DNA of 64,000 nucleotides from Octopus vulgaris (GCA_951406725.2 OX597821.1:19282001-19346000); one strand, 5' to 3'; shown: positions 1-64,000, counted from the stretch's first letter. Notes: a model not told the origin generated them from the letters alone. Translations and numbers: made by a program.

Positions 1-149
1 TATTTGTCTCCAGCGAGAACATTTTTTCATGGCAAAATACAGCAAACTGTGTTGTTACGGGTTCGAAAATACCTCAAACATATTTAAACCAGTAACGGAT
101 ATATATATTTCGTTTTTGTAAAATTACTTTACTGGTCATTTTTCGTTGA

Positions 150-840
150 TTGCATCCTCCAGATTCATCGATTTTTGGCAGTAAATATCTGAAAAACACA
201 TATAATCCCACCAAACATGTTTTGGGGATGCAGTTCAGCTTTCGATGTGGTTTGTGCTGGTTCTTTACACTTGGACCATGATCATTTTCGATTTATGTTA
301 TTCTAGAAAATCCATTTTTCATCACCAGTAATCATTTGTTTCAAAACAAGATCGATTTCATTGCGCTTGAGATGCATATCGCAAATATTGATTCATTGTG
401 TTAAGTGAATCACTTTCAATTTATGTGAAACCCAAATATCGAGCTTCTTCACGAGTCCAAGGCATTTTAAGTGATTTTCAATTGTTGTGTGTGATATATT
501 TAACCTTTCCGCAATCTCTTGCACAGTTTATATGATAATCACATTCAGTTATGGCTGTGATTCGGTCATCATCAACTTTGATTGAAAAGTCTCCAGAATG
601 GAAATTTTAAAACCATTTCAGACACGTTAGTTCTATTAAGCAACCAACACCATAAACTTATATCTATTCGTAAGCCACAGCAGCTTTTTTGCCTTTGTGT
701 AAATAAAAAAGTGAAAATGTTCCTTTTTGTGCTCAATATTAAGATTGACACTCAGCTAACAGCTATAGACAAAATTACGTGCAATTTGCTTCTAAAATAC
801 GCTAAAAGTAACGGCTATCAAATGTCAAATGGAAAAATAA
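150..840 (-). mobile_element. Decayed mariner (DD34D-type) transposase relic
   Basis: Manual minus-strand translation gives TVQEIAERLNISHTTIENHLKCLGLVKKLDIWVSHKL...MITGDEKWIF*...ELHPQ, matching the mariner HTH, WVPHEL and TGDEKW motifs. Contains stops and frameshifts. Confidence 0.85.
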
Positions 841-869
841 TAACGTCGGCAAAGTATATATATAAAATA

Positions 870-1105
870 AAAATAATTATAAAATATATCAAGTACAGGA
901 CATCACCAACGAGTGAAAAATACGTAGACACACGAGCGATAAGTACAGGACAAATTACCATACAATATACAATAAGAACAGGACATCACCAACGCGTATA
1001 AAATACGTAAACACATGATGAGAGACAAGTACGGGACAAAATACCGCATAAGTTTAACCCCTCCTCGGTTGTCGACTGTAATTACTCCTTATTTCGAGGT
1101 TTAAT
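870..1105 (-). repeat. Penelope pLTR-like non-coding repeat with an internal ~83-bp tandem duplication
   Basis: AAG(T/A)ACAGGACATCACCAACG block repeats at ~891 and ~974. Similar to 1849-2060. Ends next to (TA)n. Confidence 0.45.
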
Positions 1106-1126
1106 TAAATATATATAATATAAATA

Positions 1127-1157
<31 letters not shown>

Positions 1158-1194
1158 AATGCAGACACACACACACACACACACACACACGCAT

Positions 1195-1232
<38 letters not shown>

Positions 1233-1396
1233 TGAAGAGGCTTTATTAGGTAAATCTGTTCGATTTTTTAAATTTTACATGATCTGAGTTCAAACCGGTG
1301 AAAACCAGATTGATTTTATCTTTTAAATTGTTTTTTTTTTATTTGATTTACAAATATGCAGAATGTTGAAAAGTAACACACGAGTAAATATATATA

Positions 1397-1583
1397 TGGG
1401 AGAAAGTCAACGTTGAAATTACTAAAATAATTTTATGAAAACATTTCAGTGCCGGTTTCCGTCATTAAGTCTTTTTCAACTGTAAGTATGGAAAACAATT
1501 AAATTTCGGAAAAATTAAAGGAAAAGTTTTTTAAAAGAATACTTGTATACTATTCAATTACAAAAGGCATTTTCCTTGTCTCT

Positions 1584-1614
<31 letters not shown>

Positions 1615-1725
1615 CTTAATTGTTTACCATACTTACAGTTGAAAAAATCTCAATGGCCGAAAGCGGTACTGAAATGACCCCCCCTATAAAATTATTTTAG
1701 CATTTTCTACCTTGACATTTTCCCG
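1397..1725. mobile_element. Fold-back element: inverted ~105-bp arms, each with a hammerhead-like motif
   Basis: 1397-1503 is the approximate reverse complement of 1616-1725. Right arm reads CAG-TTGAAAA-...-GAAA-GCGG-TA-CTG (1636-1671). Flanked by (TA)n. Confidence 0.75.
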
Positions 1726-1759
1726 TATATATATATATATATATATGTATGTATATATG

Positions 1760-1843
<84 letters not shown>

Positions 1844-1848
1844 TATAT

Positions 1849-2250
1849 GGGTACAGGATGTCACCAACAGTAAACAGAATGAAATACGAAAACAAATGAG
1901 TTCTATAAAAAACGACGAGGGAAACAAATGGAAAACAAGAAAAGTAATGCATAGAATAATCGTTCATCTGTTGTTGGCTGTCTACTCCTCATTTCGAGTA
2001 TTGAACGACAATATGAATCTTCGAAGACAGTTGATCCCAGAAGTACCAAAATAAAATTTGAGATTTACGGAGGGTCAAAGTTAGGAACGAAAGTAGGGCA
2101 GTTGAGACATACAAGGAAACCGAACGAAAACAAACATGGACGGTCGTTAGACCAGAACGAGGGCAAAGTAGCGAACGCTTGAGAAATATTGTCATTGTCA
2201 AGAGAAAATATAGAAAAAGGAGATAGAATACGTCCAGTTTTTAGGATAGT
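1849..2250 (-). repeat. Penelope pLTR-like repeat with a degenerate hammerhead
   Basis: Minus strand reads CTGTC-TTCGAAGA-...-ACTC-GAAA-TGAGGAG-TA-GACAG (stem I CTGTC/GACAG). Follows a (TA)n tract. Confidence 0.45.
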
Positions 2251-3287
2251 GATGAAAGAAAAGGAGGAAAGGAAACATGGACGATGGTCACGTGTAAGCA
2301 ACGAGAGAGAGAACAGGAGAAAGAGGGGAAGAGAAAGAGAGACAGATAAAAACGGTGAAAGAGAAAAAACAGGGAATTAGAGAAAGGATGAGAGAGAAAA
2401 CGATGGGGGATATATACGTATGTATCTATATGTATGTATGTATATATGTATGCATGCATGTATGTATGATGAATGTGCATATGTGTGTGCATGCAAGTGT
2501 GTTTGTATTCGTACAGGCGTACATCTGTTTATGTGTGTGTGGATGTACACTTATCAGTTCTGTTTTTGTTATTCCAAGCGATGGAGAAAAAGCAGAAGTG
2601 CTGCTTCTTTCCCTCGAGAATATACGTGGACTCTGCTTTGTGAATACCAAATGTTAAATAATATACAGATGTTCGACCTCAATTATTTGACACGGCTTTT
2701 ATAATTAAGTCAATAACGTGTAATTGCCCCTTGGTATCTGAAGGTTAAATAGCCCCTTATCACTATGAAAATTGACCCCATATAAGCATGCTTGAGAGTG
2801 GTTTTGTACAAAAGCATCGCGTGTGTATGTAACTGGGTGTTTAGATGTGTATGTAAATGCACTGAAATGTTTGAATTGAAGGCCTAAATGTTTGTACGTG
2901 AGTTGGTGTCTGGAAGAACGCAGGCGAGTATATATTTAGTCTTATGCGTTCAAATGTAAGTTTCTGTCTTAATGTTTGCAGTGTAACTAGCATCGTGCAT
3001 GAATATTTAGCGTACACATGTTTTATGATATATTGCTTTGTCTTCTAGCGTGTGTGTGTGTCAGTGTGTATGTTGCTGTTTCTGTAAATGTTTATGATTC
3101 TACTATGTATGTATGTATGCGGACGTATGTGTATGTGAGTAATGTGAATGCGTGTATGCGTTGGTGTGTGTGCTGTCTAGTTCGCAGCTTGACAATACTC
3201 TGTTGCCTTCAATTAAATGCTCACAAAGGTAATTAACCTTGGCTATCCAATAAGATAATTATATTAGCCTTTTTGCATAAGCTAGAA

Positions 3288-3458
3288 CATTATCATCATC
3301 ACCATCATCATCATCATCATCATCATCATCGTCGTCGTCATCGTCCTCAACATCTCCATCATCATCATCATTATCATCATGATCATCATGATCATCATCC
3401 ACATCATCATCATCATCATCATCGTCGTCGTCGTCGTCGTCATCATCCTCATCATCTC

Positions 3459-3504
<46 letters not shown>

Positions 3505-3527
3505 TCCATCATCATCTCCATCATCAT

Positions 3528-3559
<32 letters not shown>

Positions 3560-3570
3560 TTATTATTATT
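3288..3570. repeat. (CAT)n microsatellite
   Basis: Seen directly. Source of the poly-H, poly-M and poly-I ORFs. Confidence 0.95.
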
Positions 3571-4083
3571 AATGCTACGACCAGAAAAAGCTGCGCGTCA
3601 AAAAAAAAGTGCTCTGTGTTATGAATTCAAATAACGTTGTTGTTAACTTTGCATTTTATCATTTCGGTAGAGCAGCAAAATGCAAGTCGCCTTCACATAG
3701 TCCGAAGTAGCTCTTCTTTTCCGTATTGCCAACATCCAGTGTTGCTGTGACTAATATATGGTGGATTTCATCATGCGCACCTGATCGAGTGTTATAAATA
3801 GGGGAAGGCTCTTGGTGGTGTTAGCGTGTGATGATGCTTCGCATACTGAAATAGTAGCTATATGATAATTGGACTGAGCGCCAGTTAAATATTTACTATA
3901 TATGTGATTTTCTGGAAAATATTTGTTTAAGAGAGAGAGAGAGAAATTTATTACCTACGTTAGTTTGAACATTAAGGAAATAAGAAGGGGTGAATCAATT
4001 TATTCTCCTAGGTCTATTTTAAGATTTTCCTTATATCACTAGAGGGGTTGTATATTAATTCATCATTAAAGCTACTATTGGCG

Positions 4084-4115
<32 letters not shown>

Positions 4116-4233
4116 ATTATTGAAGTAGATAAATGAATTATCCTATTACGGATAATTCAAATGATAACCGATACTTGGGTAGCAAAAATCACAACAGAAA
4201 ACGCACGGTTGAAGTTACGACCATGGGGCATAA

Positions 4234-4848
4234 AAACCGTGCCTTAACAATAATATTAGCAGCGGTTTTAACAACAGTAGTATTACGGACATTATCAATC
4301 ACAGCATTCCCAGTAACAGGGAATATGCAGGTCATATTGCCTTAAATAGTAATGATAATGGGGTGAATAATATCGAATCCAGCGGTAGTTTTTACAATCA
4401 TCATAGTAATAAGAACGCTGTATTAATATCGGAAACCAATCCCAATAGATTAAGGTTCTTATCTAGCAACTCCAAGATTAGAAACGCCATTTACCAGTGC
4501 AGAGTTTATACTGAATCCGATGTCTTCACTTATATCGGAGCTTCATCATCGAAATTGGCCATTAGAATATCGAATCATTTTTCCACGTTCCGTGATAAGG
4601 ATAAGCAACACGCTACGGGGCTAAGCAAATTAGTCTGGCGTTTGAAGAACGCGAATTCAACTTTTAGACTGGAATGGTCAATTTTATCGGTGTCTTTACC
4701 GTTTGATAAGGGCAAAAAATTCTGTGCTCTTTGTAACTCAGAACTTTTTCATATTTTGTTCGTCCGAGGGCAGCTTGTTAACTCGATTGTGCAGAATTCT
4801 TTCAGATGCCCCCACTGGAAACGGCATACCTTTCTCTCATACCAATGA
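4234..4848 (+). CDS. GIY-YIG endonuclease of a Penelope-like element, with no RT upstream
   Basis: NAIYQC...TYIGASS...IRISNH...ATGLSKLVW...LEWSIL...CALCNSE...LVN...FRCPH is the Penelope/Poseidon-type endonuclease pattern. Frame is open from 4234 through an Asn/Ser-rich region. Confidence 0.85.
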   Translation, partial: KPCLNNNISSGFNNSSITDIINHSIPSNREYAGHIALNSNDNGVNNIESSGSFYNHHSNKNAVLISETNPNRLRFLSSNSKIRNAIYQCRVYTESDVFTYIGASSSKLAIRISNHFSTFRDKDKQHATGLSKLVWRLKNANSTFRLEWSILSVSLPFDKGKKFCALCNSELFHILFVRGQLVNSIVQNSFRCPHWKRHTFLSYQ

Positions 4849-5425
4849 AGTCTAATATAGATAGCCCCTGGATTTCCTAAAAAAATGGGAAAAAAAATTT
4901 GAATAAAATTTGAAAGGGGATATCCCTTCCCTGTTAGTATAAGAACTACTTGTCAAGAACTGCTGCCATCCCTGACAGCAACACTGTATCCTGCCATGGC
5001 CATTGTGGAAACCCTCTCTCTATCAAGTGGTCACATACGAACACACAGACACAGTTTTTTCAGTTTCTTGACCATTAATACCTGCTATATATCTCTCTCT
5101 CTTTCTGCCTTCGAAACACACTGTCACACATACATAGACGCACACACACATACATTAAAGCAATTTCTCACACTCAAACACTCTAACACGCATTCTTAAA
5201 ATAATTCAAATATAAACACCAGTCATACAGAATACATTCACACTCTTTGATTTTCCTGTACCCCCCTTCTGCCAACCGGATTCTGACCTTGAACTATCTC
5301 AACGGACAATCTCTTCTGCTTTCACCCAGCCTGGCGTCAACGCATATAGATAGACAGTTTGTGTCATTTATTTCATGGGCTCCTTGTGAGCGTTTGTGAA
5401 AAGCTTGTTGTGCATTTTGTTGGAG

Positions 5426-5511
5426 ATTTTCCTGAAGAGAAAGCTGCAAAATGGACTCCTTATTCAATCCGAATTAGGGACTTTGCAGCCTTCGAAACAT
5501 ATGTAGAAAAT
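5426..5511 (+). ncRNA. Type I hammerhead ribozyme (Penelope pLTR type)
   Basis: Stem I ATTTTC/GAAAAT; core CTGAAGA (5432-5438); stem II GCTGCAAA/TTTGCAGC; GAAA (5494-5497); palindromic mini stem III ACATATGT; predicted cleavage after GTA at 5505. Confidence 0.85.
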
Positions 5512-5562
5512 AATATAAAGGAATTTTGTTAAATCTTCGTTCAGCTCCATTTCTTCCTACAC

Positions 5563-5613
<51 letters not shown>

Positions 5614-5672
5614 GCGTGTGTGTATATCATAGCGATGAATTTACGTCTGTCAACGTATGCATATTTATGCAT

Positions 5673-5675
5673 ATC

Positions 5676-5768
<93 letters not shown>

Positions 5769-5769
5769 C

Positions 5770-5836
<67 letters not shown>
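5673..5836. repeat. (TATC)n microsatellite
   Basis: Seen directly. Confidence 0.95.
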
Positions 5837-5837
<1 letters not shown>

Positions 5838-6186
5838 ATTATTTATATAAATAAGGATAAGATCGTTATTTAAATATCGATCTAACCAAGTGACCACCAT
5901 GGGAATAAAAACCTTCAGAGTTAATAATTGTTATTAAACATTTTTGCTAGTTTATTTTGTCTTTTTGTCTTCTCTCCTGGTGCTGTATGAATATTTATTG
6001 TAGTTTTAGAGTCAAATTTTGTCTACTATTTGCATCTGGTGGTATTTTTTAGATAGCCTTAATTATAATTTTAATAATATCTATCTATATCTATATAGAT
6101 AGATAGTTTAATTATATATAACTGCACAGTCACACACGCGTGCGCAAACACACACACACACACACACATACACGCACACACACACG

Positions 6187-6223
<37 letters not shown>

Positions 6224-7084
6224 GTTCATTTAAAATGTGGGAAGACAATGAGAATGAGAGAGAGAGAGAGAGAGAAAGAATAGGGGAGGAAGAAAGAAGG
6301 AGAGTTAGGAAAGAGGTTTTAAGCACACAGATAGATTCGTGGGTATGTATCTATTTTAGCAGTATGCGATAAATGTATCTGGTGATGTTATGTTTGTGTT
6401 TTGAGGCGTATATTTGTTATATATGAATTGTGCATGACCTCTGTGTTAAGACAATGTCATGAGTATTGTCAACACTGGAACGGAATGAAGGATCAAATCT
6501 TGATCCAACTCTTGTTTACTATGATTATTGGTAAATCAGAGATTTTTGGCTCCAGCGTTGACATCTGGTTGGCAATACGGCGGATTTATCAAAATAGGAA
6601 CAAACAAATGTGATTAAATAGAAATAGTTAGAATATCAATGGGAATATGAGAAGGAGAGAGGAACTGGAAGTGGAAGGAAGAAGGAGTGGAAGAGACGGA
6701 GGAGAGAGAAATAGAAAGAAGATAGAAAAGAGGAGAGACTAATGAAATATAACACTGTCATTAAATATATGAAAACTCTGGCAGTATCGCAACGCCAACA
6801 ACACGAATAAATTCCCAACCCCAGCTTCATCAGCTCGTGCGACAACGACGTCATCTTTAATAACAGCAATGTAGGAAAGACAATTAAACAGATTGTTGCC
6901 AAAACAATAAGAAATACAAAGTGCTTAAGATAGTCTTCATGTTGGGGAATATTTAATGTTTGATAAATGAGGTGACATCATATATGTATATATAAATAAG
7001 CAATATAATATAATATGCATACATATGTACATGCATGCATACATAGATACACACACACATGTATAAATTATATATATATGAATT

Positions 7085-7124
<40 letters not shown>

Positions 7125-7126
<2 letters not shown>

Positions 7127-7543
7127 CGCAGGAGTGGCTATGTGGTAAGTAGCTTGCTAACCAACCACATGGTTCCGGGTTCAGTCCTACTGCGTGGCAT
7201 CTTGGGCAAGTGTCTTCTGCTAAAGCCCCGGGCCGACCAATGCCTTGTGAGTGGATTTGGTAGACGGAAACTGAAAGAAGCCTGTCGTATATATGTATAT
7301 ATATATATGTATGTATGTGTGTGTATGTGTTTGTGTGTGTGTTTGTCCCCCTAGCATTGCTTGACAACCGATGCTGGTGTGTTTACGTCCCCGTCACCTA
7401 GCGGTTCGGCAAAAGAGACCGATAGAATAAGTACTGGGCTTACAAAGAATAAGTCCCGGGGTCGATTTGCTCGACTAAAGGCGGTGCTCCAGCATGGCCA
7501 CAGTCAAATGACTGAAACATGTAAAAGAGTAAAGAGTAAAAGT
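7125..7543 (+). mobile_element. tRNA-derived SINE, family 1, full-length and uninterrupted
   Basis: A-box-like TGGCTATGTGGTAA, B-box-like GGTTCAGTCC, internal (TA)/(TG) tract and (AAAGAGT)n tail. Many copies occur in the window. Contains the empty target site AAGTAGCTTGCTAACC. Confidence 0.9.
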
Positions 7544-7639
7544 ATGTATATCCATATGATATACATACATATATGAATATATGTGTATTTCTCTGTACGT
7601 ATGTGTGGGCGTGCATGTGAGTGTGTGTATATATAAAAG

Positions 7640-7900
7640 AAGGCGTATGGCTTAGTGGTTAAGGCGTTGCAGACAGGATTGCGAGATCAAGCGCTCGTAT
7701 CTCAGACCGGGCGTTGCGTTGTGTTCTTGAGCAAAGTGTTTCATTTGATCTGCAATAAATTCGTCATCCGTTGCACCTGTACAGGTAATGTTAATTTGAT
7801 GGAGAGAGTCAGCTGATGTATATTCAAACAATTTATCACTATAAACAAATCATCTGTGGGGCTGTTCGGTAAGGAACTGTTGAACCCTCATACGTCGTCT
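7640..7900 (+). mobile_element. Degenerate tRNA-derived SINE related to the 9059 family
   Basis: GGCGTATGGCTTAGTGGTTAAGG...CAGACCGGGCGTTG head, similar to 9062 and 14583. Confidence 0.6.
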
Positions 7901-7949
7901 AACGACACATACACACACACGTACACATACATACATATATATATGTGTG

Positions 7950-8541
<592 letters not shown>

Positions 8542-8685
8542 AAAAAAGGCACATGTTTGGCTGTGTAGTAAGTCACTGTGGGTTCAGGCCCACTGCGTGG
8601 CATTTTGGGCAAGTGTCTTCAACAACAGCCTATGGCTCACTAAATGTTTGTAATTGGATTTGGTAGTTGGAAACTGAAGCCCCTC

Positions 8686-8738
<53 letters not shown>

Positions 8739-9058
8739 CATACATACATACATACATACAGAAAAGATTCTCTTAGTTGATTAATTAAAGGACTGGCGCC
8801 ATTCTGGAGCACTGCTTTCGACGGTTTGATCGATGCAATCACTCCAGTTGTTTTGTTTTTTTAATCTGGTATTTTCCCTATTGGTTTCTTCTTTCGCACC
8901 TTAATTTACAGGTATGCAAATATACTAACGGCAGCTGCCTTGCGAGCGAGAAAGACAGGATAAGAAAAATACCAAATCTGTGCCTCGCAAAGATGACCGT
9001 AGACTTCTTCCTGTCATCCGAGAATTCTCTTTTGTTTTATTTCCTACAATTATTTGTA

Positions 9059-9449
9059 AGTGGAGGCGCAATGGCCCAGTGATTAGGGCAACGGACTCGC
9101 GGTCATAGGATCGCGGTTTCGAATCCCAGACCGGGCGTTGTGAGTGTTTATTGAGCGAAAACACCTAAAAAAGCTTAACGAGGCTCCGGCAGGGGATGGT
9201 GGTGATCCATGCTGTACTCTTTCACCACAACTTTCTCTCACTCTTACTTCCTGTTTCTGTTGTACCTGTATTTCAAAGGGCCAGCTTTGTCACTCTCTGT
9301 GTCACGCTGAATATCTCCGAGAACTACGTTAAGGGTACACGTGTCTGTGGAGTGCTCAGCCACTTACACGTTAATTTCACGAGCAGGCTGTTCCGTTGAT
9401 TCGGATCAACCGGAACCCTCGTCGTCGTAACCGACCGAGTGCTTCCACC
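9059..9449 (+). mobile_element. tRNA-derived SINE (family 3) with a 13-bp TSD
   Basis: tRNA-like head GGCGCAATGGCCCAGTG...GGTTTCGAATCC. TSD ACAATTATTTGTA at 9046-9058 and 9450-9462. Confidence 0.88.
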
Positions 9450-9944
9450 ACAATTATTTGTATATTTTCTGGGTTTTTTAAACTCTTTATCATATTCATT
9501 TTTAAACACTTATCACAACTTCCCTCATTTTATGTAATTACTTTTCCCCACCTCATATCTCCCTCTCCGATCCATTTGCATTTGTAATGATGTTCTATGT
9601 ATGAAAGACTTAGGACATTTCCCTAAGTGGCTCTTCAAGTATTGCTCGATTGGTGGAAAAATTTCGTTGCCGTATTTGTTTTGAGTCTTTACATTCAGAG
9701 TTCAAATCCAGTCACGGATAAGAGTTCTTGTAATTTTTGTAGAGGCGATAAAATACTGTACAAATCAAGTATAAGGTGAGGAGCCTTCTGCCTAGATGCG
9801 AAACCTGTATTAATAATTGTAGGCGTGTAAGTTTTGATTCGCGAAAACCAGTGGCTGTTCACATCCTTTAAAACAGGTTTTATAACAATATTTTTGGTGA
9901 TACTGTTTCATTAGAATTGCTTACTTCACACATACAAGCATGCG

Positions 9945-10172
9945 TTAAAGCAAACATGTTCTCTTCCTTCCGGGGGACTACTTACATCACCTCATAATAT
10001 CAGGGACTTTGGATTAATTGTTGACAACAATCTCAGCTGGAGTACCTAAGTCAACAATACAATCGATATGACTCCCAGCAAGTGCTCCTGGATACTCAGA
10101 ACTTTCAGATTCAGCGAGCACGACGTCATCATTCGGCATTTCTCCTCCGTTGCAAGGCCACACTAGGAATAT
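9945..10172 (+). mobile_element. CR1-like LINE RT C-terminal fragment
   Basis: Translates as IRDFGLIVDNNLSWST*VN...CSWILRTF...RPH*EY. Homologous to the 52930-53110 region. Confidence 0.7.
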
Positions 10173-10360
10173 TATAAATTTACTAATTTTGACGCGAATG
10201 TTTCTCGATATTCGGATCTATGTATCCATATGCATATACATATATATACATATTCAAATAGATATTCATATATACATATACATATATGTCTGTATATAGA
10301 AATAAACATATGAATATATATATATATATATAAATACATGCACTCACATACATACATACA

Positions 10361-10390
<30 letters not shown>

Positions 10391-10391
<1 letters not shown>

Positions 10392-10920
10392 GATATGATG
10401 ATTTAGGATAGAGAAGAGAAAACTGCAGTTGTGGAAATTAGCTACCCAGCTGATGTTAACATAAAGCTGAAGATCATTGGAAAAGAGAATACCGATACTG
10501 AACTATTGAGAAATCTGCAGTTATTCTATCCAGGCTACAATTATTGGAGCCCTGCCTAAATACAAATCTTAAGAAATTAGGCTTCTCAAAACCAGATAGG
10601 AGAATACTAATTCAAAGACTACAGATCCAATCCGTCACTGGAACTGTAATGACCTTAAAACTTACCAGAGATTTATCATTTAAATATATATGAGCAAGTC
10701 TATATATGCATAAGACTACATACATAATGCAAAACGTGCATATCTGCACATATACATACATACATACATACATACATACATACATACATACATACATACA
10801 TACATACATACATACATACATAGAAATAAAAATATCCGGCTGTTGATGCTGAAATTCTAATGAAGGAGCTTTGAATCTAGGTTAGAAACGGCTTTTTTTC
10901 TATTGGCAAGAAATCTTGGA
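10391..10920 (+). mobile_element. 3' fragment of a non-LTR element with a restriction-like endonuclease
   Basis: DMMI*DREEK..VVEISYPADVNIKLK..KE...LLRNLQLFYP...IIGAL, a PD-(D/E)xK-type pattern. 3' UTR is interrupted by (CATA)n. Confidence 0.65.
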
Positions 10921-12250
10921 AACAAACATTGCAGATCAAGCTTTCCCCATTCACTATACGAGCCGTGCGCTTTCGCGCCGCACGCATAAGTTCTTCATGC
11001 TGGATACGTGCTCTCTCAAAAGTGTCGATCCCCTCCTTAACCTGCTTCCTCCATCTGTGGCGATGACAGGCATTGTTCTCCCAGTCAGTGTCCTGCATAT
11101 CACAGGCCTTTAATGAGGACTTGACACAGTCCTTAAATCGCAGCCTTGGTTCCTGCTGGAGTCTCCTTCCATTCACAAGTTCTCCATAGAGCATCTGCTT
11201 AGGAATCCTTCTATCCTTCATTCTAATAAGGTGTCCAGTCCTATGCAACCCGTTCTTGCGCACCATCGCCTCAATACCCAAGATATCAGCTGTCTTCAGG
11301 ATCTGTGTGTCTGGAATTTTTGAGGTCCAGCCAACATTGAGAATGTGTTTGAGACATCTCTGATGAAAACGTTCAAGGACCCTTACCTGACATTTGTACA
11401 GAGTCCACATGTCTCACATGAGTAGAGAAGCGATGTCAGTACACAAGCACGGTACACAGCAACTTTTGTTCTCCTTGCGATGCCATGTTGGGACCACGCA
11501 CGAGACTGAAGAGACCGGAAGGAATTAGTTGCTCTCTGCAACCTGAAAGATATTTCCTCATCCAGGGAGCAAGAACGACTGAGTGTGCTGCCCAGGTAGA
11601 CAAACGTATCTACTACCTTCAGAATTATTCCTTCAACCAAGATAGCTGGTTCTATATATGGATTTCCTGGTGCAGGCTGGAACATTACAACAGTGTTGTC
11701 CAGGCTAATGCTCAATCCAAATGCCCTGCAAGAAGCAGAAATGCAATTCATGAGTATTTGTATGTCATCCACTGTATGAGTGACTAAGTCACAGTCATCT
11801 GCATAAAGGAGGACACGAATAATAGACTGAGAAACCTTTGAATTGGCAGCAAATCGGCGAAGATTAAAGAGGCCGCCAGATTTTCGATATCTGACATATA
11901 TTCCCAGAGAGCTATCCTTAGCAAAAGCATGAGTAAAAGCAGCAGCAAAGTACAAAGAAAAGTGAGTTGGGGCAAGGATGTCACCCTGCTTGACACCATT
12001 CTCTACAGGAATGGGTCCCGCCATGGCACCACCAACATTGACCCAAGCCTCCATCTCATCATCAAATGATTTAATTATAGATACAAAGTGATCAGGACAT
12101 CCAAGTTTGCCGAGTATTTTCCATAGAAAGGCCCTATTTACAGTATCAAAGGCCTTAGTTAAATCAATGAATACCTGGACAAGATCCATATTCTGCTCAT
12201 AGCACTTCTCCTACATCTGTCCTGCTGTGAAAATCATATCCATTGTCCCT
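10921..12250 (-). pseudogene. RTE reverse transcriptase and C-terminal domain, frameshifted
   Basis: ORFs 11383..12189 (YADD) and 10877..11410. Confidence 0.9.
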
Positions 12251-13130
12251 CAACCAGATCGGACAAGCGAGTCTGAAGCTCTTTCCTAAACGCAACATCA
12301 TATACCTTGTGGACATTTAGGCGAGGAATGCTGACTGGTCCTCTTCTCTCTTTCGCCCTAATCACCATTCGGAACTTTGCTCGCACCAGACTGTGGTCTG
12401 TCCAGCATTCTGATCCATGCAAGGACTTGACCTTACAAATGTCATAAATGTCGCGCTTGCTGATGATGACATAATCCAGCAAGTGCCAAACTTTGGACCT
12501 TGGATGCATCCATGTTGTTGTGTGATCACCTTTGTGCTTGCAATGTAAAGTCCATGTTCTTCGCAAAGCTCCAGTTGCATGAGACCATTGCTATTCATTT
12601 TCCCTACTCCAAAACGTCCTAGAGAGTTCCATGTTTGCAAGTCTGTTCCAACTCTGGCATTAAAATCTCCCAGTAGAATGACTTTATCAGAATTGGGGAT
12701 TTTTCTAAGTATGGCTCTCAGCTGGGTATAAAAGATTGTTTTATCTTCATCACAGCTAGGCAAAGTAGGTGCATAGGCACTTATTAGAGTAGCAAACCGC
12801 TTACCTTTCAAGTGCAACCGTAGGGTCATTATACGTTCATTAATAGGAACAGGGAGCTCTTCCGACTTCTTAAGGATATCAGATCGGACTGCAAAACCAA
12901 CACCAGCCTCTCTGCGCTCCTCCTTCTGCCTTCCTTTCCAAAAAAAGGTGATTCTATCTCCTACTTCCTCAAGCTGACCATCACCTTCTATACGAGTCTC
13001 TGAGAGTGCAGCTATAGCAATTCTATAACGGTTCAGCTCACGAGCAACAAGTGCAGTGCGTCTTTCAGGCCTGCAGTCACTCTTGTTGTCCAACAGGGTG
13101 CGCACATTCCAACATGAAATGTTTAAGTTC
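12234..13130 (-). pseudogene. RTE APE endonuclease domain, frameshifted
   Basis: ORFs 12362..13105 and 12234..12566. Confidence 0.9.
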
Positions 13131-14523
13131 CGTCCAGATTTTATAGATAAAAGACTCTTTGTTTTTCGAGCGCAGGGTGGACATCCGCCAGTCGCGCTAA
13201 ACTGACCAGATATGGAGAGACAGGAAATTATGGTTCACCTTTTCTAGAACCTCCCCGGTCTCCAGGTGAGCAGTGCCCTCTCCAAATGGAGCTGCTCAGA
13301 CACCTATGCAGCAACCGAATCCTACCGCTGTCTTGGGAGACATATCTAGCATGGGCCGCCTACGTGCAGGTCGCTGACTACATGCTTCCAACCCGTCAGG
13401 TCTGCATGCTTCACCACATTCCCATCGCCGCAGGACTTCCGAATAAAAGAAATAAAAATATATACTAAGAATGAAGAAAATATATACTAAAAATACGATA
13501 AATATATATAGAATTAAAAAAATGCACATATCGAGCAGATGTCGGCAATGCCTGTGCAGAGTTTTAGGTTCAATAAGGCTTGCACAACACCTCATAGACC
13601 CTCTCCACTTTATTGTCATTATCCAGAGACAAACCGGAGCAAGATGTGTGGTGCCAATATGAGTCGCAGGCTCAGGGATGAGGGAGCGCCGTGATCTATA
13701 GCACAAACCAAAGATCCCCCAAATGTCCAATGCCATTCCCTGCATATCTGGTTTTATATCAGAGTGACCTTCTCCTAGAGACATGCTTTAACAAAAGCTG
13801 AGGGGCGCCTCACTCCCAGTGGTCTTTCAGCACGCCGGACACCACCCCGGAATTTCTGCGTACCCGTACTAACATTTATTGGATGGCCGTTGACTCTCAA
13901 GAGGTCCTCCGCCCTTTGACGGGCTTTGTTTTTCATCCCGCAGCGTGTCCAATAAACACCCTCCTCACCAAGCAAGCTTGGTGGGGTTGCCGGTTTAGTC
14001 GCCGACGACCCGACCATGCAACAGGTTGTACTGGATTACATGTTACCAGTAGCACTCGAAAGTGACCTGACACAACATACATACATACATACTTATACAT
14101 ACATACGTCAATTTAGCGACGTATATATTTCTGCTTCAGGTTGTAAAATTGCAAATTAACCAGCCATATTATTTATAATCATTACTTTTACCATTTATGT
14201 AATCAGCGTAGAGTTTCAACGGAAATCTCAAAAACCAGCAAGTGCGGTAGGAGCCCTCGAAGAGCATTAAGATGCGTCAAGCATCAAAATACAAAATTTC
14301 CGATGATCTTGTTGTATTTGCCACCGTAAGGAGCTTGTTTGCTTTGTCAGTCATTAAAATAGTGTTTCTGTGGCTATTGAGTTTTGATACTTATATATAT
14401 CACCATGATATCACCGTGACCGACCAGGCTATCAGATGCTGCTAAACATCGCTGGTCACAATGCACTTCGCATTGTTTTAGCCTTCAAATGACGCTACCC
14501 CGCTGGCTAAGCGGGCAACCCAA

Positions 14524-14562
<39 letters not shown>

Positions 14563-14582
14563 ATTTATATATGCATATAGCG

Positions 14583-14930
14583 AAGGCGCATGGCTCAGTG
14601 GTTAGAGCGTCGAGCTTACGATCGTGAGGTTGTGAGCTCGAATCCCGGACCGGGCTGCGTGTTGTGTTCTTGAGCAAGGCACTTTATTTCACGTTGCTCC
14701 AGTTCACTCAGCTGTAGAAATGAGTTGCGACGTCACTGGTGCCAAGCTGTATCGACCTTTGTCTTTCCCTTGGATAACACTGGTGGCGTGGAGAGGGGAG
14801 GCTGGTATGCATGGGCGACTGCTGGTCTTCCATAAACAACCTTGCCCGGACTTGTGTCTAGGAGGGTAACTTTCTAGGTGCAAACCCATGGTCATTCATG
14901 ACCGAAGGGGGTCATTACCCTTTACCCTTT
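14583..14930 (+). mobile_element. tRNA-headed SINE with a CORE-like block and (TTACCC)n tail
   Basis: Head GGCGCATGGCTCAGTGGTTAGAGCG...TCGAATCCC. TGTGTTCTTGAGCAAGGCACTT...CAGCTGTAGAAATG resembles the CORE-SINE domain. Confidence 0.8.
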
Positions 14931-14936
14931 ATATGC

Positions 14937-15054
<118 letters not shown>

Positions 15055-15079
15055 TACAATACATATACATATATACATA

Positions 15080-15125
<46 letters not shown>

Positions 15126-15304
15126 CATACATACATATATACATATATATATAAAATATATATCATATATATTATATATATATATACAAATATATGTATG
15201 TATGTATATATATATCCGTAAGCATAAACATAGCAAGTATATCTCGTAATGAAATGGAGAGATATTCGCACATATTTCAAACGTTCTGACAACAAGAAAC
15301 ATTT

Positions 15305-15696
15305 ATCTGGCAGAAACGTTATCACGCCGGTCGAAATGCTTAGCGGTATTTCGTCTGCCGTCATGTTCTGAGTTCAAATTCCCTCGAGGTCGACTTTGCC
15401 TCTCATCCTTCCGGGGTCGATTAAATAAGTACCAGTTACGCACTGGAGTCGATGTAATCGACTTAATCCGTTTGTCTGTCCTTGTTTGTCCTCTCTATGT
15501 ATATATTGTGGGTAGTAAAGAAATAGGTATTCCGTTTGTCTTTACGTTCTGGCTTCAAATTCCACCGAGGTCGACTTTGTCTTTCATCCTTTCGGTGTTG
15601 ATAAATTAAGTACTAGTTGCGTACTGGAGTCGATCTAATCGATTGGTCCCCTCTTCCAAAATTTGGGGCTTTGTACCTAGAATAGAAAAGATATTA
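15305..15696 (+). mobile_element. SINE family 2, dimer-like composite with two different 3' tails
   Basis: Body GGTATTTCGTCTG...GAGTTCAAATTCC...GTCGACTTTG occurs twice. First unit ends ...TTTGTCTGTCCTTGTTTGTCC...AAAGAAATA (15525); second ends ...GTACCTAGAATAGAAAAGA. Confidence 0.85.
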
Positions 15697-16391
15697 AAAC
15701 AAATGAAATGGGCAAGAAAATTTTATAATCGTTCTTTTACTCTGTACGGGACTAGGAACACAAAGATTAGCAAAATATTTAGGAATTATAATAATCTTTG
15801 GAAATATGTGGTTTTAGAATACTTTTGAAAATACCGTTAGAAGATACAGAAGGCTGACTGAGAATTAAAAGCAGAAAAACTGAGAACATTTTATGAAAAA
15901 TCATCAGAGACAATAGAATTTAGTGAAGGTGAAATGAATGGGAAGAAACAATATACAAACAAAGAATGTGGAATAGAATACATCTGAAGAGGGACTTCAA
16001 GGGAGATCAAGATGGCGAACCGTGGTATTTCATTGCAGAGAACAGACGTCCCAGTGGGAGAAGTCCGAAACGTGGTCCTTTGCTATTCGTAAGACCCGCA
16101 GAAGAGAAAGCAGGTCAACCCCCGACACAGAGCATCGACAGATGGAAGAATGCGCATCCAGGCTCAGCGGTTGCGTAGGAAGTCGGGGGTTGATGCTGGT
16201 CGTGGTGATTATGGTGGTGCTCATGGGAATGGTGTTGATGGTGATGGTAGTGGGGTTTGGTGTTGGTGGGAATAATGTAATCCAAGTGAAAAGTAGTAAC
16301 AAAGTATGAATATAATTGATAAACAAAACAACTTTGGAAGGTATATCTCTAACGTTTCTGACAAAACATATAAATATTTAAACATACATAC

Positions 16392-16436
<45 letters not shown>

Positions 16437-16546
16437 AGATACATATAGACATACACAGGCACATCATACTTGCATATATGATCTTCAAACTCCCAAACCA
16501 CTCATACACATACACACATACTCACACATATGTATGCATTTGTCTA

Positions 16547-16900
<354 letters not shown>

Positions 16901-17004
16901 ATAAACATATACATGTACGCATGTATACATGTATATATTTTTATATACACACATATAAATGTATCTATCTATCTATCTATCTATCTACTTACATACAAAC
17001 ACAT

Positions 17005-17305
17005 AAAAATACCGAAAGTTGGACAGTTACTGAATGATATGAAAAGATAATTTGACCTAATCAACTTGGAAATTCAATTAAAATTTACAATTACATTCGT
17101 AATTTCTTAAATTCGTTTAGAAAAGTGTAATTAGTTCAAAGGAAATTGCTGAAACTTCAAAGGATAGAAGAGTGCTTAAGTGTTTAATGAATCCAGATAG
17201 ATGTTTTCATGCTAATTATATTAGCTCGAAAGTACAATAAGGATCTGCTATGCAGCTATGGGAGTCTTACGAGTCTTATCTATCGAAAGATTATTCCCAT
17301 ACAGA
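17005..17305. repeat. Unclassified ~300-bp AT-rich dispersed repeat; inverted copy at ~30945-31240
   Basis: Shared blocks such as AATTTGACCTAATCAA.TTGGAAATTCAATTAAAATTTACAATT, AAAAGTGTAATTAGTTCAAAGGAAATTGCT and TTTAATGAATCCAGATAGATGTTT. Confidence 0.8.
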
Positions 17306-17372
17306 TAAATATTTTTATATGACATATACACATGCACATATGTATGTGGATACACACACACACACGCACCCC

Positions 17373-17450
<78 letters not shown>

Positions 17451-17452
<2 letters not shown>

Positions 17453-17839
17453 TCTTTACTCTTTACTCTTTTACTTGTTTCAGTCATTTGACTGCGGCCA
17501 TGCTGGAGCACCACCTTTAGTCGAGCAAATCGACCCCGGAACTTATTTTTTTGTAAGCCCAGTACTTATTATATCGGTCTCTTTTGCCGAACCGCTAGGT
17601 GACGGGGACGTAAACACACCAGCATCGGTTGTCAAGCAATGCTAGGGGGTCAAACACAGAGACACAAACACACACACACATATATATATACATATATACG
17701 ACAGGCTTCTTTCAGTTTCCGTCTACCAAATCCACTCACAAGGCATTGGTCGGCCCGGGGCTATAGCAGAAGACACTTGCCCAAGATGCTACGCAGTGGG
17801 ACTGAATCCGGAATCATGTGGTTGGTTAGCAAGCTACTT
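17451..17839 (-). mobile_element. SINE family 1, 3' portion (host of the nested LINE array)
   Basis: Reverse complement matches 7147-7543. Interrupted at TSD GGTTAGCAAGCTACTT (17824-17839). Confidence 0.92.
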
Positions 17840-20079
17840 TATTTCAAAACATTTGCCATAAAGGCAGTACACAGATTAAGTTAGCTTTGCGGGCTGGACG
17901 AGGACATTAATGAGGTGAATGATAATGAAAGAAAGATGATAAGGATGGGAGAAGACAGAAAGCGCCCGCCGACTTTTGCTTCTCTAAAACATTGTTCTTT
18001 TTAAAAAGATAAACACAAAACGAGGTATTAAACCTCTTACAATTTTTCCAATTTTGGGCTTAGCAGTCCATTATTAATACAAAACGAGGTATTAATCCTC
18101 TTACAATTTTTCAATTTTTGGACTTAAGTCCATTACTAATAATACATATCGTCCTCGAAATAGCTTGTGCCCGCGCCCTCCACCATCAACCACGCCTCCC
18201 TCAGAACGTAGTCAAGTTCCGAGTTCGCGTCGCCCGGGACCAAGTTATAATCTTCATTGAGCTCCTTTAGCCCTGGCGTCACGTCGAACGCCACGGCCTC
18301 CACAGCTACCTGCGGAGGCCATTCGGGGTTCTGTGTGAAGGCTAAAGGTGCTCCCTTGTAGTGCTCTTCCATCACTTTTTCAATTTCTCCTCCTCTATAG
18401 AAGAGGACCAATACATTCAGTTCTTTCGTTGGCGGCACAGTTTCCGCCAACGGTATTCCTTCTCTTGTCGGTGGCACAACCCCAACCGACGTAGTTCCGC
18501 GACATTCCGGTGCTACACTGACAGCCGGTAATGTCCCGTTTTTCTTCCTCTTTTTCTTTTTTTTCCCTTTTCAACTGAGGGAGGGTGCGTCTCCTCCGTG
18601 GCTGGAAGATTCGCCTTCCTCTCCTCATCCCTATTATCCTTTGGTGGGTACCCATTGTTGCTCACCTTCCTCTTTCGGCCTCTGTTTGAGGAGTCCTCTG
18701 CTTTCTCGGCCGTTATCGTTCCCTCCTCTAGAGGGGTTTTACTTAACTGTTCCGGGATCCTATTTTGTTCCCGAGGACAGTTCTTCTTTATGTGGCCGGA
18801 CTCCAAGCACCGATGACACTTAGGGGGGCGACCCTCAAGCATCACCGGGTACCTGCACCCGGCCATTTTAAAAAATCTGGAAAAACCAGATTGGCTGATT
18901 GGGTCCACAGGGTCAAAATTGCTTTCGACCCAACCGAAGCAGCCGCAGGAAGAACTTTTACATTGAGGAGCTTAGTTTCGCTGTCAAACAGGCGCCGGCG
19001 GATAGTCTCCTCTATCCACTCGGGTTCTATGTCGGGTGGCAGTCCGCAGATCCAAGCTTTCATCAATTTCTTTTTTTTGTACGTGGACAGGAATAAGATT
19101 TCCTTGCCCTCCAAGGGTTCGCTAGCAAATTTGCAAGCCTCTTCAGGGGTGTCAAATAGCAACCACACCGTTGCATATTTGACACCCCTGGAAATGAATT
19201 TAATTGTTGGCAAATACTCCTCCAACTCCTCCTCAATTGCCGTCTTTTCGAATAGGGCGATGGTGTCAAGTGCCTTGGAGTAGGTTCTCAACACCACCGT
19301 CCTATCTTCACGGTCTTTTAACCACTTTTTGGGTGGTATGATTTCCCACTCTAAAATTTTGTTATTTTTCATTGCCATGTTTTTTTAAAAATATATTCAA
19401 ATTAAACTCAAAAGCAGGAAGAAAAAAGTTCAAAAGTCTAAATAAATTTGATAGATTTTTGAAAAAACAAAAAGGAGAAAGCACAACAGAAGGGAAGAAA
19501 TTAACGGAAAGTCGCAATAAAGAAAAAAACAAAAGGGGGGGGGGGTGAAATGAAGTTCAAAAGAAAGTTAATAAACAGAAAAAACACAGCAAAAATATTC
19601 TGGCCTTGCGGTACTCCCGGCCTGGGTTGAACCTGGAACGCCGCAACTGCAACACAACCTCCACAAAAATGGGTCCGAAAGGTAATCCAATAGTGGCTTA
19701 TTTTTATACTTTTCTTGCGAAGTACTCTGACAAGGGAATAAATTCAGCAAACTCAAACGCAGCACTGGCTACCGCCAACGGTAATTTTAACAGTAACTGT
19801 ATTGAATTCTGAGTATACGCCCCTCCACAGTTTTTTCTTTTTTTTTTTTCAATGAACACAAAAACGGCATCCGCCTAGCGCAGGCGAAATTGTCTCAGAG
19901 TTGGACACAACCTACTGAAATAATAATTGGCACGCAATAAATTATGCCCAACTCACAATAAACAAAATCACTTACCTCGACAACTTTCCGTTTTTGGTCT
20001 TTTTTCTTTAGTTGGACAGAGCTTGTTACTCACGTCCACTCTAGCTCAAAAGGAAGCAACCGACTAACTGCGCATGTGC
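17840..20079 (-). mobile_element. ORF1-only non-autonomous retroelement (HAL1-like), 2.24 kb
   Basis: Bounded by identical 16-bp TSDs. Encodes only a frameshifted ORF1 with a CX2CX4HX4C knuckle and no APE or RT. 3' end resembles that of the adjacent LINE. Confidence 0.85.
18136..19378 (-). pseudogene. Gag-like ORF1 with zinc knuckle, frameshifted
   Basis: ORFs 18842..19378, 18513..18908 (EGRPPKCHRCLESGHIKKNCP), 18395..18655 and 18136..18477. Aligns ungapped to the LINE ORF1 at 30/99 identical residues (manual count). Confidence 0.85.
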
Positions 20080-20323
20080 GGTTAGCAAGCTACTTTATTT
20101 CATATAATTTGCCATTTAGGCATTTACAAAGAGGGGACAAACAAGGACAGACAAATATAAAGGGTGAAGTAGCTTAACACAGTTACAATTTTCGAATGAA
20201 ATTACGGATAAGATTATAAACAATGAATTTTACGAAGGCAATGTTTAAAAATATTAATGATCATGTCGAAGGACGGACACCCAGCCATCCGGGTAGAACC
20301 TTTACTTTCTGATCCGGTCACAC

Positions 20324-23300
20324 TTACCTGGTGCCAAACATACCCATCTTGTATGCCACAGGCTTCCATCTTTTCACAAACATATCTCGTGACAGACACC
20401 TCTTCTCCAGCCTGATTTTGCTACTGAGGTGGTAACTAAAAAAGTTAATCAACCCCTGGCCGGAGACAAAGGTGCCTCTCACTATACCTTTCGTACGCGT
20501 CTTCCATACTGTTTCTTTCAGTATGGCTACTACACAGAAAAAACAAGCCTTTCTTTCCCTGTTAAGGAAAGGGGGCGGCACAATCTCGATGATAGACTCA
20601 GCTGATAGCTGTACTCTTCCCATCACTGACAACAGTTGTTCAACAAAAGCTATCAGTCCCGATAACTCCGGACACTCCACGAATGCGTGCAAGACGGTCT
20701 CCCTATCCTGCTCACATCGCGGGTATGTCGGCGAGACGGCACTACCGTGCCTTGACAGCTTGTCGCGAACAGGTAAAGCCGCACGGAAACACTGCCAGGT
20801 TAGGGATTTCTGGTAATTATCCAGATACCCCGGCCCAAACGTCCTCCGGAACAGGTTGATCAACTGATTTTCATCGTAGCCCAGGGTCTCCCCCAAGGCG
20901 TCTTCGGACTTAATCTCCACTAACCCGCTATAGAAATCCGTGGTGGAACTCCTGTTGCCGGCGTTGCCCACCCGAGATAGTAGCTGGAGCACCTGACGGC
21001 ACTCCAAATGCCATTCACTCAGTTTAGGTCTCCGCTTGATCCATGCACCGATGTCCGTTAGGGATGTTAACTGGGGAAGGTAGAACCGGACGTGCGGCGA
21101 CCACACCTGCTCTCCATCCAGGTATAGCCAGAGGTGCCTCAACCTTAACGCGAGTTTTCGCATCCTCAGCCAAGGCATCCCTAGCCCACCCTTTAGCGGT
21201 TTCTGGCAGCAGACAGAGCGCTTTACAAGTGGCTTTCCTCCTTTCCACAAAAATCGGAAAAGGATTCTCTCCAACTTGTTCAGCCACAAATCGGGGCAAG
21301 GCACCACGGTCAGACGGTAGGTGATTACTGATGCTATAAACATCTGCACCACCTCCGCCTTCCCTAGCAGGGATAACGCCCGCCCAGACCAGGTCTGGGT
21401 TAGAGCGGTCACCTTGTCGGCCACCTCACTCCAATTTTTCTCAATCTGGAGGTCTGGCCCGAACCAGACTCCGAGCAGCTTAACAGGACCTTCCGTCCAA
21501 CGCCCTACGACGTTATTGGACGGCATCGGCTTGCCCCTCCAGGTGCCGAGTTGCAAACCGACCGACTTGTCCTTGTTAATCTTTGCTCCTGCCACCGCCT
21601 CGTAGCTTTTGATGGCCTCTTCCACCACCGGAAGCTGGCCTTCGTCTGCCACGATGATGGAGGTGTCATCCGCATACGCCGTAGCTCCTCTTCCACACCA
21701 TAGATCATGCGGCGCGCCCCCTAGTGCCTCCAACTTCCGCAGCAAAGGCTCAAGAGCCAATACGTATAGGAGCGAGGACAGGGGCGACACCCTTGACGAA
21801 CTGAACGCCCGATCCTGAACGGCTTCGAAAAGGAACCGTTCACCTTGACTACAGACTCGATGTCGCTATACAAAGCAGCGATCCAACCTCGAAAGGTCGG
21901 GCCTAGGCCAGCCTCTCCGAGGACCGCCGCCAGGTACCGATGGTCGACCCTATCAAATGCTTTGGACTGGTCTAAATGTACCAGTGCTCCCCCTGCGCCA
22001 GAAAGCTTCCCCACCCTCTCTAAGGAGTAGCGTATAAGGTGGAGATTGTCGTGGATCGTTCTGCCGGGGATAGCGCACGTTTGCGCTTCCCCGACAAGTT
22101 TGTCCACGACCCGCGCCAACTTTTTTGCTAGCACCTTGGCCAGAATCTTTAACTCTGTGTTTAACAGAGTTATGGGCCTGAAGTTCCCTATCTCGTCCCC
22201 CTTGTTCGGGTCCTTCCTGATCAACGTCACCGCCCCCCGGCTCGCAGACTTGGGAATTCTCCCATTCTGCTGCCAGTTGGCGTAGACGCTAGCCAGCAGG
22301 TGCCCGAACAAGTCTGGCATACTTCTATAAAATTCATAGGGCAGACCATCGAGACCCGGCGACTTCTCCCCGGGGCACTTGCCCAACACCTCGATTACTT
22401 CCTCGGCTGTGAATGGCCCTTCACAGCACTCAGCCTCTCGTGTCGAGAGGCGCGGGCCACCAGACAGGAAGTCCCTAAGGGCCTCACCATGATCCAGCGT
22501 CCCGCACCTCCCGAACAACTCGGCGAAGTGCTTGTGGAGTGCCTCACACATCTCGTCCCGCTTCTTGATCGTGCATCCGTTTTCATCAACAAGAGACCCA
22601 ATTGTGGTATCGTTTCCACGCTGTGTTTCTATCGTACGGGCCCATCCGGCAACATTAATTCCCTCACGGCCCAATGCTCGTACTTTAACCCGGACTCTAC
22701 ATCCCTCATGTTTGGTTTTGAGGTGACGGTCTAATGCCGTTCTCGCCGCTAAAATGTGAGATGCAGAGCCCAACCTCAACGCCTCCTCTAAGTTCTTAAC
22801 TAGTTGCCCTTCTATTCTAGCCCTATCTAGTCTTAGTTGTTTACTAAATCTAATTGACTCGAATTGAATGGCTCTTTTGAGGGTGAACCACCACCGGTTA
22901 TTAACCACGGCTCCGGTTAACGCCCTCTGCACTAACACCTTAATCCGGCTACGGTATGCCTCGCGTGTCAAAATAGACTTGTTCAGCTTCCAGTATCCGG
23001 TTCCTATCTTAAATGTGCTATCTATGCCCAGTCTACACGTGACCATTCTATGGTCAGTATAGGGCACCTGGACGAGCTGTGGACAACTAAAACTAGACTT
23101 ATCTCTAGTTCTTATCACTATCCTGTCTAGATAAGACTTGAACCTTCCGTCGCCACTCATCCAGGTTCACTCTGGGACGTTCGGATGGTCAAGTCTCTAA
23201 CGATCTGCTAGCTGAAACCGCTTAAGCAGATCCACGAGACGTGAGTTTACTTTCCTATAGATCGAGCCAACGCTATCGATGTGTACGTCAACGATAGCAT

Positions 23301-23726
23301 TAAAGTCCCCTAATATCACTAAAGTCTTCGACGTCACGAGAAAGCCCTCTAGGCGCCGATAAAAATCAGTTTGGAAACCTCTAGCACAAGGTGCATAGAG
23401 TCCGATCAACCTGAAGGCCTTACTGCTGTATGTCACATCAAGGACGACCAGCCCACCTTCTGGGTCTACATAGACTGTACTTGTCTGTAGAGCCAAGTCT
23501 TTACGGATCATACCACTACGCCCCCTCGCCCTCCGGTCTGGCCAGGAGACATGATTTTCTCGTAGCCATTCAGGAGAGGCGAGAAGGTTTGTAGGCTGTC
23601 CAGCTTGGTCTCTGTAGCAACCATCACATGTATATCATGTGATCTGAGGTCGTCGAGGAAACAAGCCTGCTTCCACTTCGAACTCAGACCACGCACATTT
23701 AAACAACCAAGGTTAAGCGAAGCCAT
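20324..23726 (-). pseudogene. Tx1-like ORF2 (APE + RT + CCHC)
   Basis: LNVRGL...ETKL, LYAP, GDFN, YLDRI, TDHRMV, GYWKLN, KSPGLDG, FRPITLLN, LDQSKAFDRV, VRQG, AYADD, PRCEQDRETVLHAFVEC. In-frame stops near 23197 and 23168 plus frameshifts. Confidence 0.93.
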
Positions 23727-23742
23727 TACAAAAGTAAAAGTT

Positions 23743-25161
23743 CTACTTACATTTCGTTGGAGAGGTGGGGCCCGACCTCACCACACGTTTGTGGGCCCCT
23801 CCTTTCTCCTCTTTCTTCAGATAGTCCGGCAAGTTCGCGATATGCCGGATGGCGTTTGGGTGTCTGTCTTTTAATTGTTTGAACGTTGTTTCCGCAATCC
23901 ACGTGTGTCTATTTCGATCTTTATATTTGTTGTACAGTCTTGCTGACTGATGCTGAACCACAATATCGTTTATGTATTTGTCTTGTGTGTCGAATTCAAT
24001 TAATATGAGTTCATTTTCTTTTTTGTCTTCTTTTTCTGGGCCAGTTGAGCGGGATTTTTTTTTCCGTGTCTGTGGTGTGTCTTTGTTTTTATTATTTTTT
24101 GTAGGGGATGTGGACAGGGATGCTGCACGAATTCTTTTACGAACTGGTGTAAATCCCCCTCTGATACCTCCATGGTATCGTCTGGGGTAGCAATAGTTTG
24201 TTCGGTAGGCGCCGCAGTTTTTAGGGGGTGGGAGGTTTTAATAGTGTAGGGGTTTGTGAGTGCGAGGGCTGGGTTTTTTCTTCAGTCTGTTTTGGGGTTG
24301 GCACCGTAACAGCAGGAGTGGGATTTTTGTTTTTGTAGGGGTAGGTGTGTTTGCAAGGGTAGGGACTTTTTTATTATCTGAGGGGCCTGGTGTCTGCGGT
24401 TTCTTTTGCTTGTCTGGACAGTCTACACGAATGTGGCCCTTTTTGCCGCAGGCGTAACAGGTGGGTTTTCGGCCTTCGACCTTGAGGGCTACGTTCTCGC
24501 CCACGAGCACCCTCTCAGGAAGGAGCTGCAGATCCTCCGCTGTTCCTTGAATTAATATATTAATGTTACGCCCGAGCCAAAATAGAGGGGTAGAGCATGT
24601 TACTTGTAGTATTTTTATTTTGTCCGCCCTTTTATATAACAGGGCGGCCACTACCTCTACCGGATCTACGTCCGGCGGGGCTTCTACAATTCTGACCCGG
24701 GACGTCCTGCGTCCCCTATAGCTTGGGAAAAGTACCACCTCCTTGGTTTTTAGGGGGTTCACAGAATGCCCGCGGGCCATTTCTTCCCCCGAGAAGCGGA
24801 CATCTACAGTGCCATATGCCCGTCCCCTGGCGACGTACACGATGTCCTTCCAAATCGGGGACAGGCATTTCTCGATGGTGCTTTTTTCAAAGTGTTTGAA
24901 CCTTCTGCTTTGTGGACAGAAAGTTTTAAACATTACGGTCCGCTTCTCGGTCTCCACGGTACTGGCGGAGGGTGATATTTTAACATCACCACCCTCCTCT
25001 TGCATTCTTTTAAATAGCTCGACGAGCTGATTGACATCGATGTCAATGTTCTCGGTAGCCACTGCGGCTACCGCAGAAAATTTTTTAACATTGCTCTCCT
25101 CAAGAGCACTACTTTCGTGAATAATTTCAACAGACATTATTCTGTTGAAATTAGACAACAC
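23743..25161 (-). pseudogene. Tx1-like ORF1 with zinc knuckle
   Basis: ORF 24238..25161 contains EGRKPTCYACGKKGHIRVDCP. A basic, Pro-rich tail continues after a frameshift to 23743. Confidence 0.88.
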
Positions 25162-25526
25162 AAAAATTACGAATATTGGTTTCCCACAAAACTGGGAAAC
25201 CTATAGAAAGTTTTTCTTCCAAAGTAGTTCAAAAAAGCAGTTCAAAAATTCCAATTCCCACCCCCATTCGGGGGAGGGGCACGAAAATAGTCTGGCAGGA
25301 CTATATATAGTCACGTAAATAAAAAGCCACAATGGCTAACAGTTCAACGGTAAGAAATTATCCAATTATTCCCCGGTAAAACCGGAGAACAAGACAGTTC
25401 AGCAACGTTTGAAGACAAATTTTCAGTAGTAGAAATTCAACAATTAACAACACAGCAAAATTCTTACCGGGAAGAAAACGCGTCCAAACCGTAGTACGGT
25501 GAGTAAAGTCACTCTTCAGTCAGTGA

Positions 25527-25564
25527 GGTTAGCAAGCTACTTACCACACAGCTACTCCTGCACC
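25527..25564 (-). mobile_element. SINE family 1, 5' head (A-box side) of the split copy
   Basis: Reverse complement GGTGCAGGAGTAGCTGTGTGGTAAGTAGCTTGCTAACC matches 7125-7162. Confidence 0.92.
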
Positions 25565-25566
25565 TA

Positions 25567-25597
<31 letters not shown>

Positions 25598-25612
25598 GTA
25601 TTTGTATGTATA

Positions 25613-26070
25613 TACAAGACAAACATTAAGAGCCGTTAGGTCAAGATGAATTGTAATGGATAACGCCTGGGAGAAATTTTGAAAGGATATACGATGAACC
25701 TATCTCTCTTTGTCTTTCTTTCACTCCCTACTATCTATCGTTTTTCTCCCTTCTCCTCAGTCCCTTTGTTTCTTTCCCACATCTTCTCTCGGCCCCCTTT
25801 CTTTCTTGCATCCTCTCTCTTGTCCCCCATGCACGCTGCCTGTTAATCGCACGTGGCTATAGGCCTTTTTTTCTCGCCTGTGTCTTTCTTCTTTGGATGC
25901 AACATCCAAATACCTGGATGTCATTTCCTATCTTCTCTGGTCTCTCAACAATTTTTTTCTTCACTTTTACTATTTTTTTCTCTTTAATTTATTCTATATC
26001 CTTTCAGAATTTATCCCAGACGTTACTCATTACAATTCGTCATGGCCTAACGGACCTTAGTGTCGATTGT
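25613..26070. repeat. Fold-back element: ~70-bp inverted arms around a pyrimidine-rich spacer
   Basis: CCGTTAGGTCAAGATGAATTGTAATGGATAACGCCTGGGAGAAATTTTGAAAGGATATA has its approximate reverse complement at ~25995-26055. Confidence 0.7.
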
Positions 26071-26116
26071 TTGATCTCTATGTCCACTCTGCTGTTGTTT
26101 GTTCGTTCGAAGCCCC

Positions 26117-26147
<31 letters not shown>

Positions 26148-26219
26148 TGTATATATCTACCTATTTATCTGGCTAGCTTTATAACATACATATAAGTGTA
26201 CTAAAAAATTGCATTTGTT

Positions 26220-26301
<82 letters not shown>

Positions 26302-26519
26302 AAGGTAGAGAGATAAATACATAGATAGATATATGAAATATATATTTGCCTTATAGAGACAACGGCGAATTTAGAATTACAATTGAAATTAAAGTGTTGG
26401 ACATGATGATATTGATGATGATGACGACGATGGTGATGATGACAAAGAGGAAGATGAGGAAGCGGATGGTTGAGGCAGTAACGTTCCTATCTTTTCAAAA
26501 TTCTATATGAAAATTGTAA

Positions 26520-27840
26520 CATAGCTTTCCCATGTAAGGAAGTTTTTCACGCTTCCAGCCTCTCCAGTTTCTCTGTTGTTACACTGAGGCAAGTTTGCAT
26601 TGCATCTGCATCAAATATGAGGTGAACTGTTGCCCAGGCATCTTAGGGCAAATATTCTCAACAGACACAGCATGGTACCTGATCTCTAATACTCAATTAT
26701 TCAAGGAGACATCGCAGCATCATTTTGCATGGAGTTGATATCTTAGTAATTTGTGAAAAGATGTCATATTACTCATATGTATCTACAAGTCTCACTGAAT
26801 ATTACTCTGTAACTACAACTCCCAGAGGTCTTGATTTTCGAGATTGCCGAGTGCTTTTGGCTGTAAGCGAAGGACTTGAAAATTTCCAGCTTCATATTGC
26901 ATGTTATTTTCTTCAGCACACTTGGATATTGAATTGAGATTTGGCTGTAGGTTTGCGGCATAATTTGGTTTTAAATTGTCCGTGAAATGATTTCCTACCT
27001 TAAATGTATCATAGGGAAATGGTTGTAGGCATAACAAGGGAATGTCTGATAGGGCCCTCACGGAGAGTAATGGCCTCAAGAAAGTTCCCGGTTGGAATCC
27101 ACTCAAAATCATTGATTCATTTGATAGAGAAAGGAGGAGAGAGTAAGATAGAGAAGGGGAGGGAGAAAGATTTGAGAGCACCGTTGGCTCCAACCTCTTA
27201 AAAAGTTGTACAATCACCATTCTAATTTCTCAGCAATTTCAAGATTACACACCCTGTGGCACCACCATTCCACAAACATTTATGAAAAGCTTTTGCAAAG
27301 TCGAGGAACATCACATCCACCTTGGAATGATTGCGTAATTTCGGAGCCCACTCTCGCAACTGAGTAGTTTAGTGTTAGTTTTCCTCTTTGATAATTCATT
27401 ACTCCATGTTTCTAAAAGTTGAAGTCAGTAAGGAGATAATGCTGTGGTTTTCAGCACCTGCTGTGCATCTCCCTAAATGACTATAGCACGTAGAATATTT
27501 CTTACTCCCTATAACATTATTGGGAATTTCCTACTACAAGACATTGGAGATTTGTTTCGAAAGATTTGCTAAAGCCTCTTTCCATGTTTTTAAAACGATT
27601 GCTGGAAATCCATGGGACACTATTAATGAGATTAAGCTTATTTGATCTATGGTCAATATTTAGAAGTTCATTATTTCTGACTATATAGTCGATGAACGTT
27701 GCTTCCCTGAGCAGAGGTATAGTGTTAAAGAAATCATTTGGTTTGTTTATGCGAACGTGTGCCAGCTTCATGCAGGACACAGTTTTGAATTCCTTACATA
27801 ACACCTCCTTATTCTGAAAGCATCTGCCATTACTGAACTA
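26520..27840 (-). mobile_element. Heavily decayed non-LTR RT relic
   Basis: Minus strand near 27290-27320 reads VDVMFLDFAKAF. Other motifs are only weakly recognisable. Confidence 0.4.
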
Positions 27841-28055
27841 TTTCCTTGTAACAATGGTCTAGTTTGTAATGCACCGTTGTTGACTTTCTAGTGAATTTGT
27901 GTAAAATATATATTAATAACATTATTTACATTTGACGAATATCTTGTTTGTTGTTAATATAACGTTTCATCAGATGTTTCGGGAAAATTTCGAACCTGGG
28001 TTCTCATTCCTAAGGAATTTTCGATGTTGTTGTTGTTGTTGTTGTTATTATTATT

Positions 28056-28177
<122 letters not shown>

Positions 28178-28236
28178 TGTCACTGCTTGGAATCGAACTC
28201 GGAATTTTGGGGTTAGTAGCCCGCGCTCTTAACCAA

Positions 28237-28372
28237 CTGATGAAGGCTGGAGAGTATATCAGCCGAAACGTTGTCTTAACACCAAACAAGATGACAAGAT
28301 GAGGACAAATATCAGTCAAATGTAAATAATATAAATAATGTACATACTTCCTCATCTCTTAAATATAGAATT
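28237..28372 (+). ncRNA. Hammerhead-like core in a truncated pLTR-type repeat
   Basis: CTGATGA-A-GGCTG-(10 nt)-CAGCC-GAAA-CGTTG-TC. The 5' strand of stem I is lost at a junction with a SINE head. Confidence 0.55.
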
Positions 28373-29534
28373 ATGTAAAATAAACTAGAGTTCGCTTTCA
28401 TAAATTCTCCTCAGTTGTTATCTCTGTCTCTTCCATGAAAGTTTTTGATTTTGTTATCAATGTTTTGGAGTCCTTTTAAGGCGGGATTTTCCATTATCAC
28501 GTAACTGTTTGAGCGATTTGAGACATTTATTATGCGATTAACAAGAACTTTCAATTTTTCTGCGTTTTTTTTATCTTACTTATATTGATCTGTTTTGCTG
28601 AAGCACATCTCATGAATTTGCTTTATATTACTGATATAAATTGCTCAATTTTATACCAGTCTCTGCTTGAAAATCAACCTGATTAGTATGCATTAACGAT
28701 CGTTTTTAAATCGAATTTCGCTTACATTTGTGAAAAATCAAGCGTATTAGATGTCGAGAACTTTTTTGCATGGTGCGTGTCAACGGATTGCTTTGGACAA
28801 TATCTTGTAATGTGAGAAAACTGTCGTTGTCACTGACACGATTTGGAAAAGATGCATCTTACTCTAAAGAAGAGGTTTAAAAATATTAAGAATAATTTCT
28901 TCCATGAACTATATATCAGAAATTTAAAGTAGCTATCATGCCGGTCTATATACGCAGAGTGACATAACCGCGAAAATTTGTATTCGAGACAATTATCCCA
29001 ATAACAAAGAGTCTTTAATCACAATCTCGTTCTGATCATCAAATTCCTATCTGTCTCACTGGCTGTCTGTATGCACGTATGTACATATGTATGTGTACAT
29101 GTATATATGTGTGCATGCAAAAAGGTAAGCGGGTAGATAAGATAGGTGGTACCTATCTACATAAGTTGGTATGCAGATAGGTACAGAGGGTGAGAGAAAA
29201 ATATCCCTTGGCATCCTGCTGCAAGAGAAGTTCAGCAGATAGCAACGACGTACCTAATGTTCCGGTCCTTCTTTCCATGTTTGTTTGTTACCATTATGGT
29301 ATGGTCAGTTGTACGCAGTGCGTTTATTTTTCAAAAGGTTATCTAGAATGGTGAAATTGTAAGATACAGCCTACTGGAGCCTACTGAGAACTCTCTAGAG
29401 AACTAATTCCAGCATAGCACTACAGTTATTAATTAAGAAACTAATTGTTAGTTAATACATTGTAGATTGTGGACAGCAGGAAAATGCCTATATATATATA
29501 TATATATATATGTATATTTATGTAAATATAATAT

Positions 29535-29762
29535 GTAACAATTATTCGGTACACATGATAAAACTCTGAGTTTGGGATGTTGGGGCGGAAACTCGCAACG
29601 GCATCTCTTCAATTATCGGGCCATCAAAAAATACAATGAAAATGCGATTTTTTCATAGAATTTTTTGTTGACCCGATAACTGAAGAGATGCCGGTGCGGG
29701 TTTCCGCCCCGACGTCCGAAACTCGGAGTTTTATCATGACTACCTAAAAATTGTCACATTTA
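29535..29762. mobile_element. Fold-back palindrome of two inverted hammerhead-bearing arms
   Basis: Right arm GATAA-CTGAAGA-GATG...CGTC-C-GAAA-CTCGGAG-TT-TTATC (29675-29735). Left arm is the degenerate reverse complement. Confidence 0.8.
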
Positions 29763-30121
29763 CAGATATACTTACATATTTACATATATATTCCTCTATT
29801 TACATAATATCGATGTCCCTTTCAATCTTTTGTTGTCTTACCATTATTATCAATATATACACACACACACATACACACACATATATATATATGTTAATAT
29901 TTATATATATATACATATATATATACATATACACGTACCTATGTAAATACATACATACATACACACACATATAGATTGATATGCATGCATATATTTTCAT
30001 TGACACCCACACAAACACACTCACACATATGTAAGTCAATTGTATACATGTATATATATATGTATTTTAAATATATAAATGTAGGTATTTATAATAATAA
30101 TAATAACAACAAAAACAACAA

Positions 30122-30379
30122 CCTGTTGTGTCTGTGGAGAGTCAATTTCTTTTTGTGCTTTATAATTTAACACAGTCAACATTAAAATTTCCACTTATTC
30201 CATATTTTTATTTTCCTAAAACTTTCGTTGCGTCTTGCAACCTTTTCAAGACTATTGAAAAGGTTGCAGGACGCAACGAAAATTTTAGGCAATAAAAATA
30301 AGAAAAAACGTGGAAATTTTACTGGTGACTGTGTTAAATTATAAAGCAGAAGAAGAAATGACTCTCCCAGACACAACAG
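30122..30379. mobile_element. Fold-back palindrome with ~125-bp arms and a 5-nt loop
   Basis: ...TTTCGTTGCGTCTTGCAACCTTTTCAA-gacta-TTGAAAAGGTTGCAGGACGCAACGAAA... Arms extend to CTGTTGTGTCTG / CAGACACAACAG. Confidence 0.85.
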
Positions 30380-30399
30380 AATATGCTTCAACACACGAA

Positions 30400-30860
30400 C
30401 TCACAGCCCGCAGCTGCTGCGTCGAATGAGAGTAAGGCCATGGTAGAATGACCGAGCAGGGAGATGGAGTACATGTCCGTACCAGAGCATGTAACGGACA
30501 GCTATGCTGGCTGATGTGTGCACGCATGCAGTTAGTTGTTGGAAACGTGATGGTACCATCTGATTTTCTCGATGGTTTTCAAGGCTCGACTATTCAAGCG
30601 GTCGATCCTCTCTGCCAGGTTCTTCGAGAGAGGCCACGTTTCTGTTTCATAGAGGAGAAGGTAGAGCCCTGATGCGTTGTAGATGCGGATATTCGTCTTT
30701 CGGGAGCAGTATCGCCAAAAGAGATGCCATAGGGTGTAGATGACCCCCGGCGGCCAGACCACATCTGCGGTGGATCTCCTGCGTCACGTTGTCATTTTTG
30801 GTGACTGTAGACCCCAGGTAGATGAAGGAGCTGACAAACTTCACGGCGTCGTGGTCAATA
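30400..30860 (-). mobile_element. RTE-like RT 3' fragment
   Basis: FIYLGS...QEIHRRCGLA...IRIYNA...LLYETETWPL. Confidence 0.75.
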
Positions 30861-31486
30861 TGATGCATGCATGTTTATAAAATGGGAATAGTATAAACAT
30901 ATCACACACACACACATGTATTAGATGCATAGATATATATTTGTAATAACCTGTTGGCAGTTGCAAACGTTTTCTAATGTTAAACCAACAAAGCTGCATG
31001 ATAAATGCTTTTTCTACCTTCTAGCTAATATAATTAGCAAGTAAACATCTATCTGGATTCATTAAATACTTATGGAATCTTCTGTACTTTCAAGTTTAAG
31101 CAATTTCCTTTGAACTAATTACACTTTTATAAACGAATTTCAGAAATTGGGAATGGAATTGTAAATTTTAATTGAATTTCCAAATTGATTAGGTCAAATT
31201 CCGTTGAACATCATCCATCATAACTACAAACTTTCGGCTTATGCACACACAGACATACGCACTTATGTATATATGTATATATTTATGTACGTGTGTGTAT
31301 ATATGTATATATGCGTATATGTGTTTTGAATAGGCGCAGGTGTGGCTGTGTCGTAAGAAGCTTGCTTACCAACCATATGATTCAGGGTTCAGCCGGAAAC
31401 GTGTCTTCTATTATAGTCTCGGAATGACTAAAGACTTGTGAGTGGATTTGGTATATGGAAACTGAAAGAAGCCGGTCGTATATATA

Positions 31487-31680
31487 GGGAGAGTTTACGA
31501 AAAAAGCAAAAGACGAAGACAGGTGGTGTACAAAACAAACAGATGTATTAGTATAACGCTCAGGAATAGAAAAAGTCTTTTACGTTTCGAGCCAACACTC
31601 TTCTACAGAAAGGGACACAGAAAAAACAAGGAGAGAAAAACGATGTGTGTAGTGGCTAACGGTCTATCATGGTGACTCAT
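31487..31680 (-). repeat. pLTR-type repeat with a variant hammerhead, placed at the (TA)n of a partial SINE
   Basis: Minus strand CTTT-CTGTAGAA-GAGT-GTTG-GCTC-GAAA-CG-TA-AAAG (31577-31612). Confidence 0.5.
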
Positions 31681-31709
31681 ATTCATATATTTATATATAT
31701 ATATATGTA

Positions 31710-32490
31710 TGTAACGACCAAAGTAGCTACATCTAAAATATCTAAACGAGATATAAGTAGTAACAATACTACTTGGTAACGTTTTTCTGCCACTATAACA
31801 AGGCTGTCCAATAAAAAAATGTTACTACATTTTAACTCCAGGAAAACGTCCTTTCCAACTGGGTAATGACGCACAAACTGTGTCCGATAGATTATGAGAA
31901 AGGGAGTGAATCACTATCCCCCAGCTTGACAAGGCCAGTAGACCATAGCTTCTGTGATTTTACCTTTCAGCGATATTGGATACGTGCCTGGTACAGATAG
32001 CACTCAATCGTCCGTACTCACAATATATATACACAGAGAAGCGGCAAACAGCCTCTGATCTCGTAACGACGAAAGTAATTAGTTCCAAAATATCTAAACG
32101 AGATATAATTAGTAACAATATTAGACGGTAATGATTTTTTTGCTACTATATGTGTGAGTAGGGATGATTGACTGCCATCTCTACCTGGCAGGTAGCCACT
32201 ACCGATGCAGAGTAAAGACTCAGAAACCATGGGCTACTGGTATTGCCAAACTGGGAGGAGTGATTCGCTCCCTTACTCACAATATATTTCCCACATGTTC
32301 CGTGTCGTTAACCAGTTGGAAAAGACGTTTTCCTTGGATAAAAATGTAGTAACATAGTTCTTTAAAGAACAGCCATGTTATAATAGCAAAATAAACCCCC
32401 CCAAAAAACCCTACTGTCTAGATTGCTACTACTTATATCCCGTTTAGAGATTTCAGAACTCACTACTTTGCTCGTTATGAGATCAGCGGC
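31710..32490. mobile_element. Two adjacent, oppositely oriented copies of a MITE-like element with ~100-bp TIRs
   Basis: TIR CTGATCTCGTAACGACGAAAGTA...TATCTAAACGAGATATAA at ~32055, with reverse complement at ~32420-32486. Inverted partial copy at 31710-32030. A third internal copy lies at 33815-34285. Confidence 0.7.
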
Positions 32491-32894
32491 GGTCCTCTGT
32501 TTAGAAATAACACGGCTGGCACTTGTGTATTACAGGTATTACACTTTTGCCAGCTGAGTGGACTGGAAGTGTACCGTGATACAACGCGCCGCAGGTTTTC
32601 GAACGGATGATCGTGAGCCGAATGCCGTAACCTCTCAGCTACGCGCCAGCATAAGCAGCTGGCAATTGCATAATCTCTTATTGTTATACCAACATACACA
32701 GATGACGACATACACACTGAAACACAGTCACATATTGCTACGTACATATACATACATACAGTCTATTCGTTTTATACATTCAGGCATGCACACACATATA
32801 TAAACACACATCCATATGCGCAGATATCAGCAGACATTCCACACGCAGTCTGTATGTTAATTATACAGATACAAACATACACATTCAGTCATTG

Positions 32895-33690
32895 TTTCAC
32901 ACACACACACATACACACAAAGTCTTATTCAGTTATGCGCACACGCACAACAACACACACATTCAGCGACTCATACACTCACGTGCACGCATACACACAC
33001 ACACACATACACACACGCACACACACACATACACACACACATACACACAAAGTCTTATTCAGTTATGCGCACACACACAAACACACACACATTCAGCGTC
33101 TCATACACTCACGTGTAGGCATACACACACACACACATATATACACGCACACACGTGCACACACACATACACACACAACGTCTTATTCAGTTATGCGCAC
33201 ACGCACAAACACACACACATTCAGCGACGTATACACTCACGTGCACGCATACACACACACACACGCACATGCACAGTCTCATACAGTTAAACGCGCGCAC
33301 GCACATACACACATACAGTCTAATACAGTTACGCGTACAGAGACATACAGTCTCATACGGGTAGGTACTCGAGCATACACACAGTCTCATACGGGTAGGT
33401 ACTCGAGCATACACACAGTCTCATACAGTCATACGTGCACACACAAACATACAGACACGCGCACATACACGGTCTCACACACACACAAATACACATAGTC
33501 TCATACAGTTACACACGCATACACAAGCACACGCACACACACAATGTCAAAGAGTCGTGCGCGCACACAAACACACGGGCTTATAGTGTTAGGTGCGCAC
33601 ACCCACACACAGCCTCATACAGTTATGCGTACACACATAAAAGCAGTCAAACACACAATGTCATACAGTTATACGCACACACACACACAC
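32895..33690. repeat. CA-derived complex minisatellite (~120-bp and 36-bp higher-order units)
   Basis: GTCTTATTCAGTTATGCGCACAC three times; ACAGTCTCATACGGGTAGGTACTCGAGCATAC twice. Confidence 0.85.
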
Positions 33691-33865
33691 ACACACATAC
33701 AAACACCAGCAGTCAATCAGCGTCATATTTTTTATTTATTTATTATTTATTGGAACGCTAAAATCTTTATAGGGCTAACTGACGGTGGCGGAGGCGGCGG
33801 TAGGGACTATATAGATGAGTAGGGGACGATATACTGCCATCTCTAGCAAGCAGGTGTTCAGTACC

Positions 33866-34092
33866 TGTTTCTTTACTACCTACAAGAGGCTAAACACAGA
33901 GAGGACAAACAAGGACAGACAAACGGATTAAGTCGATTATATCGACCTCAGTGCGTAACTGGTACTTATTTAATCGACCCCGAAAGGATGAAAGGCAAAG
34001 TCGACCTCGGCGGAATTTGAACTCAGAACGTAGCGGCAGACGAAATACTGCTAAGCATTTCGCCCGGCGTGCTAACGTTACTGCCAGCTCGC
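33866..34092 (-). mobile_element. SINE family 2 with a Tx1-like tail and an 11-bp TSD
   Basis: TSD TGTTCAGTACC at 33855-33865 and 34093-34103. Inserted within the MITE-like copy. Confidence 0.9.
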
Positions 34093-35059
34093 TGTTCAGT
34101 ACCAATAAACGGTAGAGACCCATTAACCATGGTCTTGCCAAGCTGGGGAGTGGGGAGTGATTCGTTCCCTTGCTCACAATATGCCGGCACATGTTGTGAG
34201 TCGTTAACCAACTGGAGAAGACGTCTTCCTGGGGTTAAAATGTCGTAACACAGTATTTTTTTTATAGAACATCTATATTATAGTGACATTTAACGTTACA
34301 ATGTGTGTGTGTGTATGTGTGTGCGTGTGTGTGTGCCTGTGTGTCTTTGTGTCTTTGTCGCTCACCACCGCTGGAGAACCGGTGTTGATTTGTTTACATT
34401 CCCGTGACTTGGCGGTTCGACAAAAACACGCCGATAGAATATGTACCAGGTTTCAAAATAAATAAGTACTGGGAGTCATTTCAGTCGACTAAAATTTCGA
34501 AATTGTGTCCCTGTATGGCCGCAGTCTTATGACCGAGATAGGTAAATAGTAAATGATAAAAGATACATGTTCAAGAGAATTCCACAATTCAACGCTGCTG
34601 AGTTTGTTCATTCTGCGCGCATTCAGACCAACCCACACCAGGAAAAGATAGGACAGGTCAGACCAGTCACACGATACATCTCCGCATGTCAGGTTAAAAT
34701 CGAACTAGTAATAAAGCTCAGTACTCTGTGGCAGGATCATATGGAAGTTTTCCAAAGTTATAGATTAAATCTTCTCAAACTTAGAACCTATTTAATTCTA
34801 ATCATCGCCCAGGATTTCACCGGAAACTTGTCTTCCTTTCCACTAGGCCCCTGTAGGAAGTGAACGTAATGTGTCATCGTTTGTATTGCCCTCCTTGTAA
34901 AAGGGTTTGATTGTTTGACCAAGTTGCAGACATTTGATCCCTGTATATGACCTTCGATTGTCCTTTTGTCGTGAAAGACATTGCCTTTACAATAAGCAAT
35001 AAATCGGCACTTCTTGTGGTTCACTGCGTTTAATTCGCCCAGTTGCTCATAATGCATAT

Positions 35060-35640
35060 ACAAATTGAGGGTCCTGCACATACAAATTGAGATAACACCC
35101 TCCCAATCCCATGACTTTGCAAGCGTAACCAGCTTCAGAACGTGTTTGTAGATGGTTACCGCGCTTATCCGCTATCACTTGCGCTTGTTATTGACGATCC
35201 TATTTCGTCTTCTGTGACCATTCTCTTCAAAAAACGATCGCTTTCTTCAGTTTCTGCAACGAATTATAGATGGAAATCTGTTAGGCACGATTTGCGTCAT
35301 TCATATGATGTGAGACCTAAATATCGAGCCTTCTGACATAACCAAGTTGACGCAGATGATCCTCAAAACTTGATTTGGGTATTTGGGAAATATCTGGCTC
35401 ATCTTGGTCGTATAACGGTTGTTGATGTCACTGTTATTCTTATTTGACTACCCGAAAAATTTCCCAGTCGAAATTTTGAGAACACCTTCTAGCACAAGCA
35501 TTCCGTAACACCAGTCTCTCTGAACATAGCGCATATCTTCCTGCAGGTTTCAGCCGCATTCTTGCCTTTAAGACCACAAAAAAAACCCAACAATTATCTG
35601 GTCACGATAATGTTCGTTTCTGGTTCTCCCTTTTCCGGGT
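35060..35640 (-). mobile_element. Decayed mariner transposase relic
   Basis: EDHLRQLGYVRRLDI*VSH, FLKRMVTEDE and WDWEGVI motifs. Confidence 0.7.
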
Positions 35641-35850
35641 GACCACAAATATACAACGTCGGTAAATTAAGTTCACATCTAACTACATTCAAGTGTTATG
35701 TGTCCAACAAGTGCCAATGCACAAAGAACAGACTGCAGTTAGATACTTATTACAGTCATGGAATTTAGTGTCGACAGAAACCGACAAGACTTTTTGGCCA
35801 ACTCAATATGTGTGTGTGTGTGTTTCATATATGTATGTAAATATTTTTAT

Positions 35851-35933
<83 letters not shown>

Positions 35934-36455
35934 TGTGCATAGATGTGTGTGATGTGTGTACATGTACGTGTGCGTGTGCACACGTATTAGTAGTAAGAAT
36001 GAATAGAAGTATCTTATGATAGGCAATTGTTTCTGAAGCATTATTTATTATGCTGACAACACAAAAGAATTGCCAGGAAAATGAGGAAGAAATGATATAA
36101 AAGAATAAACCAAATTCGAATTAAGAAAAAACAAAATCAGAGAAAAATAATTAGAACGAAAGCCAGAAAGGACATTGAATGATATTGAAGAACACTTGAC
36201 CATATCATAAAGTCCAGAAATTCTTCATTTCCTTTCAGAGCTGCCAAAATATCTTCATTGTTTCGTGCTGAATAGTGTCTGGTATTCTGGTAAGAATTTG
36301 GCTGTTGGTGCCATAGATATAGAATTCGGTTTGTAAGTGGTAAAGAGGTGCGGAAACAATAAAATTAACTTACGCATGTGCTATTCATGTTTAGTTGTGC
36401 CTAATTACCCGTATTAATATTGTTATGTTACAAGATAATGACGAAGGTAATTACA

Positions 36456-36504
<49 letters not shown>

Positions 36505-36520
36505 CAACAACAACAACAGC

Positions 36521-36581
<61 letters not shown>

Positions 36582-37189
36582 TTGGCATTGATGATGATTA
36601 TGTTGATCAAAATTCTAAAGCTAATAATGTTTCATCAGAAACATCTATTTCTAAACGCGTATGCGTGTGTATTATATACACAGATATCAAGTCATAGATA
36701 TATACGACTACAAATTCACACAAACGTGTGTGTGTGTGAGGTCAGAGAGCAGTAATTATGTAATACATTAAAATATGTGCCTAGTCGGGCATGTAGGTGA
36801 TTAAAACGGTTTGAAACTCTACCGAATAAAACGCAAAACCTATCAAAAAGACTAAATGAACTTCGCTGTCAAAGGACATCGATTAACGATTATGTAAATT
36901 CGTTTAAATGGATAGAGAACTCTACTGATTCACAGCTGCTGTTATTCGGTAATAAATATGTTGTATTAGTCTGCTGTATATACTACAGTTCAACGCGAGA
37001 ATGTTACTTGTAAGTACAAAAGTTATCACCACGATGTGACTTGTGCAAGTAGCTCGATATCAGTAAAACAGTAGTACTCCAGATCGATCAATGTTCAAGT
37101 TACCAAAGATCTCAACTCCAATCTACAGCAGACACATAAGCAAAAACGTTACTAGGATGATTGAAAGGAGTTTCATATACTTCTATGGA

Positions 37190-37455
37190 ATTTTGGAACA
37201 TTGCTAAGAAGCGGGTTGACTGATTTGTCAGTCCCACGAGCTGAAAACGTTCAGCATCAAAAAAGTGCTCTCTGAGAGGCCAGTTACCAGAATATGATAG
37301 AATCGTGGACGTGGAGTACACATTCTTTTGGGATGGGAAACTAGCAGACAAGAGACGCGAACCATAAATTGTTTTCTTTATAGAAACATCTACATTTTGG
37401 TCGGATTAGAACAAACACGAACTGCTATTTGAAACGGATAATGAGTATGAGGATT
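37190..37455 (+). mobile_element. RTE APE N-terminal fragment
   Basis: HELKTFSI..ALSE...EYTFFWDGK...KRRE, homologous to the 12900-13100 region. Confidence 0.6.
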
Positions 37456-37544
37456 CTCATTGAATCAGACTACTATCCCTTCTTGAATCCAGGTAATCCA
37501 GAAAATTATTTTTACCACACATTACAAATTAGAATGTCCAAGTC

Positions 37545-37765
37545 CAATATAATCGTTTCTTATCTAGGAACAAGGCCCGAGATTTTGGGAGAGGGGCTCA
37601 GTCAATTTGATCGACTTCAGTACGCAAATGGCACTTAATTTATCGACTCTGAAAGGATGACAGGCAAAGTCGAAGTCGGCGGCATTTGAACTCAGAACGT
37701 TAAGACAGACGAAATACCACTAAGCAATTCGCCCGGCGTGCTAAAGTTTCTGCCTGCTCGCTGTC
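37545..37765 (-). mobile_element. SINE family 2 with the alternative tail
   Basis: Reverse complement of the family-2 body, with the CCCCTCTCCCAAAATCTCGGGCCTTGTTCCTAGA tail. Confidence 0.8.
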
Positions 37766-38728
37766 TTGAATGTCCAATATAATAGAAGAGATAATGTGAC
37801 ACTAATGATTGATTTCAGCGACCGCTTTGGACATAGAATGATAAGATGCAATACAAAACTACTTATTTTATACACGAAGACCTTAGCATTACCGAGTATT
37901 ACGCATTCATAACACTTGTGATTGACGTCATGAGTGAAGGACATGCATGTGTTTCTGATTTCTTACGCATCATTAGTCATGAATACAGAATGAGTTGTTG
38001 ATGGCCTTATGAAAACCACAGGTTTCATATATATATATATATATATATAGTCTCCCGAGATTACTTCTGAAGCGATAGGCCCGCTCACGTTCGAATGTAC
38101 ACGAACATATTAAACATATTTTTTTCAACGATACATTTTGTGAAAACGCTTGGTTAAACTAGAATTCCACTAAAGCAACTTGAAATATATATAATCGTAC
38201 TATGTGTTTCTCTAATAAATGAGAACTATTGTTATTATGATGCTCTAAAAAACGACATTGGCTTCGTAGCTGACTATGCGCATGAAGCAGAAATGTTTAG
38301 GTACTGAGATCTGATGTTGTAATTCATAGCCCAATACATATTCCACATAATGTCAATGAGAGTAATTCCGCACCGAATGATTCTCCCGCGTCTTACTGTA
38401 CTAAAACAATGTGTTAAATAGAATTTATACGATTATATATCGAATATTGGTGTAGCGTCAGCTAGATTAGGTAAAAAGATAAGTCGACTACATCAACCCT
38501 AGTGTTCAACTGTTATTTATTTTAACGATCTCGAAAGGATAAGAGTCGACATCGCAGAGCATCAACCAACAGGTAGAGTACGACGAACACAGGTAAGTAT
38601 TTGGCCCGACGTGCTAACAATTCTGCCAACTTCCTTTTTCTTTCTCTCTCTTCCTCTCTCTCTTTCTCTCTCTTCCTCTCTCTCTTTCTCTCTGTCTGTC
38701 TGTCTGTATCTCTCTCTCTCTATATATA

Positions 38729-38960
38729 TATATAACAGTAATTTTAGAGACAGAACCACCTTCAACTCAATCAACACTGAAAATTTTATACCCGATCACT
38801 GCATAAAATGTTAAAAATTAAATCTTATACTTACTATATCTATTCAGAATAGCTATAGTATAAGATTTTTTTTAAACATTTTATGGAGTGTTCAGGTATA
38901 AAATCTTTTCAGTGTTGATTTAATAGAAGGTGGTTCTGTTTCTAAAATTACTTTTATATA
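38729..38960. repeat. Fold-back palindrome with ~105-bp arms
   Basis: AGTAATTTTAGAGACAGAACCACCTTC...AATCTTATACT versus AGTATAAGATT...GAAGGTGGTTCTGTTTCTAAAATTACT. Flanked by (TA)n. Confidence 0.8.
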
Positions 38961-39043
38961 TACGAATTAAACATTGAGAGATGTTCATTTTAGTACATCT
39001 AATTTGAATGCCGTTTTCCTGTGTACTCGTAAGTAATATTCCC

Positions 39044-39079
<36 letters not shown>

Positions 39080-39167
39080 TAATAATAATAATATAATATA
39101 TATATATATATATATATGCTTGTATATGTATATGTATAAGCATGTATATATATATATATATTCCTCT

Positions 39168-39550
39168 GGACGCAGGAGTGGCTGTATGGTAAGTAGCTTG
39201 TTTACCAACCACATGGGCAAGTGTCTTCTACTATAGCCTCGGGTCAACCAAAGCCTTGTGAGTGGATTTGGTAGACGGAAACTGAAAGAAATCCGTCGTA
39301 TATATGTATACATATATATATGCGTGTGTGTGTTTGTGTGTCTGTGTTTATCCCCCTGGCATTGCTTGACAACCGATACTGGTGTGTTTATGTCCCCCGT
39401 TACTTAGCGGTTCGGCAAAAGAGACCGATAGAATAAGTACTGGGCTTACGAAAGAATAAGTCTCGGGCTCGAGTTGCTCGATTAAAGGTGGTGCTCCGGC
39501 ATGGCCGCAGTCAAATGACTGAAACAAGTAAAAAGAGTAAAGAGTAAAGA

Positions 39551-39552
<2 letters not shown>
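39168..39552 (+). mobile_element. SINE family 1 with a B-box deletion
   Basis: Matches the 7125 copy but lacks ~30 bp around the B box. Confidence 0.88.
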
Positions 39553-39620
<68 letters not shown>

Positions 39621-40469
39621 ATATGTAAAAGAGAAATATACAGAGGAAAACAGAGAGGCGGATGCCATATTGATAAATATTGACAAACGACCACTAAAGA
39701 AATTGACCGATAGACAAAGAGATACGAAGACAGAAAGAATCTTGTAAGAAATTTGAAATATTTTGGTAAAAATCAGTGCCATTGCCAATCTTGCAGAAAA
39801 TCGATGGCAATTATTTATAAAGACATAGGGAAGTTCCTGGAAGTATGTCACGTCTTAAGAATGGAGCCAAATCAATTAGGCGTTTAGGGTCAATCAAACT
39901 GGCTTATCACTACTTCCGTTCGTTGATGCGCCAAACTCTATAATTATTGACTTTGGTCAATTAATTCTTCAACAAAGCGACAGAGGAATGTCTTACGTTA
40001 GTAGAAATATCATGAAAAACGGAAATTGGTTACAGATTCGCATTAATTTCGCAATAAATATATTTCGGCTTTATTCATGATTCTTTGTTTTTGATTCAAT
40101 TCTCATCATCTTTTTCTGGAAAAGATATGTCATGGAAAGTATTGCATCTATTTCGATATCGACGACTACATTGTTCCATATTTCTTTACGGTATGTTTTC
40201 TTAAGCAGTAAAGTTGTTTTCATGGGATTTGGCTTCTATTTTTTAGCAAAGAAAGTAACTGTGTAGAAGTTACTTCGTTGAAAATTTTCCATTTTTTTTT
40301 TTCGCACGTTCAAAATGTTGCTAATCGAAGGAAATCAGCTGCTCACATATTACATACTATACAGTTGCTGTTATATTCCAAATATATTTAAATAGCTTAA
40401 ACACACTAGAAAATATGAAGTCACGCGTACGTACATGATTCTGCTGATGTGTATATATACATACATGCA

Positions 40470-40590
<121 letters not shown>

Positions 40591-40624
40591 TGTATGTATG
40601 TATTTATGTATGTATGTATACATT

Positions 40625-40995
40625 TTATTTGTTTCAGTCATTTGTCTGTGGCCTTACTGGAGCACAGTGTTAAAGGCTGTTGGTCGAAGAAATCTACCCC
40701 ACCTCTTATTCTTTGTAATCGTAGTACTTACTCTATCGTTCTCTTATGCCGAACCGCTAAGTTATGTGGACATAACATACCAGCATTGGTTGTCAAGCGA
40801 TGGTGGTAACACACACACACATACACACACACAAATATATATATACGACGGGCCACTTCCAGTTTCTGTCTATGAAATCCACTCAGAAGGTCGGCCTGAA
40901 GCTACAGTAGAAGTCACTTGTGCAAGGTGCCACACAGAAGGACTGAACCCGGAACCATGTGGTTGGGAAGCAAGTTTCTTACCACGCGGTCACGT
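40625..40995 (-). mobile_element. SINE family 1, older diverged copy
   Basis: Reverse-complement similarity to 7125-7543. Confidence 0.8.
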
Positions 40996-41007
40996 TTTGC
41001 TCATATG

Positions 41008-41085
<78 letters not shown>

Positions 41086-41087
41086 TA

Positions 41088-41703
41088 ATATGTCGGTATT
41101 ATAAAATCAAAACCGCTGACAAATGGTATAAACACCATCCTGAAGCTGTGGCTGAGGGAGAATATGTGTCGATTCTATGGGACTTCACCGTACAGACCGA
41201 CAAGACTGTAAAAGCTAATAAACCGGCTATTATTATAAAAGATCAGAGAAAAAAGATGTGTTTATTAATTGACATGAGTATCTCTAGCGATCACAATATA
41301 GCGGCGAAAGAAGTTGACAAGATTAGTAAATATAAAGACCTGCTAATAGAAATTGAAAAAATGTGGCATCTCAAGGCGACTATAGTACCAGTGATTGTAG
41401 GATCTCTAGGAATGATAAAAAAAGGTTCTGAAACCTATTTGAAAATGATTCCAGGCTTACCATCCCTACAGGAAGTGCAAAAGATCGTATTAACTGGAAC
41501 GGCTCATGTACTGAGAAGAGCATTATCGTTGTGAAAACAACATCCATCCATGAATTTATTTATTTATTAATTTTAAAATACATATTTTATCTGTGAATTT
41601 GCGTGTGTAATCTGGGAATGCATACAATGAGCTTCTCTGCCCTAAGTGTATGGAAAACACTCGGCGAGAAACGGAAGAAAATTTGAAGAAAGAAGGAAAA
41701 AAC
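41088..41703 (+). mobile_element. 5'-truncated R4/Dong-type LINE (RLE domain + 3' UTR) within (TAA)n
   Basis: WYKHHPE...ILWDF...ANKP.III.D...CLLIDMS...E..KISKYKDL..EI..MW...VPVIVGSLG...QKIVL.GTAHVLRR. (TAA)n on both sides. Confidence 0.9.
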
Positions 41704-41744
<41 letters not shown>

Positions 41745-41789
41745 TATTATTATTATCATTATTATTATTATCATTATTATTATTATTTT

Positions 41790-42213
41790 TACTTTTTTTT
41801 TCTTCTTTCAAATTTTCTTCCATTTCTTGCCGAGTGTCTTCCCGACTCCTAGGGCAAAGAAACTCATAGTGTATATTGGTAGGCCATTAAACCAAACTCA
41901 GTAGTTTTTTTTTTTTTTAAAGTTAAATTAAAATACATGAGCAGCAACAGTTCTCACATCGACAATGCTCTTCTCAATACGTGTGATGTACCAGTTAAGA
42001 CAATCTTTTGCACTTCTTGCAGGGATGGTAAGCCAGGGATCATTCTCATATAATTTTCGGTTCCCTTCTTGATCATTCCTAGTGCTCCTACGATCACTGG
42101 TATTGTAACCGCCTTGAGATGCCACATTTTCTCAATTTCAATGAGTAGGTCTTTATATTTTCAAGTAGGTCTTTATATTTTCAGTAGGTCTTTATATTTT
42201 CAGTAGGTCTTTT
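41790..42213 (-). mobile_element. Second R4/Dong-type 3' fragment, tail-to-tail with the first
   Basis: Reverse complement of the 41330-41700 family, inside (TTA)n. Confidence 0.85.
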
Positions 42214-42262
42214 TATTATTATTATTATTATCATTATTATTATTATCATTATTATTATTATC

Positions 42263-42354
<92 letters not shown>

Positions 42355-42591
42355 CATTATTATAAACTTAAAGCGTATAAGCGATTACCGTATATTGGCT
42401 AAAGAAACTAGTCTAATATTAGGGAACATAAACCATCAACGGGGAAAAGCAGGTATTATTGCGCGTGAGAATCGAACCCGCATCTCATGTACCCACAATT
42501 TTCTCTTCCGTCGAGGTCTTATATGATCCAGCATTAGGTTTTCCTTTTACCGACAAACGGGGATTGCTTTTTAGCTTTATACTTACAAATA

Positions 42592-42688
<97 letters not shown>

Positions 42689-42689
42689 T

Positions 42690-43660
42690 ATTTTATTAAA
42701 ACCTACAGCTTGAATTTCTGGGTATGATGGAAAGTGTCAGAGGTCCACAGCCATCAGACTAATGTGATACTTGTTTACTGTCATGCTTCAAGAACCCTGC
42801 GTAGAATACTTGCACTTCTAAGCAATGCTGATTTTTGTAGGTGTTCTACCTTCACACTTGTCCCGATCTTTATCAGTCATTTTGGTAGTTGAATGTTGAT
42901 ATTTCCGGGTGCACCAGTTACTGTTGGTATCACGTCTATTCTTATCAACCACAGCCTTTCTATTTTCCCCCTTCAAATCGTCAATAGTTGATTTGTTTCC
43001 TTTCACAGTGATCCTGTAGTCACCACAACAGTGTTGAGGTGCCGATGTCCGGTCAGGTGATCGCACTGGATCATTGCATCCCACATGATTTTGCAATTCT
43101 CATTTTTTGTGACTCCTTCTTGAGTTTGCTCATACCACGTCTTTGCTCTTTGTTAGCCATGATTTCCACAGAGTTCCCAATCCATCATTCTTGCCACATT
43201 GTCATAGCGTCTTTTGTATTCGCGTTGTGCCAACTTCGGGCATTCGATAACAATGTGTCATAAGTTTTCACCCCTCCCACCACACATTCTGCATTTGTTG
43301 CTATCGGTAATGTTGACCTTTCCGTACTTGTTCCTAAGCTACGTACATGAGTGATTTTGTCTCTATCTTCAAGTCCCTCTTCCTCATCTATAACCATCTG
43401 TCTTGGCGTTCACATCTCTTGCAAACTGACCATACATTTCCTTTTCCTTCAATGCTTTTTCTTTTTCTTTGTTCGTTTCTTATTTAAATTTTCTTTAGTT
43501 ACACAAATTTCAGTTTTGATGAATCCGACCTTCTTGGTGTGATTTAACAGTGGCTCAACGGCAATTTTTATATGCCACACTAGGCTATTTTCCTCTGCTT
43601 CCATACAGCCCTGGCAATTGATCAAACCTCTCTCACCCTTCCTGAAATGACATGCATCGC
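42690..43660 (-). mobile_element. Decayed R4/Dong-type LINE 3' part (CCHC + RLE)
   Basis: CRMCGG...HIVIECPKLAQREYKRR...WYE...KIMWD...LQKSALLRSASILRRVL. Ends at (TGA)n/(TAA)n. Confidence 0.8.
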
Positions 43661-43679
43661 GACGATGATCATGGACCAT

Positions 43680-43900
43680 CATCTCAAGTGGAATGGCAGT
43701 GTCCAAATGATGGACAATGAATGACTATCGAAGATTCTCCTTTATCCTGAACTGGCGACGGAGAAACATTGTCATAAAAGACCGCAATTGAGATTCAGTG
43801 AATCCTGAAGGGAAAAACTCACAAATAAATTGATTCTACCAAAGAAGGTTGAAATTGTTGTGGAGGATAGAAAGCAATGAAGAATGTTCTCTGGTTTGAC
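43680..43900 (+). mobile_element. RTE C-terminal fragment
   Basis: LSKILLYPELAT...RPQLRF resembles RIPKQMLYGEL...PRLRFKD. Confidence 0.5.
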
Positions 43901-44219
43901 TGTGAGGTCTTTAATTCGAAAAGACAACAAGCACAAAAGGCTTAGTTGCGAATGTAGTCATAGTGAGGCATGGACACGCTCTCGACCTTCCAGCTCAAGG
44001 TACAACAGAGCATCGAGGGCGAAATAAATGTAGCACCAGAATCCAACTGATGTACACATTCAGGTGAACTTACTGTAACAACTTGAAATGACACGCGTTG
44101 TGTAACCACTTGGGTCCGGGGGGTACACAAAGCGATACCAGTTTCAGGAACTGAACCGATTATCTTATGATCGTGAGATCAAAACTATAACCACTAGACC
44201 ATATGCCTTCACTATATCA

Positions 44220-44250
<31 letters not shown>

Positions 44251-44298
44251 TGTATGTATGTATGTATGTATGTATGTATGTATGTATGTATGTATGTA

Positions 44299-44371
<73 letters not shown>

Positions 44372-44847
44372 GTGTATGTGTGTATTGTATAGTAAACACG
44401 ACAGATTCTTTTCACTCCTGATCGATTTTTCAGGAAGGAAATTGGCCTGGAATTGTTCAGCTTGAAAACTAATGTAAGCTAATCGAACTGGTTTCTTTAA
44501 CTAAGTCACTGGTGCTGCTGCTGTTATCGTTACTATTACAGTTCTCGTTGCTGTAGATGGTTTTTTGTTGTTGTTGTTATTGTTGTTGTTGCTGCTGTTG
44601 TTGTATTGTTGATGCTGTTGGTTTTGCTGTGGTTGTTTCTGAAGATGCTGATGCTGCTAATATTAATGTTCTTTCAGTTGATGTTGTTACTGTTTTTACT
44701 TTTGTTATCACAGCTTTTGTTTCTTTTGTTTCTGCTGTTGTAGTTGTTGATGTTATCTCTGTTGTTGCTATTGTTGCTGTTCTTCTGACTGCCGTTATCA
44801 CTCTTGATAATAATGCTTGTGTTGTTGTCGTCGCTGTTGCTGCTGTA

Positions 44848-44878
<31 letters not shown>

Positions 44879-45014
44879 GTTATATAAAATTACTTTACTT
44901 ATCCCATCTGTTTCACTTCGTTGCACACCAGTTGTTTTAACAAACCAACCTATTTCCTTTCTAACTTTACGTTTACAGACGTTAATTTACCTGACTCTTT
45001 TGTGAGACTCACTA

Positions 45015-45552
<538 letters not shown>

Positions 45553-48467
45553 AGCGAGAAAGTGTGTGTGTGGTGGGGGGCACGGAGGTCTAGTACGTCA
45601 GCCAGCAACTTGCCATGTTGCAGGTTCGTACCACCATAAGTAGCTTGTATTTCACCTGCTCTACCAAGCTGTTAACATCTGCCAAAATTTGCCTGGTTAA
45701 TTGCTGCAGCAAATGTCAAATGTGTAAACTCCATGCATTATGTATTCGATACAATTATTGTAGCTTATTTCATTAAGAACTTTTTGATCGTCCTATTTTA
45801 TCTCTCTTATACTCATGTGCGTTTACAGATAAGACGTAATTACACGGATCCCACACGCAAGAAAAGCACGAAGCGAAACGTAATATTTCTCTTCAATTAT
45901 TCCCTGCCAGTGTGATCCTTATTCTTAAGTATCGGCACAAGTTTCACTATATTAACATTGAAATCATCTCAGATTGACGAAAACACTAGTTACATTTACA
46001 ACGATTTAATTTAAAGTTGTTAAATAGAAATTTTTAATAGAGACGATATAAGGAACTGTAAAGTTATTTTATAGAAAATATCATGCTGTTACCTCCATTA
46101 TAGGGCTGCCTATCTACTGAGGTAGTTGTTGATGTCAAGCTAAACTTGGTACGTTAAGCAACTTCTAGGTCGGATCCAAAAATGGCAGGAACGCTGAGAT
46201 CGGTGTATAGCTACGCAAGATGACAATTCGAAGGAGATGATGTGAAAACTTAGGTAAATAAGATATTTTTATTAAACATAATTAGTCCGGGAACCTTTTG
46301 GTACCACATCGTACTTTGAGAGAAAAAACCCCAAATAGGGTAATGCAGTGCATTTCAATATGATCATTTGTTAGGTCAGACCTACCTAGGGTGAAACCTT
46401 TACAACAACAATAATAACAGAATGGTTCGCATAGAAGAAATTTCAGATGGTAGCAGATTGTTGGGGGAGATGATTGAGAATACGGGAATAGTTTGGAGAT
46501 TAAAGTTGATATATTAATACGGGAATAGTTTGGAGATTAAAGTTGATATATTTCAGATAAGAAACAGATCATTTATATGGGATTAGGCGATAGTGGGTTG
46601 GAGCAACGCGAGAGAAGCCGGTGATTTTGTAGTTATGGCTGAAGGATAATAACAAAGGATTTCAACAGTTATTATTTCATGGTAACTGAACTCGGAACAT
46701 AGTACGAAGGAACTGAGTCGGTTGGATTTCTATAGAAGCAGTAAAGGATGAATGCTATGCTTCATTTGCTGGAAATAGATCATGCACAGCAGAATATATA
46801 CTTCGGTTGTTCGAAAAGAAAAGGTTGTGTAAGGAATGTTAATGTAGAAAGGAGACATATATTTGAGTAGCATTATAAATGATGAGATATCAGTGGGCCA
46901 TTTATCTGGAGAAGAAAGAGTGTGGGAGATCTAACCGAATCCTGGGTACGGTGGAGTGATTACTGTGTGTTGCATTGAAGTGAAAGAGCAATTAACGGAA
47001 GAGGGAGTGATGTTACGGGAAACATTGGATCCAAGAGATAAGAAACACGCGGATAAAATTTACGTTGAAAGGGATGGGAGGAAGATGAGGAAACCTTCGA
47101 ATCCAGTAATTGTGAGATAAATGGAGAGATAGGATAAAATCAATCAACTCGATGCTAATATATAAAATAAGGGCAATTATTCTATCGATCTACGACCAGA
47201 AAAATATATAAGAGCTAAGGTGAATATGTGAAATTAGAATTGAAGGGCTGACTAATAAAGGGCATAAGTTAGAGAAGGCTCTTAGGGTAACGTTTCGCTG
47301 AAGAATCTTGTTATCGTTTATTCCAATTAGTTTATTTCTTTGCAATGACTTTTGCGAGCAATTTGAGGTCACGAAAAGAAGATCTATGAGGAAATGGAGG
47401 AAACAAAATGGCGGCTGATAAAGAATAGTTGTGTTTTCTTTCATATGAGATATGATCTTTAAACACTGACGTGCCTTATGTATTTTCATATCCAAGTGTG
47501 TGTGTGTATATATATATATGTGTATATATACATACACTATATATGTGTAATACACACACACACACACACATATATATATGTATATATGTACGTATACAGG
47601 TATGTAAACGTATATAAGTAAGGATATGTGTGTGTACATTTATGTATACGTAAGCATGTATATATATAAATAAATGTATGTGTGTATGTATGAATGTATG
47701 TATGTACGTATCAATCTATCTTTCTATATAAATATGCATCTATATATATGTATGTAGAAGATGTATAGCTTTTGCATTAAGAAGTACAACCGTTATGCGC
47801 ATCAATAAGGTGTTCCTAATAATTTTTGTATCCTTGACTCTGCATAGCAATTCTGCTGCTTTCCATCTCTCGTTTATTCAATTACTTATATTTCTATCAT
47901 TCTGTCTGCAACTAGACTGCTATTTGTGTTCTGTTTTTATTCAATTTACGTGTTAATAACCAGTTGCATTTAGCTCAAAACATTGTGGCCTGTTATTTTA
48001 AAAATACGTCGAGGAATACACAACTTCATGTAAATGTGTTAATGTATTGAATGCTTTATATGTGTACATCACGCGTGTTTCTTATGATGTTGTTTCAAAT
48101 TTGTTTCAAATGGTGTGTGTATGTACGCATTTGTGTGCTCTCCAATGTTTCCCTGTGACTGTAGATAATACGGGCGAGGAATATTACCTATATATATGTA
48201 AGTGTAAATTCTTAGATATAGGTGCGAATTTTACCTGTCCCTCTTGTGTATGTGAGAAGAGTATATACATAACTTGATGCATAATTGGTTACACGAATAC
48301 ATAATTACGCATACACATACACAAACAGGGTTTTGTATATGTACCTGTGTGCATGTATGCAGATGTAGATGTGTATATATATATATATATATATATATGT
48401 ATGAGTGTGTAAATGTATGTATACATGTCTGTCTGTCTGTCTGTCTGTATGTATGTATGTATGTATG

Positions 48468-48548
<81 letters not shown>

Positions 48549-48769
48549 AGAATTCCAACCTTGTCTGATTTTCACGTTTTATTTACAATCTTATAATGAT
48601 ATATTATAAGATAATATATTATAATTGAATAAAATAAAATGAAATAGTAGAATGTTAAATATTCATTCTGATTGAACTAGTACTTTCATGCATTGAATTC
48701 TGCAATCTTCGGGTTCATGTAGTAGTGTTGACAGTCATGCTTCACAATTTTTGACTGTAGCAAGATGAG

Positions 48770-48900
48770 TGATTCTGTGCTATAAATACAGCTGGGTAGG
48801 CTCCAGAGTGCTAGGTTTTGCAAACTGTATTCTGACCAATCAGTGTGTAGTATCACTTAATTACTTAAGCTGATTGGTTGGTTGAGCTGATTGGTTTAGG
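48770..48900 (-). promoter_or_regulatory. CCAAT/TATA-like cluster in the Penelope 3' region
   Basis: Three CCAATCAG motifs (48835-48895, both orientations) and TATAAATA/TATTTATA at 48781. Confidence 0.35.
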
Positions 48901-49211
48901 CATCACGCTTTGTTGGACAGGTCAAGAGTCCTGTATCTTGACCCTGGCCGAAGCAGCAATTGTTGGGTTATTTTTAGAAATGTTGTAAATATCCTTTGTC
49001 AGAGATTTTTATATTTTTATATTTCAATTGTCATCATCATCATTGTCAGCACCTTAATTATTGTTGCTAGTGGTGATGGTGGTGGCAATAGAACTTTTAA
49101 CCCTAAATAAGATAATTTTCCTGCTATCTTCGTCTTGATCACCTTTAGTATTGTTGTTGTTGTTAGTGGTCATGGTCGTAGCAGTGGAAGTAATACCTCT
49201 AAGTATTATTA

Positions 49212-51539
49212 TTATTGCTTATTTAGCTTGGGTTCGAATTTATCAATAAAATTCTTTTCTCTGATTTTCCTCTCGATTTCACTTGGGCTGTGTAATTTGT
49301 AGAATGGAAATATTATATATATTTTCCGACCACATGTTGCTAGGTGGTTACTCAAAGGTATCTGACGGACCTCTGGGTCTCTAATCTGTTGCCGGTGTAC
49401 ACGTGAGCGTTCTAATAGTGCGTTTCCCGTCTGACCTACATATATTTCTTCACAATTTGGGCATTTGATGCAGTAAATTAAATTTCTGCTTTTGCAGTTC
49501 ATATTCGCGTTTGTGAATATTTTCCCGGTTTTTGTGTTTATATATTGACCGGTATGTATGAATTGGCATGTGCCACATCGGCTATCATTGCATTTAGATA
49601 CCGTGAATGTTTGGTCTTTGTTGCTGAGGTCAAATTTTGCCTTTGTTAGTAATGTTTTCAAGTTTTTAGGCTGTCTTTTACTAAGCACCATAGCTCGATC
49701 CTTGATTATGTCTTTTAATTCATTACTTTGGGCAATGATTGGTAGGTTTGCTTTGGCAATGTTGAAGATATTCTGGTGACATGGGTTGTGTGTCACTATG
49801 AATGGTATGACTTGTTCTTGTTTTCCTCTTCCTTGGGTTGTCCTAAGTTGTTGTATAGGTATTTTTATAGCCCGCTGTATGCCATTTTCTATAAGTAGAG
49901 ATGGGTATTTTTGTTTGAGCAAAAATTCTCTTAGTTCTATTAGGCGTTTGTTCCTGATATTTGCATCTTCTACAATAGTACAAATTCTTCTGGCTAGGCA
50001 GTATGGGATGTTACGTTTTGTATGTGGTGGATGGCACGACTTAAAATTTAGGTATTGATGTGTGTCTGTGTGTTTATAGTATATATCTGTGGTGATGGTG
50101 GTGTCTTTTTTAATTACCATTATATCCAGGAATGGTAATTTGGTACTACTCATCTCCTTTGTAAATTTGAGAGATGGGTGTAGGTTGTTCAGGAGGATAT
50201 TGAACTCTTCCAGAGTATTTAGAGATTCTGTCCAGATTATGAAACAGTCGTCTAGGTATCTCTTCCATGCCTTTTCAATATACTTTCTAAATCCAGTGCC
50301 ATAGTTTACCTCCACCTCTTGGTAGAGTTGTTCTTCTAAGTATCCCATTACAGAGTTGGCGTAAACGGGAGCAAACCTCGTTCCCATCGCCGTGCCTCTA
50401 ATTTGGATGTAATTCTTTCCATTGAAGAAGAATGTGTTATTTTCTAGAATAAGTTTGACTGTGTCTAATATAAATGGCACTGTGAATCTGCTGGGAATCA
50501 CTTCTCTATGTTTTTCTAACCAGTATTTAATCGCCTTTATTCCTAAATCGTGTGGAATATTGGTGTAGAGGCTTACCACATCAAAACTTAGTAAAACTGA
50601 ATTTGTTTCTGTTGTTTTGGGAAGATGGGACAGGAAGTCGATGTCATCCCTGATGAAACTTGGTATGTAAGTACATAGTGGTTTCAAAACAATGTCAATA
50701 AAATTGCTTAGACGGTGTGTAGGGCATGCTGGACCAGCTATAATAGGTCTAAGTTTTAGGTCTTTTGGATGTAATAATTTTATGTACTCACTTTCTTGTT
50801 CTTTTACTGCCTGTTGAATGTTTTTTGATTTGTGTATTTTTGGTAAGCCGTAGAAGTTGCTGGGTTTTGGTTCAAAATTGGTGATGTAGTCTTTTTCATT
50901 ATCCGTAAGTGAGTTGTGGTGTGTTGAAATCAGGTTGTTGATCTTTTTCATGATGTGGTGGTCTATATTTGCGGGTATTTCACAATAGAAGGTTGTATCC
51001 TTCAGTTGGTCTTCAACCAAATCCTTATAGTATTCGGTATCCATAATAACAATTGCACCACCTTTATCTGCTTGTTTAATTATTATTGTTTGATCGTTTT
51101 GTATACGTTTACATGCAGACATCTCTGATTTGCTAATGTTTGGCCTAACATTGGTATTGCGTCTAAGGGGAAATTTAGACAGGATATCAATGTATTGGTC
51201 AAGGTAGTTATTTCTTCCTTTTGGTGGGGTGAAATTTGATTTATTCCTTACTAGGGATTCATCAATCTCATTACTTTTGTTAGCGAAGAATTCTACAAGT
51301 CGTAATTTTCGACAGAATTTTTGGATATCCTCCTTTAATTCTTGGTGGTTGGCTGTTGGTGTAGGTGTGAATTTCAGTCCTTTTGACAGAAGTTGGATTT
51401 CATCATTGTCAAGATCTCTTTTTGATAAATTAATTATTTTAGGATCTATACGTTCAGTTGTTTGGGGTATGTTTCCTCTTGGATTTTTTCTTTCTCCGGT
51501 GTTTGTTGTCCTGACGTAAAAAAATGGATTTTTTTCTGG
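49212..51539 (-). CDS. Penelope RT-GIY-YIG polyprotein (636 aa from first Met; frame open upstream to ~51539)
   Basis: IINLS...LLSKGLKFTP, IIKQADKGGAIV, FYGLPKIHK, RPII, SFDVVSLYTNIP, GTAMG, RYLDD, LPFLD, CNDSRCGTC linker, NLIYCIKCPNC...YVGQT. Confidence 0.93.
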   Translation of the reverse strand, partial: PEKNPFFYVRTTNTGERKNPRGNIPQTTERIDPKIINLSKRDLDNDEIQLLSKGLKFTPTPTANHQELKEDIQKFCRKLRLVEFFANKSNEIDESLVRNKSNFTPPKGRNNYLDQYIDILSKFPLRRNTNVRPNISKSEMSACKRIQNDQTIIIKQADKGGAIVIMDTEYYKDLVEDQLKDTTFYCEIPANIDHHIMKKINNLISTHHNSLTDNEKDYITNFEPKPSNFYGLPKIHKSKNIQQAVKEQESEYIKLLHPKDLKLRPIIAGPACPTHRLSNFIDIVLKPLCTYIPSFIRDDIDFLSHLPKTTETNSVLLSFDVVSLYTNIPHDLGIKAIKYWLEKHREVIPSRFTVPFILDTVKLILENNTFFFNGKNYIQIRGTAMGTRFAPVYANSVMGYLEEQLYQEVEVNYGTGFRKYIEKAWKRYLDDCFIIWTESLNTLEEFNILLNNLHPSLKFTKEMSSTKLPFLDIMVIKKDTTITTDIYYKHTDTHQYLNFKSCHPPHTKRNIPYCLARRICTIVEDANIRNKRLIELREFLLKQKYPSLLIENGIQRAIKIPIQQLRTTQGRGKQEQVIPFIVTHNPCHQNIFNIAKANLPIIAQSNELKDIIKDRAMVLSKRQPKNLKTLLTKAKFDLSNKDQTFTVSKCNDSRCGTCQFIHTGQYINTKTGKIFTNANMNCKSRNLIYCIKCPNCEEIYVGQTGNALLERSRVHRQQIRDPEVRQIPLSNHLATCGRKIYIIFPFYKLHSPSEIERKIREKNFIDKFEPKLNKQ

Positions 51540-51725
51540 TTATGATTTATATTCCTGTTGATGTTTGCTTGATGAATTTTGCGTTTTGGTTGTGGTACTT
51601 TACTTGGTTTCGTTATGTTTTCTGTCTTGTTTTTGGTATTATGTATGCTACTTTTCAATTTCTTGTTAGCATTGTTTTTAACCATATATATATATATGCG
51701 TGTATATGTATGTATGTATATATAT

Positions 51726-53604
51726 ACCATCCGACAACTAATGAAGACCATCATCAATAACCAAAGAACAGCTGATAAGAAATGGGCCATTGAGAAAATC
51801 GTATTCAACCCCAAAGTGTTCTTTTCTTTTGCGGAAAAACGCAAGGTCACTGTCTTCACTGTTGCTCCTCTAATTGATGAAAATGGCACTCCCCAAGATA
51901 AGACCAAGTATATGAATGAGATACTGCAAAAACAATACTGCTCTGTCTTCAGCAATCTTGATATGTCCGATCTGGGCTGTATTAGTTATGAACACTCATC
52001 GCACATACTATATTAGACATAACGTTTGGCACTCTTGATGTGTTAGCGGCAATAAACGAAATTTAGCAAAATTCAGCAGCAGGTCCCGATGTGTCCTGTT
52101 TGGGTGTGTGTGTATGTGCTTCTGTCTTAAAGGTATGTCACCATCGGTAATCTGTAGAGGAACCTACTGGTTTTATTCGTAAAAACTTTCTGTCCCAGTC
52201 TGTTGTCCCGGTTTTCAAGAAGGGAAACAAGTTTCTTGCAGTGAACTACCGCCCGGCCTCACACACTTCTCATACCATCAAGGTATTTAAGTGGGTGTTG
52301 AGATCCCGAACAACCCACTTTCTTGAAAGCAACAGACTACTGAACCCCAACCAACATGGTTTCTGTAATACAAGGAACTGCCTAACACAACTCCAGCAAC
52401 TTCTTGAGAGCTTTGTGTGAAGGCTCCATCACCGGTATCATATATCTTGATTTCAGCAAGGTCTTTGACAGGGTTTATCTTTGCAGTAGATCATAAGATT
52501 CTAGTGAAAAAACTATCCAGTTTCTGGAAACTTACTACAATGAATGAAGTGTTTCCTGACAGACCGAACCTATCACGTTGTAGCCGAAGGAGCAAAATCA
52601 AGGCCAGCCAAATTCAGTAGTGGTGTTTCACAAGGCACTGCATTGGGACAGCTTGTTTCATCATCTACATTAATGAAATTCATGACATTACTGACATTAT
52701 CAAGCGCAGCAACATCCGAAACTTTGCAGATGATTCCAAGCTTCAGAAGGTCATCAAAGAAGTGGGTGACCGGACATGGGTTCAGTCTGACCTACAGGCT
52801 GTTATCCAATGGTTGGAAAGGAAATATATGCTGCTCAACGAGGACAAATTTGAGCTAATCCACATTGAAATGGGGATTCCGTGAAACTCCCATACTACCT
52901 TCCTTCTGGTGGCACTCTCGTGGAATCCTACAACATCAAAACTTGGGTATAACGACAACAACATAAGGTGGGATACTCACAAAAAATGCAAAATCGACAT
53001 GATCTGCAGAATGTGCTCCTAGATTTTCAGAGCTTTGATGTCGAGAGATATCCACACTTTTATCTTACTCTTCTCCACTTTTGTCCGACCCCAACTTGAA
53101 TACTGTTATCCACTGTAGTCTCCCCACACGAAACAAAGCGTCATGAAATTTGAAGCACCCCAAAAGTCAATTAAAAAAAAAGATAGATGACAAGACAGAC
53201 CTTGACTATTGAGGTCGACTAGAAGAGCTCAAGTTTTATTCTCTTCAACGTCGCCGTAAGCGCTACATCATGTGCATGATGTGGGAAATATTCCATCAGC
53301 ATTGCCCAAATGATGTTGGCATCACCTTTGAAGTACACCCAAGGATTGGGCCCCGTGCTATCAGTCCACAACGTAAATCACACTCGCATCTCATAACACC
53401 AATACGGTACAATCATTCCACCGCAGTTGGCCCCGCTCTCTTTAAAATTACACCCAAACACATTAAACAGAAACAGAACACTTAAAGTTCAAGAAGTCTT
53501 CGGACAAATTCCGTCAAGAAATTCCGGATAAACCTCTTATACACCCGGATATGTCTCCGTAAACAATAACTCTCTACTTGAGTGGGCCATAGTGTCCGAA
53601 TCCT

Positions 53605-53606
<2 letters not shown>
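51726..53606 (+). mobile_element. Decayed 5'-truncated CR1-clade LINE
   Basis: NPKVFFSFA, ILQKQYCSVFS, SAAGPD, PVFKKG...NYRP, NQHGF, YLDFSKVFD, SGVSQGTALG, FADDSK, RPQLEY, LQRRR. Many stops. Confidence 0.88.
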
Positions 53607-53638
<32 letters not shown>

Positions 53639-53660
53639 TGCACACACATACATGTATACA

Positions 53661-53727
<67 letters not shown>

Positions 53728-54299
53728 CTATGTGTGTCCATCCTTTGAATCTATTTGCCTACCCGTCTGTTTCTCTGTCTGTCTGTCTCTCTACCATGAA
53801 TCCTTCACAAATAGCTAGAACGAAATACCCTTCCTTAAAATACATATATGCATACATATGCACATACATACGTATGTACATATATACATGCATGTATCTA
53901 CACACATATATATATATAGATACACACATACACACACAGACATATATATATATATATATATATATACAACCATAGCCACATGCGCACACACATAGATATC
54001 TATGTATGTGCGTGTGTTTGTTTGTATATACGTGTACACACAAACATGTGTATACATGTATAAAGATATCTGAGTCTATAATTCATTATATATGTGGAGT
54101 AGAGTGTTTCTGTTTTTATCTGTGTTTCTGCGTGTTTCTCTAGCTTTGTTCGTGTATACGTGTGCAGTGTGAACGATGTAAACACAGGAAATTAAAAGCC
54201 ATTAAGAAAGACTCGGAAGAATAAAAGGCAAAATTTTGTTAAGTCGTCTTTCTAAATGGCAGAGAATCAGAACGGCGTCTCACTGTTTCGTCTCGCTCC

Positions 54300-54362
<63 letters not shown>

Positions 54363-54487
54363 CACACGCACGTTTTATGCGCATCCACAAAGACTTTCAC
54401 ATCCCAAAACATATACACCTTCTCTCAAATACATACACAATGAATATACATCGCTACCTACACACGTCTCCTCACGTATACACACAG

Positions 54488-54559
<72 letters not shown>

Positions 54560-55794
54560 GCATATATATAGCTATATATAGCAGCATTCAGTCTGTACAT
54601 TTCTTCGTTTATCATCGCTACCACCAACATAAACCCCGACACCGCCACTAGCAGCGCCTCTGTTACCTCCACTACTAATACCACCACAATTAGATGGTAC
54701 ACAACCTTCGCAACCCATTCATCGATGCAATCAATAGCACAACAATCAATACAACTTAATCATGCCATCTATTTGGCAATTGACAGTTTTAATCAGTTTT
54801 AGGGGAATTTCACTTGAGACTACTTTTGTTGTCCTCCATCCCTTCATCCTGCAACCGTTTGATAAACACTCACAGAAAGATGGCTGTCGCACATACTCAC
54901 ACACATAACCAGACCCACACATATATAAAAATACGTATACACATACGCACATAAATGTGTGTACGTGTGTGCGTCTGTGTGTGTGTCTGTGTGTGTGTGT
55001 GTATGTGTGTGTGTGCCCATGTATGCAGGTATATTTAATGTGTGCGAGCGTGTATGTGGGTATATTTGCTGTGCGTATGTGCGCATGCTTGTTTCATATG
55101 TTTTCACTTTCTATCGCTGAAGATAAACATCGGATTATCAGATGGAGAAAAAAAAAGGCATGAACGCCAAATCACTTTTCAGCTTTCTTTTGTTGAGTAT
55201 GCATATACATACCTCCCCAGATCATACACAGATGCAGACATATTCTCTCTCTCTCTCTCACTCTCTCTTTCTCTTTCACTCTCTCACACACACACATACA
55301 AATATATACACGCGCACAGACAAAGACACATGTACACATATATATATACACATATTTGCTAACATTTATTTATGTGTGCGCAGGTGTATATGTATAGAAC
55401 AAAATACACATATTTATGTATAAACGTACGTATTTATATATGTGTATGTGTGTGTGTGTGTTTTGGGTGTATTTCAAGGCGTGTGGTCTAGCGGTTAGGG
55501 TGTGAAGCTCACGATTTGCGATCGTGGGTTCAGTTGCCGGTCCGAGCGGATTATTGTTTTCTTGATCACAACACTTCCACTCCAATATAAATGGCTAACC
55601 TTGTGACTGACCAGTCTTACCACCAGCGGGAAAGCTGGCATGTTTGCCTAGCTATAGGGTGGCATCATTCAGAAGATAAACCAGTGCTAAGTGCATGGTG
55701 AAATTAATATTTTTGTGTGAATGTATGCATGTCCATGATAGCTAGATCGGTAGATCACAGTTTGGATCGATAGTCCGAGTGGTGCGTTGTGTCC

Positions 55795-55888
<94 letters not shown>

Positions 55889-55952
55889 ACACACACACAC
55901 ACACACGCACACACATACACACACATATAAATACATGATAAATGTGCATTTT

Positions 55953-56015
55953 AAGGCGGCGAGCTGGCAGAAGCGTTAGCACGCCGGGCGAAGTGCTTAG
56001 CTGTATTTCGTCTGT
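55953..56015 (+). mobile_element. SINE family 2, 5' fragment
   Basis: AAGGCGGCGAGCTGGCAGAAGCGTTAGCACGCCGGGCGAA head. Confidence 0.75.
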
Positions 56016-56019
56016 ATTT

Positions 56020-56678
56020 TTGTATGTGAGTATGTATGTATGTATGTATGTATGTATGTATGTATGTATGTATGTATGTATGTATGTATGTATGTATGTA
56101 TGTATGTATGTGTGTGTGTATGTATGTATGTATGTATGTATGCGTGTGTGTGTATGTATGTATGTATGTATGTATGTGTGTGTGTATGTATGTATGTATG
56201 TATGTATGTTTGTGTGTGTGTATGTATGTATGTATGTATGTGTGTGTGTGTGTATGTATTATGTATGTGTGTATGTGAGTATGTATGTATGTATGTATGT
56301 ATGTATGTGTGTGTGTATGTATGTATGTGTGTGTGTATGTATGTATGTATGTATGTATGTATGTGTGTGTATGTGTGTATGCATGTATGTATGTGTGTAT
56401 GTATGTGTGTATGTATGTATGTATGTGTGTGTGTGTATGTATGTATGTATGTATGTATGTTTGTGTGTGTGTATGTATGTATGTATATGTGTATGTATGT
56501 ATGTATGTATGTGTATGTATGTATGTGTGTATGTGTATGTATGTATGTATGTATGTATGTATGTATGTATGTGTGTATGTATGTATGTATGTATGTATGT
56601 GTGTGTATGTGTGTATGTATGTATGTATGTATGTGTGTGTGTATGTGTGTGTGTATGTGTGTATGTATGTGTGTATGT
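56020..56678. repeat. (TATG)n/(TG)n compound microsatellite
   Basis: Seen directly. Confidence 0.95.
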
Positions 56679-56883
56679 AGATAACGAGGGATATTTCGGA
56701 CTGGCGCCACGAAACAACTGTTTTAATTGTTTTCGCAGCTTTTTATATGAATTCCATGTGCGAAGTCTTAGTGTTTACGATGTAGGTGCAGTGTAATAGC
56801 GATTTTGCCTGGCACATGACAAAATGTCTTTGTGGAGTGAAGGCTTCAGTTAAGATAAATAAATATTTTCTTATATACATATG

Positions 56884-57122
56884 TATACAGGGTTGGCCTA
56901 AAGTCACTTGACAGTAAATCAAAACCATTGAATTCCTAGATATATTTATGTTTAACAACTGAATGAATTTAATAAAAACATTTAAATATGAAACATTATG
57001 AAAATTGTTTAAACTGAATTCCTGGAGCGACACATTTTTCCATTCGAGTCAACACAGAATAAAGACAATAATGATGGAATTTTGATTTACTGTCAGGAGA
57101 CATTTTAGGTCAAACGTAGTTA
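56884..57122. mobile_element. Tc1/mariner-type MITE
   Basis: TA-CAGGGTTGGCCTAAAGTCACTTGACAGTAAATCAAAA with imperfect reverse complement TTTTGATTTACTGTCAGGAGACATTTTAGGTCAA. Confidence 0.65.
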
Positions 57123-57407
57123 TTTAAACGTATTTGTACGTGTACATTTTTGTGTATGCACTCCTGCTTGTGTGCAAGTATGGTAGATCTATCCTGATTT
57201 AATTTCCAGTCTTACGTATACGAAAGAATAAGTGAATTAACATCTACATATATCTTTTGACAAAACCAATAATTGTTTGGATTTTCAGTTGTAGATCTTT
57301 ATGGTTCAAGCATATATTTACATTGATACTTGTCTCTGGGAGTTTTATACATACATACATATGTACATAAATAGATACATACATACACACATACATACAT
57401 ACATACA

Positions 57408-57507
<100 letters not shown>

Positions 57508-57959
57508 ATATATATATATGTATAATAAAGGGTAAAAATCATTAATGATATAACCAGGTGGTCAGTGCAAAAATAAAAAAAAAAACATCATAGGTAAATT
57601 TATAATTATATACATAATTGTAACAAAGGATTGGCTATACTCCTCACCACGCATTGTAAAAATAGACGCCAGAAGACACTATAACCACCTTAAATTTCCG
57701 AGAATAACACATTAAGTTGTAGGCAACCAACAGAAAGGTAGTGAATCAAACTTATGGCTAACCGTGTACAAGATACTGTTTCAAGCTTAAAGTAAAAATA
57801 TATTGCTTACTGCTATCATCATCAGCAGTATTACCACTGCTGCTGATAGAAGTATGTAATGCTTTTTACTTTAATCTCGAAACTTGGTCATGTGCATGGT
57901 TAACCGTAAGTTTGATTCACTACCTTTCTTTTGCTTGCCTACAACTTAGTGTGTTATTG

Positions 57960-58389
57960 TCGGAGAGGCCTGCATCAACTGCCTGGAGGCACTTGATGCA
58001 GGCCCCTGCGTTGAATGTGAGGCTACGTGGGAAGATGAATGGAGGCATAACGTTGCTACCACTAATGATCACGCCAAGCACCATGATACTGACTGGATGT
58101 TTGATTTTAATTAGTCTCTGTACATGTCCCAAGATTGCACTTTCCTCAGATTGACACCCAAACACTCTGAAATGTTTCTGTTGGAGCTTCCTGCACGAAT
58201 GCCAAGCAGTACAAATGTCGTTTCCTAATTTCTAGCAGAGTGAATTGCAGTATGGTGCAGTCTTCTCACAGACGGTGCCCAATATACCCTGTTATGCTGT
58301 GTAGTCGACAAAAAAATCAAAAACAAACAATTGAATACGCAAAATTAGAAATATAAAGTTGCGACAATTTACGGAGTGCACTCTGTATA
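57960..58389 (-). mobile_element. Tc1/mariner-superfamily (maT/DD37D-like) deletion relic
   Basis: KHPVSIMVLGVII..SNVMPPFIFP...YIKCL-like motif. Terminus reads TA-CAGAGTG. Confidence 0.6.
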
Positions 58390-58650
58390 TAAATGCCGCT
58401 AAATGGGACTAGGATGCTAGGAATCACTACATTGCCAGAAGAAGAGCTAAGCCGCTCTAATGCTTTAGTCAACGCACATGAATGAAAATATATACACTAA
58501 CAGGGACCATAAATGTCCGAAGTGTCAGTTCCGTCAATTTCCGTTGCCTCATCAGTTAAGACCGCTCGATGGTTCAGCTCTTTCCGGATTCGCTTCACCG
58601 TTAGTATTTATGCTTTCGTCATCCAAATATTGGGATGATTTAGCGAAGCG

Positions 58651-58694
<44 letters not shown>

Positions 58695-58826
58695 TAATAT
58701 AAACAGTAGTTTGTAATGTTTCACCGAAAAGGTGAATTACAAATGTCACTAAGTGTGACTAGGTTGTTAGGAAAGCACCTACACCGGTACTTCTAATCTT
58801 GATGCGCAAAATCATACACACTACTG

Positions 58827-59870
<1,044 letters not shown>

Positions 59871-62769
59871 ATATATAATATATATATATACACACATACA
59901 TATATATATATACATATATTTTCCTACATATACATACACATACATACTTATACATACACAGACATACATATATAAGCTTTATATCTTATGAAACTGTACA
60001 TATGTGTTCGTATGTGTCCTATCTGTACATATCCGTATGTGTATATTACAGCTATATTTTAACGTTTACATGTAAGTTATAATTCCACTTATGGTTCGTC
60101 ATTATAACATTCTAATTAGTCTACTTCTTTGTGGTTTCCTGATACTGAGTTTCTCAAAATTGATACTGAGCAAATTCGAATTACTTCCACCAATAAAGGT
60201 AGATAAAATCAACAATTACAGAAGTCCTTAAACCCCCAATATCTCCTGATTTCTTTAATTCGCTCTAGATGTTTCGCTTATTCTATCGAGTTGGCAACAT
60301 TTTGAAATCTGTTCAATATTCACTATCTACCGATGTGGTTACGTACATTTATTGCTCCCAAATCATCATGTTTGATCTACGGTACCCATTTTACAGAGAA
60401 GCCGACAGAAAATATTCATAAGTATTCTTTTAAGTGATGCCTAGTTATCTGTACCCTTCACATTACTGTATATTCCTATATATTCTTATCTTCAAGACTA
60501 AACTTTCTATGAATTGCAATGTCTTTTGACCATTTCATCACACCTCATCACACCTCATAATCAGATCACGTCGACATTTTCGGATGTCTCCTTATGATAT
60601 AGGTCACATGGTTGGTGTTTTTCCACATAATTTTCATAGTTGTCAAATGTATGTTTTACATGCATCCCCAACCATTTTGTGAATCAAGTCTTATTTTTTG
60701 TTCAAGTATATTCAACAGAGAAATATTTTCTGCATTTGTGGTGAGTATTATTAATCTCGAAACGACACACAAGACGAATTTCACAGAAATAGGGACTATT
60801 TGTGCAGTATTCGCCTGTATTGAAGTTACACTTCGATACATGCGGATTGGTACATAACCTGTTGCTTCAATGACAACATCATAATACGATCGAAGATAAT
60901 GATATTCATTGACAATTTAAACAGCTGCTAGTCACATGTGCAACATCTTCCGCAGAAATGTTACATATCGATATTCAAGGGAATATATTGGGGGTTTAAG
61001 GACTTCATTCTTTCTTTTGTTAAACACGGGTCCTGTAAGTATCACCTGATCCTGGATTTCAAAAGTGTAATCTTTGAAAAGTTGACTGATGTAATGGTCA
61101 AGGATTCAGAGTATGCTGCTTTTGGGGTTAAGGTAAGTATATTTTCCAAGATTTCGGGAAATAAAACAAAACAATGATATCTTAGGCATCGTGTCTTTCT
61201 TCCTGGTCTTGATGTATTTCTATTCGGCAGTTATGGAGCGCAATGGAGGGCGATCGGTGAGTACTGCAACAGGAATTCACCAACGAGTCGAAGCTTGCTC
61301 TCCTTTTCACCTTCGTGCCGACCGTCGATAAATGTATTTTTACTTGTTTTGTTTAGCAAAAAGAGCAAGCAATATATATTGTAATACATCATTCAAAGTG
61401 TATCTCTGCTGTAATGACACAGGAAAAAAAACGTCAATATCGTTATTTTTGCGGAAGTTACCGCTAATGTCAGGACGTTATGAGCTTAAACATTAATGGA
61501 GCATATTTCCTCTATAGACAAGTCAAGTTCTAAAACGCTTGTTCCACATTTCTTACGGCAGATACATTATAAAATATTGCCATGCGAGAGGAATGTTCTG
61601 ATTGCAGCTCTTTCTTTTGTATGTTTACGTGAAATATTTTCATTAATATGTTCGATATATTTGTATATACATGTATGTATGTGTGTGAGAATGCGTATGA
61701 GCGTGTTTTTATGTGTATATAGTGTGCACGTACCTATGTGTGAGTATATGTATGTTTATGGTAAATTGTTTTTCTATTGAAACCTTGAAATAGTTTTTAA
61801 TACGTTTCGATTTAAAAGCCAATCCGATGAATTCCTGTCAATATTGGAAAAATTTTAGTTCAGCTTTAACATGGAATGGTAAATTGATTTTAAGAATCCG
61901 TTAATATCATAAGGAAATCCTTTATCACTTTTTATAAAACATGGCCAACCTTTTCTACTGAGACTGACACGTTTAAGACATTGCTACAATTAAAATGTCA
62001 AAATGGCGTATCAACATTTGTTTAGGCTTTGATTATTTTAGTATTACTTTGAGCATTTAATTCACACACACACACATTTATTTACACAAGCACAATTTAC
62101 ACACTTATGCACACATGTATGTATATACGTATGTATGCATATATGGTTATACGCTTGTGTGTATGTATGTATTTGTACGTATGACGCCAGAGCAATTTTG
62201 TACCGATTAAATTCTTGTGGATTATTTCAGTCGCGGACAATATGTTGCCATCTCAATTAGTCAGCATTCAATTGGTCGCCATTTCAATTAAGGCCCGGCT
62301 AAATTGATCGCCTGCACCCAAGTGATTGTCACCAGAATATGCTAATTCCTTTCTAGTTTCAAGCTATCATGATTATTCTGCTTTTAGTTCAAATAGGCAG
62401 ATGAAAATGGCAAGCGTTTATTTAAACAGGGAGAGAAAAAAGTGTCAAAGAGTTGGTGCTAGTAATCCTCATCGCATTTTAATAGTTTGACTCAACTTGC
62501 AGCGATCAAGAATAAAGATTTTTACTCTAAGTATGAAATACTGTGAGGGTGAATATCAGTAAGGATTCCAAAATAAAAAAAAAATTACTCAGAAAAATAG
62601 CAGCTCAAAATAAAATGTAAAAAAGAAGAACGAGCATGTTAAATGGCTACATTACTGAGTTACGAAGAATCAACAAGTCTTGAGTTTGATGCCTGATAAC
62701 TTTACTTAAAATTCTTGATATACATTGCCAATATGTTCTCAATGTGACGCACGCAAGCACACACACACG

Positions 62770-62801
<32 letters not shown>

Positions 62802-63231
62802 TGTATGTATGTATGTATGTATGTATGTATGTATGTATGTATGTATATAAAGTTAATCCAAACAAGAAAGCACAAAAAAACACAACAACGCGAGGACGTG
62901 GAACAAATATAGTTTTATTGGACGCTCAGGAAAGAAGGAGTGTTTAACGTTTCGAGCGGAGCTCTTCGTCGGAAACATAGGAGAAGGAATGATCCAGAGA
63001 AGGGAAGACAGAGGAAAAAAATCGCCAACGGTACACACGAGGTCAGTAGTGTGTATGATTTTGCGCATCAAGATTAGAAGTACCGGTGTAGGTGCTTTCC
63101 TAACACCCTAGTCACACTTAGTGACATTTGTAATTCACCTTTTCGGTGAAACATTACAAACTACTGGAGAAGGAAAGATCCAGAGAAAGGAAGACAGGGG
63201 GAAAAATCGCCAACGGTACACACGAGGTCAC

Positions 63232-63293
<62 letters not shown>

Positions 63294-63677
63294 CTTACTA
63301 TACATATTTGTTCACATATAATGTGTATGTATATATATACACACACATATGTATGTATTAGTGTGCATGTGTGTGCATATATGTGTATGTATATGTATGT
63401 GTGTTGTGTATGTATGTACGGATGTATGCACCAATGCATCCACATGCACACAAAACCTACACATATACAGCATGCATTTTCACATATCACTTGCTAATTT
63501 ATTGCTGTGCCTGTGTGAAGGCGCAAAGTAGCCTAGAGGTCAAGCAGCTGCACTCATGATCGCTAGATCGTGGGTACGCTTTCTAGAATGACCGGAGCGT
63601 TGTATTCTTCAGCGAGGAACTTCATTTAATGTTGTTCCAATCCACTGAGCGCATTGGCTTTCTGATCTGGAGAAATA

Positions 63678-63810
63678 TATATATTAGGGACCACTCGGAA
63701 GACCTCCAATTAGGTGGGGAGATGATTTAAAGAATATGTTTGGAGCAACGTGGAGAATGGCGGGAGCAGTAGGGGAATGGAGTGAATGCTGTGGTCAGCG
63801 GAGCCGACTA
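63678..63810 (+). mobile_element. RTE-like 3' end fragment
   Basis: RPLGRPPIRWGDDL...W...W motif. Confidence 0.55.
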
Positions 63811-64000
63811 GGTACCAGACAGCCTGGACGATCCCAGTGAAATGAAGTTAACGGGGATTTAACTTTAGGTTTGGTTTCGTTTTTATCCTCCACTACCACC
63901 ACTTTACAATCGGTGTTTCGTTGGTCTATTCCTCCTAACGAAACTGCTTGCAAAAAGACACGGATGAAATAATCATGAGGTACTGGGCTTAGTTTGTCCA

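Follow-up and report, generated by a model that had tools for sequence, protein, structure and literature searches.

Non-autonomous LINEs that retain ORF1 are a known kind of element, and the available text of PMC5786205 gives them from three clades, Jockey, L1 and CR1. In mammals, HAL1 (PMC5753468 and PMC5786205, in the portions available) encodes ORF1p only, lacks ORF2, belongs to the L1 group and is taken to move in trans. HeT-A, with its partners TART and TAHRE, and the Drosophila telomeric families (PMC5786205, PMC13534243, PMC5009743, in their accessible parts) are ORF1-only elements with an ORF1 lineage of their own, arrayed head to tail beside an autonomous partner at a specific site, and the gag of HeT-A has an internal frameshift; about 40% of the Drosophila telomeric families are ORF1-only according to the accessible part of PMC13534243. 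Ag-Sponge of Anopheles is an ORF1-present non-autonomous LINE derived from CR1, whose description in the available text of PMC5786205 does not mention target specificity. Fixed targets are familiar from Tx1 elements: the portion of PMC4494074 at hand describes Tx1 in Tx1D, Keno in U2 genes, and Tx1-Mar in Mariner-N4_AMi together with the passenger SINEU, and the targets it names are DNA transposons, LTR elements, snRNA genes, microsatellites, satellites and 5S rRNA, with no SINE head among them.

The 2240-nt unit described here, from Octopus vulgaris, encodes an ORF1p homolog and no ORF2, and fits the HAL1/HeT-A/Ag-Sponge kind as given in the available text of PMC5786205. It was rejected as a strict HAL1 because its ORF1p, with a predicted RRM fold and a CCHC knuckle, has no Pfam match to the ORF1p of mammalian L1 and because no poly(A) precedes the duplication; it differs further in having a defined target within a SINE, an ORF1 28% identical to that of its likely helper, and a mollusc host. 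It was likewise rejected as a HeT-A: that element is of the Jockey clade, sits at chromosome ends and makes no target duplication, whereas the unit belongs to an L1/Tx1-type pair in a dispersed SINE with 16-bp duplications, and its partner has a reverse transcriptase closest to L1 ORF2p. As in the Tx1 systems, an APE-type LINE has inserted into another repeat at a fixed site, and its target is shared by a passenger, but SINEU is non-coding and the octopus unit codes for ORF1. PMC4494074 calls target preference where more than 20% of flanks are of one type; here there are two insertions at one site, together with junction contigs. L1-Tx1 is listed among coleoid repeats in the accessible part of PMC8967140, and PMC9115989 makes no mention of Tx1. 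A search of titles and the beginnings of abstracts returned no ORF1-only Tx1 element and no SINE-targeting LINE in octopus; the unit family may already be in Repbase.

Two insertions at one position of a SINE

The window analysed is a 64,000-nt stretch (OX597821.1:19282001-19346000) in which microsatellites and SINEs are frequent; the relatives of its proteins, where named, come from Octopus. On the minus strand, which carries all features of the locus, the order is SINE head (25543..25564), 16-bp repeat (25527..25542), LINE (20096..25526), repeat (20080..20095), ORF1-only unit (17840..20079), repeat (17824..17839) and SINE body (17470..17823). The head, now separated from the body by two insertions, aligns to an empty SINE at 7119-7525, and the body is 93% like 7147-7525 of that copy. 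Three identical copies of the 16-mer GGTTAGCAAGCTACTT (plus strand, starting at 17824, 20080 and 25527) frame the LINE and the unit, and a fourth, reversed, is found in the window at 7162, inside the empty SINE. Since the 16-mer is present in an uninterrupted SINE, the repeat is a target-site duplication, and the LINE and the unit occupy the identical position of the SINE head.

The host SINE is presumably tRNA-derived; ARAGORN and Rfam found neither a tRNA in its head nor a ribozyme. SINE copies at 39160-39532 and 31325-31490 have about 30 bases missing just downstream of the target site. The start of the unit (20070-20079) reads (G)CACATG, a hexamer that also occurs in the SINE 3 bases past the duplication (17815-17823), and at 20079 one base is absent from other copies of the unit. 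Elsewhere in the window, pieces of 30–34 nt (15471-15504 and 33894-33923) match the LINE 3′ UTR just upstream of its tail at 91–93%. The minus strand also holds a second, fragmented LINE (10877-13787; APE and RT, approximately 30% like the neighbour's ORF2, no excess RNA structure) and a Penelope-like element (49212-51985) with a 775-codon open frame and RT and GIY-YIG domains. A perfect 264-bp inverted repeat (57783-58046 and 59257-59520, 1210 bp apart) and a 98% inverted pair of 239 bp (58704-58942 and 62928-63166, 3985 bp apart) represent a young DNA transposon or foldback element, with SINE pieces adjoining at 59181-59859.

The LINE is a full-length L1/Tx1-type element of 5431 nt without poly(A), identified by Pfam and PDB matches. 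Its ORF1, with a CCHC knuckle, spans 25137-23743 and its ORF2, with APE, RT and zf-RVT domains, spans 23726-20324. The best PDB match of the reverse transcriptase was L1 ORF2p (E 2e-31, compared with 5e-14 for R2), pointing to the L1 group; the clade is likely to be Tx1, because the element carries a CCHC knuckle, has no poly(A) and inserts at a fixed target (see also the available text of PMC4494074). Frame shifts and two stops interrupt the reading frames of this copy. In the comparison with contigs, five one-base breaks and one two-base break were absent from other copies, and four of the five one-base breaks sit in homopolymer runs, as is typical of decayed copies or of long-read errors. 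Correction of the indels yields a 465-aa ORF1 and a 946-aa stop-free stretch of ORF2, and two stops in the ORF2 frame (residues 177 and 187) remain uncorrected among the 40 of 521 substitutions and 12 of 32 indels listed; an intact helper LINE is plausible. At 24482, just before the linker to the ORF1 knuckle, LINE copies in two of the read assemblies compared below (X1 and X10) have six extra bases, which are missing from the other two (X4 and X7).

The original prediction had outlined a TSD-bounded unit of 2.24 kb with a 5′ UTR of about 700 bp, one frameshifted ORF with a CCHC knuckle, a 3′ UTR and no trace of APE or RT, and most of this held. Between identical 16-mers lie 2240 nt, comprising a U-rich 5′ UTR of 701 nt (19379..20079), unrelated to that of the LINE and with a strong hairpin near 19887-19966; an ORF of about 415 codons from the first long-frame ATG at 19378 to the stop at 18136-18138; and a 3′ UTR of 296 nt (17840..18135) without poly(A), which carries the tail shared with the LINE and contains a 70-nt tandem duplication (18009-18079 and 18073-18141, 87%). 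The knuckle (18774..18821) was recovered by the zf-CCHC profile (E 0.002), while the single frameshift proved to be two −1 breaks, at around 18870 and 18560. Of four ORF2 pieces compared by tblastn with the 3′ UTR of the unit the best scored 20.8 bits, which 3/100 shuffles reached, and an APE start in the correct frame gave E 0.087 at best against the unit; as a positive control, two of the four pieces found the unrelated LINE near 12 kb. Two candidate remnants, KIVRGL as an APE start and an ORF2 C-terminus in the 3′ UTR, were rejected on shuffle controls.

The UTRs had also been described as unrelated except at their termini, which was right for the 3′ end and wrong for the 5′ end, where 5/20 positions match. 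DNA-level likeness between unit and LINE is confined to the 3′ tail, in which 23/30 nucleotides agree with the 3′-terminal 30 nt of the LINE (20096..20125), the sole other such place among the 128,021 positions of the window; the only blastn match was the 3′ 37 nt (E 0.035). Neither the 3′ nor the 5′ ends had a special RNA fold (z −0.5 to 0.3).

The ORF1 protein and its lineage

The first ORF1 piece (18866..19378) encodes, according to a structure model and structure comparison, an RRM-fold domain (approximately residues 14–103) and a second alpha/beta domain. The model, built from a 20-row alignment, had a mean pLDDT of 78.9, and RRM proteins filled the list returned by a structure search, with a top VIA Z of 8.7 (82 residues, rmsd 2.9), close to what the tool rates as common; Foldseek returned nothing at E 0.001 or better. 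The closest relative, P0002 (O. sinensis LOC115225585), was placed in the Atlas near CCHC and RRM clusters, ZCCHC3-type RNA-binding domains included. The protein had been called Gag-like, a description that suits its single CCHC knuckle alone, the folded part being RRM-like. The unit and LINE ORF1 proteins share a gap-free block in which 30/96 residues are identical, rather than the 30/99 first counted, and homology continues through the knuckle to around residue 228 (score 204, against a highest score of 63 in 1000 shuffles). The unit's ORF1 has 10 residues before the core, compared with 49 in that of the LINE.

The C-terminal 96 aa (18136..18426, with the stop) are acidic, with 19 D+E to 6 K+R, and unlike the C-terminus of the LINE ORF1 (score 19, reached by 970/1000 shuffles), as the original prediction of a distinct acidic region had it. 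For the C-terminal 96–144 aa there was no Pfam or NCBIfam match, no homolog among 47 candidates and no usable Atlas match, and comparison with 19 proteins and the LINE C-terminus gave nothing significant (at best 4/200 shuffles, among 20 tests). A single-sequence structure model of the region had a pLDDT of 42.5. The 144 open codons of this stretch would arise with a chance of approximately 0.0005 for that composition.

A search of 1.84 billion representatives with the ORF1 protein gave 19 matches, and only one relative above 40% identity is known: P0002, 72% identical to the unit's ORF1 and starting at the same methionine. Both proteins are without the 40–50 N-terminal residues of most relatives with intact starts. 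No full-length relative of about 415 aa was found in the protein searches, and none of the unit in the viral and metagenome contigs searched. A second O. sinensis gene model, P0001, fuses 46 aa of the unit's ORF1 (85%) to an integrase-like part, probably because nested elements were annotated together as one chimeric gene.

In a tree of 18 of the 20 rows (P0007 and P0019 were dropped as too short), the unit and P0002 grouped together (100/99) and the stem of their clade measured 1.27 changes per site, while the ORF1 of the LINE fell in a 7-row group (86/95) that excludes the pair; deep forks were weak. On this tree the unit's ORF1 lineage is old and separate from its neighbour's, to which the protein is 28% identical. 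Derivation of the unit from the neighbouring LINE by recent internal deletion was rejected on the separate clades, that low identity, and the restriction of the blastn match to the 3′ end. Between the unit and P0002 the folded part is 72% identical, the knuckle 81% and the linker 37%, and three of the four piece-1 positions at which this copy alone has a different amino acid show the residue of P0002 in the letters of the family. Conservation of fold and knuckle with such reversion is the pattern that purifying selection would give.

Family copies and the source of ORF2

The unit was present in 20 of the 24 public read assemblies listed, from nine studies and under three organism labels, and eight held half its words or more; no RNA run was listed among those holding it. 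Four runs (X1, X4 and X10, of DNA type, and X7, whose RNA label is a guess) were compared with 17700-25566 at 85% likeness, and all four covered 30/30 bins. Relative to single-locus depth, taken from diverged LINE pieces, depth was approximately 37–101 for the unit and 45–109 for the LINE, to be read as an order of magnitude of depth and not as copy number. The junction of ORF1 and 3′ UTR occurred in contigs of all four runs: contigs crossed 18126 at depths of 2383 (X1), 2286 (X4) and 314 (X10), and an X7 contig spanned 18018-18298 with three other letters. An X1 contig of depth 2275 has a 1-base variant at 20079 and therefore aligns from the 5′ end of the unit on into target sequence. The unit is thus a multicopy family of roughly 40–100 close copies, a number similar to that of the LINE, as contig depth and junction contigs in four runs show. 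Since both junctions recur in it, it did not arise as a one-off deletion; the single-copy deletion origin that would have told against the original prediction is unlikely, and its claim of an old independent family rather than a recent deletion derivative stands in respect of the neighbouring LINE, with multiple copies and a separate ORF1 clade. That the unit belongs to no family, and is either an isolated copy that has decayed or been misassembled or else a host gene, is very improbable. Both elements are broken here and the homopolymer errors suggest an unpolished assembly, but the contig data contradict such a view: depth in 3/3 DNA-type runs is tens of times that of diverged single pieces, and contigs contain both junctions. 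The 16-bp duplications, being identical, also speak against it.

The unit bears the marks of target-primed insertion, a target duplication and a LINE-like 3′ end. On balance it is probable that this multicopy ORF1-only retrotransposon, which has its last 30 bases and its SINE-head site in common with the neighbouring LINE, likely borrows the APE and RT of that LINE. Use of the neighbour's ORF2 and target is likely, judged from sequence, because the two share the 3′ tail, the junction and the target duplication, and are similar in age and depth. This copy diverges from X7 contigs by approximately 1.0% in the unit and 0.9% in the LINE, and the two are of the same age. Insertion probably proceeds by target-primed reverse transcription in trans. 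The unit would be transcribed and its RNA coated by its own ORF1p, with a predicted RRM fold and a knuckle recognised by profile; the ORF2p of the LINE would then recognise the shared 3′ tail. Judging from the junctions, the endonuclease would nick the bottom strand of the SINE head at TT|A, where reverse transcription would start, and a second nick 16 bp away would give the 16-bp duplication. At this locus the target is restored with every insertion, which accounts for the head-to-tail stacking of unit and LINE; if an adjoining SINE head is required for nicking, the LINE would have inserted second. With an ORF1 lineage that is old and apart from its neighbour's, the partnership would resemble that of HeT-A with TART and not a fresh deletion.

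Young copies could instead have moved or been amplified as one 7.7-kb composite of LINE and unit, the unit riding in cis, either as a DNA-level block duplication or by read-through, in which LINE transcription passes the middle duplication and ends at the tail of the unit, a tail that could act as a LINE 3′ end. We consider this unlikely. It would account for the equal divergence of about 1%, for closest copies at near 1:1 depth (unit and LINE 3683 and 3427 in X4, 356 and 381 in X10), and for a unit 5′ end as deep as the interior (4031 in X4 and 397.5 in X10 at 20079). However, summed depth at the LINE 3′ end is 2–5 times that at the unit 5′ end in 3/3 DNA-type runs (39,176 and 8,087 in X4, 3,047 and 572 in X10, 41,684 and 21,747 in X1), and therefore many LINE-family 3′ ends have no unit behind them. 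The middle 16-mer demands a separate insertion at least once, and the unit retains a 701-nt 5′ UTR and an ORF1 apparently under selection. A joint of 20125 to 25532, moreover, which fuses the 30-nt LINE tail (20096-20125) to the SINE head without the rest, was found in X4 and X10 at about six single-locus depths and under two organism labels, and was absent from the columns of X1 and X7; it is possibly a SINE subfamily with a tiny insertion, and would represent a separate event of the same kind. No joint skipping the LINE alone or the unit alone was among the 15 of 759 joints listed. The contig tables are dominated by SINE contigs and, besides the joints, list 24 of the 4908 loose ends, 12 of the 32 indels and 40 of the 521 substitutions; they are therefore silent on what lies upstream of most units.

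Somewhat less probable again is an origin of the unit family by more recent internal deletion from an unseen autonomous sister, a LINE that has the same ORF1 and 5′ UTR and supplies ORF2, the neighbour sharing the target only. HAL1-type families arise repeatedly in this way, according to the available portions of PMC5753468 and PMC13534243; P0002 reveals a second subfamily that may belong to an autonomous element; and loose ends running from ORF1 into APE could lie beyond the 24 of 4908 listed. Set against this, no protein of 301–2000 aa links the unit's ORF1 to an ORF2, in what is by the tool's own note a weak search, and the 3′ UTR of the unit is without an ORF2 C-terminus. Depth from ORF1 into the 3′ UTR went from 65,575 to 70,058 in X4, from 4,033 to 6,652 in X10 and from 103,162 to 74,879 in X1, which is taken as no fall, in a bin that holds the tandem duplication.

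Frame breaks, RNA hairpins and implications

The two frame breaks are more likely to be one-base losses in homopolymer runs, particular to this copy or assembly, than programmed signals. That one or both are programmed −1 ribosomal frameshifts is a doubtful proposition, albeit one compatible with borrowing of the neighbour's ORF2. Break 1 (18866..18875) lies at an in-frame U_UUU_UUA heptamer, directly followed by a predicted stem-loop of about 35 bp (18793..18865, −46.6 kcal/mol) that encodes the EGRPP linker and the knuckle; a slippery site before the most stable hairpin makes programmed frameshifting possible. In-frame X_XXY_YYZ heptamers occur on the reading path only at the two breaks (four overlapping matches), the folding window after break 1 is the most stable of 381, and the gag of HeT-A needs a frameshift (PMC5009743, in its accessible part). 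Break 2 (18557..18567) lies in a G3A8 run coding for a lysine tract, and at this same tract P0002 also goes out of frame and ends. At break 1, however, P0002 stays in frame, and the spacer there is 3–4 nt, below the usual 5–9, while the strong stem after break 2 begins about 20 nt away. Hairpins tile the whole ORF, 2/10 homopolymer runs precede z < −4, and the one-base losses of similar kind in the adjoining LINE do not recur in its other copies. Among the 12 of 32 indels listed for other copies, none falls at either break. Frame 0 after break 1 meets a stop at 18842, giving 179 aa. With programmed shifting the ORF would give a short protein with the RRM alone, a form that includes the knuckle and, rarely, one that extends through the acidic tail, in keeping with reports on the HeT-A gag, but we doubt this scheme to the same degree.

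The three ORF pieces of the unit, and likewise the two stretches tested from the LINE ORFs, folded much better than synonymous-codon shuffles (z −4.9 to −8.6, 0/25 each), compared with z −0.5 for the window's other LINE and z −2.1 for the Penelope element, which may be older copies. Windows passing z −3 elsewhere numbered 6/68 in the Penelope element and 4/41 in one flank. Long coding hairpins are predicted across 17840-25526, for example at 19147-19326, 18247-18366, 21127-21206 and 21307-21386, although the LINE stretch homologous to the strongest hairpin of the unit has none (z 0.3). Family letters lowered the folding energy at 20/33 sites and raised it at 11 (p 0.035 against a matched null), including a lowering at 7/10 sites within the unit ORF; the 33 sites were those of the 40 listed substitutions with most depth carrying the other letter. 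A joint reading would combine a HeT-A/TART-like partnership away from telomeres, co-amplified at about 1:1 and homing to 16 SINE-head bases so as to split the SINE, with hairpins selected in both RNAs and −1 frameshifting at U_UUU_UUA and its hairpin giving nested ORF1 proteins; taken together we think this improbable.

What is likely to be new here is not the ORF1-only kind, but the group, L1/Tx1-type, and the SINE-head target. The borrowing relationship proposed for the unit would add a target-specific L1/Tx1-type ORF1-only case in a mollusc, and it bears on why a passenger keeps an ORF1 of its own. Helper and passenger are young and similar in abundance, with only a 30-nt tail in common and ORF1 proteins 28% alike. 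A pair so little alike would make the cis preference of ORF1p, the recognition of the tail by ORF2p and the choice of target separable by swaps, and a LINE homing to the head of a SINE is a candidate source of a site-specific endonuclease.
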